Below are positions 1 through 64,000 of a stretch of DNA of 64,000 nt, piece by piece. The stretch covers positions 19,827-83,826 of the forward strand of contig CACJPC010000003.1 of NCBI GenBank assembly GCA_902595195.1. The letters run 5' to 3'. This DNA comes from an uncultured Candidatus Actinomarina sp. (GTDB taxonomy: Bacteria; Actinomycetota; Acidimicrobiia; Actinomarinales; Actinomarinaceae). The notes beneath the pieces are model-generated. The model had not been told where the DNA came from and did no database searches. It was given only the letters and a program-made list of their open reading frames with translations. The translations under genes and the position numbers were made by a program. Position 1 is the stretch's first letter. Each line of letters begins with the position of its first letter.

Positions 1-428
1 CAGATGGTCTTATGATTAGCGTCAAAGATCCTAAAGATTCTTACGAAAGAGTTATAGACCCGGCTAAAGAAAAAACATCAGAATTAAAAAAAGACAACCT
101 ATCAGTTCATACATATAGATGGACAATGTTTGCAGAAAATGATGATGACGCGTGGACTGCATTAAGATCATGGAGAGGTTTACGTGCACCCAGCAGGCTT
201 CAACAACTAGATCCAGAAGCTTTGAGACTTGAAGCAGATAGTTTTCCTAAAGAAGAAATCATGGGTAAATTTTCAAAAGCTTCAACGATAGATGAACTGT
301 ATGAAATTTATAAGCCGTTGGTTAATGAATTTGACTCAGAGATTGTAACAATTCAAATCTCTTCAATAAACCAAGAAGAAACAATCAGGCTATTAGGTAA
401 AGAACTTTTACCCAAACTGCGTAAATAA
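1..428 (+). CDS. LLM-class (luciferase-like, probably F420-dependent) oxidoreductase, C-terminal fragment; 5' end lies outside the window
   Basis: The frame stays open to the window edge upstream of the listed ATG at 12. The tail resembles C-termini of F420-dependent G6P-dehydrogenase-type LLM proteins (RSWRGL..DPEAL..IVTIQISS..LLPKLRK). Assignment rests on remembered homology only. Confidence 0.5.
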   Translation, partial: DGLMISVKDPKDSYERVIDPAKEKTSELKKDNLSVHTYRWTMFAENDDDAWTALRSWRGLRAPSRLQQLDPEALRLEADSFPKEEIMGKFSKASTIDELYEIYKPLVNEFDSEIVTIQISSINQEETIRLLGKELLPKLRK

Positions 429-429
429 A

Positions 430-1170
430 TTGTTAACTTATTTAATAATTGGTTTTACCGGAGGCATGTTGTCTGGTCTTCTTGGAGTAGGTGGAGGTGT
501 AATTTTTGTCCCACTATTGACATATCTAACAAAAATAGATTTTAAAACTAATACAGGAATTTCTTCACTTGCGGTCGTCTTTGTTGCTTCAGCGAGTAGT
601 TTAACTTACATTTTTAATGATTTTAATAAAGGTTCAAATCTTGTACTTGCAACCCTTGTGATAATATCTGGTGGGGTTGTTGGTGGATATTTAGGAAGTA
701 AGTTAACTCCTAGAATAAATACAAAAGTTTTAATAAGAATTTTTTCTTTATTACTTATTGCAACAGCTTACAGAATGATTTTCTCAACATCAGTTAATGC
801 AATATATGAAAACAACTTATTTCTTTATTTTTTAGTTGGATTTGTATCTGGAATTGGATCGGGATTGCTAGGAATAGGCGGAGGGATAATAAGAATTCCA
901 ATGTTAATCCTACTTGGAGGTTTTGAACAAATTATTGCTCAAGGTATTTCTTTAATTACTACAGTTCCTACAGCATTAACAGCTGCTATTACAAAAATCC
1001 GTAAAAATAAAGATTCAGTTAAAAATGGTCTTTATGTTGGAATTTTTGGTAGCACTGGGTCTGTAATTGGTGGTAATTTTGTTTTTAATATTTCTGAAAG
1101 TATCTTAAATATTAGTTTTGGTATATTCTTAATTTTTGTTTCAATAAATATGTTTTTTACATCAAAGTAA
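430..1170 (+). CDS. TauE/SafE (TSUP, DUF81) family anion exporter membrane protein
   Basis: 246 aa and polytopic. Two internal repeats each carry the family glycine-rich helix (GGMLSGLLGVGGGVIFVPLL and GIGSGLLGIGGGIIRIPML). TTG start lies 1 nt after the upstream stop. Confidence 0.8.
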   Translation: MLTYLIIGFTGGMLSGLLGVGGGVIFVPLLTYLTKIDFKTNTGISSLAVVFVASASSLTYIFNDFNKGSNLVLATLVIISGGVVGGYLGSKLTPRINTKVLIRIFSLLLIATAYRMIFSTSVNAIYENNLFLYFLVGFVSGIGSGLLGIGGGIIRIPMLILLGGFEQIIAQGISLITTVPTALTAAITKIRKNKDSVKNGLYVGIFGSTGSVIGGNFVFNISESILNISFGIFLIFVSINMFFTSK

Positions 1171-1626
1171 TTTTCCATTTTTTAAAAACAATTTCAAATT
1201 TTCAAAATTTTTAAATTTAGTAATTAAATATAAGATGCCTATTAAATTTAAAACTATTTCAATCTGTGAAGACAAAACAATAAAATTTTGTTCTTTTTCA
1301 AAAAAAGGATATAAGAAAATACTCTGATTTGTCCATGTAAAACTGAGAACTAAATATAAAAAGGCACCAATTGAAAACAATAAAGCGTTGCTTCTAATTT
1401 TTGAACCACGTTTAGTAATAATCATTATTAAGAAAAACAAACAAACATTAAACAGTAAGCTATGGCCTAAAAATTGAGTTTTATTAGAAATTCCAAAGTT
1501 ATAACTTAATGAATCAAGTATCAAGGGATATAAACTTCCTATGATTATAAATCTTAAATCGGCTGCATAATCCTTAAAGATATAACGAAAAAGAAATATA
1601 GAAATACTTGATGTCCAGATTATCAT
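1162..1626 (-). CDS. small polytopic membrane protein, function unknown
   Basis: 154 aa with 4-5 hydrophobic segments. It overlaps the upstream RNase H gene by 4 nt, which suggests an operon. No motif recognised. Confidence 0.45.
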   Translation of the reverse strand: MIIWTSSISIFLFRYIFKDYAADLRFIIIGSLYPLILDSLSYNFGISNKTQFLGHSLLFNVCLFFLIMIITKRGSKIRSNALLFSIGAFLYLVLSFTWTNQSIFLYPFFEKEQNFIVLSSQIEIVLNLIGILYLITKFKNFENLKLFLKNGKLL

Positions 1627-2015
1627 ATTTCGTCTAAGGCTTCATTTGCTAGCTGGTCTGCTCTTGAGTTGAATTCTCTTCTAATATGATGAATTTCAAT
1701 ATCTTCAATTTGTTCTATTAACTTAAGGCTTTTTTCATAGTGAGTTTGTAATTTTTTTGATTTAACTTTATATTCCATGTTTACTTGCTGAACCACTAAT
1801 AAGGAATCTAAAAATATTCTTACATTATTTACTTTGTTTTCAACACAATACTCTAAGGCAGCAATCAATCCTAAATACTCAGCTACATTATTTGTGTTAA
1901 TTCCAATCTTTTTTTTAATAGTGTCAATTTCCACTTTATCTTTGTTAATAGATACTCCGATAGAAGCATCACCAGGATTAGAGCGAGAAGCTCCATCACA
2001 ATATATTTCATACAT
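1623..2015 (-). CDS. ribonuclease HI family protein
   Basis: Motifs IYCDGASRSNPG, NNVAEYLGLIAALEY, DSLLVVQQV and NSRADQLANEAL match the RNase H DEDD catalytic core. I moved the start to the internal ATG at 2015 (MYEIYCDGAS), which overlaps the upstream TAA by 1 nt (TAATG), instead of the listed 2045. Confidence 0.8.
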   Translation of the reverse strand: MYEIYCDGASRSNPGDASIGVSINKDKVEIDTIKKKIGINTNNVAEYLGLIAALEYCVENKVNNVRIFLDSLLVVQQVNMEYKVKSKKLQTHYEKSLKLIEQIEDIEIHHIRREFNSRADQLANEALDEI

Positions 2016-2722
2016 TAAATAACCACACCCTGACAATATGGGCACTGATTATATTTAGAATCAACGATTTTATCTAACTCACTGGATGTTAGGCTAACTC
2101 CGCAACAACCACACTGATCCTCATTTTTATATGCAGCAATTATCTCTACCCCATTATGCTTTAATTGATCGTAAAGTTTTACAATATCCTCTGGAAAAGA
2201 ATTGAGTAATTTTGATTTGCTAATTTCGAGGTCGTTTATTTTCACATCTAAATCTTTCCATTCAGATTGTATTTTTTTAGAATATTCAATTAATTCGGGT
2301 TTTAATTCCTCCAATGATTCTTCTATTTTTGAATAATCTATCAGATCTTCCGAATTTAATTCATTTAGCTTATCAAGTGATTGACTCAAATCATTCACAT
2401 TTTTTTCAACATTTGACTTTTGTAAATTAAAATTTTGTAGTTCCCCAGCATCAAGTTTAGGATTTTGAAGTTTTTCTAAAATATTTTTTAATTTGTTTTC
2501 GTTTTCTAATATTTGCTTATCAATGCTCTTTTTTTCTTCAAAATAACTGGTAAGGTCTTCTTTCTTTTTGTTTAAAAGAGAAGTGCTTTCATTATATTTT
2601 TTTTCTAAATTTTTTAATATATTTACACTATCCCCTTGGGACTTTTCTGCAATTAATTTAAATATTTCGTTATCTAAATTTTGTAAATCAATCAAATTAC
2701 TTAACAAAAAAGGTTCATTCAT
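2015..2722 (-). CDS. coiled-coil protein with C-terminal C4 zinc ribbon (COG1579 / Rv2229c-like)
   Basis: Long heptad-like K/E/L-rich region, then CGCCGVSL..(x19)..CPYCQGVV. It sits between the Nif3-like and RNase H genes, as in the actinobacterial Rv2230c-Rv2229c-Rv2228c arrangement. Confidence 0.7.
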   Translation of the reverse strand: MNEPFLLSNLIDLQNLDNEIFKLIAEKSQGDSVNILKNLEKKYNESTSLLNKKKEDLTSYFEEKKSIDKQILENENKLKNILEKLQNPKLDAGELQNFNLQKSNVEKNVNDLSQSLDKLNELNSEDLIDYSKIEESLEELKPELIEYSKKIQSEWKDLDVKINDLEISKSKLLNSFPEDIVKLYDQLKHNGVEIIAAYKNEDQCGCCGVSLTSSELDKIVDSKYNQCPYCQGVVI

Positions 2723-3485
2723 AATACTTATTATAAAAATACTCGAGCTGTGTTCCTAACTGATTACTTAAATTGTTAACGAATCTTGTCATTCCCGGAA
2801 TTTCAGTTGATAAGTGATTAACTTGAATTAATCCTAAATGTGTTTCGTCGCCTTTTAATAGATATCTATGAGAAATATCACCAGTAATGAAAACATCGAC
2901 TTTAGATATAATTTCTTCTAAAAATTGGGTACCTGATCCAGGCAAGATTGCGATTGTATTTATCTCCTTAATTTCCTGGAAATATTCGTTTGTTCTTACA
3001 ATTTTTGTATTAAGTTTCGATTCAACAATTGCTTTAAGTTTACTGTTTGATGTTTTAGTTATATTTCCATAACGGCCAGCTCCAAATTTTCCAATAGTAT
3101 GAGCAAAAACTTTAGTATCTGTAATGCTGAATAAATCAACTAATGAGTCTGCATTTCCGCCATTGCAAACGTCTTGTGCAGTATGGATGGTAATAATATT
3201 TAATCCTAATTCTCTACATTTCGCTGTTAACAGGTCATCTTCAAAAGTTTCAGTACCATCATCTTTTAAAATTTTTTTAAGTGGAGGTGGGTGGTAGGTA
3301 ATTAAAGTGTTGATGTTGTTGTTAGTTGAATAATCTAAAACAGAGTTTTCTAATTCATGTGCAACAGCTACTCCATTTACTTTTGAATCTTCTGAACCAA
3401 CAGTTAACCCTACAAAATCATCATCAAAAGCATACTCAAGAGGAACTAATGAATTTACATTTTCTAGTAATTTACCAACATTCAC
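2715..3485 (-). CDS. Nif3-like dinuclear metal centre protein (GTP cyclohydrolase 1 type 2 homolog family)
   Basis: 256 aa with family-typical His/Asp landmarks (TYHPP, IHTAQD, TGDISHRY, NHLSTE) and conserved synteny with the zinc-ribbon gene. Confidence 0.75.
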   Translation of the reverse strand: MNVGKLLENVNSLVPLEYAFDDDFVGLTVGSEDSKVNGVAVAHELENSVLDYSTNNNINTLITYHPPPLKKILKDDGTETFEDDLLTAKCRELGLNIITIHTAQDVCNGGNADSLVDLFSITDTKVFAHTIGKFGAGRYGNITKTSNSKLKAIVESKLNTKIVRTNEYFQEIKEINTIAILPGSGTQFLEEIISKVDVFITGDISHRYLLKGDETHLGLIQVNHLSTEIPGMTRFVNNLSNQLGTQLEYFYNKYYE

Positions 3486-3507
3486 TTAATTAATAGTAAT
3501 AATAAAT

Positions 3508-6096
3508 TTATAAAGATTTAGCAGTTTTTTTATTGTGATAATTTGCCCAAAATACAAGTAATGTAGGCAAGATTAGAATTGATGCAACCAGTGCAAAACC
3601 CAAAGCAACAACAACAACTTGTCCCATTTGTTGAAATGGTTTTAGTGATGAAGTCATCAAAATACCAAAACCTGCCATAGTCGTAAATGCTGAGCCGAAC
3701 AATGAACCGCCAGTTGTCTTTAAAGTTGTCTTAACTGCCTCAACTGGATTAGGAGCTATCAAGAGAGTTTCTCTAAACCTATTAGTTACATGAATTACAA
3801 AAGGTACCCCAATACCAATAGCTAATCCTGACAATGTTGAAGTAACAGGATTAAGTGGAATATCAAGAAAATACATGCCTAAGTATGTACCCATCACAAT
3901 TGCAACAACTGGAAGAATTGTAATGACACCAAGAAATGGTTTTCTAATGTCAATTAAGTAATAAAGGATTAAGAAAGTCATTGAAGCTAAAATTGCAAAT
4001 ATAAGTGATTGAAATTGTGATTCAGAAATTAAATCGCTCACACTTTGAGTAACAATTGCATCGTTAGTAGCCGCAATTGAAACACCAAGAGAAGATAATG
4101 GCGTAAATGCATCATATATATCATCTCTTAATTGGGCTGCACCTAAAGAACCTGCAGAAGTTGTAATTCTTACTTGTTGCGCAGTAACTGTACTTTCTTC
4201 ATTAAAGTAAAGACTCGCTAAGAATGCTTCTGGGTCAGTACTTACAAGATACTCATAAAGTCCTTGTACGTCGCCGGAGTCTTTGACTCTCAATGCATCT
4301 AAACCTTGAGATCCAGACATTAAATCAACACCAAAAGATCCGAGTGTTCCTAAAAGCTCCATGTCTGGCATAGCTGGTGGTGCTCCAGGAGCTGATCCTT
4401 GTGGAGCTAATAACTGTCCGACTGTACCAATAACAGATTCGGCTGCAACGTTTCCAGCATAAACTACAATATTTTCCTTATCGCTCAGATTGTTAATTGA
4501 TTCAATAAGTGCATTGTGTATTTCTGGAGTTGCTAAATTTTCTCCCTCAATTAAGACTGCAGTAGTTTCTCCAAATCCACCACCAAATTCTTCAGTTAAT
4601 AAATCAAGAGTTTGCACAACTGGATCATCCTCAGGAAGAAAATCTGTAAATTCAAATATTGTTTCTAAGTTGGTAAAACTGAAATAACCGTAACCAGAAA
4701 TAGCTACTAACAATGCTAAGGCTACCAATTTAAGTCTCTTAGGTATAATTCCACTAGATGCAGCAATTTTGTTTAATACACTTTCGCCAGATGATGAAAA
4801 AGCCTCTGTACTAATATTTCCTTTTGTTTCAGCTCTTTTATCTAATAAAGTTCTTATTGCAGGTACAAAAGTCATTACAAGAAAAAAGGCAAAGAATATT
4901 CCTGTAGAAACTAATATGCCAAAATCTTTTAATTCAGGTAGTGGGGAAACTATATTTGTTAAAAAACCAACTATTGTTGCAAGCGTTGCAAGCGTTAGTG
5001 CAATACCTACAGATTTAAGTGTTGATGAAGTGGATCCAATTATTGAGTTACCTGAACCAATCTCTTCCCTATATCTTGAAGTAAAGTGAATAGCATAATC
5101 AACACCAAGACCAATCAAAATAATTGGGGCAATTTGAGATACCTGATTTGGTGCACCAATTATGTCTAAATAGCCAGGTCCGAGTATTGTTCCTGCGCCT
5201 TGCATCCAGCCTATTGAGAGAAGTATTGCACCTAAGCTTAAAAGTAAATCACTAAATGTTCTTCTTCCAGATTTAAGAATACCGAAACCTTTCCTTGGCC
5301 TAATGAAAAATATATAGGCAAGAACAACAAGAATGATGATGAATGCTTGGCCGAATAATATACCTATTTCCTCAAGAAAATCATCGCCTTCATTACCAAG
5401 CAAAAGTCCAAAAGAAAAACCAGAGACTTTTATATCTCCAATTGAAATTTCCGACAGTGCATCAGAAAGAGCTACCTCCATACGAGGCTGTTCGATAAAT
5501 GCTCCATCTGAACCACCGAATTCTTGAACAATTAACGAACTGTCTATAGTAACGATTGCTAATCCTGCTGATGCAGTTGTTTTATCTTCATCATAAGTTG
5601 ATGACAAAAGTGCAGCAGCAAAAGCTTTGAATTCTGGAGGCATTTGACCATTGGCTTGGTTATAAAGTTGTTTAAATTGTTCATCTGACATGGCACTGAC
5701 ATTTAGAGTCGGATTAAATGCTTTAGCAAAGTCAACTGGTGCAAAGAAACCTTGTACAGCACCTCCTTGATCTTTAACTAAATATGGGTATATTTCACTC
5801 TGTAAAACTGCTTTATTAATTTCTTGCCATGCAAGGTATCCATCAACAGTAAGAACATCTTCGCCACTTACAATAATTTGGAAAACTGATTGTGAACCTG
5901 ATGTTTGGAAGTACTCGCCTAATTTAGACTGGGCTTGAATTTCCGGAGTATCGAGTTCTCCACCAAAACTTGTACTTAATTCTTCGGCTTGACCTGCCAT
6001 ATAACCAAAAAAACCAGTAAAAAGAACAACAACAAGTATTGTGATAACAGGTCTTTTCGTTGCAGCTGAAGAAAAAAAGTTTGTTAAAAGTTTCAT
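3508..6096 (-). CDS. MMPL/RND-superfamily membrane transporter
   Basis: 862 aa. Two repeats, each an N-terminal TM helix, a large soluble loop and a 5-TM bundle (GLGVDYAIHFTSRYREE and GIGVPFVIHVTNRFRE), typical of MMPL/SSD-type RND exporters. Confidence 0.8.
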   Translation of the reverse strand: MKLLTNFFSSAATKRPVITILVVVLFTGFFGYMAGQAEELSTSFGGELDTPEIQAQSKLGEYFQTSGSQSVFQIIVSGEDVLTVDGYLAWQEINKAVLQSEIYPYLVKDQGGAVQGFFAPVDFAKAFNPTLNVSAMSDEQFKQLYNQANGQMPPEFKAFAAALLSSTYDEDKTTASAGLAIVTIDSSLIVQEFGGSDGAFIEQPRMEVALSDALSEISIGDIKVSGFSFGLLLGNEGDDFLEEIGILFGQAFIIILVVLAYIFFIRPRKGFGILKSGRRTFSDLLLSLGAILLSIGWMQGAGTILGPGYLDIIGAPNQVSQIAPIILIGLGVDYAIHFTSRYREEIGSGNSIIGSTSSTLKSVGIALTLATLATIVGFLTNIVSPLPELKDFGILVSTGIFFAFFLVMTFVPAIRTLLDKRAETKGNISTEAFSSSGESVLNKIAASSGIIPKRLKLVALALLVAISGYGYFSFTNLETIFEFTDFLPEDDPVVQTLDLLTEEFGGGFGETTAVLIEGENLATPEIHNALIESINNLSDKENIVVYAGNVAAESVIGTVGQLLAPQGSAPGAPPAMPDMELLGTLGSFGVDLMSGSQGLDALRVKDSGDVQGLYEYLVSTDPEAFLASLYFNEESTVTAQQVRITTSAGSLGAAQLRDDIYDAFTPLSSLGVSIAATNDAIVTQSVSDLISESQFQSLIFAILASMTFLILYYLIDIRKPFLGVITILPVVAIVMGTYLGMYFLDIPLNPVTSTLSGLAIGIGVPFVIHVTNRFRETLLIAPNPVEAVKTTLKTTGGSLFGSAFTTMAGFGILMTSSLKPFQQMGQVVVVALGFALVASILILPTLLVFWANYHNKKTAKSL

Positions 6097-6184
6097 AAAT
6101 CTAAAGACTACATTAAAAATTAATTTAGCGGTACTTTATTAATGTTAAATTAATGTAAATCTACGAAAAACTTAAAATAATAAT

Positions 6185-7330
6185 ATGTTTTATGCACTGT
6201 TAACTTCAATGATATTGAATTTTTCAATCTCACCAGATATGAATCATGAAAACGAAAATCATTACACTAAAAATAAAATTGATAATTACGACATAATTAC
6301 TATTTCTCAATCTGGAAGTCTTTTCTATAGTGTTACAAATCAAATTTTAGAAAGCGTAAATAATTTAAATACGAATGTTACTTTTATAGGAAGAGCAAAT
6401 GTTGGCCTTGAATCAACAACATTTGCTAATAATGAAATAAATTTAACTACATTAGATAATTTTTTATACAACTTATCTATCAAAACAATCGAATCTTCGG
6501 TCGTAGATTACTTTTATGATGAAGAAAGTGCTCAAGCTATTAGAGACAACAAAATAGTTATTTCTGAATTAACTGCAAGCAGGTATGAATTAAATGTTGG
6601 CGATTATGTAAATCTTGTTGGACTTAATAGTGAAATTATTCCAATTGAAGTAGGTAAGGTCATTAAGGATTCCAAAATAGGCTGGTTTGAAGGGGTTGTA
6701 AATAAAGAGTTAGGTTTTAAATTAGGGATTTATAGAAATATCCAAGCGATTATTTGGGATAGTCATATAAATGAAAATTTTTTGATTGAACTTCATAAAA
6801 ATATTAATTACAGAAAAGTTAAATTAACTTTTAGAGAAAATAGAGTTAATAAAAATTGGGTTCTTCCAACGGCACTAGTAAAAGAAATGTTTGGAGATTT
6901 TCAAATAAAAGAACGTGACGGCGTATGGATTACAACAGAACCTGAATGGAGAGAAGAAAATATTCAAAATAAAAGAATGCCTATATTGGGAATTACACGA
7001 TGTCACAGATTAATGTGGGAACCGCTTGAGGGTGCATTAAATCAAATTCTTGAAGAAGGCCTTGAAAAATATCTATCAATTGAAGAATGGAGATCTTCTG
7101 GCGGATGTTATGCTCCAAGAAGAATCAACAGGTTTGAAGCCGGAGGCAGTATTTCAAGGCATGCTTGGGGAATAGCAATTGATATAAACACAAAATCTGG
7201 TTATCCGCCTAGAGTAGTTGAAATATTTAATGACTGGGGTTTTGCCTGGGGAGGTACGTGGACATCTCCTGATGAGATGCATTTTGAACTACGAGATTTA
7301 TCAGCCAGTGTTTCTAAGACCAGCAGCTAA
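6185..7330 (+). CDS. secreted/membrane-anchored M15-family (LAS fold) zinc peptidase with a ~250-aa N-terminal domain of unknown function
   Basis: The C-terminal ~110 aa carry SRHAWGIAIDIN ... GFAWGG..W..PDEMHFELR, the H-x6-D / H zinc triad pattern of D-Ala-D-Ala carboxypeptidase/VanY-like M15 peptidases. The N-terminus is hydrophobic. Confidence 0.65.
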   Translation: MFYALLTSMILNFSISPDMNHENENHYTKNKIDNYDIITISQSGSLFYSVTNQILESVNNLNTNVTFIGRANVGLESTTFANNEINLTTLDNFLYNLSIKTIESSVVDYFYDEESAQAIRDNKIVISELTASRYELNVGDYVNLVGLNSEIIPIEVGKVIKDSKIGWFEGVVNKELGFKLGIYRNIQAIIWDSHINENFLIELHKNINYRKVKLTFRENRVNKNWVLPTALVKEMFGDFQIKERDGVWITTEPEWREENIQNKRMPILGITRCHRLMWEPLEGALNQILEEGLEKYLSIEEWRSSGGCYAPRRINRFEAGGSISRHAWGIAIDINTKSGYPPRVVEIFNDWGFAWGGTWTSPDEMHFELRDLSASVSKTSS

Positions 7331-9793
7331 ACCATTAATAGACAGTAAAAGAGCATTGTTTTCAAACTGACTTAACTCTTTTTTCCTCATTTTTTTCATA
7401 AGAGAAACTTGAATCAAAGACAGAGGATCGAGATAAGCATTTCTTATATTTAGAGTATTTTTTAAAACTTCATTATCATTTAAAAGTTCAGAATTTTGTT
7501 TTATTTGTTTAATCATTTTTATAACTAATTTTGACTCAACCAATATATCTTCATAAACATCTTGATACTCCTCCCCTACCAGTTCATCAACGTATAATTT
7601 AGAAATTTTTAAATCAGATTTAAATACAGTCATCTCTATATTGCTAATTAAGTTTTGAAAAAAGTTAGATGTTTCATAAATACGCCTAACTTTCTGTATT
7701 CCATATTTACTAATGAGACTTTCAAATGCTGTTCCAGCACCATACCAGCCGGTTAGTGTATTACGTGTTTGGGCCCAGCCAAATACCCACGGAATAGCTC
7801 TGTAGTTGTCTAATGAAGTAACTTTATTTGATCTTTTTACAGGTCTAGAGCCGATATTTAATGTTGATAGTAAGCTTACGGGCGTAACATTCTCAAAATA
7901 ATTGATGAGATTATTCTTATCTACAAGACTTCTGTATTTTGAATAGGAATTATGAGATAACTCTTCAAATATATTTTCATATTTCAAGTTTGATTCAAGA
8001 GTGCTTGAAGAAGTATTAATAAATGCTACAGAACCTAATTTAAGATTTTCAAAAGCTAAGTAATGAGTAGAGTATTTATCCGATATAACTTCTCCTTGTT
8101 CTGTATATCTAATTTGAGAAGAAATAGTTCCTTTTGGTTGAGACATTATTGAATTATATGTTGGACCACCGCCCCTACTTATAGTGCCACCTCTACCATG
8201 AAAAAAATTAATATTAATATTATTTTTCTTAGCTATCTTAAATAGCGAAATTTGAGCTTTATAAACATTCCATTGTGATGCAATTATTCCACCATCTTTG
8301 TTTGAGTCTGAGTAGCCAAGCATAACTTCTTGGTTATTCCTTTTTAAATTCTTTATAAATTTATTGTATTTTTTATTTTTTAGCATTTCATCAAGTATCA
8401 AATGTGATGATTGTAATTCTTCTATTTCTTCAATTAGAGGTGTTAGTGATGGAATATTTTTTTCTGGAATCAATGAAGTGCATAAATTGAATAAATTTAA
8501 CAAATCTTGGTGAGATTTAGTCATAGATAAGATAATAGAATTGAATACCTTCTGGCCATAAATGTTTTGTAGTTCAGGTATTTCTTTAATTAAATAAATG
8601 AAGTCTTTATATATTTTTCCTTTTTTTGAATTAATAACTGAAGAATTTTGACGAATATCTAAAGCAACGCCATGAAATTCAAATTGTTTTACATAATCAA
8701 CAAAATCATCTAACTTAGATATTCTAAAATTCTTTCCAAAGACTTCATTAACGCTACTTTGGAAAATTTCCATATCTTCTAAGAATTCATTAAAAGATTT
8801 ATAGCCTTTATTATTAAGCTGAAAGTTTTCTAATCTATGAAAAACTAATGAAAGAAAAATTCTAAATGGTTCGTCGAAATTTATTTTAGAGTAATGATCA
8901 AATTCTTTGTTCAATGAAATTGAGTAATTTTTAATTCTTCTTTGTAAACGATTGGGACAGTCAACAAAATTTGTTGAAACACTAAAATCATCTGACAATT
9001 CAATGATTTTTTCTTTATAAATACTAATAATTTGATTTGAGTATATCTTTAATGCTTCTTTTGTAACTTTAGTAGTTACATATGGATTACCATCTTTATC
9101 TGCTCCAACCCAAGAACCAAAACTAATATTAAAATTAGTGCTGCCTTTCATAATATCTGGATCTGAAATAATATCGTCATAAACATTTCTGTATAAAATG
9201 TCTAAATAGAAAATTAATGACTTGACTTCATCTAATGGATTTGGTTTTGTAGACCTTGTATCTCTTGTATACCAAAGTTGTGCAATCAATCCATTGATTT
9301 CTTTCATATTATCAGAGTTGTTATTTTCTATAATTTCTCCAATTTTGTAAATTTTCTTTAATGTTGACTGTCTAGAACTTTCAGTAGGATGAGCAGTAAA
9401 TACAGGAGTGAAAGTTAAATTTTTTTTACTAGATTTTTTTATCCTAATTTTTTTATTTTCTAGAAAATGTTCACGAAAAACCTGTTCGGCTATATTTGAC
9501 AAATAAAAAAATATTGTGAATGACTTGGTTATGACGTAAATCTCTTCTGGTTTTAAATTTTTAAGAAGACTGAAAATATCATTTAAATATTTTTCATTTT
9601 GAGTTGACCTGTATTTTTTTGATTTTTGTCTAATTTCTTCGACTATTTTGTAGTATTTTATCCCAGCTTGTTGTTTAATTACATGACCTAATTCATTACC
9701 AAGAAGTTTTATCGTATTAGGCAGAGTGTCGAATTGAATTGATATGTTATAACCTCTCAGTACTTTGAATAAAGTCACTTCCAGTAGTATCAA
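7301..9793 (-). CDS. ppc: phosphoenolpyruvate carboxylase
   Basis: Signature motifs VFTAHPTE, GYSDSNKDGG and FHGRGGTISRGGGP, plus the canonical C-terminal ..LRNTG. The start is uncertain: the listed TTG at 9793 overlaps the upstream gene by 47 nt. Confidence 0.95.
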   Translation of the reverse strand: MILLEVTLFKVLRGYNISIQFDTLPNTIKLLGNELGHVIKQQAGIKYYKIVEEIRQKSKKYRSTQNEKYLNDIFSLLKNLKPEEIYVITKSFTIFFYLSNIAEQVFREHFLENKKIRIKKSSKKNLTFTPVFTAHPTESSRQSTLKKIYKIGEIIENNNSDNMKEINGLIAQLWYTRDTRSTKPNPLDEVKSLIFYLDILYRNVYDDIISDPDIMKGSTNFNISFGSWVGADKDGNPYVTTKVTKEALKIYSNQIISIYKEKIIELSDDFSVSTNFVDCPNRLQRRIKNYSISLNKEFDHYSKINFDEPFRIFLSLVFHRLENFQLNNKGYKSFNEFLEDMEIFQSSVNEVFGKNFRISKLDDFVDYVKQFEFHGVALDIRQNSSVINSKKGKIYKDFIYLIKEIPELQNIYGQKVFNSIILSMTKSHQDLLNLFNLCTSLIPEKNIPSLTPLIEEIEELQSSHLILDEMLKNKKYNKFIKNLKRNNQEVMLGYSDSNKDGGIIASQWNVYKAQISLFKIAKKNNININFFHGRGGTISRGGGPTYNSIMSQPKGTISSQIRYTEQGEVISDKYSTHYLAFENLKLGSVAFINTSSSTLESNLKYENIFEELSHNSYSKYRSLVDKNNLINYFENVTPVSLLSTLNIGSRPVKRSNKVTSLDNYRAIPWVFGWAQTRNTLTGWYGAGTAFESLISKYGIQKVRRIYETSNFFQNLISNIEMTVFKSDLKISKLYVDELVGEEYQDVYEDILVESKLVIKMIKQIKQNSELLNDNEVLKNTLNIRNAYLDPLSLIQVSLMKKMRKKELSQFENNALLLSINGLAAGLRNTG

Positions 9794-11027
9794 AAATAAT
9801 GGTCTTTATTTTTGAAAAATCGATATCTGAAAAATTAGAATGTGGTGTTAGCACTAATAGCATGTCATAGTTATCGAATGAATTTATTTCATCTTCTTTG
9901 TTAATTGCTTTGCCAAACACTGAGAATTCTTTTACAAAAGGGTCGAAATAAGATACATCAACTTTCTTTTCCAAAAGTAATTCAGTTATATCAATAGCTG
10001 GAGACTCTCTCATGTCACTAATATCATTTTTGTAAGCTACTCCCATTAATAATATTTTGGAGTTATTCAATATTTTTCCATTTTTATTAAGAATTTCACT
10101 GATTTGACCAACTACATATGCAGGCATTGAGTTATTAATTTCTTGAGCTAACTCAACAAAGCGGACTGGTTTTCCTATCTGACGTGTTTTAAAAGATAGA
10201 TATTCTGGATCAACTGGGATACAGTGCCCTCCAACACCCGGTCCAGGTTTAAATGATTCAAAACCAAATGGTTTTGTTTTCGCAGCATTTACTACCTCCC
10301 ATATATCGATATCAAGCATTTTGCACAACATAGCCAATTCATTAATTAGAGCTATATTCACATGTCTGTATGTATTTTCGAGCAACTTAACCATCTCTGC
10401 TTCTTTAGTGCCTTTTACCAAAACTATATTTTCAATTATTGACTCATAAAAAGATTGGATTTTTTCAGTTGAAATATCATTGATTCCGCTAACTACCTTT
10501 GGGGTGTTTTTAAATTTCCAAACTTTATTGCCTGGATCAATTCTCTCTGGTGAGTACCCAACAAAAAAATCTTCACCTGCTTTTAATTTTGAAGTATTTT
10601 CTAAATTAGGAATTAGAACCTCAATAGTTGTACCAGGATAAGTAGTAGACTCAAGAATTATTACTTGGTTTTTAACTAAATTTTCACCGACAGTTTTGGC
10701 AGCATTAATTACAAAAGATAAGTCAGGTTGATAATCAGTTAAAGGTGTTGGAACACTTATTACTATATTTTGGCATTTTGAAAGTAATTCACTATCTAAT
10801 GTTGAATGAAAGTTATTAAGGGCATTAGATAATTCATCATTTAATATATCTTCTATAGGAGAGATTCCTTTGTTAATCATTTCAACTCTTTCAGGGTTAA
10901 TGTCATAACCAATGACTTTAAGGCCTTGGTTTGATGACTCTACTGCTAATGGAAGACCTACATAACCAAGCCCAACTACTCCTAAGTCATATTCAAATTC
11001 ATTGTTACTTGTCATTAAAATCCTCAA
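9747..11027 (-). CDS. UDP-N-acetyl-hexosamine (ManNAc/GlcNAc) 6-dehydrogenase, nucleotide-sugar dehydrogenase family
   Basis: N-terminal Rossmann motif GVVGLGYVGLPLA and catalytic-Cys motif GGHCIPVDP. ~426 aa, and translationally overlapped with the upstream UDP-GlcNAc 2-epimerase gene (a WecB/WecC or Cap5P/Cap5O-like pair). Confidence 0.85.
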   Translation of the reverse strand: MRILMTSNNEFEYDLGVVGLGYVGLPLAVESSNQGLKVIGYDINPERVEMINKGISPIEDILNDELSNALNNFHSTLDSELLSKCQNIVISVPTPLTDYQPDLSFVINAAKTVGENLVKNQVIILESTTYPGTTIEVLIPNLENTSKLKAGEDFFVGYSPERIDPGNKVWKFKNTPKVVSGINDISTEKIQSFYESIIENIVLVKGTKEAEMVKLLENTYRHVNIALINELAMLCKMLDIDIWEVVNAAKTKPFGFESFKPGPGVGGHCIPVDPEYLSFKTRQIGKPVRFVELAQEINNSMPAYVVGQISEILNKNGKILNNSKILLMGVAYKNDISDMRESPAIDITELLLEKKVDVSYFDPFVKEFSVFGKAINKEDEINSFDNYDMLLVLTPHSNFSDIDFSKIKTIIFDTTGSDFIQSTERL

Positions 11028-12108
11028 ATATCCTCTCAGAGGTTTTGCCGTCCCATAATTCTATTTCTTTGTAAGAGGCAAGTTTAGTATTTAAAGAATC
11101 GTTAATTTCACTAATAATATTTTTATTCACTCCAATAACTTTATTAGTTCCCATTTCTACTGTAATTGGTCTTTCGGTTTCTTCTCTTAATGTCAAGCAT
11201 TTTTTATTAAGAAAAGTAGTCTCTTCTTGTAGTCCACCAGAATCTGTTAAACATAATGTAGAATTATTAACTAGGCCTAAGAACTTAATATAAGGCTGAG
11301 GATTAATCACTTTAAATTTTGTTGTGTCGATATTATTTTTAACTACAAAATCGCGAAGTCTTGGATGTGCTGGAATGAGAATATCGTAATCTTTAGTAAA
11401 TTGTGAAACTCCATCAAAAATTGTCTTTAAATTACTATCAGTTAAATTGATTGGTCTATGCAAAGTAAGAACAAAATAATCTCTTTCAAGAGAAAACTCA
11501 GCTGGGTCAAAATTTTCTTTTGATACAATATGATCTAAATTTTTAACCAGCGTATCAATCATTATATTTCCAACATTTTTAATTTTTTCAATTGCTACAT
11601 TCTCACCAAGTAGATTTTGAACGGCATCGGAAGAAGGTGTATACAATTTATCGCAAATAGCATCAACCATCATTCTATTTCTTTCTTCAGGCATATCTAA
11701 GTTTCTCGATCTCAAGCCTGCTTCTACATGGAAGCATCTAATATTGTTGTTTTTTGCAGTTATTGCTCCAGCTAGTGTTGAAGTAACATCTCCAAAAACG
11801 AACAAATTCTTTACACTCTCGTCATTTAGATGAAAATCTAATTCAGTAACAATCTTTCCTAATTGTTCATTCATTGATTTATTTTGAACATTTAAATGTA
11901 TATCGGGTTGTCTCAACTCTAAATCTTGAAAAATATCTTCGGACATATTTTTATCCCAATGTTGACCGGTGTGAATAAAAAGCACATTTAAGTTATTTTC
12001 TTCAAACTTGTTTAAAAGAGGTGCAACTTTTACAAAATTTGGCCTTGCGCCAACAATCATTGCTGTGTCATATTTTGTTTTAGTCACGTTTACCATAATA
12101 GTAGGCAT
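11005..12108 (-). CDS. UDP-N-acetylglucosamine 2-epimerase (non-hydrolysing type)
   Basis: GARPNFVKVAPL, HTGQHWD, HVEAGLRS and DSGGLQEE motifs of the epimerase_2 family. Confidence 0.9.
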   Translation of the reverse strand: MPTIMVNVTKTKYDTAMIVGARPNFVKVAPLLNKFEENNLNVLFIHTGQHWDKNMSEDIFQDLELRQPDIHLNVQNKSMNEQLGKIVTELDFHLNDESVKNLFVFGDVTSTLAGAITAKNNNIRCFHVEAGLRSRNLDMPEERNRMMVDAICDKLYTPSSDAVQNLLGENVAIEKIKNVGNIMIDTLVKNLDHIVSKENFDPAEFSLERDYFVLTLHRPINLTDSNLKTIFDGVSQFTKDYDILIPAHPRLRDFVVKNNIDTTKFKVINPQPYIKFLGLVNNSTLCLTDSGGLQEETTFLNKKCLTLREETERPITVEMGTNKVIGVNKNIISEINDSLNTKLASYKEIELWDGKTSERIFEDFNDK

Positions 12109-12140
12109 AAATATTCAAATTATTAACTATTATTGAATCA

Positions 12141-13082
12141 ATGACTAAAGTTGTAATTAATTTATGTGGCGTAAAATCAAAGGGTGGCGTTACTGTAGTT
12201 AATAATTATCTAAAACAAAATAATACTAAAAACTTATATGTGATTTATGACAATCTAGAATTTAAGAAATATATTGATAATTTTGATAATCAATATATTA
12301 TAACTAAGCGTTTTTACCACCCTTTTTTAAATATTTTGCTAAATAAAAACATCAAAGAAAAAATTAATACTTATGATTACATAATACATTTTGGTAATTT
12401 TGGATTTAAGACAAAAATTAAATCATATACACTTGTACAAAATATTCTTCCATTAGTTAAGCCCTTCTCATCATTTAGAAATTTTGTTCTAAATCTTCTT
12501 TACAAATTTACTTTTAAAATATCAGATAAAATAATTGTTCAACAAAAACATGTTGAAGAGTTAATTCCAAATCAATATGCAACAAAAATAATTGGTTCAA
12601 TTGAAATTAAAACTATTAAACAATCAAATAATCGCGGTTTTATAACTATATATGACGAAAATAAAAATAAAAATCCAAAGTTTCAAAGAGAACTTTTAAA
12701 AGAAATTTCATCTAAGTATGACGAAAAAATAACTGTAGTTAATTTAGCAAAACACATAAATAATGAATTTTATGATAGCAATATTACTGTCCTTGAAAAC
12801 ATAGAGCGAGATGAATTAATACAAATTTTTAAACTGCATTCGACTTATATTCATACAAGCGAATTTGAAACCGTAGGTCTTCCAATTTATGAAGCTCTTG
12901 AATCAGGTTTAAAAGTTGTAGTTCCAAATTTAAATTATTTAAATTTAATAAACGAAAATATATTCAAATATGAATTTGGAAATTATTCATCTGCAATTAA
13001 AGCATGTAACGAATCAATCAAAAATTTAGAAAAAATATATTGTGATGTTCCAATATATTATGAAAATTGGGATTTAGATTAA
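12141..13082 (+). CDS. glycosyltransferase (GT-B fold, GT1/GT4-like)
   Basis: C-terminal E-x7-E-type motif (SEFETVGLPIYEALESGLKVV) and genomic context. Confidence 0.6.
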   Translation: MTKVVINLCGVKSKGGVTVVNNYLKQNNTKNLYVIYDNLEFKKYIDNFDNQYIITKRFYHPFLNILLNKNIKEKINTYDYIIHFGNFGFKTKIKSYTLVQNILPLVKPFSSFRNFVLNLLYKFTFKISDKIIVQQKHVEELIPNQYATKIIGSIEIKTIKQSNNRGFITIYDENKNKNPKFQRELLKEISSKYDEKITVVNLAKHINNEFYDSNITVLENIERDELIQIFKLHSTYIHTSEFETVGLPIYEALESGLKVVVPNLNYLNLINENIFKYEFGNYSSAIKACNESIKNLEKIYCDVPIYYENWDLD

Positions 13083-14297
13083 ATTATTTATTAATTTTGT
13101 TGCTGAAAAATTGTTATTGAAATTTCCTATATTCAATTCAAGTCTATTTTCTCTAATATTATCAAAGTAATTTTCTATTTCATTTTTTGTAGTTTTACTA
13201 TTTATTATTTTTAAGTTATCAAATAGATCGTTGAAATTGTAAAGTGGGTCATCTGCAATTTCAGCAAAATGGAGAACAGGTTTTCCTAAAGATATATATT
13301 CGATTACTTTGCTGGGCATTTGATATTTATTAAAATTACCAATCGATAACAATATATGCATTTTGCTAACCATAACTTCAAGAGCTATTTCTCTTGGTAA
13401 TATGTCTAGAAATTGATGTGATGAGATATTTTTTATTGATGTAAAATATTTTTTTGATTCTTTGTTTGTATACCACTCATGTTTAATATCATCATCTAAA
13501 GAATTAGCAATACTGATTATGTAATTATTTGGTTCCCTGACAGATTTAGTAAAAGCCCCGAAATATCCAATTTTCAATGGAGTGTCTGCATAATTAAAAT
13601 TCAATGAATTATTAATTCTTTTTTCATCTAATAAAGCTACTGGATACCCTATAACAATTTTTGTTCTATCTATATTGAATTTATTTTGATGAAGTTCGGC
13701 TACTTCATTGTGTGTAAAAATAATTTTTGAAGCATTTTGATAAAATTTTTTCTCATAATATTTGTTTAAATAAGAATAAATAATTTTATTGTTTTCAGGA
13801 GAATTAATTTTTAATGAAAAAGGGTCTCCAATATCCATATACCAATCAGCACTAATTCTTTTTTGTAATATGTAAGCACACAGATGAGAAGTAAATGGAA
13901 GACTTACTGAAATTATTATGTCAAATTTGTTTTCTATACGTTTTCTATTTTTAAATATCGTAAATGCCCAAAACATTGCATAATCTGGCCACGAAAATGT
14001 TTTAAATAAAAATCGGTAAATGGTCTTTAATATTGAATAAATTATTTTTTTAAGATAATTATTTGATGAGTCCTGAGAGTCTTTTCTAACTTTGTTTATA
14101 TTTGATGAAAATTGCTTATTTCCAAAGTACAGAACTTCATAGTTCTTTTTTAATTCTTCAGGAGCAGTTCCAGTCAGAACTGTTACTTCATTTCCTTTTT
14201 TGATTAACTCATCAATCAATAAACTCCATCTGGTTGTCCTAGGGCTTACGAAAGGTAAAAATTGATGAGATACAATTAAAATTTTTTTATTTTTCAT
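13074..14297 (-). CDS. glycosyltransferase (GT-B fold, GT4-like)
   Basis: The N-terminus KILIVSHQFLPFVSPRTTRWSLLIDELIKKGNEVTVLT is typical of GT4 N-domains. Context supports the call. The C-terminal motif is degenerate. Confidence 0.55.
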   Translation of the reverse strand: MKNKKILIVSHQFLPFVSPRTTRWSLLIDELIKKGNEVTVLTGTAPEELKKNYEVLYFGNKQFSSNINKVRKDSQDSSNNYLKKIIYSILKTIYRFLFKTFSWPDYAMFWAFTIFKNRKRIENKFDIIISVSLPFTSHLCAYILQKRISADWYMDIGDPFSLKINSPENNKIIYSYLNKYYEKKFYQNASKIIFTHNEVAELHQNKFNIDRTKIVIGYPVALLDEKRINNSLNFNYADTPLKIGYFGAFTKSVREPNNYIISIANSLDDDIKHEWYTNKESKKYFTSIKNISSHQFLDILPREIALEVMVSKMHILLSIGNFNKYQMPSKVIEYISLGKPVLHFAEIADDPLYNFNDLFDNLKIINSKTTKNEIENYFDNIRENRLELNIGNFNNNFSATKLINNLI

Positions 14298-15663
14298 TTT
14301 TTTGTAAATTTAGAGCAAAAGCAAATGCAATTGCCAAGTGAGCTGCTATTTCTTCTGCTTGATATGAATATATAAATAGAATTGAAATAAAACTTATCAA
14401 CAAATAAGGCTGGATAGGTGTAATTCTAAAAACTAATCTTCTGAATACATCAATCAATATATAAAGAAACCATAAGAGCCCTACCAGACCTGTTGACATT
14501 AAGATATTCGCATATAGGTTGTTGAATGAAACTACTTGACCTGGGTTTCTATAAATTATTTGATTGTCTTGTAATTTCTTTGTTGCTTCATCAGCAGCAT
14601 AAGAAAATGTTATATTTGAATATCCATATCCATCTCCAAAGACTGAAAAACCTTGATCTTGTATATATTCAATTAAAAAAGCTGTGTTTGAAAAGGCATC
14701 AAGACCCTGAGAAGCTATTTCCTGAAACCTACCAAAAGTTGCTTCTGAAACATTTGGAGAACTTTTTAATTCATCTAATTTATCTTCTGTGTAGCAAACA
14801 CAGTCTTCAACTGTTTCGGAGCAATAATTATCATCTGGCGGAAACTGATATGAAAAAATACTGGAAGTGAAAATTATTAAGATAAACAACGTAATTAAAG
14901 CAATTAAGTTAAAATCGAATTTTTTATGAATCACTAAAATCATTAAAAGTACAATGGAAGATGCAAGCAAGAAGGCTATCACACCTGTCAAACTCCTGCT
15001 TAAAACAATACTCAATATTGGAATTGTTGATAAAACATACCAAATTTTCTTAGTTTTACCCATATAAAAAAAATATGGTAAGAAAGGGACAGTCCATATT
15101 GCAAGAAAACTGGGTTCTCTAAAAGTTCCATAATTTCTTAAAATATTACATGCCCGTTCAATGGGTTGTGTCCAACCACCTGATCCAGGCCTTGTTCTGG
15201 GGAAATCACCATAACCATATATATAAGAAAAGTAACTAATTAAAGATAGCGTCGATATAAACAAACTGGATATCAGAAAGAAACTTAAGATATATTCAAA
15301 ACTATATTTTTTTAGTATGTAATCAAGGCAATAAATAACAACTAAAAATAGTATAAGCCTTAGAAGTCTAAGGCTTATATATTGAAGATATGTTGTACTT
15401 GCATATTTTGGAAGAACAACATCATTAAAAAGTGACTGGAATAAAGTAATAAAAACTCCATAAAAAACCCAATTTCTTATTGATACAAAATTAAAGCTAG
15501 AAACTTTAAAGCCTAAAAATTGTATACCAACAAAGACAGAAATCAAGAAAGCTACACCCAACCAATAAATTGGAATATTGTTAATAGAATAAGCATCAAG
15601 CCCTTCAAAGACTAAAAACAATGTTATTGAAAAAAGTAAAAGTTTTGAATATTGTACTTTCAA
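14287..15663 (-). CDS. O-antigen ligase/polymerase (Wzy_C)-like polytopic membrane protein
   Basis: 458 aa, >=10 TM segments, and one ~130-aa Cys-containing external loop (DDNYCSETVEDCVCY) near the C-terminal third. Located in a glycan cluster. Confidence 0.6.
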   Translation of the reverse strand: MKVQYSKLLLFSITLFLVFEGLDAYSINNIPIYWLGVAFLISVFVGIQFLGFKVSSFNFVSIRNWVFYGVFITLFQSLFNDVVLPKYASTTYLQYISLRLLRLILFLVVIYCLDYILKKYSFEYILSFFLISSLFISTLSLISYFSYIYGYGDFPRTRPGSGGWTQPIERACNILRNYGTFREPSFLAIWTVPFLPYFFYMGKTKKIWYVLSTIPILSIVLSRSLTGVIAFLLASSIVLLMILVIHKKFDFNLIALITLFILIIFTSSIFSYQFPPDDNYCSETVEDCVCYTEDKLDELKSSPNVSEATFGRFQEIASQGLDAFSNTAFLIEYIQDQGFSVFGDGYGYSNITFSYAADEATKKLQDNQIIYRNPGQVVSFNNLYANILMSTGLVGLLWFLYILIDVFRRLVFRITPIQPYLLISFISILFIYSYQAEEIAAHLAIAFAFALNLQKNEK

Positions 15664-17279
15664 CTTATCCTCTTATACCCATTAGAAAACTTAACTTTAA
15701 CGCCCTTATTTTCTTCACCCCATGAAGTATATGCCTGAATATCAGCGTTATTTGAAAAATCTTCAATACTTACTTCACCATCATTAAATTCTATTTTTCG
15801 ATAAATTCTTTTTCCATGAAATTCTGCAAAACCCAAAAAATTATATTTATCACATTGCAATACTTCTCCATCACCCATGTAATTTAACTTGAAGCAATCG
15901 AATTCATCTTCTTTAGGAAATTGAATTTTTGCTTTTGGCCCCCAGTGGTAATCAAGTGATCTAAATTTATTTCTAGTTGCAATATCATCAGTATATGTAC
16001 CTGTACCAGGATCTCTTAATATCCAAGAATTATCAGTAAAACATTCGATTGAAAGTTGGTCATAATGGGAATGGCCACCAATTCCATTTTGTCCGATAGG
16101 CCCACACCTAATGCTGAAATACTCATCATCATTTCTCCAAATGTATATACCAAAATCTTTAAAGCAGTAACTTTGATAATCTTTTGTAAATACTTTAATT
16201 TTTTTATGAGTAACCTTTTGAAAGTTATCAAAAGAAGGAATCGTAGATTTTATTTCGTAAGTAAATTTTTTTTCCTCTTGATAGAATTCTGATTTTTGAA
16301 ACAAGTTTCTAATTATTTCCAACAACCAATTCATTTTGAGTGGTGCATCTTCATCAAAAGCAGAATAGAACAACCTCCCAGAATCATTATCCCCTATTTG
16401 AGACAACTCATCTTTAATCATTAATTTTGATAAAAGGACATAGTTTGATTTAATAATTTCATCAATCTGTTGAATAATTACTGAATTTTTATCCATCTCT
16501 TCTATCACAAGCCTGCAAATGATAAGTGCTTCAGTTACAAAAGCAGAATAATGTGAAGAACCTTCAAAATTAGTTCCATCTTTATAAAATTGTTTATTTA
16601 ACTCAGATAACAATTCATTTTGATAATATTTCCATTCTTCCTCATCATTTTCAAAAGTAAATGTAGCAATAGTCAACAAAATTGAAGTGAGTTCAATTAA
16701 ATAATGATTTCCAACTACATTCCCTTTGTTTTCTAGGTTATTTATTGTGAATTCGTAGTGTTGACCTATATATGACGATATTAAATCTTTATTATTTCCT
16801 AAAATTTCTGCAATTTTAATTTCAGATTCTATATTGAATAAATGAAATATTAAATTTATATTTCTAATAGCAACATCCATAGGACTGTTCCAATAAATTG
16901 AAGAGAATTTATTAACGTCAATTTTTCCTGATTTTGCTTTTTGTAAATATTGTAATCTTGAAGCTTCATAAGGTACTTTTACATCTGCAATATTAAAAAA
17001 AGCAGGTTTTAATTTTTTGTTGGAAAAATCATAATTTGAAAAAATATCATTTGAAATTTCATATTTATCTGTAAATTTGCCGAATATTTGAATTTTTTCA
17101 TTCAAATCAATCTTCATATCCAAATTTGTAGAGCCTATGCATTCTCTTATAAGAAATTTTTGAAAGTTAGTATTTCTTCTTTCAAATATTCTAAAATTTA
17201 ATGGAATCTCATTATTAGTTTTTATCAAATATTTCGCGTTATATTTTAATCTTCTGAGTAATGTCTTTAATTTACCCAT
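15660..17279 (-). CDS. heparinase II/III-like family protein (polysaccharide lyase / epimerase-like fold)
   Basis: 539 aa, soluble. The C-terminal half has GIGGHSHYDQLSIE, matching the GHxHxDxLSF signature I recall for the Hepar_II_III domain. Confidence 0.6.
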   Translation of the reverse strand: MGKLKTLLRRLKYNAKYLIKTNNEIPLNFRIFERRNTNFQKFLIRECIGSTNLDMKIDLNEKIQIFGKFTDKYEISNDIFSNYDFSNKKLKPAFFNIADVKVPYEASRLQYLQKAKSGKIDVNKFSSIYWNSPMDVAIRNINLIFHLFNIESEIKIAEILGNNKDLISSYIGQHYEFTINNLENKGNVVGNHYLIELTSILLTIATFTFENDEEEWKYYQNELLSELNKQFYKDGTNFEGSSHYSAFVTEALIICRLVIEEMDKNSVIIQQIDEIIKSNYVLLSKLMIKDELSQIGDNDSGRLFYSAFDEDAPLKMNWLLEIIRNLFQKSEFYQEEKKFTYEIKSTIPSFDNFQKVTHKKIKVFTKDYQSYCFKDFGIYIWRNDDEYFSIRCGPIGQNGIGGHSHYDQLSIECFTDNSWILRDPGTGTYTDDIATRNKFRSLDYHWGPKAKIQFPKEDEFDCFKLNYMGDGEVLQCDKYNFLGFAEFHGKRIYRKIEFNDGEVSIEDFSNNADIQAYTSWGEENKGVKVKFSNGYKRIS

Positions 17280-18507
17280 ATGACCTTCTAAAACTGTAAG
17301 TTGTTAGCCCAGCAATAATAACTTGTGAAATAATTATTGATAAAACTGCAGGATTCTCTCCAATAGTATGCATTACGAAATATGTAACATATGACAACGC
17401 CGCTCCAAAAATAATGGTTTTTGTTAAATTAATTTCAAAATTAAGTGCTCTTGAAAAAATTATATTTATCCTTGACCAAACCATTAATGGAATACAAAAC
17501 AATATTTGATATGTATATTCTGATACCATATCAAACTCTTCCCCTAATAAAGTAATAAAAATGGTATTGCCGAAATCTTTAAATATGAAATAAATAATTG
17601 GAATCAGAAAAGAAGCTAAAAATACTTTTATTAACTTCGATCTGATAGAGTTTATCTCACTTTTATCGTTAGCTTTTGAAAGCTCTGGAAATAGAATATC
17701 TAAACTAGCAGCCAAAAGTTGAAAAATAATTTCTAAAATTCTTCTAGACCAAGCTAATACTCCTAGAACGGATCCAGAATAAAATAAGCCCAAAAGCACG
17801 ATGTCTAATTCAGAAATTAATGCACTTGAAAATGTTGTTAGAACCATCTTCTTACCAGATTTTTGTAAATTGGTTTTAACATTTGGAGTAGATGTAGTTT
17901 TGAATATTTTTTCGTTTTTAGGTATCGAAACATGAGCAATAACAAAAAATAAAACTAGCATAAACACCTGAAAAGCTATCAAAAAGATAATCGAAAAACC
18001 TTGAAGCACTATTATCCATGCACCGACTCCGTAAAGTACTGTTCTAACAAATATTTGTTTTGAACTAGTTACGAAATCTCCTCTAGACTGAAAAAAAGCA
18101 AGCGCTACATGGATTAATTCATTAAATACAAACCCCATTAAGAATAATGCTGTCATAGAAAAATCTCTTTGAAACAGTAAAGTCACAGGAAAAAGTATTA
18201 ATAATGTAATGAAAAAATTTCTAATAATTATGTAATAAGAATTAACAAACAAAAGTTTTGAATCTTCACTGTTTTTAGCCAAAGCCTTAGTTACAACTAA
18301 AGCCAGAGACATTACAATTGCTGTACCTAATAATACTGAAAGGCTTTTTGAGGAAGCATACTCACCATAAATTTCTGCACCATATTCTCGACTAATAATC
18401 GTTATTAAGAAAAAATTAACAACAAGAAGGGTTAATTGCATAATAGATATATAAAAAGTATTTTTTTTCCAATTTTTTATCAACTTGATCTCCTGCTCAT
18501 ATGCCAT
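17272..18507 (-). CDS. polysaccharide flippase (Wzx / MOP-PST family)-like
   Basis: 411 aa with ~12 TM segments. Position between the amidotransferase and lyase-like genes is typical for Wzx. No strict motif exists for this family. Confidence 0.6.
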   Translation of the reverse strand: MAYEQEIKLIKNWKKNTFYISIMQLTLLVVNFFLITIISREYGAEIYGEYASSKSLSVLLGTAIVMSLALVVTKALAKNSEDSKLLFVNSYYIIIRNFFITLLILFPVTLLFQRDFSMTALFLMGFVFNELIHVALAFFQSRGDFVTSSKQIFVRTVLYGVGAWIIVLQGFSIIFLIAFQVFMLVLFFVIAHVSIPKNEKIFKTTSTPNVKTNLQKSGKKMVLTTFSSALISELDIVLLGLFYSGSVLGVLAWSRRILEIIFQLLAASLDILFPELSKANDKSEINSIRSKLIKVFLASFLIPIIYFIFKDFGNTIFITLLGEEFDMVSEYTYQILFCIPLMVWSRINIIFSRALNFEINLTKTIIFGAALSYVTYFVMHTIGENPAVLSIIISQVIIAGLTTYSFRRSYG

Positions 18508-20324
18508 TTTGCTAAATTAGCCAAATACCATTTTTTTTGGAAATCTTGACCTGAAATAACTTTATTTAAATATTTTTGATCATATAAGCCAGTAATTGAA
18601 TTGAATTCTTGGATTGCTTCATAAAAATAATTTTCATCTTTCTTGATCCATTCACCTACTGGTGCTCTAAATCCTTGTTTCTTTCTGTTAAATATTTGCT
18701 TGGAAATATGCTTTGATGCAACTTTTTTAAGCAAAGGCTTTGTATTATTTTTATCAAAAATAATACTCTCAGGAATAGAAAGAACAAATTCTATCAATTT
18801 GTGGTCAAGAAATGGCACTCTAGCCTCAATAGAAGATTGCATTACCAGCTTATCCATTCTCATCAAAAGTAATTCAGGTAACCTAATTTGTAAATCTATA
18901 AGAGTCATCCATTTTGATAAATATGAGTTTTTATTTGAAAAATAATCATCCCACTTATTATCAACAAAATGAATTAATTCATACTCTTGAGTAATTCCTT
19001 CAAATAAAAGATTGTTTATCTCTGGTAGATTAAATCCTAATGCACCTCCTGCAAAAGAAGTTCGATTTAATAGTATATTTGAAAGCATGTTTCCTCTATG
19101 ACTTTTGAAGTTAAAATTACTTAATCGAGATTTTGTTATTGGACTTAAGAAATTATTTAGCTTCATAAATCTGATCCAGTGTTCATATCCATAAAATAGC
19201 TCATCTGCCCCTTCCCCTACCTGCACAACCTTGATTCCATTATCTTTTGCTGATTTACCTAAAAAATATAATGGAATGCCAACTTCATCACCAACTAAAT
19301 CATCTTGATAGAAAGAGTAATTATCAATAATCTTTTTAAAATCTGAATATTGTATTTTGTCTTCAATTAGATTTACACCTATATGAGAAGCAGCAAACCT
19401 TGCCTCATCTACTTCTCCTTCATATCCTTGAAAATGTTCTTGATAATCAATATTGAAGCTCTTAACATCTGAATTTGTATCTTTGCTCATAATCTTACCA
19501 ATTAAGGAGGAATCTAAACCACCAGATAAAAATAAGCCAACTTCAACATCACTTACTTTTCTGTACTTGACAGATTCAAATAATAATTCTTCAACTTTTA
19601 ATATCGCTTCATTTTCAGTAATTGAATGATCAACTTCAAAAGAAAATGGATCCCAATATTTATTTTTTGAAATACTTTTATCTTTATTGAGAACCAAGTA
19701 TTGACCTGGTTCTAATTTTGAAATATTTTTATTACCTGTATTGCTGCTTGGTACTGATAAGTGCCTCAAGTATGAAATATATGAATCATAATCAGCACTA
19801 AAAGAAATTATTCCAGACTTTTCAATTGCTTTTAATTCAGAACTAAATATAAACACTTCATCTAAAAGTGAGAAATACAGAGGTTTTATACCTACTCTAT
19901 CTCTAGCTAAAAAAAATGACCCTTCAAGAGAGTCATAAATTGCAAAGGCAAATTGGCCTCTTAATAAATCAAGGATTTTGCTTCCATAATGGACAAATCC
20001 CTCAAGTAAAACTTCTGTGTCTCCATCTGTAAAAAAACGTACACCTTTATCTTCAAGTGTTTTACGAATTTCTCTGAAGTTGTAAATTTCACCATTGAAC
20101 ACTATTGAAAATCTATCGTCTTTTGAATACATTGGTTGATTTGAACGCTGATCGAGATCAATAATTGATAAACGAGTGTGAATTAAAGCAACATTTTCGT
20201 TAATATAATCTATCTTAGAAAAGTCAGGACCTCTATGTTCTAAAGATTTTTTTATTCCATTTGCTAATTCTGGATTAATCTTTGACTGGTCAAAGTTTAA
20301 AATTCCAGCTATTCCACACATCAA
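18480..20324 (-). CDS. asparagine synthase (glutamine-hydrolysing) family amidotransferase
   Basis: N-terminal MCGIAGI nucleophile Cys2 (Ntn amidotransferase) and the SGGLDSS PP-loop. 614 aa. Confidence 0.9.
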   Translation of the reverse strand: MMCGIAGILNFDQSKINPELANGIKKSLEHRGPDFSKIDYINENVALIHTRLSIIDLDQRSNQPMYSKDDRFSIVFNGEIYNFREIRKTLEDKGVRFFTDGDTEVLLEGFVHYGSKILDLLRGQFAFAIYDSLEGSFFLARDRVGIKPLYFSLLDEVFIFSSELKAIEKSGIISFSADYDSYISYLRHLSVPSSNTGNKNISKLEPGQYLVLNKDKSISKNKYWDPFSFEVDHSITENEAILKVEELLFESVKYRKVSDVEVGLFLSGGLDSSLIGKIMSKDTNSDVKSFNIDYQEHFQGYEGEVDEARFAASHIGVNLIEDKIQYSDFKKIIDNYSFYQDDLVGDEVGIPLYFLGKSAKDNGIKVVQVGEGADELFYGYEHWIRFMKLNNFLSPITKSRLSNFNFKSHRGNMLSNILLNRTSFAGGALGFNLPEINNLLFEGITQEYELIHFVDNKWDDYFSNKNSYLSKWMTLIDLQIRLPELLLMRMDKLVMQSSIEARVPFLDHKLIEFVLSIPESIIFDKNNTKPLLKKVASKHISKQIFNRKKQGFRAPVGEWIKKDENYFYEAIQEFNSITGLYDQKYLNKVISGQDFQKKWYLANLAKWHMSRRSS

Positions 20325-20377
20325 TTTAACTTTAATGTTGAATTTATTTAATTGATTAAGATTAATTTATATAGTTT

Positions 20378-21010
20378 ATGATAGAAATGATGTTGAAAAG
20401 ATTAATTGATGTAGCAATAGTGCTAATTTTTAGCCCAATTATATTGACTTTTGTAATAATAATTTCTTTTACATTACTAGCAAAACAAGGAAGGCCTATT
20501 TTTTTTGCACAAAACAGAGTTGGGAAAAACAATCAATTATTTAAACTCTACAAATTTAGAACAATGGAAACAACTGCAGAAGAAGATTTTCATAAATCAC
20601 ATTATCTTGATTTAGCTAAAGGTAAGTCAATAGAACCCAATAATTCTCCACTTGAACCAATTAGGATTGAGAATGATGATCGAATTACAGGCGTTGGTCA
20701 TTTTTTAAGAAAGACATCACTAGATGAGCTTCCTAATGTACTGAATGTCATAATTGGAGATATGTCCTTAGTAGGTCCTCGGCCTTTGGTGGATTACGAA
20801 TCAGCATTATATGGTAAATATAACGAAAAAAGAAACTCTGTTTTGCCTGGCATTACTGGGTTAGCACAGGTTCAAGGTAGGTTAGATCTAAGTCTTCAGG
20901 AACGACTTTACTGGGACTTGAAATATATTGACTCTAATAAATTATCAAATGATTTAATTATAATTTTCAAAACTATTGCCTCAGTAATAAGACGAAAAGG
21001 TGCAAATTAA
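20378..21010 (+). CDS. monotopic phosphoglycosyl transferase (bacterial sugar transferase, PglC/WbaP-C type), initiating enzyme
   Basis: 210 aa with one N-terminal re-entrant helix. Motifs KFRTM and LDELPNVLNVIIGDMSLVGPRP. Confidence 0.9.
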   Translation: MIEMMLKRLIDVAIVLIFSPIILTFVIIISFTLLAKQGRPIFFAQNRVGKNNQLFKLYKFRTMETTAEEDFHKSHYLDLAKGKSIEPNNSPLEPIRIENDDRITGVGHFLRKTSLDELPNVLNVIIGDMSLVGPRPLVDYESALYGKYNEKRNSVLPGITGLAQVQGRLDLSLQERLYWDLKYIDSNKLSNDLIIIFKTIASVIRRKGAN

Positions 21011-22179
21011 ATTAGTTTGATATACTGATCAGCAATTGCATCGACATTTGCAAATTTATTATTTATTTCACTTATGTTTTCATAAATTTGTTCAATATAG
21101 TTTTTATCTTCTAATGTCTGCAGTTTTGAATCTAAATTGTCTTCATTTGGTGAAATATTGATACCTAATTTATATTTCTCTATAAATTTTGCAAGACTAG
21201 ATTTAGGATTAGAAAATCCAATTAAAATTTTGTTCATTTTAAGATAGTCGAACGTTTTACCTGGGAAACCTTCTACAGTTATTTTTGGAGATAACGAAAC
21301 TAAAGCAAACGGTATATGACTAGTTTTTTGTAGTAATTCATCCCTTGAAACAAAAGAATTAACAGTTACATTTACAGACTCTCTACTAGCAATTGATTCA
21401 AATTGGCTTCCACTACCATAAATGGTTAATTTATATTGTTTTTTTGATTTAGAAAATAAATCTAAAAAAGATTCAACATTTTGAGGTGTGCCTAGATTAC
21501 CTGCATACATTATTTCTTGAGTAATTTTTGAACTTTTTGGAGACTCTTTTTCATTTGCAAAATGATAAACAACACTTATTTTTTTGGAATCAATTTTTCG
21601 AACATCAATAAGATACTGCTTCATTTCATCTGAATTAACTACTACATCGTCTATTGCACGCAAACAAAGATTGTCTACTTTTTTAAATGAATTGAGTAAA
21701 AAGTTTGAGTTTAGCTCGTTTAATTTTTGTGCAATTTCTGGATAGAGCTCCCAAATTGAATAAATTGTTTTTTTCTTAAGTAGTTTTTTGGTAAATATAG
21801 CAATCAAATTCATAGTCGGCGGATAGCTAAATATAAAAATAGTATCAAAATTTTTTCTATTCCTTGTTAAGTAAATTATTGATTTGAAATGATAGTTTAT
21901 CCATTGACTAAATCTTTTTACTCTACTGAAAGATCTCTTAGATGAAGACAAATGAGTGATTTTTACATCTTTATAATTTGAAACATATTTATTTTTTCCA
22001 ATCTTAATAAGACCTTCATCAGAAAACTTTTTAGAGTCAAATCGATATTGAGGTGTAGATGCCAAAATTTCAATATTTAAATTTTTTTCTTTAAACTTTG
22101 CTGCAATGTCTGCAACTAATTTGCCTGTTGAGACTTGGTCTGGAGGAATTGTCAAAGAATGGAATAATACTCGATTCAT
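21007..22179 (-). CDS. glycosyltransferase (GT4, WbuB/WcaI-like)
   Basis: N-terminal PPDQVSTGKLVADIA resembles the WbuB/WcaI N-domain. It lies immediately downstream of a 6-deoxy-HexNAc-type gene set. Confidence 0.55.
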   Translation of the reverse strand: MNRVLFHSLTIPPDQVSTGKLVADIAAKFKEKNLNIEILASTPQYRFDSKKFSDEGLIKIGKNKYVSNYKDVKITHLSSSKRSFSRVKRFSQWINYHFKSIIYLTRNRKNFDTIFIFSYPPTMNLIAIFTKKLLKKKTIYSIWELYPEIAQKLNELNSNFLLNSFKKVDNLCLRAIDDVVVNSDEMKQYLIDVRKIDSKKISVVYHFANEKESPKSSKITQEIMYAGNLGTPQNVESFLDLFSKSKKQYKLTIYGSGSQFESIASRESVNVTVNSFVSRDELLQKTSHIPFALVSLSPKITVEGFPGKTFDYLKMNKILIGFSNPKSSLAKFIEKYKLGINISPNEDNLDSKLQTLEDKNYIEQIYENISEINNKFANVDAIADQYIKLI

Positions 22180-23330
22180 TCCTTAAATGACCTACTTGTA
22201 TCAAAAGGATAATCGGAAGGCATGTGTCTTCTAAAACTATCTGAATTGCTTAATTCAATTAAATCATTAACGATAATCTCAGAGGAATTTCCTTCACCAA
22301 ATGGATTTTTCCAACCTTTTTTTAACTTGCTGACCTTATCAATAGTTTCAATAATATTTGCATGGTTAACCGTTGGATCAAATTTAATAGATGCTTTTAC
22401 ATCGTAAACTTCCGGTCTTTCAGTAGAATATCTCATTTGAACAGATGGAACATTTAATATGCAAGCTTCTTCAACTACTGTCCCAGAATCTGTAGCAACA
22501 AAATCTGATTTTATTAATAAGTGCATGAATTCAAGGTATCCAATTGGATCAATTATTTCTATATTATCATTAAGAGACATATCAGAATTATTAAGTATTT
22601 CTTGAGTTTTGTAACCCATTGGGAAAATAATGTTTCTATCGTCTATAGAATTTAACAACGAAATAATATTTTTAAAACTATCTTTATTTAATATATTCTC
22701 TCTTCTATGACATGTAACAAGAACAAAATTATCATTCGATAAATCAAGTACTTTATCATCCAAATATTGTGCACTAGATTCAAAAAGTTGTAAATTTTCA
22801 TTTATTATATCTACAATTGGATTGCCAGTTACTTTTATAACATTTTCACTAATGCCCTCATTTAAACCCTGTAATTTGTAACTTTCTAAATAGGCATATA
22901 TTCTATCTGATAAATGATCAATAATAGTTCTGTACTTCTCTTCAGGCATTCTCCAATCATAAGATCTCATGCAACCTTCTATATGTACCACAGGAATATT
23001 GTGCTGTGCTGCTGCAATTGACCCCATAACTGTATTTGTGTCTCCTAGAAAAACTGCTGCTTTATAACTATGATTTTCAAAATGGTTAAATAAATTCTCA
23101 ATTGTTGAAGAGACTATTGTTGAATCGTTAGATTTATTTACACTAAATTCAAAATTAGGCTTAGGTACATCAAGTTGATTAAAGAAAATATCTTTCATAT
23201 TTTCAGAATAATGTTGACCTGACCAAATAAAATCAAATTCAATTTGGTTTTGATTATCTAATAGTTTTAAAATTTTGCTTGCTCTAATTACATCAGGTCT
23301 AATGCCTAATACAATTGCTAAATCTTTCAT
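22176..23330 (-). CDS. UDP-N-acetylglucosamine 2-epimerase family protein (FnlC/CapG-like)
   Basis: GIRPDVIR, SGQHYSENMKDIFFNQL, HIEGCMRS and DSGTVVEE motifs of the epimerase_2 family. Confidence 0.8.
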   Translation of the reverse strand: MKDLAIVLGIRPDVIRASKILKLLDNQNQIEFDFIWSGQHYSENMKDIFFNQLDVPKPNFEFSVNKSNDSTIVSSTIENLFNHFENHSYKAAVFLGDTNTVMGSIAAAQHNIPVVHIEGCMRSYDWRMPEEKYRTIIDHLSDRIYAYLESYKLQGLNEGISENVIKVTGNPIVDIINENLQLFESSAQYLDDKVLDLSNDNFVLVTCHRRENILNKDSFKNIISLLNSIDDRNIIFPMGYKTQEILNNSDMSLNDNIEIIDPIGYLEFMHLLIKSDFVATDSGTVVEEACILNVPSVQMRYSTERPEVYDVKASIKFDPTVNHANIIETIDKVSKLKKGWKNPFGEGNSSEIIVNDLIELSNSDSFRRHMPSDYPFDTSRSFKE

Positions 23331-23331
23331 T

Positions 23332-24246
23332 CTAATTCATTATCCTATTAACAATTTCAGAATTTGCTAGTTCTTCTATATTTTCTTCAATCGAGGGAGT
23401 GTTATCATATCCAGCCATCTTCCATAGTTCTTCATTTTTTTCTATTTTTTTTGTCTTTAATGTTCTATCTATAAGCGTGTCTGAGTTTATATGATTAATA
23501 TTGATATCTTTATTAAAGTTTTTTTTGAATTCTTCTAATAATTGCCCTTTTGAAATAGTATTTTTTGGAATTAGATGTTGTGTTTTAAATGAAAAGTTAT
23601 GATTTTTAATCATTCCTTCAACGACCTTTGCAAAATTAAGTGTTGTTACGCCATTCCACATGTGATTTTGATAACCAGAAACCTCTTTTTCATCATTTTT
23701 TAAAAACCAATTCATAAGTGAAAATCCATTACCCTCTTCAGGTCCAATTATGCTTGATCTCACAATGTGTTTATTTTTACTCTCAATTTCACCAATGATT
23801 TTTGATTTACCATATAAATCTTTTGCATCCATAAAAGAATCCTCATAGTAACTTCCCGTATCTCCTGTGAATACACAATCTGTGCCAATCTGAATATAGT
23901 GAATATCTTTTTCTTCTGAAATTTGCTGTAAAATAATAGGCAAAAATGAATTCACTTGAATTGTATTTTTAACTGATTCAGCATCTTTTTCATTAATTTT
24001 TGGCTTTATTATTCCAATGCAATTTACAATATATCCAAACTTATCTTTTTTACTAATTAAATCATCAGCATCATTTGATAATGCATCATATTTTAAGTAA
24101 CTACCGTTGAAATTTTTTTCAATAAAGCTTGTTGATTTGCGCGATGTTACAGTTATTTCTAATTCTTTATTTGAATCTAGATAAAGAGACAACATTTTTC
24201 CCAGCATTCCATCTGCACCTAGAACTAGTACTTTGTTGTTATTCAT
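23332..24246 (-). CDS. SDR-family nucleotide-sugar reductase (RmlD / CapF-N-like)
   Basis: VLVLGADGMLGKM Rossmann motif and YGKSK catalytic pair. Start moved to the ATG at 24246 (MNNNKVLVLG), 4 nt after the upstream TAA. The listed start at 24324 would overlap the cupin gene by 86 nt. Confidence 0.7.
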   Translation of the reverse strand: MNNNKVLVLGADGMLGKMLSLYLDSNKELEITVTSRKSTSFIEKNFNGSYLKYDALSNDADDLISKKDKFGYIVNCIGIIKPKINEKDAESVKNTIQVNSFLPIILQQISEEKDIHYIQIGTDCVFTGDTGSYYEDSFMDAKDLYGKSKIIGEIESKNKHIVRSSIIGPEEGNGFSLMNWFLKNDEKEVSGYQNHMWNGVTTLNFAKVVEGMIKNHNFSFKTQHLIPKNTISKGQLLEEFKKNFNKDININHINSDTLIDRTLKTKKIEKNEELWKMAGYDNTPSIEENIEELANSEIVNRIMN

Positions 24247-24697
24247 AAATTTCCGGTGAATATTCATCCCATGGATTCCAATATTTAGAATCAAACCTAT
24301 AATCGTCTTCTTTTGACTCTTCAAGATTTAGAGATGAAAAATACATAACTTTGCTGTTAGGTTCTAAATTAATTGCACCGTTTGCAAATCCTGGAGGTAT
24401 AAATAATACACCTGAATGTTCATTCATTTCAGTTTTTAGGACTGTATTATTTTTATTTGGTGTAATCCAGTCGTCGATTTTTACTGTACATACCAAAAAC
24501 TTGCCTTTAAAAACTTTTACAAGTTTGGATTCTAATTTATGACCATGCCAAGCTCTTACCGTTCCGTTTTTTGGATTTGTAACTATATAAAATCTTTTAA
24601 ATTTTTCAAAATCAAGATTGTTGTAAAACTCTACTGAACCTCTGTTATCTTTGGCTTCGCCTTTGCTAATTAGGATTGGTTCAGATATATCTTTCAC
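24239..24697 (-). CDS. cupin-fold nucleotide-sugar epimerase/ketoisomerase (RmlC / FdtA / CapF-C-like)
   Basis: 152 aa. DNRGSVEF ... RAWHGHK ... jelly-roll pattern typical of sugar-nucleotide cupins. GTG start overlaps the upstream TAG by 1 nt. Confidence 0.6.
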   Translation of the reverse strand: MKDISEPILISKGEAKDNRGSVEFYNNLDFEKFKRFYIVTNPKNGTVRAWHGHKLESKLVKVFKGKFLVCTVKIDDWITPNKNNTVLKTEMNEHSGVLFIPPGFANGAINLEPNSKVMYFSSLNLEESKEDDYRFDSKYWNPWDEYSPEIYE

Positions 24698-25629
24698 TAT
24701 TCAATACCATATTTTTTTAAATAATTTTGGTTTGAGTAACGTATGTGATTTACATCTTTAATTCGATTGTTTGAAATTAAATCAAATACTTCTTGAATGC
24801 CAGATTTAAGATCCACTTCAGCTTTAAATCCTGTACTATTAAAAAGCTTTTGACTGGATACTTGATAATTTCTTGCATCTTGAAATTTCATAGGTGTTGT
24901 TTCAATTATCGCAGAAGGAACTTTCTGAATAATTTCATTAGCAATATCTATAATTTTAAAATTTTTATAGTGTAAATTAAAGATTCCTGTGACTCCATCT
25001 TCCAATGTATGATTTATAGCATTAGCAACATCGTTAACATGTAGAAGAGGTCTCCATTGCTCGCCTCCAAATACAGTTAGCTTTCCTTCTGTGAGCGCCT
25101 TAGTGACTAAAATATTTACAACCAAATCTAGTCTGATTCTAGAAAACTCATCACTAATTCCAAATAGTGTTCCAAGTCTAAATATTATTGCGTCTGAATT
25201 CTGCAAATACTCCTCTGCTTGCACTTTTGAAGATGCATACTCAGATAATGGGTTAATAGAAGATGTTTCATCAAGCATTCCATCTTGAGCACCATAAACT
25301 GAGCATGTTGACAAAAAAACTATTCTTTTTTTAAAATTTTCTGCCAAGAATTTAACTGATTCTGAGTTAATCTCAAATGTTAATTCAGGATTGATTGAAC
25401 AAGCGCCGTCTCCAACTAGAGCAGCTAACCATATAACAGCATCATTTTTATTTAAAACAGATAATAATTTATCTTTATCTCTGATGTCACCATATACAAA
25501 ATTTACGTCTTTTCGATAAGATTCTTCATAAATAAGTGAGTCGAAAACTGTAACATTGTGGTTCTCTTTAAGTTTGTCAACTATTCCACCGCCCACATAA
25601 CCGGCTCCACCTACAACCAAAACATTCAC
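24697..25629 (-). CDS. NAD-dependent epimerase/dehydratase (extended SDR)
   Basis: VVGGAGYVGG Rossmann motif, STCSVYG and YASSK catalytic motifs. Confidence 0.8.
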   Translation of the reverse strand: MNVLVVGGAGYVGGGIVDKLKENHNVTVFDSLIYEESYRKDVNFVYGDIRDKDKLLSVLNKNDAVIWLAALVGDGACSINPELTFEINSESVKFLAENFKKRIVFLSTCSVYGAQDGMLDETSSINPLSEYASSKVQAEEYLQNSDAIIFRLGTLFGISDEFSRIRLDLVVNILVTKALTEGKLTVFGGEQWRPLLHVNDVANAINHTLEDGVTGIFNLHYKNFKIIDIANEIIQKVPSAIIETTPMKFQDARNYQVSSQKLFNSTGFKAEVDLKSGIQEVFDLISNNRIKDVNHIRYSNQNYLKKYGIE

Positions 25630-25649
25630 TATCCAATATTAAATGCAAA

Positions 25650-26738
25650 CTAAACATTAATTGCATTTATATAAAATTTTTCAATTTTTTTGACAGTTTT
25701 ATCTATTGAGAAATTTTTCACAATTTTTTCTTTTTGTAATTTCTTAATGATTTTCAATTCTTTTTGATTATCTTTAAAATACTTTTCCAAAAGGCTTGCT
25801 ATTACTTTAGGATTGTCTCTATCAACCAGACAATGAGATATATTGGCTACAAATTCATTTAGAGGGCTTATGTTCGAACAAACAACAGCTACATTGTTTT
25901 CAATTGCTTCTAAAACTACTAAACCAAAACCTTCTGATTCTGATAAAAATAAGAATAAATCAATCTTTTCAAAAAATTTATCAATATTTGAAAAGTGATC
26001 ATATATTTCTACATTATCTTCAAGATCGTATTTTTTAATTAAATTTTTTATATTTTTTAAGTACCCTTCATCGTCTGAACCTGCAAGTTTTAAATTGAAT
26101 TCAACTCCTTCTTTCTTTAAAAAATGGGCTGTTTGAATAACTTTATCCCAACCTTTCCAGGGAAGCATTCTTGCAGCCATTCCAATAGAATTATTCATCA
26201 TATTTTTTTTATTTCTGTTTTTAATTTCTACACCATAGTGAATTACTTCAATATTTTCCTTATGAATACCTTTGTTTAAAATCAGCCACGATTTAATTTT
26301 GTCTGAAATTGCAATTACACCTTCAGAACTATTCAAAATATATTTCCATAGAAAATTTGTTAAATTATATTTAAGCTTGTTTTCGCCTTTTCTCGTCCCA
26401 TACTGAGCATGAACTGAAACAATATGCGAAAACTTTCTATTAAATTTATTTATAATTCCCACAACTATGTCTGATTTTGGTAAATGAGAATGAACTAATT
26501 TAAAATCATTTTTTTTTATAAACTTGTGTAAATAAAAGATGCTAAAAAAACTTCTTGCTGAAGTAATTTTGATATTTCCCAGATCGCTTATTATTGAGTC
26601 TCCTTTTTCATACATATCAAAAGTAAATAGTTCTACGTCTACATGTTTAAATTGTTTAAATATTTTAGAAAGTTGAACTTCCGCACCATCCCTTTTTAAA
26701 GTAGGAACAACATGCAAAATTTTAATTTTATTTTGCAT
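25650..26738 (-). CDS. glycosyltransferase family 4
   Basis: ILHVVPTLKRDGAE N-domain and the SESEGFGLVVLEAIENNVAVV E-x7-E motif. Confidence 0.8.
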   Translation of the reverse strand: MQNKIKILHVVPTLKRDGAEVQLSKIFKQFKHVDVELFTFDMYEKGDSIISDLGNIKITSARSFFSIFYLHKFIKKNDFKLVHSHLPKSDIVVGIINKFNRKFSHIVSVHAQYGTRKGENKLKYNLTNFLWKYILNSSEGVIAISDKIKSWLILNKGIHKENIEVIHYGVEIKNRNKKNMMNNSIGMAARMLPWKGWDKVIQTAHFLKKEGVEFNLKLAGSDDEGYLKNIKNLIKKYDLEDNVEIYDHFSNIDKFFEKIDLFLFLSESEGFGLVVLEAIENNVAVVCSNISPLNEFVANISHCLVDRDNPKVIASLLEKYFKDNQKELKIIKKLQKEKIVKNFSIDKTVKKIEKFYINAINV

Positions 26739-27912
26739 TTTCTTCTCTTCTTAATGATTCAAATAATAACAAAAAAAATAGAACTGATATTGAGTGGTTT
26801 TGTATAAAATCTCCTGTAAAAGACAGAGCCACAAAACAGCCTAAAAATAAATATTTTGAATCTAATAAATTGTTAGAAAATTTGCTAAAAAATATTTTCA
26901 ATGGTTTTATAAATATATTTAAAAACAAAAGTAATCCAATAAAGCCATAATTTAATATCAAAAACAAAAATGAATTATGAGGACCTGTGGGTCTTACATC
27001 GTCAGAAAAATTATCTATTGACCTTAGTTCATCTCTAACAATTCCAAAATTACCCTGTCCATATCCAATTAAATTTTCAGAAATGCTCTTATTCAAAATA
27101 TCTGAAATACTAGCGTCTTGCATTTCAATCCTGTCTCGAATTCCTTCAGTTTCATTTTCAGAGGTAAATCTATCAATTAAACCAAAATTTAAAGTTATTG
27201 ATAAAGATATTGCAAATACAAACAAACCAATAAAATCTTTATTAAATATTAAAACAAACAAGAGACTCAATAGGAGCACAAGGATTGAGGCCCTGCTGTA
27301 AGTAAAGAAGCAACCTAAAATTCCAATGAAAATAATAAGATATTTTTTAATATTTTCAAGACTGCTCACTGAATAGATTGTCAAGCAAGCAATTAATCCA
27401 CCGAAAGCATTGGGTCCTCCTGCTTGAAAGCCATTCATCCTGCCTGGAGTAAATAACCAGTCATTCTTATTAAATCCAATACTCCAATAGTCGTATGAAT
27501 CAATTCCGAGTTCTATTTCAAAAAAATAAAAGGAAATAGAAAATATTGATAAAAATATTGTTAGATAGAGATAAAAATTTTTGAGAAAGTTTAAATTTTC
27601 AATACTGATTATCGTGATCATTAACCCTAAATAGAATATGAATCTTAAGTTTTCACTAAAAATTAATTTTCCATTAAGTAAATAATTTTGAAAAGTTATA
27701 TAAAAAATAAACATTAATAAAGGTAAAAATTCTCTAATTTTAAAAATTTTAATTTTATTGTTATAAAGATTTATAGCAAAAAGTAATAAAAACAGAGCAA
27801 CAGGGATGTCATCAAATTGTAAATTGTTAGTGATAGTTAGATGAGGGGTTAATGGTATTAAAAATACACATAATATTTGTAATCTAATTACACTATCTTT
27901 ATTTTCAACCAT
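26728..27912 (-). CDS. O-antigen ligase/polymerase (Wzy_C)-like membrane protein
   Basis: 394 aa with ~10 TM segments. The YSRASILVLLL motif resembles the Wzy_C core. Confidence 0.6.
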   Translation of the reverse strand: MVENKDSVIRLQILCVFLIPLTPHLTITNNLQFDDIPVALFLLLFAINLYNNKIKIFKIREFLPLLMFIFYITFQNYLLNGKLIFSENLRFIFYLGLMITIISIENLNFLKNFYLYLTIFLSIFSISFYFFEIELGIDSYDYWSIGFNKNDWLFTPGRMNGFQAGGPNAFGGLIACLTIYSVSSLENIKKYLIIFIGILGCFFTYSRASILVLLLSLLFVLIFNKDFIGLFVFAISLSITLNFGLIDRFTSENETEGIRDRIEMQDASISDILNKSISENLIGYGQGNFGIVRDELRSIDNFSDDVRPTGPHNSFLFLILNYGFIGLLLFLNIFIKPLKIFFSKFSNNLLDSKYLFLGCFVALSFTGDFIQNHSISVLFFLLLFESLRREENAK

Positions 27913-28616
27913 CGTTTCATTCCATTTTTAACAAGATATAAAAAAGCTTCATAAACAATTTTTTTAGACATCTTAGAATTACCTAATCTTCTTTCGTTAA
28001 AGATTATAGGCACTTCTTTTATTGATAGTTGTTTTTGTACAGCTCTTGCTGACATCTCTACTTGAAATGCATACCCATCAGATTTAGTAGTTGCATAGCT
28101 TATTTCTAATAAAGCTTTATTCGAATAACACCTAAAGCCGCTTGTCATATCATTTATTTTTGTCTTTAATAAAAATTTTGATAATTTATTTGCAAAACTT
28201 GAAAGCATTTTTCTTCTTGTATCCCAACCAATACTCCCACCTTCTTCAATGTATCTACTTCCAATTATCATATCAGCAGAAGATGACGCTTCCAATATTT
28301 TTACTAAATCTTCGAATCTATGCGAAAAATCTGCATCCATTTCCAACAAATAGCTGTACCCTTTATCAAGACCCCATTTGAAACCATCTCTATAAGCAGA
28401 GCCAAGACCAAGCTTTTCGTTTCTTTTCATTAAATTAATTTTCTTGTTTATTTTTGTTATATCCTCAACGACCTTTCCTGTACCATCAGGAGAATTATCA
28501 TCAACTATTAAGACTGAAACATCAAAATTGGATATTTGAATTATAAATTCTTCTATGTTGTCAATTTCGTTATATGTTGGGATTACTACTAAGTGACTAT
28601 CTGAAGCGTATGACAA
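27888..28616 (-). CDS. polyprenol-phosphate mannose synthase (GT2, Ppm1/DPM1-like)
   Basis: VVIPTYNE, LIVDDNSPDGT and EMDADFSH motifs. 242 aa. Confidence 0.85.
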   Translation of the reverse strand: MSYASDSHLVVIPTYNEIDNIEEFIIQISNFDVSVLIVDDNSPDGTGKVVEDITKINKKINLMKRNEKLGLGSAYRDGFKWGLDKGYSYLLEMDADFSHRFEDLVKILEASSSADMIIGSRYIEEGGSIGWDTRRKMLSSFANKLSKFLLKTKINDMTSGFRCYSNKALLEISYATTKSDGYAFQVEMSARAVQKQLSIKEVPIIFNERRLGNSKMSKKIVYEAFLYLVKNGMKRWLKIKIV

Positions 28617-28621
28617 TTTAA

Positions 28622-30190
28622 TTAAGAACCATCGCCGTCTAAATCAACAGCATTGATTGTTGCATCTACACCAACAGCCTGTCCATCATTCTCCAAATCA
28701 AAAGACCATCTATGTTTAGGACATATTAGAAATCTTTCATCTTCTATTTGATGTGTTGTTAAATCACTCCCTTGATGAGGACAAAATTTATCAATTGAAT
28801 AAAGCACTCCTCCGGCTTCAACAGTTATTCTTTCTCTTTGATTTTGAAGACGCATCAAATTACTCACAAATTCTGGAACATCCTCTTTTTCCATAGTTAA
28901 AAATCCGTTTATTGCAACTTGATAAATATCAGGAGTTCTTTTTAATTTATGTCTAAAAGATAACATGAAGTCTTCCCAGTTCAAATGCCCATCTAAAAGT
29001 CTTCCGATGTCACCAACTGAACAGCTGATTTCATATGTAACATTTAATTCATTATTATTTTCTAAAATATCAATTTTCCTGCTGTCAAAATTTACATATA
29101 TAGAAGTTTCTGAAATTTCATCTAAAGAAAATTTCATTACTGCATCCATTTTTTGGTCTATGTTAAAATTACTAAGTTTTGAGGTAAGTTCATCAAAAAG
29201 ACGTCTCTGCGTTTCGATAGGATCATACTTAACTTTACTTTTTTCTCTTTCGTCAAAAATATAATCATATTCATCTGAATAAAGAGAAATATTATCTTTA
29301 TTGAACATTTCTGATACATCGTCTACAGGATGTGATATGTCAAGATTATCACCAGTGTATTCAAATGTACTACCAGGAACAGGGATTTCAACTTTTAAAT
29401 CGGGCATCTTGTCATTTAAGTAGTCTTTAAATTTGAAAGGGGACGAGAAAATATTAACTTCTTGATAATTTATATGTATTAAATTTGGATCTAAAAATAC
29501 AGGTGGGCCAGCAGCAGGTATGTAAAGATCGGGTTGAAATTTATTTATTAAGTTTTTAACAGAAGCGAATTTACCATAAACTTTAGATTCAGATATCTCA
29601 TTATACTTTTTTTCAGGATAGTCATAACATACAGGATGAAAAACTGCACCAGAAAACTGGCAAGTGAACACATTAAATTTTCCGAAAATTTCATAAAGTT
29701 CATCTACCCTATCATAAACTTTACAATCATTTAAATTCAAGAATGTGAAGTCTTTATCTTTATCTATTAATCCAATTGCGGAATCTCTCACAATTTCTTG
29801 ATCGTCTAAAAAAAGTCTTATTTCTAAATTACCAATTTCTACAATTTCAGAATCTATTGGTGTATTCACCGACTTCGGATTTAATTTCTTGAGGACCGAT
29901 GCAACATGATCTCTCCTGAATTTAGGTGTAATGAAGTTTATTTTTGACAATTCTAATGTTTTTAAAAAAGGAACATCAAAATGATCTTTATGTTCATGGC
30001 TTATATAGATGTATACTTCTTTATCAGTTTTAGAAATAGTTTCCCTAATTTCATCGCCTAATTTATGGTTAGAGGGAAATTGATACCATGATGAATCAAA
30101 TGCACCCTCTTTTGACATCCATGGATCCATTAAAATCATTTCAGTTTTTGATTCATACATGAAGCCTGCATGGCCCAAAAATTTAATCAT
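28622..30190 (-). CDS. two-domain oxygenase: N-terminal metallo-beta-lactamase fold + C-terminal Rieske [2Fe-2S] domain (NamH / CMP-Neu5Ac-hydroxylase-like)
   Basis: Exact HxHxDH motif (SHEHKDHFD) near residue 65. Exact Rieske motif C-x-H-x17-C-x-x-H (CPHQGSDLTTHQIEDERFLICPKH) near the C-terminus. Confidence 0.8.
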   Translation of the reverse strand: MIKFLGHAGFMYESKTEMILMDPWMSKEGAFDSSWYQFPSNHKLGDEIRETISKTDKEVYIYISHEHKDHFDVPFLKTLELSKINFITPKFRRDHVASVLKKLNPKSVNTPIDSEIVEIGNLEIRLFLDDQEIVRDSAIGLIDKDKDFTFLNLNDCKVYDRVDELYEIFGKFNVFTCQFSGAVFHPVCYDYPEKKYNEISESKVYGKFASVKNLINKFQPDLYIPAAGPPVFLDPNLIHINYQEVNIFSSPFKFKDYLNDKMPDLKVEIPVPGSTFEYTGDNLDISHPVDDVSEMFNKDNISLYSDEYDYIFDEREKSKVKYDPIETQRRLFDELTSKLSNFNIDQKMDAVMKFSLDEISETSIYVNFDSRKIDILENNNELNVTYEISCSVGDIGRLLDGHLNWEDFMLSFRHKLKRTPDIYQVAINGFLTMEKEDVPEFVSNLMRLQNQRERITVEAGGVLYSIDKFCPHQGSDLTTHQIEDERFLICPKHRWSFDLENDGQAVGVDATINAVDLDGDGS

Positions 30191-30293
30191 ACACTAAATA
30201 TTAATAGGTATAAGTTATATCAAATATTCAATTAAAAAGAAATATCTACACATATAAAAAATTCCAAATAATAAAGTTTAAAAGAGTTAAAAT

Positions 30294-31292
30294 TTGATAG
30301 TGAAAAAAATAATTGTCACCGGTTCATGTGGTTTTATTGGATACAACTTAATTAATTCGTTAAGTCATGTCGAAAACGTGATTGGAATAGACTCTCTTAA
30401 TAACGCTTATGACAATAACCTTAAGAAATTAAGGTTAGAAAACCTTAACAATCTTGAAAATTTTAAATATTTACAATTAAATTTTTCAGACAAAAATGAT
30501 TTACATAAAAATGAATCTATTTTTCACGATTGTGATGTCTTAATTCATTTAGGCGCTCGAGCGGGAGTAAGGCAAAGTTTTAATGATCCAGAAAAGTATT
30601 TAATGGATAATACACTTGGTACGATAAATTTATCATTACAAGTAAAAGAAAACAATATTCCTAAATTTATAATTGCGTCAACTTCATCAATTTATGGAGA
30701 TACAGGTGAACAATTAGCTGTCGAAAATAAAGATGAGCTTCTTTATCCACCATCAATTTATGCATCAACAAAATCATTCGGTGAAATTTTAGCTCAAAAT
30801 ATACTAGAAGATACAAATACTCACATTCAAATTCCTAGATTTTTTACAGTTTACGGTCCTTATGGAAGACCTGATATGTCAATTCTTAGATTTATACATT
30901 GGATTTGTAAAGGCGAAAAACTAATTCTTTATGGTGATGGTAATCAAAGGCGTTCTTTTACATATGTAGATGACATAGTTAATGGATTGATGGCGCTGAT
31001 GGAATACGAAGGTTCTGGTACTTTTAACTTTGGTTCCAACGAAACATGGTCGCTCAATGAAGTTATTGAGATTATTGAAATGAATACTGGGAAAAAAGCA
31101 GATATATCATTTGAAAAACGAGCTTATAAAGATGTTGACATTGTTCTTCCAAATCTAAAAAAATCAAATAATATTTTGAATTGGAAGCCTACAACAAACA
31201 TAAAAGACGGAATAATGAATACAGTTAATTGGTATTTAGCTAATCAAGAAAAGTTAAAAGATATTAAATTTAAATATGATTATGAAAAATAA
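30294..31292 (+). CDS. NAD-dependent epimerase (UDP-glucuronate 4-epimerase-like SDR)
   Basis: GSCGFIGYNL Rossmann motif, YASTK catalytic motif, and the DSLNNAYDNNLKKLRLENL segment typical of the UDP-GlcA 4-epimerase subgroup. TTG/GTG start. Confidence 0.7.
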   Translation: MIVKKIIVTGSCGFIGYNLINSLSHVENVIGIDSLNNAYDNNLKKLRLENLNNLENFKYLQLNFSDKNDLHKNESIFHDCDVLIHLGARAGVRQSFNDPEKYLMDNTLGTINLSLQVKENNIPKFIIASTSSIYGDTGEQLAVENKDELLYPPSIYASTKSFGEILAQNILEDTNTHIQIPRFFTVYGPYGRPDMSILRFIHWICKGEKLILYGDGNQRRSFTYVDDIVNGLMALMEYEGSGTFNFGSNETWSLNEVIEIIEMNTGKKADISFEKRAYKDVDIVLPNLKKSNNILNWKPTTNIKDGIMNTVNWYLANQEKLKDIKFKYDYEK

Positions 31293-32262
31293 TTTAAAAA
31301 AAGTAGTCATTACGGGTGGAGCAGGGTTCATCGGATCCAATTTAATTAGAAAATTAATTGAAAAAGATATAGAAAAAATTTTGGTGATTGATGATTTGTC
31401 TACAGGAAATATAGATAATATATCTGAATTTAAGGATAATAATTTAATTGAATTTGTAGAAAGTAGGGTTGAAGATTGTCAAAATCTAAATTCATTAATA
31501 GAAGGATATGATTTTTGTTTTCACTTGGCTGCTGGTGTAGGTGTTCAATACATTATGGAAAATGTTAGTAAGGCATTATTAACAAATATTGAAGGAACAC
31601 ATAAAATTATTGAATCATGTAAAGTAAATGGAATACCATTACTTTTGACTTCAACTTCTGAAGTTTATGGAGTTTCAGATGATCCAATTTGGACAGAAGA
31701 ATCGAAAAGTTTAATTGGCCCACCAACAAAATTAAGATGGTCATATGCTGCTTCAAAACTGATTGATGAATTTTTAGCACTTTCAGAATTTAACGATGGC
31801 AAATTAAATCCTATAATTGTTAGGTTGTTTAATATTATTGGAAATAATCAATTATCTAAATTTGGTATGGTAGTTCCAAAATTCATAGAAGCAGCTTTAG
31901 AAAACAAACCACTAATTATCCATGGAGATGGAACTCAAACAAGATCGTTTACTTGGGTTGGAGATGTTGTTAACTATTTTTATTTACTCGCGGAAAAGCA
32001 ACTTTATGGAGAAATTTTTAATATTGGACAAACTGAAGAAATTTCGATTAAAAATCTTGCAGAAATGATAATTAAGGAAACTGATTCAAAATCTGAAATT
32101 ATTTTTAAAACTCACAAAGAAGTTTATGGAGAAAGATTTGAGGATCCTATGCGAAGAACTCCTTCAATAAAAAAAATAGTCGATGCTACAGATTATTCTC
32201 CTACAATGACAATACCTGAAATGATAAAAGAAATTATAGATTACAAAAAACTAAATTCTTGA
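31276..32262 (+). CDS. extended SDR, ArnA-C / UXS-like UDP-glucuronate decarboxylase family
   Basis: GGAGFIGSNL, TSTSEVYG and LRWSYAASK (the RWxYxxSK pattern recalled from the ArnA-like subgroup). Confidence 0.65.
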   Translation: MIMKNNLKKVVITGGAGFIGSNLIRKLIEKDIEKILVIDDLSTGNIDNISEFKDNNLIEFVESRVEDCQNLNSLIEGYDFCFHLAAGVGVQYIMENVSKALLTNIEGTHKIIESCKVNGIPLLLTSTSEVYGVSDDPIWTEESKSLIGPPTKLRWSYAASKLIDEFLALSEFNDGKLNPIIVRLFNIIGNNQLSKFGMVVPKFIEAALENKPLIIHGDGTQTRSFTWVGDVVNYFYLLAEKQLYGEIFNIGQTEEISIKNLAEMIIKETDSKSEIIFKTHKEVYGERFEDPMRRTPSIKKIVDATDYSPTMTIPEMIKEIIDYKKLNS

Positions 32263-33395
32263 AAATATTAATAACTGTTGGAATTTATCCTCCAGATATC
32301 GGAGGGCCAGCGAGTTTTGTGCCAAAAATAGCCAAGATGCTTACTGAAAATAAACATGATGTAACGGTAATATGCCTCTCTGATAATAAAGTTTCAGATG
32401 ATGAAAATTTTAAGGTTAAAAGAATATTAAGAAATCAAAATTTGTTACTCAGATGGATTCAAACTATTTTTACAATAATCAAAAACGGTAGAAATGTAGA
32501 TTGTTTTTTTGTTAACGGCCTGCCTATGGAATCTTATGTGGCAAATCTATTTTTGAGAAAAAAATTAGTTAGAAAAATTGTAGGTGATTGGGCTTGGGAA
32601 AGAGGAAGAAATAAAGGACTTATCAACGAATCTTTTGATGAATTCCAAGAAAATTCTCATAATCTGCATCTTGAAATAGCAAAATTTTCTCGTGGATGGA
32701 CTGCAACTAAAGCTGATATCGTAATAACACCCTCAAAACATTTATCAAAAGTTGTTGAAAATTGGGGTGTCCAACCAAATAAATTAAAAATTATTTACAA
32801 CGGTACCAAGATAGTAACTGATAATATTTCAAAAACTAATAAAGGAATAGTAAATCTTATAACTGTAGGCAGATTAGCTCCGTGGAAAAATATTGATACA
32901 ATAATCAAGTCTGTAAATCTACTCAAACAATATGATATGAAATTTAAATTATTTATTGTTGGAAGTGGTCCCTTAGAATCTGAATTAAAAAAACTAGTTT
33001 CCGATTTAAATTTATCGTCAGAGGTTATCTTTACTGGTCAAAAAAAATATTCAGAATTAACTGAATATTATAAAAATTCAAATATTTACATACAAGCTTC
33101 TGGCTATGAAGGCCTTCCACATGTACTGCTAGAGGCAATAAACTTTGATTTATCAGTAATATCAACACCTATTGGTGGATCTAATGAAATATTGCAAGAT
33201 GGTAAAAATGGTTATGTTCTAAATTTAGAAAAAGGAAAAAAACCTAGCACTGAAAATTTAAAAAATATTATTTTGGAAACAATCAATAAAAAAGAATTGA
33301 CAGAAGATAAGAAAAAAAACGCAAAAATTTTACTCCATTCTATCTTTGATGAGAATAAAAATTTTCCAAAGTATCTAGAAATATTGACAAAATGA
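32259..33395 (+). CDS. glycosyltransferase family 4
   Basis: YEGLPHVLLEAINFDLSVISTPIGG E-x7-E motif and a typical N-domain. Confidence 0.8.
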   Translation: MKILITVGIYPPDIGGPASFVPKIAKMLTENKHDVTVICLSDNKVSDDENFKVKRILRNQNLLLRWIQTIFTIIKNGRNVDCFFVNGLPMESYVANLFLRKKLVRKIVGDWAWERGRNKGLINESFDEFQENSHNLHLEIAKFSRGWTATKADIVITPSKHLSKVVENWGVQPNKLKIIYNGTKIVTDNISKTNKGIVNLITVGRLAPWKNIDTIIKSVNLLKQYDMKFKLFIVGSGPLESELKKLVSDLNLSSEVIFTGQKKYSELTEYYKNSNIYIQASGYEGLPHVLLEAINFDLSVISTPIGGSNEILQDGKNGYVLNLEKGKKPSTENLKNIILETINKKELTEDKKKNAKILLHSIFDENKNFPKYLEILTK

Positions 33396-34516
33396 AAAAT
33401 TTATTATTTTACGGATCGACCAATTATGGTAAAAAACTGTCTAATTCAGATAATTTAAAGTTTATTGAACTAGATAAACATTTCAATACACATGTAATGA
33501 CTTTAGGGAATAACAGAGAAAATATTAAACACAATAATGTGCAAATATCTTATTTAAAAAAGCCAAAATTAATAATTTCACAATATTTATATTTTTATTT
33601 TTTTAATTTTAGAAATTTTAGAAAATATTGTTTTGAAAACAAAATTGATATCGTATCTGCAAAAGATCCCATTGCAGGATTTATCCCAGTTATGTATAAA
33701 AAAATCTATGACAATAATATAAAAATTATTATTGAACACCATGGTGATTTTTTAGACTTGTTGTTAAACCAAAGAAAATTTAACTTAAAATTCTTGATAA
33801 AAATAATCGCAAAAAGCATTTCAGAATTTACTTACAAAAATTGTGACTTTATACGTGGTGTAGAAAAAACATACACAGAGAAATTAGCAGATAAATACAA
33901 CAAAAACTACCACTACTTCCCTGCTTGGGTTGACTACACAATCTTTAAAAAAGAAAACTTAAATAGAAAAAATTTTTTGTTTATTGGAAATATCATTCCT
34001 CGCAAAGGTGTAGATTTTATAATTAAGAATTTCAATGACTTCTCCTTAAAAAATAATTTTAAAGAAAAGCTTTTAATTATAGGAGAAAATCAAAATTCTG
34101 ATTACTTTAATAAATGTATTGATTTTGTAAAACAAAATGAAATCAAAAATATTGAATTTTTGGGCAAGAAATCACAAGATGAAATTTCATACTTACTGTC
34201 ATCATCAAGATTGCTAATTATGGCTAGTAATTATGAAGGGTTGCCGAGAGTTTTAATTGAGAGCGGATTATGTGCAACTCCAAGTTTAGGGACAGACATT
34301 CAAGGAATTAAAGAGCCATTCGGCAGTGACGGAGGTACATTAATTTATCAACTTAATAATTCAGTTGAATTTAAATCACAATTAAAAATATTTGTTAATG
34401 ATAAAAATTTCGAGAATGAACTACAAAATAAAGCACACTCATTGGCAACTAAAATGTCGGGAGCAGATAGTTTTGGGGATAACTGGAATAGGTTAATTGA
34501 GTCATTATATGAGTAA
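33392..34516 (+). CDS. glycosyltransferase family 4
   Basis: NYEGLPRVLIESGLCATPSL E-x7-E motif. Confidence 0.75.
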   Translation: MKNLLFYGSTNYGKKLSNSDNLKFIELDKHFNTHVMTLGNNRENIKHNNVQISYLKKPKLIISQYLYFYFFNFRNFRKYCFENKIDIVSAKDPIAGFIPVMYKKIYDNNIKIIIEHHGDFLDLLLNQRKFNLKFLIKIIAKSISEFTYKNCDFIRGVEKTYTEKLADKYNKNYHYFPAWVDYTIFKKENLNRKNFLFIGNIIPRKGVDFIIKNFNDFSLKNNFKEKLLIIGENQNSDYFNKCIDFVKQNEIKNIEFLGKKSQDEISYLLSSSRLLIMASNYEGLPRVLIESGLCATPSLGTDIQGIKEPFGSDGGTLIYQLNNSVEFKSQLKIFVNDKNFENELQNKAHSLATKMSGADSFGDNWNRLIESLYE

Positions 34517-35540
34517 AAAACTTTTATATTTTAATCTTGCTTTAGATGAGAATGACACCTCTCTTGGTTTTGCAATTGATTGGATAAAAACTATAGCAAA
34601 AAATTATGATCATGTAGATGTAGTTACGTTAAAAAAAGTTTCTAATTTAAAGTTTCAAGAAAACATTAAAGTACATGGGGCTAAACCAAATAAATATAAA
34701 ATATACAAATATGTATACCTATTCAACAAAGTTAGAGAATTAACTAAAGAAAATACTTACGACAGATGCTTTTCACATATGTCCCCAATATCAATTTTAG
34801 TTAGTAGTTACTATTTGAAGAAAAATAAAATTAAATCGACGCTCTGGTTTACACACCCTGGTCCAAAATTTGGTATTAAAAAATTAATACTTTTTTTGAG
34901 TTTTCTTATTTCTGAAAATATTGTTACGGCTTCTACAACTTCGTTTCCTATTAAATCAAAAAAGGTGTCCGTCATAGGACACGCAGTAGATTTAGTAAAT
35001 TTTTCTAATAAAAAAGAAGAATACAAATTACATAATTTTTTAATACTTTCAAGAATTTCATCATCTAAAAACATTGAAATAGCAATTGATGGATTTTTAA
35101 ATTCAAAATTTAAAGATCGTAATCTTGACATAATTGGTGGACCGCTTAATAAAAATGATGAAGTTTACCTTGTTGAACTAATGAATAAATACTCTTCTAA
35201 TAATGTAAATTTTTTGGGAAAAATTAATCATGCAAATTTACCCGAGGTTTTAAAAAACTATGACGTTCATTTTAATTGTGCAGGTAATGGATTTTTTGAT
35301 AAATCCGTTCTTGAAACTCTCTCAAGTGAAATTATTAATTTTTATGTGAATGAAGATTTTAATTTGCTGTTTGATGATAATTCATATCAATTTAATGATT
35401 CTAAAGAATTAGCAAGAAAGTTAGATAATTTGATAAATTTATCTCATGAAGAAATTAAAAATACAATACATAAATCTAAAAAAGAATTACAAAATAACGC
35501 ATTAAGTTCTTTAAACAGCAGATTAGAACCTTATTTGTAA
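34497..35540 (+). CDS. probable glycosyltransferase (GT-B-like, divergent)
   Basis: Size, operon position after two GT4 genes and a weak GT-B-like layout. No clean motif. Confidence 0.4.
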   Translation: MSHYMSKKLLYFNLALDENDTSLGFAIDWIKTIAKNYDHVDVVTLKKVSNLKFQENIKVHGAKPNKYKIYKYVYLFNKVRELTKENTYDRCFSHMSPISILVSSYYLKKNKIKSTLWFTHPGPKFGIKKLILFLSFLISENIVTASTTSFPIKSKKVSVIGHAVDLVNFSNKKEEYKLHNFLILSRISSSKNIEIAIDGFLNSKFKDRNLDIIGGPLNKNDEVYLVELMNKYSSNNVNFLGKINHANLPEVLKNYDVHFNCAGNGFFDKSVLETLSSEIINFYVNEDFNLLFDDNSYQFNDSKELARKLDNLINLSHEEIKNTIHKSKKELQNNALSSLNSRLEPYL

Positions 35541-36466
35541 TTAGCAGAAATCCAGTCAATAGTTAATTTAAGTCCGTCTTCAAGTGAAGTTTTTGGTTTA
35601 TAATTTAATAATTCTTTTGCTTTAGTTAAATCAGGTTTTCTTTGTTTCGGATCGTTAATAGGAAGTTCATGGTACACAATTTTTGAATTAGAATTAGTCA
35701 ATTCTATAATTTTTTCTGCAAGATATTTAATTGTGACTTCGTTATCGTTGCCAATATTAAATACATCTGATTCTTCATGGTGAATAATTTTTAAGATTCC
35801 ATCTAAAGTATCTTCTATATACGAAAAAGATCTTGTTTGTTCACCATTTCCATAAATTGTTATTTCTTTACCTTTTAATGCTTGGTAAATAAAATTGGTG
35901 ACAACCCTTCCGTCATCTATTTGCATATTTGGTCCATAAGTGTTGAAAATTCTTGCAATACTACCATTTAAATTATGGGTTGTTATGTATGAATGAGTTG
36001 CAGATTCTGCAAATCGTTTAGATTCATCATACATACTCCTAGGCCCTAATGTGTTGACATTTCCCCAATACTCTTCGCTCTGTGGACTAATTTCTGGATC
36101 ACCATAAATTTCAGATGTAGAAGCTAAAAAGAATTTAGCATTGTGATGTTTACTTATTCCTAATGCATTAATAGTTCCAATGCTTCCTGACTTTAGTGTG
36201 TTGATAGGATACCTAGCATATGCTTTTGGACTTGCACAACTAGCTAAATGAACAACATAGTCAATCTTTTCATCAAAATAAATACTTTCCTGAATATCGT
36301 GTTCTACGAATTTAAAATTACTAAATTCTTTATATTTTTCTATATTTTTTAAATCACCAGTAATTAAGTTATCTATTACAGTAATCTGATTTGAATCATC
36401 TATTAATTGACCAATAAGATGAGAACCAATAAAACCTGCTCCGCCTGTTATTAAATAATTAATTAT
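35531..36466 (-). CDS. UDP-glucuronate decarboxylase (UXS-type extended SDR), full length with a non-canonical (ATA/ATT) start or read-through entry
   Basis: My manual translation shows the frame of the listed 167-aa ORF is open for 144 more codons up to 36466. That stretch encodes IINYLITGGAGFIGSHL..VVHLASCASP..LASTSEIYGDP.., followed by YDESK and NTYGP in the listed part. It contains no ATG/GTG/TTG/CTG. Confidence 0.75.
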   Translation of the reverse strand: MINYLITGGAGFIGSHLIGQLIDDSNQITVIDNLITGDLKNIEKYKEFSNFKFVEHDIQESIYFDEKIDYVVHLASCASPKAYARYPINTLKSGSIGTINALGISKHHNAKFFLASTSEIYGDPEISPQSEEYWGNVNTLGPRSMYDESKRFAESATHSYITTHNLNGSIARIFNTYGPNMQIDDGRVVTNFIYQALKGKEITIYGNGEQTRSFSYIEDTLDGILKIIHHEESDVFNIGNDNEVTIKYLAEKIIELTNSNSKIVYHELPINDPKQRKPDLTKAKELLNYKPKTSLEDGLKLTIDWISANYK

Positions 36467-37654
36467 TTACTCCCAAAATTTAATATATTCATACTCATTT
36501 AAGTTTCCAATTTCTTTTTCTATTTTTGTCTGAAATTTTTTATCAAGAGGATACATTTCAACAATTAATGATTTGTTTGGTAATTCAGAAATAAATTTAA
36601 TCGATTCATGGCTCTTAAAGTATTCATCATATACGAATACATTCCCATTATTAAGTTTATTGTACAAATCTATTGTCGGCGAATGCCTTAGGTCATCAGT
36701 ATTTTCCTTGAAAGCTAGGCCAATTAAAACTATGTTTATATAATTTTTCTCGACTTTTATTTTTTCTAGGTATTTTGCAAACCAACTTTTGTGTTGATTG
36801 TTTGATTTTAAAATTGATGAAATAAGCGGAACATCAAGCTCTTTCGATTTAGAAATCGATACGACTTCTGCTACATCTTTTGGGAAACAAGAACCACCCC
36901 AGCCAGGTGAAGGTCTGAAATACTCTAAACCTATTCTTTTATCCATACCTATTCCTTGTAAAGTTTGAGTCAAGTCACCACCTAGCTCTTTTATAATTTG
37001 GGAAGCTTCATTTACAAAAGAAAGTCTTAGTGGTAGATAAGCATTTGATAAATATTTTATTAATTGAGAACTGACTGGATCTGTAAAAATAACTTCTGAA
37101 TCTATTCCGGAATAAAGCTCGTAAACTTTTTTTGCATTCAATTCGTCTTTTGAACCTATTACAATTCTGTCAGGATTAAAAAAGTCACTAAATGCAGTAC
37201 CCTCGCGTAAAAATTCTGGATTAAAAATAAGGCTTTCTTCAGATAACTTACTTGATTTAATAACATCTGCTAAAGCTTCTGGATGGATTGTGGATTTTAT
37301 ACAAATGACTGTATCTTTATTAGACCTATCTTGTATTTCTTCAAAAACTTTATTTAAAAAACTTGTATCTACTTCATGAGTATCTAAAGATGGAGTCTGA
37401 ACGCAGACCATTATAACATCAACATTATCCCAAAAAATTTCATCATAATTATCACTGAATTTAACATTTTTGCCAACTACTTCATCATTTAAATATTCAT
37501 CTAATTTAGGTTCATAAAAAGGAGGTACTTTATTATTTAACTTCTTAATTTTTTCAGAATCAATATCTACAAATTGTACTTTGTGGTTTAAATGAGATAA
37601 TCCCAATCCAGTTATTAAACCAACGTATCCAACACCGATAACAACAATGTTCAT
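36467..37654 (-). CDS. ugd: UDP-glucose 6-dehydrogenase
   Basis: MNIVVIGVGYVGL Rossmann motif and GGSCFPKDV catalytic-Cys motif. I prefer the ATG at 37654 over the listed TTG at 37675. Confidence 0.9.
   Translation of the reverse strand: MNIVVIGVGYVGLITGLGLSHLNHKVQFVDIDSEKIKKLNNKVPPFYEPKLDEYLNDEVVGKNVKFSDNYDEIFWDNVDVIMVCVQTPSLDTHEVDTSFLNKVFEEIQDRSNKDTVICIKSTIHPEALADVIKSSKLSEESLIFNPEFLREGTAFSDFFNPDRIVIGSKDELNAKKVYELYSGIDSEVIFTDPVSSQLIKYLSNAYLPLRLSFVNEASQIIKELGGDLTQTLQGIGMDKRIGLEYFRPSPGWGGSCFPKDVAEVVSISKSKELDVPLISSILKSNNQHKSWFAKYLEKIKVEKNYINIVLIGLAFKENTDDLRHSPTIDLYNKLNNGNVFVYDEYFKSHESIKFISELPNKSLIVEMYPLDKKFQTKIEKEIGNLNEYEYIKFWE
36470..36474 (-). promoter_or_regulatory. Shine-Dalgarno-like GGGAG inside the last codons of ugd, 3 nt before ATA and 6 nt before ATT of the UXS frame
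   Basis: The minus strand reads TGGGAG TAA ATA ATT AAT. G-rich pentamers are rare in this AT-rich DNA. Confidence 0.4.
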
Positions 37655-37688
37655 AACTTGATGATAACGTTTCAATAACTTTATAATA

Positions 37689-38786
37689 ATGATAGTGATT
37701 TATTTTATTGCTCATTCTGAATGGATACTCCAAAGATCAAGAGCTGATATGGCAAGAAGTTTAAAATCTGATTTTAAAATTGTATCAATCTGTCCTGTGA
37801 GTGAATATGAAGCTAATTTAAAAGATGCCTACTATGAGTCAATTAATTGGAGTATTGACAGAACTAAATTGTTAGATATAAAAGGAATTTTAAAACTTAG
37901 GAAAATTATAAAGAATTTCAATTCTGGTGATATAGTTCATATTTTTACAATCAAATCTTTGTATCTCTTTATCTTTTCGTCATTATTTTTTAAAAAAGAT
38001 TTTAAAGTTATAGTATCAATTACTGGTTTAGGGTACCTATTTGCCGATACAATTTTGGCCAAAATTTTAAGAAATATAACTAGACCATTGATAAGGGTAA
38101 GAATAAATAGTTCGATAGATTATTTAATTTTTCAAAACAGAGACAATTTCCAAAAATTTGTTGATTACTCAAACTATAAAAATAATTCACAAATTATTTC
38201 AGGTAGTGGTTTGAACACAACAGAGTTTAATACTAAGAATACTTTTAACGAAAACATTAAAGTTATATTCGTTGGAAGACTTATGAGAGAAAAAGGAATT
38301 TATGAATATCTTGATATTGCAAATAGATTTAGAGATAAAGAAAACTTAACATTTTTTATTGCTGGAAAACCAGATTTTGGAAATAAAAGTAGCATAAGTG
38401 AGAGAGAATTCCATGAATTGCAAAATAATAAAAACATATCTTACTTAGGTGAAATAGATGTTCAAAAAGAATTAGCGAATTATGATCTACTACTCCAGCC
38501 AAGTTATCATGAAGGATTTTCTAGAATCCTAATAGAAAGTATATACGCAGGTGTTTATTGCTTAGCTAATAATATTTATGGAATGAAAGAAATTATTGAA
38601 AAGTCAAATTTTGGTATTCTAATAAATAACAATGATGTAAAAGAATTTGAAATCGAAATTAACAATTTTATGAAAAATAAGAATAATATAAGCTTTGATT
38701 CTGCTAGAAATATCATTAAAACCAATTACTCTTTAGAAGCAATTTCACAACAATTCAAAGAATTATATTATGAACTTACTGAATGA
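37689..38786 (+). CDS. glycosyltransferase family 4
   Basis: YHEGFSRILIESIYAGVYCLANNIYG E-x7-E motif. Confidence 0.8.
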   Translation: MIVIYFIAHSEWILQRSRADMARSLKSDFKIVSICPVSEYEANLKDAYYESINWSIDRTKLLDIKGILKLRKIIKNFNSGDIVHIFTIKSLYLFIFSSLFFKKDFKVIVSITGLGYLFADTILAKILRNITRPLIRVRINSSIDYLIFQNRDNFQKFVDYSNYKNNSQIISGSGLNTTEFNTKNTFNENIKVIFVGRLMREKGIYEYLDIANRFRDKENLTFFIAGKPDFGNKSSISEREFHELQNNKNISYLGEIDVQKELANYDLLLQPSYHEGFSRILIESIYAGVYCLANNIYGMKEIIEKSNFGILINNNDVKEFEIEINNFMKNKNNISFDSARNIIKTNYSLEAISQQFKELYYELTE

Positions 38787-39807
38787 TTTCCAAGTTTCAA
38801 TATATGTAGCATCAATTGTTGCGTTTTTCTTATCGACACTGTTCTGTTTTTTTATAATAAGAATAAATAAAAATTTTAATTCTAAATCAAACGACCAAAA
38901 AAGGTTAAACAGTCTAAACATCGTTCCGCTTGGCGGAGTAGCAATGGCATTAAGCTTTTTTATATCGGTACGTCTACTAGGTCAAGCTGATTCAAATGTA
39001 GTAAATGTATCCATTTTTGCTTTAGCAATATCTATTTTGGGAGTTGTTGATGATTTTTTAAATCTAAATTGGAAAATGAAAATAGTATTTCAATTTTTAT
39101 TTGTAAGTTTTCCAATTTTTTTATTAAATCAAACAATAAATTTTGAAATTCTTTTTGGAATAAATTTTTCTGGAAGATTAAATTATGCACTGACTATTTT
39201 GTGGATTTTGGTTCTTATGAATTCAATTAATTTTATTGATAATATGGATGGTTTTGCTGCAATAAATAGTTCATTTATTTGTATAGCATTGACAGCTTTA
39301 TCATTTGTTTTTAATCAAAATTATCTTGCAGATGTAAGTTTTGTATTACTTTTTACTATTTTGGGATTTACAATATATAATTTTCCTCCAGCACGGATAT
39401 ATATGGGTGATTCAGGAAGTTTGTTTATAGGGTTTATTTTTGGTTTTATAAGTATTCTTTTTGATTGGAACCCGACTGGTCAAAGTTATTTGTACAGTTC
39501 AATAGCACCAATTTTCTTATTTTTTACAATGCCTTTGTTAGATTTTTCAACAGTTTTTATACACAGAATAAAAAACAATATTTCACCAACGACTGGTGGT
39601 ACGGATCATATATCTCATAGATTGTTAAATCAAGGCTTAAGTGTTAAGTCTGTACTTCTTTTATTTTCATTATTAAATATTTTTATTTTTTTGCTGTTGG
39701 CTTTAACAATAGCTTTTGAGTCAATGTCGGTGATTATTTTTCTTATATATGTAATAATTATTTTGACTCTATTTATTAAATTTCAAAAACTTGAACCACT
39801 AAATTAA
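38770..39807 (+). CDS. polytopic phosphoglycosyl transferase, MraY/WecA (glycosyltransferase family 4, polyprenyl-phosphate HexNAc-1-phosphate transferase)
   Basis: NSINFIDNMDGFAAINS and YMGDSGSLFIGF motifs with ~10 TM segments. Confidence 0.9.
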   Translation: MNLLNDFQVSIYVASIVAFFLSTLFCFFIIRINKNFNSKSNDQKRLNSLNIVPLGGVAMALSFFISVRLLGQADSNVVNVSIFALAISILGVVDDFLNLNWKMKIVFQFLFVSFPIFLLNQTINFEILFGINFSGRLNYALTILWILVLMNSINFIDNMDGFAAINSSFICIALTALSFVFNQNYLADVSFVLLFTILGFTIYNFPPARIYMGDSGSLFIGFIFGFISILFDWNPTGQSYLYSSIAPIFLFFTMPLLDFSTVFIHRIKNNISPTTGGTDHISHRLLNQGLSVKSVLLLFSLLNIFIFLLLALTIAFESMSVIIFLIYVIIILTLFIKFQKLEPLN

Positions 39808-40509
39808 TTTTTTAAGTTTTTTTATTCTTTCTTCTGTTCCTGCATCTATCCACCAAGAATTAATAATTGAATAATTAAGTAAATTATTTGTTAAATATAA
39901 TTTATTAAGGTCAGTTATTTCTAATTCCCCTCTTGCTGACGGATTAAGCTGTTTAATAAATTCAAAACAAGTTTTTTCATAAATATAAACTCCAACTACT
40001 GCAAGAGAAGATATGAACTCTTTAGGCTTTTCATGAATATTTATCAAATTGTTATCACGGTCTAGTTCCATTACGCCAAATTCATCAGGATTATTAACAT
40101 TGATGGCAAAAATTTGTGAACCTTTAAAATTTTTAAAATCAATTCCTTCTAATGGATTTTCACCAAAAAAATTATCTCCTAATATAAAAGTAACTAAAGA
40201 ATCATCATCAACTTTTGATTCTGCAAATGAAAGTGCGTGTGCAATTCCTTTTGGCTGATCTTGAACAACAAAACTAATATTAAGATTTCTATGATTTTGT
40301 TTAATGTCATTCACAATTAAATCATGGAAGTCTGGGTTAGTAATGACGACGAAATCTAAGAAACCCCAAGACTTCAATTGATTAATTTGAGTTGAGATCA
40401 TGCTCATACCATCAATATCAATTAGTACTTTAGTATGGAGATTATCTTTAAAGTTTTTTAACCTAGTGCCTAAACCACCAGCAGCTATTACAGCATAATT
40501 TTTTCTCAT
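39799..40509 (-). CDS. sugar-1-phosphate nucleotidyltransferase (RmlA/short NTP-transferase family)
   Basis: AVIAAGGLGTRL signature plus KPKGIAHAL- and GDNFF-like motifs. 236 aa. Confidence 0.8.
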   Translation of the reverse strand: MRKNYAVIAAGGLGTRLKNFKDNLHTKVLIDIDGMSMISTQINQLKSWGFLDFVVITNPDFHDLIVNDIKQNHRNLNISFVVQDQPKGIAHALSFAESKVDDDSLVTFILGDNFFGENPLEGIDFKNFKGSQIFAINVNNPDEFGVMELDRDNNLINIHEKPKEFISSLAVVGVYIYEKTCFEFIKQLNPSARGELEITDLNKLYLTNNLLNYSIINSWWIDAGTEERIKKLKKLI

Positions 40510-40548
40510 TTTTCTATATTAAAAGGACACTGTTATTAAAGTTGTAAT

Positions 40549-41661
40549 TTGATTATGAAAATAAATAAACAAGTAATTTTTCTAGGTTTTATTTTAATTA
40601 TAAGTTTTGTTGCTTATAATTTAATTCCAAATTTCGAACGGGAACAATTCAATCCCGATATAGTTGAAGAAATTTCAAGTGGGACCATAACAACTACAAC
40701 TATTGAGTCAGAGGAAAATAATATTGTTGAAGAATCTGGAGATATTTCTGAAGAGGAAGAGATTTTTCAACCTAATTTATATGACAGCTTGTTAATTAAT
40801 AATCAAACAAAAAGAATAGATAAAAATTTTACTTCATACTTAATTATTGGAAGCGATGAGCGAAGTTCAAACTCATCAGCGAGTAGAGGAAGTGTAAAAG
40901 GGAGTCGTGCAGATGTAATAATGATTGTCATGGTTGATGAGCAATCAAATGTTTCACTTGTATCTTTGCCAAGAGATTTATTGATTGAAGATCCGTGTAC
41001 AAATAATATTCAAAGAATTAATAGCTCTTACACAAACAACGGTTGCGGTACTAACGCAGAAAATTTATCTGCTGTAATACTTAATATTACTGGGCTAAAA
41101 ATAAATAATTTTGTTAAATTTAGCTTCGAAGGCTTTGAAGAAATTATAGATTCTCTTGGTGGAGTTGAAATATGTGTAAGTGAAACCCAGAGAGAAGGAT
41201 ATTCATTTGAATTACAAAAAGGTTGTAACTTAGTTAATGGTGAAATTGCACTTAATTGGATCGTTTCAAGAAATACCGAAATACTTGACGGAGAAAAATT
41301 AATTGATGTAAATGGTGAAGATATTTCAAATTGGAAACCAATGCCTGGAGTAAGCGACCTTAAAAGAATTGAAAAACAGCAACAACTAATTCTTTCTTTA
41401 ATGGAAAAAATCAATAACTTTGAATCATTTAATAGTTTTTTAGATTTTGTAAAAGCATTAGAAAATGCTTTTACTATTGATCAAAATATATCAATAATTG
41501 AGGCTACAAGCTTACTATGGGATTTTAGAGAATTGGATTTGGAAAACGTAAATAAACTTACAGTACCTACATATAATTACAAAACTCAAAATGGTGCCCA
41601 AGTGTTAATTCTTGATCAAAACTTTTTTGAATTTATATCTTCTCAAGGTTTAGTTGACTGA
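40549..41661 (+). CDS. LCP (LytR-CpsA-Psr) family glycopolymer-to-peptidoglycan ligase
   Basis: N-terminal TM anchor and acidic linker, then LIIGSDER..SRADVIMIVMVD..SLVSLPRDL, the LCP core motifs. Confidence 0.85.
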   Translation: MIMKINKQVIFLGFILIISFVAYNLIPNFEREQFNPDIVEEISSGTITTTTIESEENNIVEESGDISEEEEIFQPNLYDSLLINNQTKRIDKNFTSYLIIGSDERSSNSSASRGSVKGSRADVIMIVMVDEQSNVSLVSLPRDLLIEDPCTNNIQRINSSYTNNGCGTNAENLSAVILNITGLKINNFVKFSFEGFEEIIDSLGGVEICVSETQREGYSFELQKGCNLVNGEIALNWIVSRNTEILDGEKLIDVNGEDISNWKPMPGVSDLKRIEKQQQLILSLMEKINNFESFNSFLDFVKALENAFTIDQNISIIEATSLLWDFRELDLENVNKLTVPTYNYKTQNGAQVLILDQNFFEFISSQGLVD

Positions 41662-44033
41662 TAATTTATACCAATACTTATTATTAAAAGCACAAACATA
41701 TCTGGAGAATAAATCATATCATTTGTAAGATTTAAAACAAAAAACATCATCATTGCTAGGAATGTAAATGCAGAATTAGAATTTGCTAATATGAATTGTT
41801 TTAAAATAAAAATGAAGAATACTAAATAGAATAAAATTGACATAAAAATACCAAACTCTACGCTGAATGTGAGATAACCATTATGCGCTGTAGTAAGTTG
41901 GCTTAAAAAAGAAGGATCTACAATTGGAGGACTCGTATTAGAAATTTTTCCATTTTTTTGTATTAAGACTCCGCTTCTTAAACTTTTATCACCAATATAA
42001 TTTGCATCTAAAAAAACACCATCTGGGTTTGCCCAATAAAAAAATAATCTCCCGTCGTCAATTTCTAATTTCCAAGACTGTACTTGACTATCTTTAATTG
42101 AAGTATTCGAAATCAATGTTTGCCTCTCCCATGGAATCTCAGGTAGTGATAGGTTCAAAATTATTTCAAAACTTTCACTAAAGTCAAAACCGTTTGGTAC
42201 AGCTAACCAATATTTATTGGGTGAAAAAAGTTTTAATCCATCAGATTCATATGTGATTTTTGCGTTATATGAATTTAATTCATTTGGTTTGTACACAAAA
42301 TAATCTTGATTTAAAGATTTTTCATCAAAAATAATTTTCTCATTTTTATTTTGTGTACTTACATATAATTCTTTCACTGTTGCATCTAAGAATGTATTAC
42401 CAAATGACTGTCCGTCAGAATGGCCCCCTATTTCCAAGAACGAAGTGTTTTTATTTAAATTAATAATATTTCCTGTAGTTCTTGAGTATCCAATCATATC
42501 CCAATTTTCAAAATCATCAGAAGTGTAAAAAGTTATTTTACTTCTTGGGAGTATTCCGTCTTGTTTTTCAAACTTAAACTTAATATAACCTTCGACATTT
42601 CTAAAATTGCACTCTGAACAAAATTTTTTGTAATTTTCAAGAGTGACATAATTGTTGCCAATGCTTATCTGCTCAACAATTACAGCAAGCTCTCCGTGAG
42701 CTAACTCTCTACTTTCACACCCATAACCTACAAAGTCTGTACATGGCACAAATAATAATCCCTGAGGTATCTCTTCCTTGCTCTCAATATAATTTGATTG
42801 ATCATAAAGATAATCAACAAAACAATAAAATTCGCCCCTCAAAATATTTAAATTATTGTTATCAAAACATTCAGAATCATTCATTAATTCAAGTATTTCT
42901 GAATTTGTTACTTGGTAGACTGCAGATAAAAAATCAGCAAGCAATGTTTGCTTAACTCTTACATGCTGACATGTAAGCCTATCCTCAGAGCACTCAGCAA
43001 TTAATTTACTTTGAACTAAAATCTCGTATCCGCCACCAGAAGTTCCAATAAAAAAATCTGCTTCTGAATCTCTGTGTTCTACAGGTGTAATCCCTAACTC
43101 GACTTTATTTAAATTAATATTTAGGTTTTCTTCTAATATATCAGGATTGATAGAAAGAAAATAGTCTTTGTAAATTCCTTCAACATAATTTCCAGGGCCC
43201 AATCCTTTAAAAATACTCATATTTTCAAATGCAATTTGAGTTAAAAACCCTCTATCGCTTTCCTTTAATAAGATTTTTGAATCACCAAAATATAAAAATC
43301 CTAAAAGACCTGATATAGCAACTAACAATGTAATAAAAATACTTTTAAAGTTCTTGTTATAAATAAATATAAAAATAAATATACCCACAAATAAAGAGAG
43401 ATAAGCACCTCTAGAATATGTAACAAAAATTAAATAAACATTTAATAACGACAGAATAAGAAAATATTTATTCTTTAATTCAAAATATATATATAAAGAT
43501 AAAAAAGTAAGAATTGAAAACACGCCCCCTGCAACATTTGGACCAGATCCCTGATAGCCAGAAAGTCTACCTCTGTTGAAAAAATCAGGATTTTCATAAT
43601 AATAACTAATCCAACCTGTAGTATTGTCAACAAATGATAGTTGGAAAATTGATGTCAAGAAATTAAGTAATGTTACTGCTGCAAAAGGGATTAAGAAATA
43701 TTGTAATTCATGCGTAGACTTGCTATTTATGTATGATGTAAATAAATATCCAACTACTGAATAAAAAACTAATCTCAATATAAAAGCACTTATACCGTAT
43801 ATAAATGTAGACAATAACAGGACTAGAATTAATGAACCCCAAAGTTGTGTACTGGTTTCTTTGAAATCAACTGAAATTGAATTCTTAACAAAATCATGAA
43901 TTAATAAAATAAAAAATAAGATCATCAAAAAATCTGAAAACTCAATTATTTCTAATCTAAGAAATCCAGGAGGAGAAACTAAAGAAACAGAAACAATAGA
44001 ACCTAAAATAAATAATTTCAATTTTGCTCTCAA
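41643..44033 (-). CDS. O-antigen ligase/polymerase-like membrane protein with a ~450-aa Cys-rich, LamG/ConA-like extracytoplasmic insert
   Basis: 796 aa. N-terminal ~250 aa polytopic with YSRGAYLSLFVG (Wzy_C-like), a long soluble middle region, and 3 C-terminal TM segments. Start uncertain: the TTG at 44033 lies 1 nt from the tRNA 3' end, and another TTG sits at 44021. Confidence 0.6.
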   Translation of the reverse strand: MRAKLKLFILGSIVSVSLVSPPGFLRLEIIEFSDFLMILFFILLIHDFVKNSISVDFKETSTQLWGSLILVLLLSTFIYGISAFILRLVFYSVVGYLFTSYINSKSTHELQYFLIPFAAVTLLNFLTSIFQLSFVDNTTGWISYYYENPDFFNRGRLSGYQGSGPNVAGGVFSILTFLSLYIYFELKNKYFLILSLLNVYLIFVTYSRGAYLSLFVGIFIFIFIYNKNFKSIFITLLVAISGLLGFLYFGDSKILLKESDRGFLTQIAFENMSIFKGLGPGNYVEGIYKDYFLSINPDILEENLNINLNKVELGITPVEHRDSEADFFIGTSGGGYEILVQSKLIAECSEDRLTCQHVRVKQTLLADFLSAVYQVTNSEILELMNDSECFDNNNLNILRGEFYCFVDYLYDQSNYIESKEEIPQGLLFVPCTDFVGYGCESRELAHGELAVIVEQISIGNNYVTLENYKKFCSECNFRNVEGYIKFKFEKQDGILPRSKITFYTSDDFENWDMIGYSRTTGNIINLNKNTSFLEIGGHSDGQSFGNTFLDATVKELYVSTQNKNEKIIFDEKSLNQDYFVYKPNELNSYNAKITYESDGLKLFSPNKYWLAVPNGFDFSESFEIILNLSLPEIPWERQTLISNTSIKDSQVQSWKLEIDDGRLFFYWANPDGVFLDANYIGDKSLRSGVLIQKNGKISNTSPPIVDPSFLSQLTTAHNGYLTFSVEFGIFMSILFYLVFFIFILKQFILANSNSAFTFLAMMMFFVLNLTNDMIYSPDMFVLLIISIGINYQSTKP

Positions 44034-44034
44034 G

Positions 44035-44108
44035 TGGGCCTGGCAGGACTCGAACCTACGACCGACGGATTATGAGTCCGTTGCTCTAACCAACTGAGCT
44101 ACAGGCCC
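44035..44108 (-). tRNA. tRNA with CAU anticodon (elongator Met, or Ile2 if lysidine-modified)
   Basis: Hand-folded cloverleaf: GGGCCTG/CAGGCCC acceptor, GCTC-AGTTGGTTA-GAGC D arm, ACGGA-CTCATAA-TCCGT anticodon arm, GTAGG-TTCGAGT-CCTGC T arm, discriminator A. It lacks the initiator features (no 3 G-C pairs in the anticodon stem, and 1:72 is paired). CCA is not encoded. Confidence 0.9.
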
Positions 44109-44115
44109 CAAATAT

Positions 44116-44403
44116 TTATGAAATTACTGATTGAACTTTTAATGCAATACTCATATCGCCAGCAACTTTTAATTTTCCAGTCATAAAAGCAGCTTGTGGA
44201 CTTGAAGAACCATCCATAATTGATTGCATAGTTTCAGCATCTGTTGAAATTGTACATGTAGCTTCATTATCGTCTGATGTGATTTCACCACTATTTCCAT
44301 CAATTAAAACTACATTTTCGTCAACAACAAATTTTACTGAACCACCTAATACACTAAGGTCTTTTCCTTCAGCTCTCTCTTTTACAATTGCTACTAAATC
44401 CAT
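44116..44403 (-). CDS. SCP2 sterol-carrier-like domain protein
   Basis: 95 aa ending ..AAFMTGKLKVAGDMSIALKVQSV, the typical SCP2 C-terminal pattern. Start set to the ATG at 44403 because the listed N-terminal 24 codons run through tRNA-Asn. Confidence 0.7.
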   Translation of the reverse strand: MDLVAIVKERAEGKDLSVLGGSVKFVVDENVVLIDGNSGEITSDDNEATCTISTDAETMQSIMDGSSSPQAAFMTGKLKVAGDMSIALKVQSVIS

Positions 44404-44448
44404 TATTCCTCCATTCACTTTAAGTATAGTGAAAATTAATTTGTATAG

Positions 44449-44521
44449 CTCCGAGGGTGGGACTTGAACCCACAACCAACGGATTAACAGTCCGCTGCTC
44501 TGCCAATTGAGCTACCTCGGA
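44449..44521 (-). tRNA. tRNA-Asn (GUU)
   Basis: Hand-folded: TCCGAGG/CCTCGGA acceptor, GCTC-AATTGGCA-GAGC D arm, GCGGA-CTGTTAA-TCCGT anticodon arm, GTGGG-TTCAAGT-CCCAC T arm, discriminator G. Confidence 0.9.
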
Positions 44522-44544
44522 TAGCAAATTAATAATACTAGGTA

Positions 44545-46170
44545 TTAAATAGTATTCTGATACATTTCTTTTTTCTTTTTGATGTCTTCTACTTCCTGAA
44601 GAAGCTCGAAATTCTTATCATCTGATTCTTCAAATTCTTGGATAAGTTCATCGATTCTTAGGTTTGCAAAATGTAAATACAATCTTGAAACTGCTTCTAA
44701 GTGCTGCTCTTTTGTGTAAGAGATATTAAGATAATCTTCTTTTTTTGACTTTTCATTTCTAATATCATTAACTAATTTTTTAAATTCAGAATTTAACTCT
44801 ATCAACTGGTCAATTTCTTCACTTGGACTAAATTCATTAGAAATCATTTCTGCAATTATTAAATCTTTAAAAATTGAGATAGAACTTATAGTTTGTTCTG
44901 TTACATCTTCTTTTTCGTCTGAAGTTTGAAATTTTAATTCCTTTTTAAGTATGTCTTTGGCCGTGTTTAATTTTGAAGATAATAAATCTAATGAGACATC
45001 AACTTCAAGAGGACTTAGGTTAGATGTTATTTTCATAAAATATTTAAAAATACTTTTTTTATCTGATGTGCTTTCAATAAATTTATTAATCAAAAATTCA
45101 ATTATTTCAAGATTATCTTTAAGAACACTACTGAAAATATCTTCATCTTCTTCATACAATTCTGAAATATCTTTATATTTTTCCGGTAAATTGAGGCAAT
45201 GTATTTCTAGTTGATTAGAAACTTGATTTTTAATTTCTAGAACTCTTTCAGTTGCCTTTAGTCCTGCTTCATCGTTATCGAAACAAAGTAAGATTTTATT
45301 CGTATAGCGTGAAACAGCTTCTAGCTGTTGAATCGTGAGAGCAGTACCTGACGGTGAGGCACTATTTGGAAAACCTAATTGGTTTAATGATAAAACATCA
45401 AAGTAGCCTTCTACTAAAAATGCATACCCTTTCTTCTTTACAGAAGATATGAATTCCTTTGTGAAATACAAATTCCTGTTTTTTTTATAAAGAACTGAAT
45501 CTGAACAATTTAAATATTTAGGACCAAAATCTTCGAGTGCTCTTCCACCATAAGCAATGGTTTCAGTTCTAAAGTTTAGAATTGGAAACATGATTCTATT
45601 TTTAAATAGAAAATTATCATTACTAGAGATAAATCCTAATTTTTTTAAATCAAAGTCAGAGATTTTATTTTTATCACAAAACTTTTGAAATTCTTCAACA
45701 TTTGAATCAATAAAAGATATGTCATATTTTTTTAAATCCTGTTCATTGAACTTTCTAGAAGTAAGGTACTCTTTTGCTTTTTTAGATTTATTTGAATCCA
45801 TCATTTCTTTAAAATATTCATCAATGAGATTGATTTTTTGTTGAAAATTTTTAAAATCGTTATTCTGACTAGTTTCGGTATAGGTAAGTTTGAATCCATA
45901 TTTTTCGGCAACTAATTCAACTGCATCTTGAAACTCCAAATTATTAACTTCTTGTACATATTTATATATGTCACCACCCATTTTGCATCCAAAACAATGA
46001 AATAAATTTTCGACGTCTGTAAAACTCATGCTTGCGGTTTTTTCACCATGAAAAGGACACAACGCCATCCCTTTAGTTCCTCTAAGTTTTCCAGTTGTAG
46101 TAGATAAAACAAAGTCGCTAATTTTTGATCTTTTTTTTAAATCTTCGATTGATTGCTTTGATATACCCAT
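44545..46170 (-). CDS. dnaG: DNA primase
   Basis: Zinc-finger motif CPFHGEKTASMSF..CFGCKMGGD and Toprim motifs (VEGYFDV, CFDNDEAG). Confidence 0.9.
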   Translation of the reverse strand: MGISKQSIEDLKKRSKISDFVLSTTTGKLRGTKGMALCPFHGEKTASMSFTDVENLFHCFGCKMGGDIYKYVQEVNNLEFQDAVELVAEKYGFKLTYTETSQNNDFKNFQQKINLIDEYFKEMMDSNKSKKAKEYLTSRKFNEQDLKKYDISFIDSNVEEFQKFCDKNKISDFDLKKLGFISSNDNFLFKNRIMFPILNFRTETIAYGGRALEDFGPKYLNCSDSVLYKKNRNLYFTKEFISSVKKKGYAFLVEGYFDVLSLNQLGFPNSASPSGTALTIQQLEAVSRYTNKILLCFDNDEAGLKATERVLEIKNQVSNQLEIHCLNLPEKYKDISELYEEDEDIFSSVLKDNLEIIEFLINKFIESTSDKKSIFKYFMKITSNLSPLEVDVSLDLLSSKLNTAKDILKKELKFQTSDEKEDVTEQTISSISIFKDLIIAEMISNEFSPSEEIDQLIELNSEFKKLVNDIRNEKSKKEDYLNISYTKEQHLEAVSRLYLHFANLRIDELIQEFEESDDKNFELLQEVEDIKKKKEMYQNTI

Positions 46171-47462
46171 TATATTTTTGAGAAATAATCAAGAAGTTCC
46201 TCTATTTTTATTCGTTCCTGATCCATTGAATCTCTATTTCTTATAGTGACTGATAAATCTTCTAAAGAATCAAAATCTATAGTTACACAATAAGGGGTCC
46301 CAATTTCATCTTGTCTTCTATACCTTTTACCTATTGATTGAGTTACATCAACTTCTGTTCTATAAAATTTCTGCAAAGTTTGTTTTATATCATTTGAAAC
46401 TTTGATTAATTCTTCTTTTTTACTCAATGGTAGAATACCGATTTGGATAGGTGCGATTTCAAAATTAAATCTAAATAGCGTTCTAGTAGTATCATTAATT
46501 ACTTCTTCATCGTATGTTGAACATAGTAAAGCAAATAGTGTTCTTGTCAATCCCCCTGCAGGCTCAATTACAACTGGTACTATTTTCTCATTTTTTTCTG
46601 AATCAAAATATGATAAATCTTTTCCACTAGAGCTTTCGTGTGAACTTAAATCAAAACTTCCTCGATTTGCAATGCCTTCAAGCTCACCCCATCCCCAAGG
46701 GTAATCAAATTCAATGTCTACAGTTTTAGATGCATAATGAGCTAATTCGTTTTTTTCATGTTCTCTTAACCTGAGTTTCTCTTCTGGAATGCCTATCCTC
46801 TTGTACCAATCAAGTCTCTTATTTACCCAGAAATCAAACCATTCATTTTCATTTTCTTTTTTACAAAAATATTCAATTTCCATTTGTTCAAATTCTCTAG
46901 TTCTGAATATAAACTGACCTGGAGTAATTTCATTTCTAAATGATTTTCCAATATTAGCAATTCCAAACGGAAGTTTTGCTCTCATTGTTCTTTGAACATT
47001 CTCAAAATTTACAAATATACCTTGTGCTGTTTCTGGTCGTAAATACACTGATGAGTTTTCATTTTTTACTGGGCCTATGTTTGTTTCAAACATAAGATTA
47101 AATTGACGCGGCTCTGTTAAATCTTCTTTTTTTAGATTTTCTGGCACTTGGTCAGCTCTAAATCTTTCACCTGTAGGTTTATGATCTACCATAGGGTCTG
47201 TAAATTCAGCTAAATGGCCAGATGCTTTCCATACTTCAGAACTTTGAATAATAGCTGTATCAATAGGAAATATAGATACTTTGCTATCTTGATTTAAGTC
47301 TTTCCACCAGCTTCCAGAGATATTGTTTTTAAGCAAAGCACCCAATGGACCATAGTCATAAGAGCTCCTCAATCCGCCATATATTGATGAAGCATTAAAA
47401 ACAAAGCCTCTAGCATTTGCTAACTTTACAATTTTATCGAATAAGTTATCAATTTTTTCCAT
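46170..47462 (-). CDS. glyQS: glycine--tRNA ligase (homodimeric GlyQS type)
   Basis: Class II motifs (YGGLRSSYDYGPLG, FRNEITPGQFIFRTREFEQMEIEYF) and a C-terminal anticodon-binding domain. Confidence 0.95.
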   Translation of the reverse strand: MEKIDNLFDKIVKLANARGFVFNASSIYGGLRSSYDYGPLGALLKNNISGSWWKDLNQDSKVSIFPIDTAIIQSSEVWKASGHLAEFTDPMVDHKPTGERFRADQVPENLKKEDLTEPRQFNLMFETNIGPVKNENSSVYLRPETAQGIFVNFENVQRTMRAKLPFGIANIGKSFRNEITPGQFIFRTREFEQMEIEYFCKKENENEWFDFWVNKRLDWYKRIGIPEEKLRLREHEKNELAHYASKTVDIEFDYPWGWGELEGIANRGSFDLSSHESSSGKDLSYFDSEKNEKIVPVVIEPAGGLTRTLFALLCSTYDEEVINDTTRTLFRFNFEIAPIQIGILPLSKKEELIKVSNDIKQTLQKFYRTEVDVTQSIGKRYRRQDEIGTPYCVTIDFDSLEDLSVTIRNRDSMDQERIKIEELLDYFSKI

Positions 47463-48156
47463 AAGTTCTATTCCTTGAATTAAATTCTAGTAAGACATCA
47501 TCTAATATGTCTGCATTTATATCAGGCCATAGGTCTTCGATAAATAATAGTTCAGTATACGAAAGTTGATATAGTAAAAAATTACTTATCCTGCTCTCCC
47601 CTGCTGTTCTTAATAGAAGATCAGGAAATGGAACCTCTGGGTACTGAAAGTAGTTAATAAAGCTATCTTTTATATCTTTTAAAGTAAGTTTTTTATTTAG
47701 ATTTAAATTATGTAAATTTAACACTGCATTATGAATTTCATCGTGTGAACCGTAATTAAATGCAAAATTTAAGTTTAATTCAGTATTTTTTTGAGTTAAG
47801 TTTTCTGTCTCTCTCATTAACTCTTTATTCTCATCAGGTATTTTTTCATCAGTCAAGTCTCCTAAAAATCTAAACCGTACACCTTTTTGATTAAATTCAT
47901 CTCTTCTCCTAATTAGAATGTCTCTATTAAAAAACATCAAATATTCCACTTCTTCATCAGAACGAAGCCAATTCTCAGTAGAAAAAGCATACACCGTGAG
48001 CCATTTAATATTATTTTTAATTGCCCAATCTATTGTTTTTGATAAGGAATGTTCACCAGCAGCATGTCCAGCAGTTCTATCAAGTCCTTTATCAAGCGCC
48101 CACCTACCATTACCGTCCATAATGATTGCTAAATGGTCAAGATCGTTATTATTCAT
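47449..48156 (-). CDS. uppS: isoprenyl (undeca/decaprenyl) diphosphate synthase, cis-prenyltransferase
   Basis: HLAIIMDGNGRWA, FSTENW and RTAGESRISNFLLYQLSYTEL motifs. Confidence 0.95.
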   Translation of the reverse strand: MNNNDLDHLAIIMDGNGRWALDKGLDRTAGHAAGEHSLSKTIDWAIKNNIKWLTVYAFSTENWLRSDEEVEYLMFFNRDILIRRRDEFNQKGVRFRFLGDLTDEKIPDENKELMRETENLTQKNTELNLNFAFNYGSHDEIHNAVLNLHNLNLNKKLTLKDIKDSFINYFQYPEVPFPDLLLRTAGESRISNFLLYQLSYTELLFIEDLWPDINADILDDVLLEFNSRNRTYGKN

Positions 48157-48589
48157 TCCAAACCTTTTTTAGAATTGTATTTTCAATACTACTCAGCTTT
48201 TTTGGATCATCATGAGAATATCCAATTAAATGTAACAATCCATGAACAAGTACTAATTGATATTCTTCAATTAATGATTTTGTATACTTTTTTGAATGTT
48301 TTTTTATAAGTTTTCTATTCAAGAATAAATCGCCAAGAATTTCATTATTGTTTTTGTCTAATTTATTGATACTTGCCAAATCTTTATACAGAGGGATAGT
48401 CAATACATCTGTTGGATAATCTTTTTGAAAATAATGTTCATTCAGCTCTTTTGAGTATTGATCTGAAACCGAGTGAATATGTAGTAAAAAATTTTCAGAA
48501 ATTGAAAACTTATTCAAAAAAACTTTTCTTACATCTTCAAAAGCATTTTTTTCATTTTTAAAAAAATAACCGTTAAATTGAAATTTCAA
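48149..48589 (-). CDS. ybeY: rRNA maturation endoribonuclease YbeY
   Basis: HGLLHLIGYSHD zinc-binding motif. 146 aa. Confidence 0.9.
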   Translation of the reverse strand: MKFQFNGYFFKNEKNAFEDVRKVFLNKFSISENFLLHIHSVSDQYSKELNEHYFQKDYPTDVLTIPLYKDLASINKLDKNNNEILGDLFLNRKLIKKHSKKYTKSLIEEYQLVLVHGLLHLIGYSHDDPKKLSSIENTILKKVWNE

Positions 48590-48594
48590 TATTT

Positions 48595-50760
48595 TTATTC
48601 TTCTTCTGTTATTTCAGGATATAAAACTCTTTGGTGATAAAGACCCTCCAAGCTTTCTTGAAAAGAATTTTTAATTATATCTAATTCTTTAAAAGTAATT
48701 GGTGCATTATTTAATTGTCCATCTGTAATTTTTTCTTCAAATATTTCGTTGATAACATTTCTTATTTTTTCCTCATCAGCATCTTCATTCATAAAAATTG
48801 CTCTACAAGCTGCCTCCAAAGAATCAGCCATCATTAATATTGCAGACTCCTTAGATGTAGGTTTATTTCCTAAATGCCTAAATTCATCTTTTGAAACATT
48901 TTTGTTTACCATTTTTTCTTTTTCATAAAAGAATCTGATTACTGCATCTCCATGGTGCTCTAATATTCCTTTATATACAGTTTCAGGTATTTTAAATCTC
49001 TTGGCCAACTTTACTCCTTCTGTAACATGAGCTTTTAATATATTTGCAGATTCCATGGGTAAAAGTCCATCATGTGGGTTTGAAGATCCAATTTGATTTT
49101 CAACAAACATTGTTGGATTAGCTGTTTTTCCAAGATCATGGTAATAAGCCATTGCTCTAGCTAATTGACTATTTGCACCAATTTTATTAGCTGCTCTATC
49201 TGCAAGTGTTCCTACTACCAATGAGTGGTTGAAAGTACCTATAGCATTATCCTCTAGATAACGTAAAGCTGGATGATTTCTATCAGCCAATTCTGATAAT
49301 TTAAAGCTTGATGTTAACCTAAACATACTCTCTATGTAAGAAGTAAGTGAAAAAGCTGCAAGGTTTGCAACCAATGCACTTAAAAAAGAAAGAACCAAAA
49401 TTTGCGTTAGATTACTATCTTCTCTTAAAAAGAAATAAACTCCAAAAGCTAACAATGGTTGGGTCAAAGAAATATAGATAATTCTTTCTCTAAGTAGTGC
49501 CCTGTCTGTATCTTCTGATAAAAATACTGCTGGGATAATTGTACCTAATGCACCTAAAGCTACTAATCCAATGTTTCCACCACCGGCAAGCGCTAGGAGT
49601 GAACTAGACAAAGATAGAATTAAAGTAGCACGAAGATTTAAAAGTATAACTGAGATAACTCCTACAAAAGAAACAGGTAAAGCATACTGTATGAAATCTA
49701 AATCTGACAAGTTTGAATAATATGAAACCCCTCTTAGAAATATTGAAGATACAAGAATTAAAGTAAGCATCAAAAGTAATTCGTTATCATTTTTCCAAAT
49801 TGAATCTCTTAATCTCCATAAAAGAACATATAAAACAAGAAATACAGAGAAGATTATTGGAATAGCAGAAGTTTGGACTGTTCTTGATTCACCAGAAAGA
49901 TAACCAAATTCATCAAGGGCTTTATATATAACCACATCTATGACTTCTCCTTCATTTACAATAATTTCATCTTTAAAAAACTGAATAGTAACCTCTTCAA
50001 CCGCATTAGAAGCTTTGTTTTTTTGTTCATTCCAGAGTTCTTCTTCAAGTTTTTGATTAGCTATAAGGTTTTCTGCAATAATTTCACCGACCATTGATCT
50101 TACTCTCGCTTCAGGAACTAAGACATATAATTCACTTGGTAAATTCAAATTAGGAGGTGTTTGTACAATCGTTTGCCTAATTTGATTTAGATTTTCATTA
50201 TTTATACCATTTGATAAAAATTTGTCAGCTTGACTTTTTGATTCAAATTCAATTTGAGTCAAAAAATTAGAGGAATTTAAATTATCTAGGTTTGAAATTT
50301 CAATCAAGACTTCAATAGCAGATGTTGAAATTGTTGAAAATAATAATGAGGACTGTACTTTCTCAATTTGCTCAACTTTACTCAATTCTACTATTTCCAC
50401 TATAGATTGAGGATTTTCTGGATTACTTTCATTGTCAGTAACAAGTACCTCTTCTGTTTTGGCTTTTATGACTGTAAGAAACATTTCAGTAATTCCATCA
50501 ATTACCGAGACATTTATTTTGCTATCAATGGAATAAACGGGGGCAACATTATTTCTTGCATCTTCTTTTAACTCTTCAGTTTTTTGCTCATCTACAACAG
50601 TTAGAAACCTTGGAGCAGAAAAAGCTGCTGGTGATGCATCTCCTACTTCAATCTTTATTACTTGGTTTTCAGGAAAAATTGAAAAAGAAATAAACCATAC
50701 AGCCGCAGAAAATAAAACAATATAAAATATCTTTCTAAAGTGAGTGATGTAGATATTCAT
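48595..50760 (-). CDS. 7TM-receptor-with-HD-domain protein (PgpH-like phosphohydrolase)
   Basis: 721 aa: N-terminal signal anchor, ~280-aa external domain, 7 TM segments, and a C-terminal HD domain (HSLVVG, YHDLGK, LEHHGD). Position between phoH and ybeY matches the PgpH/YqfF context. Confidence 0.8.
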   Translation of the reverse strand: MNIYITHFRKIFYIVLFSAAVWFISFSIFPENQVIKIEVGDASPAAFSAPRFLTVVDEQKTEELKEDARNNVAPVYSIDSKINVSVIDGITEMFLTVIKAKTEEVLVTDNESNPENPQSIVEIVELSKVEQIEKVQSSLLFSTISTSAIEVLIEISNLDNLNSSNFLTQIEFESKSQADKFLSNGINNENLNQIRQTIVQTPPNLNLPSELYVLVPEARVRSMVGEIIAENLIANQKLEEELWNEQKNKASNAVEEVTIQFFKDEIIVNEGEVIDVVIYKALDEFGYLSGESRTVQTSAIPIIFSVFLVLYVLLWRLRDSIWKNDNELLLMLTLILVSSIFLRGVSYYSNLSDLDFIQYALPVSFVGVISVILLNLRATLILSLSSSLLALAGGGNIGLVALGALGTIIPAVFLSEDTDRALLRERIIYISLTQPLLAFGVYFFLREDSNLTQILVLSFLSALVANLAAFSLTSYIESMFRLTSSFKLSELADRNHPALRYLEDNAIGTFNHSLVVGTLADRAANKIGANSQLARAMAYYHDLGKTANPTMFVENQIGSSNPHDGLLPMESANILKAHVTEGVKLAKRFKIPETVYKGILEHHGDAVIRFFYEKEKMVNKNVSKDEFRHLGNKPTSKESAILMMADSLEAACRAIFMNEDADEEKIRNVINEIFEEKITDGQLNNAPITFKELDIIKNSFQESLEGLYHQRVLYPEITEEE

Positions 50761-51692
50761 TATTTATCAGGAAATACTTCCAAAATTTTTGATACTATTT
50801 TATTTCTTACGATATCAGAATTTTTAAATTCTACTACTGATATTTCTTCTATGTTTGATAAAGATTTTCTAGTTTTTTTCAAGCCTGAAAAGTCTCTATT
50901 ATTAAGATCAATTTGGGTTTCATCACCAGTAATTATCATTTTTGAGTCTTCACCTAATCTTGTTAAAAACATTTTAATTTGGCTTACGGTAGCATTTTGT
51001 GCTTCATCTAAAATTATGCATGCATTGTTTAGTGTTCTACCTCTCATATAAGCCAAAGGAACAATTTCAATATTTCTCTTTTCAATTAAATATTGTAAAG
51101 TTTCATTGCCGAAAAAATACTCTAATGAATCAAATAGAGGAACTAAATAAGGATCAATTTTCTGAGACAAATCTCCTGGAAGATATCCCAGCCTTTCGCC
51201 TGCTTCTACTGCTGGTCTAGTAAGAACTATTTTTTTAATTTTTTCATCAGTATACATTTTGACAGCACTTGCAACTGCTAAAAAAGTTTTCCCAGTACCA
51301 GCTGGACCAATTCCAAAAGTTATAGTTGAATTCTCGATTGTTTCAATATATTTAAATTGTGTTACATTCTTAACCTTAATTGCTTTTGATCCAATGATTG
51401 ATATATTCTTTGATGAAGAAATGTTACTTATATTTTTTGATTCAATATTTGACATTAACTTTAAATCTTCAATCTCAATAATCTCACCTCGTTCAGCCAT
51501 TAATAACATTTCATCAAGAATTTTCATGATATCTGTTGTTTGGCCATTGTCTCCTGATATATAAACAACATTACCTTTGACATTAATTTTTATTTTTTTA
51601 AACTTATCTTTTAAATATTTTAAGTTTTGGTCATTAACGCCAAAAATGTTTACAAGCTCTTTGTCTACTGGAATAATTTTTTCAATACTCAT
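50760..51692 (-). CDS. phoH: PhoH-family ATPase
   Basis: Walker A GPAGTGKTFLAVA, LTRPAVEAGE..LGYLPGD, and ILDEAQN Walker B. Confidence 0.9.
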   Translation of the reverse strand: MSIEKIIPVDKELVNIFGVNDQNLKYLKDKFKKIKINVKGNVVYISGDNGQTTDIMKILDEMLLMAERGEIIEIEDLKLMSNIESKNISNISSSKNISIIGSKAIKVKNVTQFKYIETIENSTITFGIGPAGTGKTFLAVASAVKMYTDEKIKKIVLTRPAVEAGERLGYLPGDLSQKIDPYLVPLFDSLEYFFGNETLQYLIEKRNIEIVPLAYMRGRTLNNACIILDEAQNATVSQIKMFLTRLGEDSKMIITGDETQIDLNNRDFSGLKKTRKSLSNIEEISVVEFKNSDIVRNKIVSKILEVFPDK

Positions 51693-52033
51693 TAAATGTT
51701 TTTAAGTTTTTCTCCACCAATCAAATGAAGGTGTATATGGAATACTGTCTGCATTGCATCTGAATTAGTGTTGAATAATAACCTATATCCAGATTGATTA
51801 ATATTATGTTTTTTTGCTAAGTCTTTTGCTACCAATATCATTTTTCCAAGTAAATTTTGATCTTCTAAAGAAGTATCATTTATCGTCTCAATCTTTCTCT
51901 TTGGAATTATTAATATGTGAACTTTTGCAACAGGATTAATATCATTAATGGCAAATATCTCGTCATCTTCATAAATAATCTCTGAATCGAGTTCTCCAGA
52001 TAATATCAATTCAAATACTGATTTTTGTTCCAT
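51692..52033 (-). CDS. HIT (histidine triad) family nucleotide hydrolase
   Basis: HIHLHLIGG histidine triad. 113 aa. Confidence 0.9.
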   Translation of the reverse strand: MEQKSVFELILSGELDSEIIYEDDEIFAINDINPVAKVHILIIPKRKIETINDTSLEDQNLLGKMILVAKDLAKKHNINQSGYRLLFNTNSDAMQTVFHIHLHLIGGEKLKNI

Positions 52034-52038
52034 ATGTA

Positions 52039-52671
52039 TTACATCATTAATGATACTGCAGTTATTGCAGCAGTTTCAGTTCTCAGACTAAATTCTGATA
52101 TCTTTATCTTGTGTTGAAATTTTGATAATTCTTCATCTGTCCAACCACCTTCAGGGCCAATTGCAAAGTTATTTGGTTTTTTGGTCTTTTTATCAAAGCT
52201 TTCTCCGCTGATATCAAAACATGCAGTAAAAACAGAAAAATTTATATTTTCAGGAAAAAATAGTTCAGGTAAATATGCTGAGCCTGACTGTTCTAAAGCA
52301 GAAATTACCCACTCTTGTATCTTAGATTTGCTGTAATTTGTATTTTGAGTATTTTTAGTAATACCAATATAAATCTCATTAACATTTAATTCCGTCAATT
52401 TTTCAATTAAAAATCTAAATCTATTTTTCTCTCTTAAATAAGGTACAAATATTTTTAAACTATTTTGTCGTTGATACATTCTTGAATTATTTATTTCTAC
52501 ACAATTATTAATAAAATTTCCATAAGAGATAAGTCCTTTTCCATCGGATACATTTACTTTATCTCCATCTCTAAGTCTTAATACTTGATTTAAATGATGT
52601 AATTTTTTATCAGAAACTTCAACACTCATATTGTCGTTTGAATTTTCAACGTAAATAGTAGGAACAAACAT
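52039..52671 (-). CDS. rsmE: 16S rRNA (uracil1498-N3)-methyltransferase
   Basis: N-terminal PUA-like region with HHLNQVLRLRDGDKV, C-terminal SPOUT motif IGPEGGWTDEE and LRTETAA. Confidence 0.8.
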   Translation of the reverse strand: MFVPTIYVENSNDNMSVEVSDKKLHHLNQVLRLRDGDKVNVSDGKGLISYGNFINNCVEINNSRMYQRQNSLKIFVPYLREKNRFRFLIEKLTELNVNEIYIGITKNTQNTNYSKSKIQEWVISALEQSGSAYLPELFFPENINFSVFTACFDISGESFDKKTKKPNNFAIGPEGGWTDEELSKFQHKIKISEFSLRTETAAITAVSLMM

Positions 52672-54449
52672 TATTGTTTCAAAAAATCTCTAAAAGCTTC
52701 TTTTGGTACATTGACTTTGCCAATTTGTCTCATTTTTTTCTTTCCCTCTTTTTGTTTTTCAAGAAGCTTTCTCTTTCTTGTTACGTCACCACCGTATAAT
52801 TTAGCTGTAACATCCTTTCTTAAAGCTTTAATTGTTTCTCTTGCAATTATTCTAGATCCGACAGCTGCCTGGATAGGAATATCAAATTGTTGACGAGGAA
52901 TTAGTTCGGATAATTTTTTAACCCTATTTCTACCTACAAATTCTGCATTTTCTTTGGCAAGAATAGAACTAAATGAATCAATTATTTGTCCGTTAACCAA
53001 TATATCAAGCTTGACTAAATTCCCTTTTTCAAAATCTAAAATTTCATAGTCTAATGATGCAAACCCTTGTGAAATAGATTTTAAAGTATCATAAAATCCA
53101 CTAACAAGTTCGAGTAGCGGAAGTTTGTATCTAACCTTGACCATTGATGTACTCAAATAATTTAAATCTTCCTGAGTGCCCCGTTTTTCACTTAGTAATT
53201 GCATAATTGAACCTAAGTACTCTTTTGGAAACAGTAGATTAACCTCACAGTATTTTTCCATTAAATGCTTGATGTCAGTATATTTTTCAATTTCACTTGG
53301 ATTACGAATTATTATCTCCGTATCGTTATTTCTGACAATTTTAAATTCAACAGAAGGAGGAGTAACAATTAATGATAGGTCAAATTCTCTCTCAAGTCTT
53401 TCAATTACAATTTCCAAATGTAATAAACCTAAAAATCCACATCTAAATCCAAAACCAAAAGCCGATGATGTTTCAGGTTCATAATAAAAACTTGCGTCAT
53501 TTAATACGTATTTGTCTAATGAATCTCTAAGTTTCGTATAGTCATCTGAGTCTGAAGGAAACACACTTGAAAAAACAGTTGGTTGTGGTTCCTTGTAACC
53601 AGATACTATTACTGGACTTTCATCTTCGTCAGAAACTAAAGTGTCACCAACTCTTATCTGAGATAACTCTTTTGCTCCTGTAATGATATATCCCACTTCT
53701 CCCGTTTTTAAATTATTTGATGGTACAAAATCTAAATCAAAATAACCCATCTCAGACGGCTCAAAAGAATAATTCGAATTTACAAGTTTAAGTTTTTGAT
53801 TTGACTTAATTTCATCACCAAAAACACGCACAGACGCAACAACGCCCCTATAAGAATCAAAAAAAGAATCAAAAATTAATGCATTAACTCCATCTATTTT
53901 CTTTTCTGGAGGGCTAATTAAATGCGGAAGTTCAAACAACAAACCTTCCACCCCTTTTCCAGTTTTTGCAGAAATTTCGAATATCTCATTTTCTTTAGAT
54001 CCAATTAAATTAAAAATTTGTTTTTTTGCATTTTCTATATCAGCATCAATAGAGTCAATTTTGTTTAAAACAGGAATGATTTCTAGACCTGCTTCAATTG
54101 CAGCATATGAGTGTGCAAAAGTTTGGGCTTGGATTCCCTGAGTTGCATCAACCAATAGAATAGCTCCATCACAGGCAATTAGTGCTCTAGAGACTTCATA
54201 AGAAAAATCTACGTGACCCGGTGTATCAATAAGATTTAAAGTCAAATCTTCAAATTGCAATCTTATTGGTTGAGACTTTATTGTTATCCCTTTTTCTCTC
54301 TCTAAATCCATGCTGTCAAGTATTTGATCTACATGTTCGCCTGGTTTAATTAATCCAGACATTTCAATTAAGCGATCTGCTAATGTTGATTTACCATGGT
54401 CTACATGAGCAATTATCGAAATATTTCTTAGATTTTTATTATGTAACAT
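52671..54449 (-). CDS. lepA: translation elongation factor 4
   Basis: G-domain motifs AHVDHGKST, DTPGHVDF and NKID, plus the LepA-specific C-terminal region (..LYGGDVTRKRKLLEKQKEGKKKM). Confidence 0.97.
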   Translation of the reverse strand: MLHNKNLRNISIIAHVDHGKSTLADRLIEMSGLIKPGEHVDQILDSMDLEREKGITIKSQPIRLQFEDLTLNLIDTPGHVDFSYEVSRALIACDGAILLVDATQGIQAQTFAHSYAAIEAGLEIIPVLNKIDSIDADIENAKKQIFNLIGSKENEIFEISAKTGKGVEGLLFELPHLISPPEKKIDGVNALIFDSFFDSYRGVVASVRVFGDEIKSNQKLKLVNSNYSFEPSEMGYFDLDFVPSNNLKTGEVGYIITGAKELSQIRVGDTLVSDEDESPVIVSGYKEPQPTVFSSVFPSDSDDYTKLRDSLDKYVLNDASFYYEPETSSAFGFGFRCGFLGLLHLEIVIERLEREFDLSLIVTPPSVEFKIVRNNDTEIIIRNPSEIEKYTDIKHLMEKYCEVNLLFPKEYLGSIMQLLSEKRGTQEDLNYLSTSMVKVRYKLPLLELVSGFYDTLKSISQGFASLDYEILDFEKGNLVKLDILVNGQIIDSFSSILAKENAEFVGRNRVKKLSELIPRQQFDIPIQAAVGSRIIARETIKALRKDVTAKLYGGDVTRKRKLLEKQKEGKKKMRQIGKVNVPKEAFRDFLKQ

Positions 54450-54488
54450 ATTTACTAAGTTAATATCTTATATACCGAAAGGTTTTAC

Positions 54489-54719
54489 ATGGCAAATATT
54501 AATTCACAAAAAAAGAGAATTCGACAAGATTCGAAAAGAAATGTTCGCAATAAATCACTTAAAAGTGAGTTAAAAACTACATTAAAATCAATCGAAAATG
54601 GTGATGTTTCTTCAGAAGCTAAGAATCAAGCTTTGAAATCACTAGATATAGCGTTCTCTAAAGGCGTAATTTCTAAAAATTACAGAGATAGAAATAAATC
54701 TAGAATCTCAAGTCTGTAG
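54489..54719 (+). CDS. rpsT: 30S ribosomal protein S20
   Basis: MANINSQKKRIRQDSKRNVRNKS.. basic N-terminus, 76 aa, GAAAGG located 8 nt upstream. Divergent from lepA as in many bacteria. Confidence 0.9.
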   Translation: MANINSQKKRIRQDSKRNVRNKSLKSELKTTLKSIENGDVSSEAKNQALKSLDIAFSKGVISKNYRDRNKSRISSL

Positions 54720-55370
54720 TTTTTGTTTCATAGCAATTATAAATCTTTTAGAATTTTCTTGATTATAAGTTGATTCAACCAATTTTTTTTCAATTTTATA
54801 AATATATTTAATTGAATCGTCAATGTTATCAGAACTAGTTTTCTTGAGAATGGTTTGAGCTTTTTTATATTTATAATCTTCTTTCTCTTTTAAAACTTCT
54901 AAAACATCTTTTTTATCGGTTGATGTAAGAAGTTTTAATCTGAAAATCTCTTTAGAGAAAAAGTTTAAAAACATTCTAAAATTTGACTCTGTCTCTGTGA
55001 AAAACGAAAGTAGATTATTATCTATTTTTTTCCTATTATCAAAAATTGTATTAGAAAGATCCCAAGGAAAAAATTCAACAACATTTTTTGAATTATGAAT
55101 GATTTGTAATGATTTAATATCTTGGAATTTACTTAAATTAGATTTTTTAACTTGAAATATATATTTTGAATTAAAGTCATAATTTATTTTTTCTAAGTTT
55201 TTAAATGTAAAAAATTCATCAGTTACAAATTTATACAAATCATCTGAAAATAAACTCACATTGGTATTAGAACTGAATTCGTTTGATTTTATTTTTTCAT
55301 ATTTTAATTCATCAATTTCTAGATTATCTAAATTTTCTATTAAATTATCTGTAACTACTATATACGTCAT
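54708..55370 (-). CDS. hypothetical protein; by position possibly a shortened DNA polymerase III delta subunit (holA-like)
   Basis: It occupies the conserved holA slot convergent with rpsT. 220 aa versus ~320 usual. Only vague similarity to helical C-terminal delta-subunit patterns. Confidence 0.35.
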   Translation of the reverse strand: MTYIVVTDNLIENLDNLEIDELKYEKIKSNEFSSNTNVSLFSDDLYKFVTDEFFTFKNLEKINYDFNSKYIFQVKKSNLSKFQDIKSLQIIHNSKNVVEFFPWDLSNTIFDNRKKIDNNLLSFFTETESNFRMFLNFFSKEIFRLKLLTSTDKKDVLEVLKEKEDYKYKKAQTILKKTSSDNIDDSIKYIYKIEKKLVESTYNQENSKRFIIAMKQKLQT

Positions 55371-57793
55371 CAGCCAATAAAATTTATGATCTTATCTTCA
55401 ACAAAAATTACCTTTTTAAAATCTGAAACATTTAAATTAAATTCAGACTTACATATTTCTTCAGCATTTTCTTGTGATGTTCCAGTGTTTATAACTTTTG
55501 TAAATTTTTTCTTTCCATTTATTTGTACAACTAGCTCATATGTAGGGTTGGTTAAGTTTGATTCTTCATAAGTTGGCCAATCTAAAGTAGAGATATCTTT
55601 ATTCATATATAGATCATATATTTCCGAAGATATGTGAGGAGAAAATGGATACAAAAGATTACACATTGAACTAAAAACAAGTTCTTTGGTCTCCTTGGAG
55701 ACGGTTGTGTTTTTGTTTAAATAAGAAGAAATTTCGTTATTTGCCTTCATCAAATCTGAAACACCTGTGTTGAATTCAAATTTTTCAAGATGTCTAGTTA
55801 CGCTAAATATAGTTTGATTCATTGACCTTACTAGACTGTCTTCATCATTAGTTTTGTTGTTTTCTAAATTTGAAAATTTTGTCATATTGTCCCAAAATTT
55901 ATTTAAGAATCGTTTAGTTCCTTCTATTCCCCCATCATTCCACTCTACTCCATCACTTGGCGGTGCCATAAATAGGATATACAACCTTAATGCATCAGCA
56001 CCATGTGTAGTAAAATAAGCTTCGGGATCAACAACATTTCCTTTAGACTTTGACATTTTAGAACCTCCAAAATTAATCATTCCTTGACTAAATAAATTAT
56101 GAAAGGGTTCATCCACATTAAGTAAATTTATATCTCTCAATGCTTTAACAAAAAATCTTGAATATAAAAGGTGCAAAATTGCATGCTCTACTCCTCCAAT
56201 ATATTGATCGATTGGTAACCATGAATTTATAATCTTTTGATCAAATGGAGATTTTTCATTTTGGGAGTCTAGATATCTTAAAAAATACCATGAAGAATCA
56301 ACAAAAGTATCCATGGTGTCAGTTTCTCTCTTACCTTCAGAACCACAATTAGGACATTCAGTAGTAACAAAATCCTCACTTTTTGCCAAAGGTGAATCCT
56401 CTGAATTTTTATAATCATCAATTTCAGGTAATAAGACTGGTAAGTTTTGTATACTTTCGGGAACTAGTCCGCATTTAGAACAATTTATTAAAGGAATTGG
56501 ACATCCCCAGTATCTTTGACGACTTATTAGCCAATCCCTTAATCTATAAGTTACTTTTTTTTCTCCAAGATTATGGTCAGATAAATATTTGAGTATTGAT
56601 TCTGAACCATCAGTATGAGATTTCAATCCATCATAGTCACCAGAATTAATCAAGACTCCATTTTCAATATATGGTTTTTCCTTAATGTCAATGCTGTGAT
56701 CTTTATCAATTATGACTTGAACAATTTCAAGATTATATTTTTTAGCAAACTCATAGTCTCTTTCATCATGACCTGGTACTGCCATAATTGCACCTGTTCC
56801 ATAATTAATTAATACATAATCTGCAACCCATAAAGGTACCTTCTTGTTATTTATAGGGTTTAATACCTTTAATCCAGTATCAACCCCAGTTTTTTCTTTT
56901 GTAATGGACATTCTCTCAAATTCAGACTTTGATTTAGCCTTATCTATATACTTTTTAATTTCTTTAGAATTTGATGATATTGACAAAATTTCATTCATTA
57001 AATCATGCTCAGGTGATATAACTGCAAAAGTCATTCCAAACAATGTATCTGGTCTAGTTGTAAACACATCAAAATCAAGTTCGGTTTCATCAATTTTTAA
57101 ATTAAACTGAACCCCGGAAGATTTACCAATCCAGTTTTCCTGCATTGATTTAACATTTTCAGGCCAATCACCAATTTCATCAAGCCCGTTTAACAATTCT
57201 TCTGAATAGTTTGATATTTTAAGAAACCATTGGTTAAGGTTTTTCTTTATAACCTCCGAATCACATCTTTCACAGTCGCCTTCAATAACTTGCTCGTTTG
57301 CTAATACTGTGTTGCATGATGTGCACCAATTTACAGGAGCGTCCTCTTTATATGCCAAATCATTATTAAATAATTGTATAAAAAGATATTGAGTCCATTT
57401 ATAATAATTTTTATCATGGGCCGCAACTTCTTTGTCCCAATCGTAAAGAGACCCTAATCGTTGTATTTGATCTCTCATGTTATTTATTCTGTCTTCAGTA
57501 AACTTTTTTGGATGAATTCCTGTTTTAATAGCTGCATTTTCAGCTGGCAGACCAAATGAATCCCAGCCCATTGGAGACAATACATTGAATCCCTGTTTTT
57601 GTTTATATCGAGTAATTACATCTCCAATTGTATAATTCCTAATGTGTCCCATATGTAAATCTCCCGATGGATATGGGTACATGCATAAATTATAAAAATT
57701 ATTTTTTTCTAGTGAGACATCACAATTAGCGAGTTTGATATCTCTCCAATGTTCTTGCCATTTTTTTTCAATTTCACTGTGACTATAATCCAT
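55370..57793 (-). CDS. leuS: leucine--tRNA ligase
   Basis: HIGH motif (HMGHIRNY), KMSKS motif ([10 protein letters not shown]), and CP1/zinc regions. Start placed at the ATG at 57793 ([16 protein letters not shown], matching LeuRS N-termini) rather than the TTG at 57802. Confidence 0.97.
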
Positions 57794-57798
57794 GATTA

Positions 57799-58905
57799 TC
57801 AATTATAAGCTTTGTCTATACTCAAATACATTTGCATTATACTGTAGGATTTTTCAATTTTCTCAAGTGCAGATTTAACCATTTTATCTTTTTCTAGTGA
57901 ATTCAACTTTAATGCTTTTTCAATTATCTCCATTAATTCATTATTATCTTTAAACAAGAATCCATTTTCTCCATTATTAATTATTGAATTCATTGGAGTA
58001 ACATCTCTTGTTATGCACAAAACGCCATGGGACATGGCTTCCAACAAAACTAGCCCCAGACCTTCAGAGTAAGAAGGAAATATAAAAACATCAATTGAAT
58101 TAAAGAAACTGTACCTATCTTCTACGTAGTCTAGAAATTGAATATATTTATTACTAATTCTTTTATTTATACTTTTTATGTAATTTTCTGAACCTACTCC
58201 ACCAATTAAAAGATTGGGTTGTAATTTGTTAAAATTTTCTTTTTTGAGAAGTGTTGCATATACATCAATTAAGTCTTCGATTCCTTTATTTTTATTTAAT
58301 TTTCCTAAGTACCCTAAGGTATTGGTTTTGGAGTTAACGTGATGAGTCATTTGTGGAACTTCAATTCCATATGGAATTACTATTGGATTAATTGATGGAT
58401 TGAGGTGTTTTAGCCAATCCTTTATACTTTCAGAAATAACGATAACATTAGCTGCTGTTTTCCATATTTTTGACTGCTGTTTAACAAACATTTTTCTTAG
58501 TAAATCTATTAAATAATTTCCTTGGAGATATGTCCCATATTTTCCATGAATAGTAACAATTCTTTTAAAGGATTTTGATAAAGACAAACTACACAAATAC
58601 ACTAATAAGTCACTTCTCGGAGAGTGTGTGTGAACAATATCAAAATCATAATTTTTAAAATAATTTATTCCTTTAATAATTGACAATGGATTGATACCTT
58701 GAAGTTTTTTTGGACCTTTAAATCTCATTATCTTGACATTTAAAGAGACAAAATCATCTTCTAACGATGTAAAATTTGATTGATCTTTACCTAGTAGTAA
58801 TAAGGATACATCATTGCCTTTTTCGATTTGCAATTTTACCAAAGTATAAAGGTGTGATTCGGCTCCCCCTCTAGATAAATCGTTTATTACATGGCATATT
58901 TTCAT
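57799..58905 (-). CDS. glycosyltransferase family 4
   Basis: [15 protein letters not shown]-domain and the [22 protein letters not shown]-x7-E motif. Confidence 0.8.
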
Positions 58906-59546
58906 ACATCGAACCTAGGTGTAATCCACGTTGATTTGTATGGAAAAATGATATCTTTATTAAAATTTTCAGATGATATAGCAGTGAAGTTAACTATTGG
59001 TTTGTCTGTATTTTCATTATTTTTAATTGGTGAAATTACTCCATCATCTAAGAGTTCTTTCTTATATGAATATAATTCATAAATATTCTTAATCTTTTTG
59101 GAAAAATATTTAATATTATTGATTTCGATAAAAAAACTCCCTAAATTTGTTTTGGAAAAATCTTTATCATCCATTATTTTCTTTATGAAAATATCCTGAT
59201 CAGATCTTAACTCAGAATTATAAGATTCAATATTTACACTGTGAATATCAATAAACACAACCTCAAACAATTCATCAATCAAATTATCTTTTATATATTT
59301 AACCCTATGGTGACCGTCCAAAATAAATATTTCATCTTTGAAGGAAACTACATCTTCATGTAATTCAAAAGTTACACCAAAAACAATTACGGAGTTTTTA
59401 ATTATTTCATTTGTAATATGATTTTCATTAATAGTTTCTTCATGCGGAAAAATTATATCTTTATTTTGTAAAATATTAAACTTGGTCATGTACGCATTCA
59501 ACTCTGGATTGCTTAATGTTAATTTTGAATAATTTTTTATCTTCAT
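58902..59546 (-). CDS. half-size DUF1015-like protein (function unknown)
   Basis: ILDGHHR motif and C-terminal FPYKSTWITPRFD, resembling the (A)DGHHR and P-x-KST-x-F-x-PK landmarks I recall for DUF1015. Only 214 aa versus ~400 typical. Confidence 0.45.
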   Translation of the reverse strand: MKIKNYSKLTLSNPELNAYMTKFNILQNKDIIFPHEETINENHITNEIIKNSVIVFGVTFELHEDVVSFKDEIFILDGHHRVKYIKDNLIDELFEVVFIDIHSVNIESYNSELRSDQDIFIKKIMDDKDFSKTNLGSFFIEINNIKYFSKKIKNIYELYSYKKELLDDGVISPIKNNENTDKPIVNFTAISSENFNKDIIFPYKSTWITPRFDV

Positions 59547-59555
59547 TTAATAAAC

Positions 59556-60620
59556 TCAGTAACTTGAAAGAAATTTTTGAATAAACTCTAAAAGATTAGA
59601 TACCATTTCTTGGGAAATGCTATTGTAGTTACTTATTCTCACACCCCCAATACTTCTATGTCCATTCAGACCTAGAAAACCATTTTCACTACTTTGTTTT
59701 AGAAATTGTTCCGTTTTGCTTTTGTCTTTAAAATCAAAAACTATATTTGAAGTACTTCTTAAATCCTTTGGAGCTAGTGGAATTAGCTTCTCTAGATTTT
59801 CATCTATTAAACGATAAATTTTATTTGCTTTTGAAATATTGTTTTCTTCGATTTGTTCTATTCCTCCATTGATATTGATCCAGTTCAAAATATTTAACAT
59901 TACATAAATTGAAAATGTTGGAGGAGTATTAAATGCAGAATTTTTATTTATGTGGTTTTTTGCATTAAGATAACTTGTGAGATTATTTTCTTCAATAAAA
60001 TCATTTTCAAGAATACAGATTGTTACTCCAGGAATGCCCAAATTTTTCTGGGCACCGGCATATATAAAAGATATATTATCCCAATCGAATTTATAAGAAC
60101 ATATATCTGATGACATATCTATTATTAATTTTTTATTAAAATTATTAAAATTTTTAAGCTGGATACCCTCAATTGTTTCATTTGAAGCTAAATATAAGTA
60201 TTCAGATTTATGAATATTAACTTCTTCAATTAAGTCTTCTAGTTTTTGATCTGATAAAGATATTTTAGAAATTTTTTTATCAGAATACTTTTGAAAATCT
60301 TCATAAGTTTTTTTTCCCCATGTACCAGTTAATAAAAAAATTATATTGTCAAATAAACTAGGTTTGTTAGCAGCAATAAAAGTATTTTGAAATGTCGCTC
60401 CACCTTGCAAAAATATTACGTCAAAGTTTTTTGGTATATTTAAAATATTTACCAAATTTTTTTTTGTATCTTGTAAAATTTCATCAAATTCTTGACTTCT
60501 ATGAGATAACTCTAAAACCGAGTACCCAAGATCTTTATAGCCAATAATATCTTTTCCTAATTGATCCAGCACTGTTTGAGGTATTTTTGAGGGTCCAGCA
60601 GAAAAATTATTTATCTTCAT
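59556..60620 (-). CDS. serC: phosphoserine aminotransferase
   Basis: NFSAGPSKIPQTVL, ELSHRSQEF, FLQGGAT and GAQKNLGIPGVT (PLP-lysine motif). Confidence 0.9.
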   Translation of the reverse strand: MKINNFSAGPSKIPQTVLDQLGKDIIGYKDLGYSVLELSHRSQEFDEILQDTKKNLVNILNIPKNFDVIFLQGGATFQNTFIAANKPSLFDNIIFLLTGTWGKKTYEDFQKYSDKKISKISLSDQKLEDLIEEVNIHKSEYLYLASNETIEGIQLKNFNNFNKKLIIDMSSDICSYKFDWDNISFIYAGAQKNLGIPGVTICILENDFIEENNLTSYLNAKNHINKNSAFNTPPTFSIYVMLNILNWININGGIEQIEENNISKANKIYRLIDENLEKLIPLAPKDLRSTSNIVFDFKDKSKTEQFLKQSSENGFLGLNGHRSIGGVRISNYNSISQEMVSNLLEFIQKFLSSY

Positions 60621-61944
60621 TTTGGTCCATTGTAAACATAAGGCTTAAGTATAAGCCATAAATAGGAAGCAAATCTTCAATTGAGGCAATAGCAACTGAA
60701 AACAAAATAAACGTAATTTTTATACCATTTTGTAAATTATTTTGTAAAGAAAATAAAATTATACAAAATAATATTATTAAATATATCATCCCAATTGAAA
60801 ATAAGTTAAACATAAAATTATTTTGTAAGTTAATATTTTCATAAGTTAGAAAATATCTTCCTGTGCCAAATGATCCTGACAAATATCTTACATTTAAATA
60901 TTCAGGCAAAGTTCTGTTAGTTAAATACATTTCATTATTGACTTCTTTAGCTAAATAACTCGTATAGATTTGATTCGTTGATTGAAAGCCATATCCAGTG
61001 TTTTTGCTTAGGAAATCTGTAAAAAATTCAACGCTATCTAATCTTTCTCTGTTTTGAAATTCAAAATCTTTTGGACTAGTTAGCTGATTCTCTAAGCCTT
61101 CATCATAGGAGTCGTTAGTTGTTTCGATATCATTATTTTGTGGGCATTCATAGTTCTGTGGGCTTATATCGCATTCATTTATAGGTATAAAAAAACCAAG
61201 AAAAAATACAATTGCAAAAATTAATACTTTTAAATTAAGTTTTTTCGTTAAAATAATTTCAACAAATAAAAATGCTAACAAAAGAATTAATGATAACTCA
61301 CTTTTAGTTAAGCCAAATAAAACAGCCGATAGAAAATAAAAAAATGTTGTATTAATAGATTTGTAATGAATTACTAAAAAAGAGGGGAATAATATTGATA
61401 CTAAAAATACTGGTTCTCTAAATGTACCCATCATCCTGTGGCTGTCTGTTATCCAGAAATTAGTTTGAATATCAAAACCCAATATTCCAGTACCTGGTCT
61501 GTTTCTATATGGCTCATAAAAGTTAAACAGTTGGGCAAAATAGGTATAAATTGATAATGCAATTACTAAATAAAAGACATTAGTTAAGTTTTTAAAAATA
61601 ATATTTTTAAACTGGGATTTTGAAATTACAAAAAAGGTAATTATAAATCCAAGGTAACTAGCAACTCTTGTAATAGTATAAATTATTTCACTAGATATAA
61701 AATCAAAAGTAAATAAGTTAAAAATTGTGGGCAACATCGTAGTAAAAATTACAAGTAATAACAATAAGTTGGTTCGCATTCTTTCCTTAATAAAAATAAA
61801 AATACATATTCCAACTATTAAAAAATTACCTAGCCAAGTTAATGGAAATTCCATAAATTCATAAGAATCAAGAAACACCAAAGTCAATGACAAAAAAAAT
61901 AAAATTTCTATTATCTTTTCATATCTAATTAAATTTTTAATCAT
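60607..61944 (-). CDS. O-antigen ligase/polymerase-like polytopic membrane protein
   Basis: 445 aa with ~10 TM segments and a ~110-aa external loop containing Cys pairs (NECDISPQNYECPQ). It lies next to a flippase-like gene. Confidence 0.5.
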   Translation of the reverse strand: MIKNLIRYEKIIEILFFLSLTLVFLDSYEFMEFPLTWLGNFLIVGICIFIFIKERMRTNLLLLLVIFTTMLPTIFNLFTFDFISSEIIYTITRVASYLGFIITFFVISKSQFKNIIFKNLTNVFYLVIALSIYTYFAQLFNFYEPYRNRPGTGILGFDIQTNFWITDSHRMMGTFREPVFLVSILFPSFLVIHYKSINTTFFYFLSAVLFGLTKSELSLILLLAFLFVEIILTKKLNLKVLIFAIVFFLGFFIPINECDISPQNYECPQNNDIETTNDSYDEGLENQLTSPKDFEFQNRERLDSVEFFTDFLSKNTGYGFQSTNQIYTSYLAKEVNNEMYLTNRTLPEYLNVRYLSGSFGTGRYFLTYENINLQNNFMFNLFSIGMIYLIILFCIILFSLQNNLQNGIKITFILFSVAIASIEDLLPIYGLYLSLMFTMDQNEDK

Positions 61945-61978
61945 TACTTTTAACTCTAACTATGGAACATATATATTT

Positions 61979-63184
61979 TTAAATATTATTTTCTATATTT
62001 TTATTTTTGAAATAAACAGATAATTCATAAATTTTTTGAACTAAAATACTAAAACTGATTGCTATTGCGATGCCATTAAATCCATAATTTGAAATCAGTA
62101 AAGGTGAAGTGGTAATAAAAATCCCAAGATTTATAATTCTTCCTTTTGTATGTTTCAGAATTAAATTATTAAGAAGTAAGAAGTGTCTTGTCCAAAATGT
62201 TAAATAGTAAGATATATATCCAATCAGCAAAATTAGCATAGGAGTATAAGAGTTTACAAATCCATTTCCTGCAATAATCTCAATAAGTTTTTTTCCAAAA
62301 AAATAGTAGCTAGAAACGATAACCACAGATGTTGGTATCAAAATATTTGTAGTTAGATTTTTAAAATTGTATTTTTTTTCATTATTAATTTTATTTAAAA
62401 TCCATGGGGAAAATGCAACAATTATTGAGTTAATTGGATCAACTAGTTTTTTTGCAATTCGGTATATTCCTGCAGAATAATAGTTTGCAAAATAGCCAAT
62501 TATAACTACATCTAAGTGGATAGGAATCAATCCAACAGCTTGATCTGTTCTGATTTTGTAAAAATTATTTTTACATAATTTTACATATTCTATAAATGAA
62601 ATTTGTTCTCCTTTGGGGATGTTATTTTTTCTAAGAACTAAGAACACAATTAAACTAACAATTAACTGATGAATTCCAAGTGCATAAAAAAAGCTTTCAA
62701 TTGTTGGCTGATTCAAAACAAATGACACTACAAGAATAAACCTAAGTATGTTTGATGAAGATTCTAGTAAAGAATACATTTTCATATTACCCAAATGTGT
62801 ATAAACTCCCTTAAACACTTCAAGAAAATTTAAAAAAATTCTAGATAGAAAATATAACCAAAGATAAGTTGGTATAAATTGATAATACAAATAGAAAATA
62901 CTTAAAACAAAAAATAAAGAAAAGCTGCCAAGTAAAACCTCAAATTTCAAGGCACTATTGAGAAAGTTTTTATTTGTTTCATTAAAATTTATTAAAACTA
63001 AATCTGAATTCCTTGAACTTAACAATCTGAAACTAATACCAATAAACCCTAAATATACTCCAATATTTCCATAAATTTCTGGGCCTAAATTAGTAGCGAC
63101 AACTCTAACTTGAATTATTGCAAGAATAGCAATTATGCCTTGTGAAAGAAGTAATTCTTTAGTCTCGTTAAGAAATTTTTTCAT
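61979..63184 (-). CDS. polysaccharide flippase (MOP/PST family)-like membrane protein
   Basis: ~401 aa with ~12 TM segments. Start set to the ATG at 63184 (MKKFLNET) because the listed first 17 codons are the antisense of tRNA-Ala. Confidence 0.55.
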   Translation of the reverse strand: MKKFLNETKELLLSQGIIAILAIIQVRVVATNLGPEIYGNIGVYLGFIGISFRLLSSRNSDLVLINFNETNKNFLNSALKFEVLLGSFSLFFVLSIFYLYYQFIPTYLWLYFLSRIFLNFLEVFKGVYTHLGNMKMYSLLESSSNILRFILVVSFVLNQPTIESFFYALGIHQLIVSLIVFLVLRKNNIPKGEQISFIEYVKLCKNNFYKIRTDQAVGLIPIHLDVVIIGYFANYYSAGIYRIAKKLVDPINSIIVAFSPWILNKINNEKKYNFKNLTTNILIPTSVVIVSSYYFFGKKLIEIIAGNGFVNSYTPMLILLIGYISYYLTFWTRHFLLLNNLILKHTKGRIINLGIFITTSPLLISNYGFNGIAIAISFSILVQKIYELSVYFKNKNIENNI

Positions 63185-63193
63185 AATTAAAAG

Positions 63194-63266
63194 TGGAGCT
63201 GAGGGGATTTGAACCCCTGACCCCTTGCATGCCATGCAAGTGCTCTGCCAACTGAGCTACAGCCCC
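63194..63266 (-). tRNA. tRNA-Ala (GGC)
   Basis: Hand-folded: GGGGCTG/CAGCTCC acceptor with the G3:U70 Ala identity pair, GCTC-AGTTGGCA-GAGC D arm, CTTGC-ATGGCAT-GCAAG anticodon arm, AGGGG-TTCAAAT-CCCCT T arm, discriminator A. Confidence 0.9.
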
Positions 63267-63277
63267 ATAATTTAAGA

Positions 63278-63634
63278 TTATCCATTTTGGTAAATTAATT
63301 CACAATCAAAATATATATCTTCAAGTTCATAAAATTTTCTTGAATCATTAGTAAAAATGTGAATTAAAACTTCTTTTGCTTCAATTAATAACCATGAAGA
63401 ATCTTTACCCTCAACACTTAAGGATGACTTATCTTTTAAGATATCAGTTATTTTTTTTACTACACCATTCATTTGAGTATTTGAATTTGCAGTTGAGATA
63501 ATAATATTTTTATAAGCCAAAGAATTATTTCCTTTATAAATAATGATATCTTTAAGCTTTTGTGAATAAATGACATCTAACAAAGTGTCTAAGAAATATG
63601 ACTCTTGAATATTTTGTTTTTTTAAATTTGACAC
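63278..63634 (-). CDS. rsfS: ribosome silencing factor RsfS (iojap family)
   Basis: 118 aa. SSWLLIEAKEVLIHIFTNDSRKFYELEDIY matches the RsfS core pattern (W.l.D.g.vvvH.F....R..Y.LE.lw). Confidence 0.85.
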   Translation of the reverse strand: MSNLKKQNIQESYFLDTLLDVIYSQKLKDIIIYKGNNSLAYKNIIISTANSNTQMNGVVKKITDILKDKSSLSVEGKDSSWLLIEAKEVLIHIFTNDSRKFYELEDIYFDCELIYQNG

Positions 63635-63680
63635 TTATAAATATCTTACCATGTAAAAAATAAACACACTATTCTTAGGT

Positions 63681-64000
63681 GTGAGGAGAAATTTGAGCAG
63701 AATAAAAAACTTTTTTAGCTTATTAGAGACAGTTTTTAACAGTAAAAGATTAAGAACGATACTAGGAGCATTAATATTTTTTGTTGGTGTCTTTGGATAT
63801 CTGTTTTATATATCCGAACCTAATATTTATAGTTATGGTGATGGTATTTGGCTGGCTTTAGTTACTATCACAACAGTGGGTTATGGTGACATTGAACTTA
63901 CGACAACTCTTGGAAGATTTGTAGCAAGTGCTTTAATGTTTTTAGGATTGGGATTAATTGCTACTGTAACAGCTATTATCTCTGCAAAATTCACGAGAAA
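63681..64000 (+). CDS. potassium channel (2TM/pore-loop type), N-terminal part; 3' end lies outside the window
   Basis: Manual translation from the GTG at 63681 gives a TM helix, a pore helix and the selectivity filter TTVGYGD, then a second TM helix. Not in the ORF track because no stop is reached. Confidence 0.75.
   Translation, partial: MRRNLSRIKNFFSLLETVFNSKRLRTILGALIFFVGVFGYLFYISEPNIYSYGDGIWLALVTITTVGYGDIELTTTLGRFVASALMFLGLGLIATVTAIISAKFTR

Follow-up and report, generated by a model that had tools for sequence, protein, structure and literature searches.

A NamH-like MBL-Rieske protein in an envelope-glycan operon of Candidatus Actinomarina, a candidate N-acetyl hydroxylase of nucleotide sugars

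The first gene of a minus-strand operon in the 64,000-nucleotide stretch of Candidatus Actinomarina DNA that was analyzed (the window) encodes a putative NamH-like MBL-Rieske monooxygenase of 522 residues (28622..30190, minus strand, ATG start). On the basis of sequence comparison and gene context, the protein is most likely, with a rough probability of 0.5, an O2-dependent hydroxylase whose substrate would be a UDP-HexNAc-type building block of a wall glycopolymer, with an N-acetyl group converted to N-glycolyl. Our inference of the chemistry rests on NamH and CMAH, that of the substrate on the neighboring genes, and that of the nuclearity of the metal site on FrsH and CmlA; the metal ligands beyond the HxHxDH motif are likewise inferred. 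Considered separately from the identity of the sugar, hydroxylation of the N-acetyl group of a nucleotide sugar is probable by analogy with NamH and CMAH, at about three chances in four.

Domain architecture and relation to characterized proteins

The translated sequence contains the HxHxDH metal-binding motif H65-E-H67-K-D69-H70 (29981..29998, minus strand) within the stretch S64-H65-E66-H67-K68-D69-H70-F71-D72 (SHEHKDHFD), and the surrounding N-terminal part of the MBL-fold domain (residues 2-127; 29810..30187, minus strand) matched the Pfam model Lactamase_B_3 with 27.1 bits (curated cut-off 24). The C-terminal Rieske [2Fe-2S] domain (residues 446-510; 28661..28855, minus strand) matched Pfam PF00355 at 36.1 bits (curated cut-off 20.3, E = 6e-9), and its ligand motif in the translation (28712..28783, minus strand) consists of C470-P-H472 and C490-P-K-H493 separated by the 17 residues QGSDLTTHQIEDERFLI. 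Residues H65, H67, D69, and H70, together with C470, H472, C490, and H493, were invariant in sets of 17 and 23 homologues from many phyla. The occurrence of both motifs in one 522-residue protein is not chance. The earlier note had read each of them from the sequence, SHEHKDHFD near the N-terminus and CPH-x17-CPKH near the C-terminus, and both are present as described, in domains that score above their Pfam cut-offs. In the AF2 model of the whole protein (pLDDT 85.8, pTM 0.82), the MBL fold extends to approximately residue 245. The Rieske domain is the last in the protein, and Pfam identified no oxygenase catalytic domain after it. NCBIfam provided no model for the protein and returned sub-threshold matches alone, to Rieske ferredoxins and hydrolases (13-27 bits against cut-offs of 106-781). 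The PDB search by single sequence gave weak Rieske matches alone, from which it appears that no NamH or CMAH structure has been solved.

Sequence comparison makes full-length homology to NamH (Rv3818/MSMEG_6412) almost certain. Alignment to Mycobacteriales NamH by BLASTP gave E values of 4e-34 and 4e-41 with 22-25% identity over ∼95% of the length, and hhalign gave a probability of 100% and an E value of 3.5e-51 over 485 aligned columns. The proteins can be aligned from end to end, are ∼516-529 residues long, occur in Actinomycetota, and have in common the HxHxDH, ND, QxSGA, AGPPxFLD, and Rieske motifs. The published domain order of NamH, with a UlaG-like MBL domain at the N-terminus and a Rieske domain at the C-terminus (PMC10050696), was also recovered in our Pfam scan of NamH proteins and is that of the window protein. 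The NamH-like domain pair proposed earlier is therefore upheld by full-length homology, identical order, and similar length; in the comparison with NamH that had been suggested as a check, the similarity spans the MBL part, and no match to aromatic-ring Rieske oxygenases over the protein was found.

The NamH set used for these comparisons was obtained by tblastn against plasmid records, which are actually chromosome pieces, and was anchored in three ways: by the neighbors of the Tsukamurella gene, by 72-78% identity to named proteins (Tsukamurella compared with Nocardia, Rhodococcus, Gordonia, and Mycolicibacterium, several of them called UDP-MurNAc hydroxylase), and by the murB gene that adjoins a NamH-type gene on a plasmid of R. 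ruber. The NamH loci compared were L082 and L083. The Tsukamurella gene adjoins glf, a HAD hydrolase, an acyltransferase, and serS, a neighborhood that we take to match the Rv3818 region of M. tuberculosis. These NamH genes lie beside murB or in the glf-acyltransferase region, whereas the window gene lies in an operon of glycosyltransferase and HexNAc genes; murB and the glf-acyltransferase region, sought as peptidoglycan and arabinogalactan markers, were absent beside it, its neighbors being GT2, Wzy_C, GT4, SDR, and WecB genes.

Judged by the low identity to NamH and by its placement in a separate clade, the window protein is not a NamH orthologue. Among 23 members of its clade 72 positions were invariant, and 51 of these were identical in five NamH proteins, including HxHxDH, D136/S137, N154/D155, Q178/S180, AGP227-229, FLD232-234, and the four Rieske ligands. 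The clade-invariant residues that are unlike NamH include E66, R93, R135, and H185, where NamH has L, V, G, and Y, as well as K338 and D421, and these differences fit a different substrate. In the middle region, SCP2_Rv3818 (Pfam PF25451) matched NamH proteins with E values of 1e-44 to 1e-46, and it gave no match to the window protein at an E limit of 1 or to three other clade members at 0.01, with hhalign still aligning the region at low confidence.

Published descriptions assign CMAH the same two modules, Rieske and MBL-fold; it is classed with the MBL-fold proteins and is distantly homologous to the bacterial MurNAc hydroxylase genes. Its chemistry, N-acetyl to N-glycolyl on a nucleotide sugar, is that expected of the window protein. 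The domain order is reversed, as the earlier note had stated: the Rieske domain of CMAH is N-terminal (exons 2-4, nucleotides 43-345 of the coding sequence) and precedes the MBL fold, whereas Pfam places it last in the window protein. The substrate of CMAH is a CMP-sugar; in contrast, the annotated genes of the window include no CMP-sugar or NeuB genes, and a distant homologue of the window protein (locus L040) lies beside NeuB.

When the AF2 model was searched against the PDB with Foldseek, the best matches (about 1e-9 to 3e-8) were to FrsH (8A90, E = 1.3e-9) and CmlA (4JO0, E = 2e-8), with UlaG-like and other MBL hydrolases ranked lower. The sequence profile of the clade also gave FrsH first (E = 8.5e-7 over ∼170 residues), with HEHKDHF aligned to HNHQDHF. 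FrsH and CmlA are diiron beta-hydroxylases that act on NRPS carrier-bound amino acids. They resemble the window protein in the MBL fold, and their HxHxDH and downstream D motifs align with it, but the identity is 13-14%, the alignment covers the MBL part alone (∼300 columns by structure, ∼170 residues by profile), and they have no Rieske domain. By analogy, these matches support a putative O2-activating iron site in the MBL fold of the window protein.

Operon and envelope-glycan island

The hydroxylase gene heads a nine-gene operon, and the three genes that follow it do so with a 5-nt gap or overlaps. A GT2 gene (27888..28616; Pfam Glycos_transf_2) begins 5 nt past the hydroxylase stop codon; its best NCBIfam matches, far below the cut-offs, are AglJ and PpgS, which are polyprenyl-phosphate sugar synthases. 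Next are a Wzy_C membrane protein resembling O-antigen ligases and polymerases (26728..27912; PF04932, 47.7 bits) and a GT4 glycosyltransferase (25650..26738). The remainder comprises an SDR epimerase/dehydratase (24697..25629), an RmlC-like cupin (24239..24697), an RmlD-like reductase (23332..24324), the non-hydrolysing UDP-GlcNAc 2-epimerase WecB (22176..23330; 231.6 bits against an NCBIfam cut-off of 210), and a final GT4 (21007..22179), all of these genes being on the minus strand. The SDR, RmlC-like, RmlD-like, and WecB genes (22176..25629) possibly form a route to a 6-deoxy-HexNAc. Upstream, an AT-rich divergent intergenic region of 103 bp (30191..30293), the presumed promoter region, separates the hydroxylase operon from a plus-strand operon of two SDR dehydratase/epimerases and three GT4s (30294..35540). 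In this AT-rich DNA the promoter and terminator scan showed no more signal than shuffled sequence did, and 30191..30293 therefore has no demonstrated promoter.

Both operons belong to an envelope-glycan island of ∼34 kb (9747..44033), with PEP carboxylase on its left and tRNA-Met, tRNA-Asn, and dnaG on its right, that matches the published Actinomarinales flexible island fGI1. Phage evasion is thought to be driven by this region. The island carries three WecB-domain (UDP-GlcNAc 2-epimerase) genes, two UDP-sugar dehydrogenases, and an AsnB-like amidotransferase. It also encodes Wzx, a WecA-like transferase, three Wzy_C proteins, many GT4s, and a LytR-CpsA-Psr (LCP) ligase (40549..41661, plus strand; PF03816, 93 bits). 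LCP ligases attach glycopolymers to peptidoglycan. Searches among the annotated genes of the window identified no NeuB, NeuA, CMP-transferase, or CMP-sugar gene, and no NRPS A, T, or C domain or carrier protein. The electron donor of CMAH is cytochrome b5; neither a ferredoxin nor a reductase was found among the annotated ORFs of the window, in which approximately ten ORFs (mostly <250 residues, plus two of 445 and 418 residues) carry no annotation. These results agree with the earlier description of the setting, which had named a marine picoplankton lineage (the host is the marine actinobacterium Candidatus Actinomarina), an operon with a Ppm1-like synthase, a Wzy-like protein, and a GT4 (here the AglJ/PpgS-like GT2, the Wzy_C protein, and the GT4 on the same strand), an island rich in HexNAc and HexNAc-uronate enzymes (represented by the WecB-domain and dehydrogenase genes), and the lack of a visible partner reductase or ferredoxin.

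On the basis of tblastn comparisons, synteny with other genomes was seen over 18480..40509, the span of the compared loci. Five Actinomarina genomes and a more distant Actinomycetota MAG show synteny across the hydroxylase block. Per-gene amino acid identities were 49-99% for loci L001-L003, L005, and L006 and 37-69% for L007; the hydroxylase itself was 60-95% identical across the syntenic loci and more conserved than most of its neighbors. Since the hydroxylase gene is conserved within the envelope-glycan locus, knowledge of its function would shed light on surface chemistry in a very abundant marine bacterium. The Actinomarina genome papers and their supplements do not mention the hydroxylase gene.

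The wider clade

The window protein belongs to an uncharacterized clade of 'MBL fold metallo-hydrolase / Rieske 2Fe-2S domain-containing protein' entries from many phyla. Its members are ∼35-42% identical to the window protein over the full length (for example, in Cohnella pontilimi, Chloroflexi, Myxococcus, and Acidobacteria), and the motifs HEHKDHF and QFSGAxxHP are identical in the window protein and the clade. The NJ tree sets NamH apart as a sister clade and puts the Actinomarina proteins on a long branch of their own. The automatic NCBI name of the homologues is 'MBL fold metallo-hydrolase', and relatives of ∼40% identity are already called 'UDP-MurNAc hydroxylase' by JGI. The hosts are mostly Gram-negative and other non-actinobacterial organisms. 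A genome scan for clade members used exact motif patterns, which place Mycobacteriales NamH outside its reach, and detected the clade motifs in only two or three Micromonospora species. NamH is known to N-glycolylate peptidoglycan in actinobacteria, and the genus Micromonospora has MurNGc; MurNGc being genus-wide and the clade motifs confined to few species, the clade would seem not to be responsible for it there.

Of 71 homologue loci, in which the ORFs of high-GC examples were called by GC3, 18 from at least six phyla have the gene inside glycan operons and the rest have it outside, 33 being without any glycan-type neighbor. The glycan-operon members come from Actinomarina, Acidobacteriota, Chloroflexota, Pseudomonadota, Bacillota, and other Actinomycetota. 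The homologue directly follows WecC-WecB at L015 and L021, adjoins a Wzz-kinase, a GT4, and WecB at L010, and is positioned between a GT4 and NeuB at L040. It is accompanied by AsnB and an SDR at L030, L053, L075, and L079, by a GT2 synthase and a polysaccharide deacetylase at L024, L028, L031, and L037, by sulfotransferases at L016 and L027, and by a UDP-sugar dehydrogenase and an SDR at L034 and L084. At L009 it adjoins an NRPS-like A-T didomain and a PPTase, which is a CmlA/FrsH-type context, and at L050 an ATP-grasp enzyme lies beside it. The recurring partners vary by locus, so no single substrate emerges. Early neighbor picks leaned toward window-like loci, and an unbiased pick of 115 neighbor proteins from 34 other loci overturned the impression that the gene is always in glycan clusters: these neighbors represented 170 Pfam families with approximately three glycosyltransferases and three epimerases, and most homologues are therefore not in glycan clusters. 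We propose tentatively, at somewhat less than even odds, that the clade hydroxylates UDP-HexNAc-type precursors other than UDP-MurNAc and so yields N-glycolyl hexosamines or uronic acids in wall polysaccharides, capsules, or O-antigen-like polymers.

Proposed reaction and competing explanations

The window protein would be a monooxygenase of the NamH/CMAH type that is complete in itself, with two centres. The C-terminal Rieske [2Fe-2S] cluster would be reduced by an external reductant whose gene is not nearby, and would hand electrons on to a probably dinuclear iron site in the N-terminal MBL-fold domain, with H65, H67, D69, H70, and conserved carboxylates as its likely ligands. This site would activate O2, and the methyl group of the N-acetyl substituent on a nucleotide sugar would be hydroxylated to give an N-glycolyl sugar. 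The substrate is most likely an island-made UDP-N-acetylhexosamine-type precursor and not UDP-MurNAc, the candidates being UDP-GlcNAc, UDP-ManNAc, their uronic acids, and a 6-deoxy-HexNAc. The N-glycolyl product would be built into a wall-linked glycopolymer of the same operon, possibly by way of a polyprenyl-phosphate intermediate from the adjacent GT2. A target outside peptidoglycan, to which we give an even chance, is favored because the hydroxylase heads a tightly packed glycan operon, because its block is syntenic and it is better conserved than most of its neighbors, because the protein sits in a clade apart from NamH, and because 18 of the 71 clade loci are in glycan operons. The N-glycolylated cell-wall glycan put forward in the earlier note is suggested by the operon and island setting, but is weakened by the location of most homologues elsewhere outside glycan clusters; that note did not weigh peptidoglycan N-glycolylation, the known role of NamH in the host's phylum, Actinomycetota. 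Several observations run against the main reading: there are essentially no reports of N-glycolyl sugars beyond Neu5Gc and MurNGc, the host belongs to the phylum in which NamH N-glycolylates peptidoglycan, the electron donor is not encoded nearby, and, besides the scattered positions of most homologues, one of them (L009) has a CmlA/FrsH-type context.

The protein might instead be the NamH of Actinomarina, converting UDP-MurNAc to UDP-MurNGc, which would leave part of the peptidoglycan N-glycolylated, as it is in Mycobacteriales and Micromonosporales, with the island position of the gene explained by clustering of envelope genes. The actinobacterial host, the agreement with NamH in architecture, in length, and at 51 of the 72 invariant positions, the JGI name of clade members, the presence of an LCP ligase and other wall genes in the island, the sporadic occurrence of namH homologues in non-Corynebacteriales actinobacteria reported in the literature, and the many clade members that stand alone in unrelated contexts, like mycobacterial namH, are all consistent with this role. 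We consider it a serious competitor but less likely, at about one chance in four, given an identity to NamH of 22-25% where Mycobacteriales NamH proteins exceed 70% among themselves, a separate clade with mainly Gram-negative or other non-actinobacterial hosts, the lack of an SCP2_Rv3818 match at an E limit of 1 (the region still being aligned by hhalign at low confidence), the 5-nt packing with glycosyltransferases and HexNAc enzymes and not with mur genes, such as the murB beside the plasmid NamH-type gene, and the distribution in Micromonospora. Less likely still is an MBL-fold iron hydroxylase of other chemistry, one that might hydroxylate a sugar C-H bond or a different N-acyl group or, like CmlA and FrsH, an intermediate attached to a carrier (a protein or a lipid). 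Such a function would accord with these two being the closest solved structures, with their carrier-bound amino acid substrates, with the A-T didomain and PPTase at L009 and the ATP-grasp enzyme at L050, with the several clade-invariant residues unlike NamH, and with very diverse neighborhoods. NamH is far closer, however (E = 3.5e-51 over the full length versus 8.5e-7 over 170 residues for FrsH/CmlA); NamH and the more distant CMAH, which perform the same N-acetyl hydroxylation, bracket the clade; and no carrier protein or adenylation gene is among the annotated window genes.

The remaining two explanations fare much worse. A hydrolase, as the automatic NCBI names suggest, with the Rieske domain as a redox sensor or structural module, could appeal to the lower-ranked UlaG-like and MBL hydrolase fold matches, but it is very improbable: NamH, the homologue with a characterized function, hydroxylates its substrate with O2, oxygenases head both the structural and the profile matches, and the four Rieske ligands are invariant family-wide, which fits an obligatory electron-transfer role. 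We reject a plain MBL hydrolase on these grounds. The weak NCBIfam and PDB matches to Rieske ferredoxins and oxygenase alpha subunits might point to an ordinary member of the aromatic-ring-hydroxylating systems, either a Rieske non-haem iron oxygenase or a ferredoxin, located in the island by chance. These matches span the 60-70 residue Rieske core alone and fall far below curated cut-offs, no catalytic domain lies past the C-terminal Rieske domain, and outside the Rieske domain the protein has an MBL fold and homology to NamH. The reading as a classical Rieske aromatic oxygenase is thus effectively refuted, and its likelihood is negligible.

N-glycolyl groups are regarded as very rare in nature, and reviews name only the Neu5Gc of animals and the MurNGc of some actinobacteria. 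In Tannerella, legionaminic acid may carry an N-glycolyl group, which was remarked on as being without precedent in bacteria. An uncharacterized sister clade of NamH that occurs in glycan operons of several phyla bears on whether bacteria N-glycolylate other sugars. Should its targets prove to be other than MurNAc, they would add a third class of naturally occurring N-glycolyl sugars to Neu5Gc and MurNGc, and this class would be carried by one of the most abundant surface-ocean bacteria. If the window protein were an ordinary UDP-MurNAc hydroxylase, N-glycolyl peptidoglycan would be extended to Acidimicrobiia, on whose muramic-acid acyl type our literature search found no statement, and possibly to Gram-negative phyla.

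Domain architecture and predicted iron site of the hydroxylase

The gene at 28622-30190 on the minus strand begins with ATG and encodes a 522-aa protein, here termed the hydroxylase for its predicted function. As the earlier note had claimed, its translation contains an exact HxHxDH motif of the metallo-β-lactamase (MBL) fold (S64-H-E-H-K-D-H-F-D72) and an exact Rieske motif (C470-P-H472, 17 residues, C490-P-K-H493), and Pfam assigned Lactamase_B_3 to residues 2-127 (27.1 bits, cut-off 24) and Rieske to residues 446-510 (36.1 bits, cut-off 20.3, E 6e-9). The motif residues are invariant in homologues of many phyla and thus represent no chance pattern. An NCBIfam scan assigned no model to the protein, with weak matches to a Rieske core and a generic metal-dependent hydrolase lying far under the cut-offs. 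An AlphaFold2 model (mean pLDDT 85.8, pTM 0.82, 17-sequence alignment) was compared to the PDB by Foldseek, and the top ranks were taken by FrsH (8A90, E 1.3e-9) and CmlA (4JO0 and 5KIK, ∼2e-8), which are both diiron MBL-fold β-hydroxylases, with UlaG-like and other MBL hydrolases ranked below them. A sequence profile independently gave FrsH as the best PDB match (E 8.5e-7), with HEHKDHF aligned over HNHQDHF. These fold and profile matches support the view that iron in the MBL domain activates O2 and would be fed by the Rieske cluster; for this predicted site, we infer the iron number and the ligands beyond the motif.

Relationship to NamH and CMAH

The protein search recovered 493 relatives, comprising marine sequences of 73-99% identity and a broad set of 516-525-aa proteins of ∼40% identity that are named "MBL fold metallo-hydrolase" at NCBI and, in many cases, "UDP-MurNAc hydroxylase" at JGI. 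Only 163 proteins at E < 1e-30 and 1436 at E < 1e-3 were matched among 1.84 billion cluster representatives, with identity dropping smoothly from 42% to ∼25%, so the family is small. A motif-based genome scan found the clade (MBL-Rieske proteins ∼35-42% identical to the hydroxylase) in 153 species and did not recover mycobacterial NamH. Among the hosts were Myxococcus and Corallococcus, Acidobacteriota, Chloroflexota, Bacteroidota including Saprospiraceae, the Bacillota genera Paenibacillus, Cohnella, and Alicyclobacillus, uncultured actinomycetes with a few Micromonospora, SAR324, and others. The nearest relatives (77-95% identity, one genome per species scanned) were encoded by single-cell genomes of Candidatus Actinomarina, a genus of marine Actinomycetota. 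In loci of Acidobacteriota and Dormiibacterota, paralogues of 450-492 aa adjoin the full-length homologue (7310-8698 and 16830-18182 in L030, 7172-8560 in L053, 7120-8487 in L075, and 12074-13552 in L055). The three that were aligned lack the Rieske cysteines and histidine, Pfam found only the MBL domain in L030 7310-8698, and these paralogues could be partner or alternative catalytic subunits.

Genuine sequences of NamH, the UDP-MurNAc hydroxylase that forms N-glycolyl muramic acid (MurNGc), were obtained from records filed as plasmids. The Tsukamurella tyrosinosolvens gene is located beside glf, a HAD hydrolase, an acyltransferase, and serS, which we take to be the neighborhood of Rv3818 on the Mycobacterium tuberculosis map, and its product is 72-78% identical to proteins of Nocardia, Rhodococcus, Gordonia, Williamsia, and Mycolicibacterium, several of which carry the name UDP-MurNAc hydroxylase. 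The other sources were Nocardia farcinica and a Rhodococcus ruber conjugative plasmid with a copy adjoining murB. In the latter plasmid, pYYL1.1 (L083), the NamH-clade gene is situated between murB and a CHAP-domain gene (4745-8483), a region that looks like a mobile peptidoglycan-modification cassette. The hydroxylase aligned with NamH over ∼95% of its length at 22-25% identity (E 4e-34 and 4e-41), and profile-profile comparison gave a probability of 100% over 485 columns (E 3.5e-51). Five NamH proteins share 51 of the 72 residues that do not vary among 23 clade members, all putative metal ligands being among the 51, and the domain order is the same, with the UlaG (MBL) domain of NamH N-terminal and its Rieske domain C-terminal (PMC10050696). 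In contrast, several clade-invariant charged residues, namely E66, R93, R135, H185, K338, and D421, are replaced by other residues in NamH, and a neighbor-joining tree placed NamH in a separate sister clade. Pfam SCP2_Rv3818 matched strongly in the middle region of the NamH proteins but gave no hit, at the E-value limits applied, in the hydroxylase and three other clade members, although the profile-profile alignment extends through this region at low confidence. On the basis of the full-length match, yet low identity, sister-clade position, and lack of an SCP2_Rv3818 match, sequence comparison identifies the hydroxylase as a clear homologue of NamH and not its orthologue. The NamH-like domain pair and similarity proposed earlier are upheld by the Pfam and profile comparisons.

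Judging from sequence and profile searches of the PDB, no structure appears to be available for NamH or for CMAH, the animal CMP-Neu5Ac hydroxylase that forms Neu5Gc. CMAH was compared solely through the literature, which places its Rieske domain at the N terminus, counts it among human MBL-fold genes, and considers it distantly homologous to the bacterial genes for UDP-MurNGc synthesis. The opposite domain order noted before, with the Rieske domain last in the hydroxylase, agrees with the Pfam assignments.

Glycan loci encoding the hydroxylase and its relatives

Within the window, which has a G+C content of ∼29%, the gene is located in a glycan island of ∼34 kb (9747-44033) bordered on the left by PEP carboxylase and on the right by tRNA-Met, tRNA-Asn, and dnaG. 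The island matches the published Actinomarinales flexible genomic island 1, described as low in G+C, tRNA-bounded, and given to envelope polysaccharide by authors who also reported the cell-wall composition of Actinomarinales to be unknown. UDP-GlcNAc 2-epimerase (WecB) domains are present in three genes, with 22176-23330 being the one scored against the NCBIfam wecB model, which it passed. Also encoded are two UDP-sugar dehydrogenases, an AsnB-like amidotransferase, several SDR dehydratase/epimerases, RmlC- and RmlD-like proteins, many GT4s, one GT2, Wzx, Bac_transf, a WecA-like initiating transferase, a nucleotidyltransferase, and an LCP ligase. The Wzy_C domain occurs in three membrane proteins encoded apart from one another (14287-15663, 26728-27912, and 41643-44033), one of which has 796 aa and lies directly beside the boundary tRNAs; these proteins and a heparinase II/III-like protein (15660-17279) are unusual in a bacterium that, according to the literature, probably has no outer membrane. 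With its called TTG start, the WecC-like dehydrogenase gene (9747-11027) shares 47 nt with the start of the PEP carboxylase ORF (7301-9793), and one of these two starts is probably misassigned. The SDR gene at 35531-36463 (minus strand), represented in the ORF list only by a 167-aa fragment, has a frame open for 311 aa that begins ATA-ATT and not with an ATG, GTG, or TTG start; its TGGAGFIGS Rossmann motif begins seven codons past the TAA of the upstream UDP-sugar dehydrogenase. Because the frame is open, the motif is present, and orthologues start with ATG (L014, L005, and L007) or TTG (L002), this gene is probably intact with a non-canonical start.

As had been proposed, the hydroxylase gene heads an operon; the nine genes of this minus-strand run extend from position 30190 to 21007, the GT2 gene starts 5 nt past the hydroxylase stop codon, and later genes overlap or abut. 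A 103-bp AT-rich spacer separates this operon from a divergent one (two SDRs and three GT4s), and a promoter scan gave no enrichment relative to shuffled sequence. Gene-by-gene tblastn over 18480-40509, about where the compared loci end, revealed synteny in five Actinomarina loci (L001-L003, L005, and L006) and a more distant Actinomycetota MAG (L007), with parts of the block on three more contigs (L004, L014, and L071). The hydroxylase is 60-95% identical among the syntenic genomes and is matched or exceeded only by a few SDR genes, with lower conservation of the GT2 (52-95%), the Wzy_C protein (40-92%), and the majority of the GT4s; hence, it is a constrained, conserved part of the locus and no strain-specific passenger. 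This gene-for-gene block of ∼21 kb sits inside an island called hypervariable in the literature (PMC7771536), which therefore has a conserved core module. L004 and L071, from MAGs labeled as Flavobacteriaceae and Cryomorphaceae, respectively, carry their parts of the block at 50-80% amino acid identity and probably represent Actinomarina sequence that was binned wrongly.

Among other genomes, the clade gene in some cases forms clear operons with glycan genes: it directly follows WecC and WecB (L015 and L021), is flanked by a Wzz-type tyrosine kinase and a GT4 with WecB (L010) or by a GT4 and NeuB (L040), or precedes a Wzx flippase (L011). It also accompanies an SDR, an AsnB-like amidotransferase, and a Rieske-less MBL paralogue (L030, L053, L075, and L079), a processive GT2 synthase, an SDR, and a polysaccharide deacetylase (L024, L028, L031, and L037), sulfotransferases and a GT4 (L016 and L027), or a UDP-sugar dehydrogenase and an SDR (L034 and the IMG/VR contig L084). 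These examples were partly picked for their likeness to the window. By a conservative phmmer count, 38 of the 71 loci outside Actinomarina have one or more glycan-type genes within 6 kb, and 18 have two or more. An unbiased Pfam scan of 115 neighbors in 34 other loci identified 170 different families, to which glycosyltransferases and epimerases contributed only ∼3 members apiece. Glycan clusters are thus a genuine and repeated setting of the clade gene but by no means its general one, and the sole thread common to the partners is UDP-GlcNAc-derived chemistry. L084, the only match in the viral-contig collection, encodes a 32%-identical homologue followed by the dehydrogenase and SDR (5989-9949); the contig may represent either a glycan cassette carried by a phage or a host island wrongly classed as viral. 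In an Acidobacteriota MAG (L009, 7741-12331), the homologue has an NRPS-like adenylation-carrier didomain on one side and a 4'-phosphopantetheinyl transferase on the other, neighbors that recall the carrier-protein-dependent CmlA and FrsH.

Candidate chemistry and substrate

The domain pair and the family were already known, as was the likely chemistry, and automated annotation labels relatives as UDP-MurNAc hydroxylase. What is new is a distinct, unstudied sister clade of NamH, the conservation of one member within the locus for envelope glycans in a highly abundant marine bacterium, and the recurrence of like glycan-operon contexts in several phyla. Neu5Gc and MurNGc are regarded as the only N-glycolyl sugars, so N-glycolylation of another UDP-HexNAc, if true, would be a modest but real surprise.

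By analogy to NamH and the distant CMAH, both of which carry out N-acetyl hydroxylation on a nucleotide sugar, and with the clade being closer to NamH than CMAH is, we estimate a probability of roughly 75% that the clade performs this same reaction. The fold match to FrsH and CmlA and the NRPS-like neighbors in L009 would fit a hydroxylation other than N-acetyl to N-glycolyl conversion, which we regard as improbable, and a plain hydrolase or classical Rieske aromatic oxygenase is very unlikely. For Actinomarina, a glycan-pathway precursor is the leading candidate substrate, at about even odds overall. It is favored over UDP-MurNAc by the conserved operon, in which the gene is tightly packed with those for glycosyltransferases and HexNAc enzymes, by the separate clade, and by the location of a NamH-type gene, unlike that of the hydroxylase, next to murB. 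Ordinary peptidoglycan N-glycolylation in another actinobacterium is somewhat unlikely but a serious rival, because it would suit the host phylum, the literature describes namH homologues scattered in Actinobacteria, sometimes without chemical evidence for MurNGc, and many clade members are stand-alone genes. For a glycan precursor, the modified sugar might, speculatively, be transferred to a lipid carrier by the adjacent GT2, which showed its best likeness, at sub-threshold scores, to the polyprenyl-phosphate sugar synthases AglJ and PpgS.

Follow-up and report, generated by a model that had tools for sequence, protein, structure and literature searches.

The uxs gene of Candidatus Actinomarina, identified in a 64-kb window (the whole stretch of 64,000 nucleotides analysed in this study), is very probably a functional gene that starts at an AUU codon (ATT, positions 36463-36461 of the minus strand). 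This codon lies 6 nt downstream of a Shine-Dalgarno (SD)-like sequence, GGGAG, and its use is probably coupled to termination of the preceding gene, ugd. The census of ATT and GGGAG in related loci, the invariance of the ATT codon, the dN/dS values, the reversions to canonical starts and the occurrence of ugd stops out of frame with uxs together point to AUU as the most likely initiation codon of UXS.

The upstream gene, ugd (36467..37654, minus strand; 395 aa), encodes a member of the UDP-glucose 6-dehydrogenase family, with UDP-glucose as its putative substrate. Its product scored 327.6 bits against TIGR03026, the curated model of nucleotide-sugar dehydrogenases (cutoff 189.8), and matched all three Pfam UDPG_MGDP_dh domains (PF03721, PF00984 and PF03720). 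The likely start of ugd is the ATG at 37654 (MNIVVIGVGYVG) and not the TTG at 37675 chosen by the ORF tool; the ugd ORFs of related loci are 394-412 aa long.

Read on the minus strand, the end of ugd and the beginning of uxs have the sequence AAA TTT TGG GAG TAA ATA ATT AAT TAT TTA ATA ACA GGC GGA GCA GGT TTT ATT GGT TCT CAT. The last two ugd codons and the stop (TGG GAG TAA) occupy positions 36475-36467, with the TAA itself at 36469-36467, i.e. 3 nt 5' of the UXS start. Translated, this gives the C-terminus of Ugd (...KFWE*) and then, without a change of frame, IINYLITGGAGFIGSH. The GGGAG motif (36474-36470, minus strand), which occurs 25 times in the window when its two strands are counted together, is formed by the TGG and GAG codons, and the ATA between the stop and ATT (36466-36464, minus strand) is a non-coding spacer of 3 nt rather than a start codon. 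The stop-free uxs frame (35534-36466) comprises 311 codons, the first 144 of which include no ATG, GTG, TTG or CTG; counted from ATT, the gene (35531..36463, minus strand) has 310 codons followed by a TAA stop at 35533-35531. Re-reading of this frame upheld the preliminary description as regards the 144 codons devoid of a canonical start, the position of uxs in frame directly behind the ugd TAA, and the ORF list, which gives only a 167-aa piece (35531-36034). That description had also joined the two genes into a single frame of 714 codons; the frame is indeed shared in the window, but this is incidental, as it is not conserved in relatives. The window has 71 stop-to-stop ORFs with 100 codons or more, and a scan of these revealed no other start-less gene: a leader of this kind is unique to uxs among the real genes, and all other leaders of at least 25 codons were found in shadow ORFs placed opposite a longer gene. 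The region 35300-37950 contained 13 promoter-like matches (16.5 expected from shuffled sequences) in a promoter/terminator scan, and an Rfam scan of the window detected three tRNAs and no rRNA.

The 311-aa translation of the uxs frame could be aligned over residues 4-305 with human UXS1 (PDB 4gll; E 1.6e-93). This homology demonstrates that the N-terminal half is that of a genuine UXS, as had been proposed for the Rossmann half encoded by the start-less stretch, and it leaves room for only about 3 residues at most in front of the conserved region. Since, in addition, the first 144 codons offer no canonical start, no other initiation site fits. The best PDB matches were four UXS1 entries (E ~1e-93), the next family following at 4e-44, and the Pfam models Epimerase and GDP_Man_Dehyd matched the protein, an extended SDR, across its full length. 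The GxxGxxG NAD-binding Rossmann motif (TGGAGFIGSH, residues 7-16), which is aligned with the corresponding motif of UXS1, is located entirely within the part lacking a canonical start. The catalytic Ser/Thr-Glu and Tyr-x-x-x-Lys residues are found in LASTSEIYGDP and YDESKR (lastsevygdp and ydegkr in UXS1). No NCBIfam model reached its curated cutoff for uxs, which leaves the gene with no curated equivalog call; by homology it encodes a putative UDP-glucuronate decarboxylase/UDP-xylose synthase, and in its genomic context the adjacent ugd would supply the substrate for a conversion of UDP-GlcA to UDP-xylose. The protein shares with human UXS1 (PDB 4gll, 2b69) the motifs GGAGFIGSH, STSEIYGDP, YDESKR and DGRVV as well as a full-length alignment. 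It differs in being a bacterial, cytosolic protein of 310 aa that lacks the eukaryotic N-terminal extension, and its putative product is UDP-xylose or a 4-keto intermediate.

The junction was compared in 62 ugd-uxs loci from Ca. Actinomarina genomes and metagenomes (the window included). In this alignment of orthologous junctions, a check that the preliminary description had proposed, ATT was kept in 36 of 62 cases (among them the window), each arranged as GGGAG-stop-(2-3 nt)-ATT and devoid of a canonical start, while the remaining 26 junctions carried ATG or TTG, either at the position of ATT or one codon earlier. The 36 ATT-type loci span 74-99% amino-acid identity, and the 35 found outside the window were recovered independently of one another in many cases, from SAGs, MAGs and metagenomes. 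Four of them (L021-L024) are independent metagenome assemblies of 99% identity with near-identical junctions, the sole difference being one synonymous TAT/TAC change in L023; the architecture seen in the window is repeated in 31 further loci. Two ATT-type loci form an exception (L032/L033; UXS 91% identical): their spacer of 2 nt, shorter by 1 nt, brings an SD-less TTG (inside TTTTGGGAG) into frame, and therefore these loci cannot prove the use of ATT.

Comparison of individual starts revealed TGA-ATG-KYLITGG in L003, TAG-TTG-RYLITGG in L004 and TAG-ATT-ATG-KYLITGG in L005, and ATT-NYLITGG at the homologous codon in the window, L001, L002 and L006. ATT has the same position as the ATG or TTG start of the outgroup clades and of L052; in L030/L031 and L054, the ATG precedes it by one codon. 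The alignment thus places ATT at the ancestral start position. The start follows the stop at +3 nt in the window, and none of the 62 junctions departs from a range of -1 to +3 nt.

All uxs ORFs of complete relatives were intact, with a length of ~310 codons. The dN/dS ratio was 0.077 for the N-terminal half (codons 2-143) and 0.097 for the C-terminal half, at a saturated mean dS of ~1.4, and third positions were variable in 136 of the 142 codons of the N-terminal half. Purifying selection acts on the entire length of this intact gene, and the start-less half is, as judged from this conservation, translated. It is hardly conceivable that uxs is a pseudogene, has recently lost its start or reflects an assembly or sequencing error. 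Gene callers do report only a 167-aa fragment, but the same junction recurs in 35 other, independently obtained loci, no complete ORF is disrupted, and the start-less half is strongly constrained at saturated dS. The sequencing error or recent start loss listed in the preliminary description can be rejected on these grounds (36 loci, 74-99% amino-acid identity, dS ~1.4, dN/dS 0.08), and the near-identical junctions of L021-L024 speak against an assembly error; its argument that the gene is not dead proved sound, given the intact ORFs of the relatives and the dN/dS of 0.077. The chance that only a C-terminal product of 167 aa is made from the ATG at 36034 and is functional appears just as negligible. 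A canonical start is found on this ORF alone, but its product would be devoid of the TSE catalytic residues and of the Rossmann fold that binds NAD (GxxGxxG), and the constraint on the 143 codons upstream is no weaker than that on the codons downstream.

Selection was also apparent at the nucleotide level. The start ATT was invariant in 32 distinct ATT-type coding sequences and was the sole one of 16 conserved Ile codons without synonymous variation, the other 15 columns all varying among ATT, ATA and ATC. The preceding codon is free to vary (ATA, AAA, ACA, ATT, ATC, or 2-nt AG/AA). Initiation at this AUA, directly behind the stop, instead of at AUU is therefore very unlikely. AUA appears among the near-cognate starts of table 11, and 18 loci besides the window have it as the first post-stop codon; however, it is not conserved in the ATT clade, its distance of 3 nt from GGGAG is too short for an SD, and in most relatives the canonical start is aligned with ATT instead. 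Of the coupled AUU/AUA initiation envisaged in the preliminary description, the ATT part is supported, this codon being invariant and covarying with GGGAG, whereas ATA is a variable spacer.

The GGGAG motif was invariant in 36/36 ATT-type junctions and absent from 26/26 ATG/TTG-type junctions. In these genes GAG is the minor Glu codon, with a share of 11% (69 GAG vs 547 GAA), and conserved Glu columns vary synonymously in 5/5 cases, whereas the terminal GAG of ugd does not. Since GAG and GAA are synonymous, protein constraint cannot explain this invariance. ATG revertants that are nested within the ATT clade in the tree have lost the GAG/SD: in L030/L031 the change of ATA to ATG is accompanied by GAG>GAT, L052 has an ATG start with GAT, and L054 combines TAATG with GAC, its former ATT position having drifted to ATA. 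Behind the covariation stand one deep split and two or three reversions that arose independently, which is not statistically strong alone. Taken with the codon invariance, the comparison establishes ATT and GGGAG as covarying elements selected as nucleotide sequence, and their conservation and covariation suggest that GGGAG works as an SD.

A recognizable SD precedes only ~5 of the 49 genes of the window, most of which lack one. This SD-poor background, together with documented cases of coupling without an SD (PMC12548453), lends some plausibility to a purely SD-independent termination-reinitiation at AUU, in which GGGAG would be kept for the termination context or the C-terminus of Ugd. We consider this improbable, because GAG was lost exactly in those lineages that regained ATG.

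The shared frame raises the question of whether the ugd stop is read through to give a bifunctional Ugd-UXS fusion of ~706 aa. The window and most relatives do have both genes in one frame with one stop between them, but the frame is broken in six loci (L032/L033, L052, L054 and L077/L078), where uxs does not share the frame of the ugd stop. Stops of all three kinds (TAA, TAG or TGA) occur across the 62 junctions, and the ATT clade uses TAA with a single exception, the TAG of L001. TAA is the most efficient terminator. Moreover, the first codon past the stop is not conserved (I, K or T), and no conserved RNA structure, which would favour either read-through or coupling of the unfolding type, was found at the junction (MFE -12.2 kcal/mol, z = +0.53). 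Read-through, one of the options of the preliminary description, also leaves the invariance of ATT and its covariation with GGGAG unexplained; with the frame not conserved, it was not borne out and has very little probability. Another candidate, frameshifting from an upstream +1 ORF in the 3' end of ugd (ATG AGT ATG AAT ATA TTA AAT TTT GGG AGT AAA TAA, encoding MSMNILNFGSK*), was rejected. This ORF is regarded as a coincidence, since there is no slippery site and stops interrupt it in the L006/L039 subclade. The MNIL of MSMNILNFGSK* resembles the N-termini of distant UXS proteins (MNILVTGG).

Under the preferred reading, initiation at AUU, the codon would presumably be read by the initiator tRNA as fMet, to give MNYLITGGAGF..., with the start placed by the GGGAG that the last two ugd codons provide 6 nt upstream. 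Ribosomes ending ugd would probably re-initiate 3 nt further on (termination-reinitiation coupling), although de novo binding of 30S subunits to the SD may also occur; it is the spacing of the two genes that suggests their coupling. In E. coli, an AUU start yields 1-2% of the AUG level in the main reporter construct (0.02-3% across constructs). The weak AUU would most likely hold UXS well below Ugd, and only part of the UDP-glucuronate would then become UDP-xylose. We infer from these sequence patterns that initiation actually takes place at AUU, that coupling contributes to it and that low expression may be its purpose.

In E. coli, initiation at AUA or AUC is about as efficient as at AUU (10.1101/063800), and this similar strength does not account for the strict preference for ATT at uxs. 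As a tentative and rather doubtful extension, AUU and the strong SD might form a selected translational throttle kept across the Actinomarina clade. The output of UXS would then be tied to translation of Ugd, IF3, initiation fidelity and growth state, an infC-like logic co-opted to set the flux of UDP-xylose towards a cell-envelope glycan. The setting of such a throttle would be a streamlined genome that is otherwise poor in SDs and regulators.

The 167-aa fragment called by gene callers (35531..36034, minus strand) begins at an internal Met just before YDESK. This start is an annotation artefact and not a boundary of the gene product. In the public protein collection the exact 167-aa sequence is present on 182 contigs, and the full-length UXS of the window, in either version, is absent. 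The listed members of the 195-member cluster containing the fragment are either proteins of 107, 167 or 290 aa, from all of which the motif for NAD binding is missing, or a 314-aa TTG call. Gene callers miss the AUU start, and uxs is truncated in every public call found. As a consequence, metabolic reconstructions will score UDP-xylose synthesis as broken or absent in a very abundant marine lineage. Two papers on Actinomarina genomes (PMC7771536; bioRxiv 10.64898/2026.04.03.716425) contain neither "start codon" nor "glucuronate", and refer to xylose only in connection with a ribose/D-xylose transporter.

The AUU start of uxs is an exception of a known kind, comparable to infC and pcnB, and involves no new mechanism. 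However, a fixed change from AUG to AUU with a compensating SD, and with reversions that lose this compensation, is a clean natural example of a type very rarely seen in annotated genomes. The junction also provides a testable system for start-codon choice in a streamlined bacterium with AT-rich DNA and few SDs.

E. coli has two genes for which initiation at AUU was confirmed experimentally, infC, encoding IF3, and pcnB (10.1101/063800). As in uxs, AUU is found there on ordinary conserved genes whose orthologues use AUG, GUG or UUG. The AUU of infC serves autoregulation, since IF3 discriminates against the start codon of its own gene, whereas a sugar-nucleotide enzyme gives no sign of such a loop. 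The AUU of uxs, whose use is deduced from sequence, further differs in that a stop precedes it by 3 nt and that it is paired with a conserved SD in a genome with few SDs. The +3-nt spacing is shared with galT/galK and rplK/rplA, E. coli pairs for which coupling was demonstrated experimentally (PMC12548453) and in which the SD of the downstream gene likewise lies inside the end of the upstream one; these pairs have canonical starts, and for ugd/uxs it is the spacing alone that suggests coupling. Finally, weaker start codons tend to go with stronger SDs (Belinky, Rogozin and Koonin 2017, PMC5622118), and uxs conforms to this pattern, combining a weak start with a stronger and better conserved SD. 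That analysis covered AUG, GUG and UUG, and found 1 switch from AUG to AUU among 61,358 ancestral AUG starts (PMC5622118); in uxs, AUU is fixed across a diverse clade and the reversions lose the SD.

On the minus strand of the window, ugd runs from its likely start, ATG 37654, to the TAA at 36469-36467 and encodes an Ugd-type nucleotide-sugar dehydrogenase (395 aa, C-terminus ...KFWE; TIGR03026, 327.6 bits vs. a cutoff of 189.8; all three Pfam domains matched). Its frame, carried on past the TAA, forms the uxs frame of 311 stop-free codons, and the junction reads ...AAA TTT TGG GAG TAA ATA ATT AAT TAT TTA ATA ACA GGC GGA GCA GGT TTT ATT GGT... Alignment of the 311-codon translation with human UXS1 (E 1.6e-93) covered residues 4-305, with the motifs GGAGFIGSH, STSEIYGDP, YDESKR and DGRVV common to both proteins, which confirms that the N-terminal half is the missing part of UXS. 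The first 144 codons include no ATG, GTG, TTG or CTG, and the ORF lister therefore returned the 167-aa tail alone; among the 71 long stop-to-stop ORFs of the window, no other real gene has a start-less leader of this kind. Re-reading of the sequence and a codon check of the stop-free frame bore out the preliminary description of the junction in every detail, including the 144 codons devoid of a canonical start and the GGGAG at 36474-36470 (minus strand), 6 nt upstream of the uxs ATT.

At the 3' end of ugd (36464-36499, minus strand), the +1 frame also has a short ORF (ATG AGT ATG AAT ATA TTA AAT TTT GGG AGT AAA TAA; MSMNILNFGSK), whose stop shares one base with the uxs ATT (TAATT); it was judged coincidental, since it is unconserved in the L006/L039 subclade of related loci. 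Only 34 bp (37655-37688) separate the ugd ATG from that of a divergent GT4 glycosyltransferase gene (37689, plus strand). The two promoters must overlap one another, or else lie partly within coding sequence. The region showed no excess of promoter-like matches over chance.

Sixty-two ugd-uxs junctions obtained by genome and metagenome scans (window counted) were registered on the invariant YLITGGAGF anchor, an alignment suggested in the preliminary description. In 36 of them, the window included, the sequence is TGG GAG-TAA/TAG-(NNN or NN)-ATT-AAT/AAA-TAY-YTN..., with ATT not replaced by ATG and with no canonical start except the in-frame TTG of two loci (L032/L033); in the other 26, the codon at the ATT position, or the one before it, is ATG or TTG. 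The codon between the ugd stop and ATT (ATA in the window) is ATA, AAA, ACA, ATT, ATC or two bases only in the ATT-type junctions, which identifies it as non-coding spacer. ATA was therefore rejected as a start, and from the earlier proposal of AUU or AUA initiation the AUU part was retained, ATT being invariant. In an NJ tree of UXS proteins every ATT-type gene falls within one clade (74-99% identity), while the outgroup clades consist of the ATG/TTG types and more distant UXS, e.g. from Omnitrophota (MNILVTGG...). Thus ATT is derived from ATG, and this comparison of sequences shows the uxs ATT to occupy the ancestral start position.

One ATT-type locus, L006 (PACV01000059.1; 12 kb, 27% GC), comes from a MAG that bears the label Flavobacteriaceae bacterium NAT163. 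Over 6.9 kb the contig is collinear with SAG loci of Actinomarina, and it is 91-95% identical to metagenome loci L039 and L043-L046; it is probably mis-binned Actinomarina.

Within the ATT clade, codons 2-143 have a dN/dS (Nei-Gojobori) of 0.077 and the remaining codons one of 0.097 (mean dS ~1.4; third positions variable at 136/142), and the complete uxs ORFs all have ~310 codons. This pattern of substitution shows uxs to be intact and constrained. A dead pseudogene, against which the preliminary description had already argued, is excluded by the dN/dS values and by how many and how diverse the independent assemblies are; on the same grounds an assembly error is excluded, and the option of a sequencing error or recent start loss was abandoned. 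In two sister contigs, L025 (LULK01004816.1) and L034 (LULP01008838.1), uxs has 319 and 298 codons, not 310, and L025 also has an interrupted ugd frame, with an ORF of 150 aa. These oddities may reflect noise in the assemblies, or else in-frame indels together with a true ugd lesion.

Across 32 distinct ATT-type sequences there are 16 invariantly-Ile columns, 15 of which switch freely among ATT, ATA and ATC; the one column fixed as ATT is that of the proposed start. The terminal ugd codon of the ATT-type junctions is always GAG, although these genes encode only 11% of their Glu residues by GAG and show synonymous changes in each of the five conserved Glu columns. It follows that ATT and GGGAG are under selection on nucleotides, not amino acids. 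GGGAG is present in 36/36 ATT junctions and in 0/26 ATG/TTG ugd-uxs junctions, and lineages that regained ATG inside the ATT clade have lost GAG: L030/L031 (ATA to ATG, GAG to GAT), L052 (ATG, GAT) and L054 (TAATG, GAC, with the one-time ATT now ATA). Such covariation, which shows ATT and GGGAG to be co-selected as far as aligned junctions can reveal it, is what compensation of a weak start by a strong Shine-Dalgarno element (SD) would be expected to produce, a statistical trend described for GUG and UUG starts (PMC5622118). The conserved GGGAG stands out, since the genome looks SD-poor: an SD-like 4-mer (GGAG, GAGG, AGGA, GGGA) lies 3-11 nt before a plausible start in about 5 of the 49 long ORFs of the window. 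The starts of ORFs 3508-6135, 21007-22182 and 44545-46188 exemplify this window-wide scarcity.

The shared frame had also suggested partial TAA read-through to an Ugd-UXS fusion. This was rejected: six loci (L032/L033, L052, L054, L077/L078) have uxs and the ugd stop in different frames, the identity of this stop is not fixed (TAA, TAG or TGA), and the junction has no special RNA structure (z = +0.53). In L032/L033 a spacer shorter by 1 nt brings the TTG into frame, so that these loci count against read-through and are by themselves no proof of ATT use.

In the genome scan, a single-cell genome of Candidatus Actinomarina matched best (95% amino-acid identity), followed by other Actinomarina SAGs and MAGs (82% and ~65%). 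The genes lie in a cell-envelope glycan set (30291-44521; 26-29% GC) of two SDR sugar epimerases/dehydratases, four GT4 glycosyltransferases and one each of a WecA/MraY-type transferase, nucleotidyltransferase, LCP ligase and Wzy-like protein, with tRNA genes at its end (44.0-44.5 kb). One of these (44034-44108, minus strand), called tRNA-Met(CAT) by ARAGORN, combines pairing at 1:72 of the acceptor end with a body of Ile-like type; we take it to be probably a lysidine-modified, AUA-reading tRNA-Ile2 and not a Met tRNA, whether initiator or elongator. The region fits the tRNA-bounded, hypervariable cell-envelope 'glycotype' island fGI1 of Actinomarinales (PMC7771536; bioRxiv 10.64898/2026.04.03.716425); the terms 'start codon' and 'glucuronate' are both absent from these two papers.

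In the public protein collection, the window UXS is represented by the 167-aa fragment on 182 contigs, and neither full-length version was found there. The cluster of this fragment has 195 members, and the 15 listed (P0001-P0015) are of 107, 167, 290 or 314 aa. Among these, the 107-, 167- and 290-aa calls lack the Rossmann motif; the 290-aa calls begin at an ATG within the gene (MDESNQ...) that lies past GxxGxxG, and the 314-aa call, from L032-type loci, starts at the TTG inside TTTTGGGAG. The proposed AUU start has a real consequence for annotation, and its comparative support is unusually clear.

We propose that ribosomes begin UXS translation with fMet at the AUU and that GGGAG, 6 nt upstream, guides them there as an SD. 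In E. coli, AUU has been confirmed as the start of only infC and pcnB, and its activity is 1-2% of that of AUG in the principal reporter, with a range of 0.02-3% over the constructs (10.1101/063800). As AUU is weak in these reporters, UXS would probably be made at a small fraction of the Ugd level. UDP-xylose feedback-inhibits Ugd enzymes, and low UXS could, speculatively, be adaptive through this feedback or if UDP-GlcA has other uses. On this reading, uxs adds a further gene, in a further lineage, to a known and ordinary mechanism, initiation at the non-canonical codon AUU. Termination-reinitiation from ugd probably assists, because the ugd stop is only 3 nt from AUU; in all relatives the distance from stop to start falls between -1 and +3 nt, and galT/galK and rplK/rplA, classical examples of coupling, share the +3 of the window (PMC12548453).
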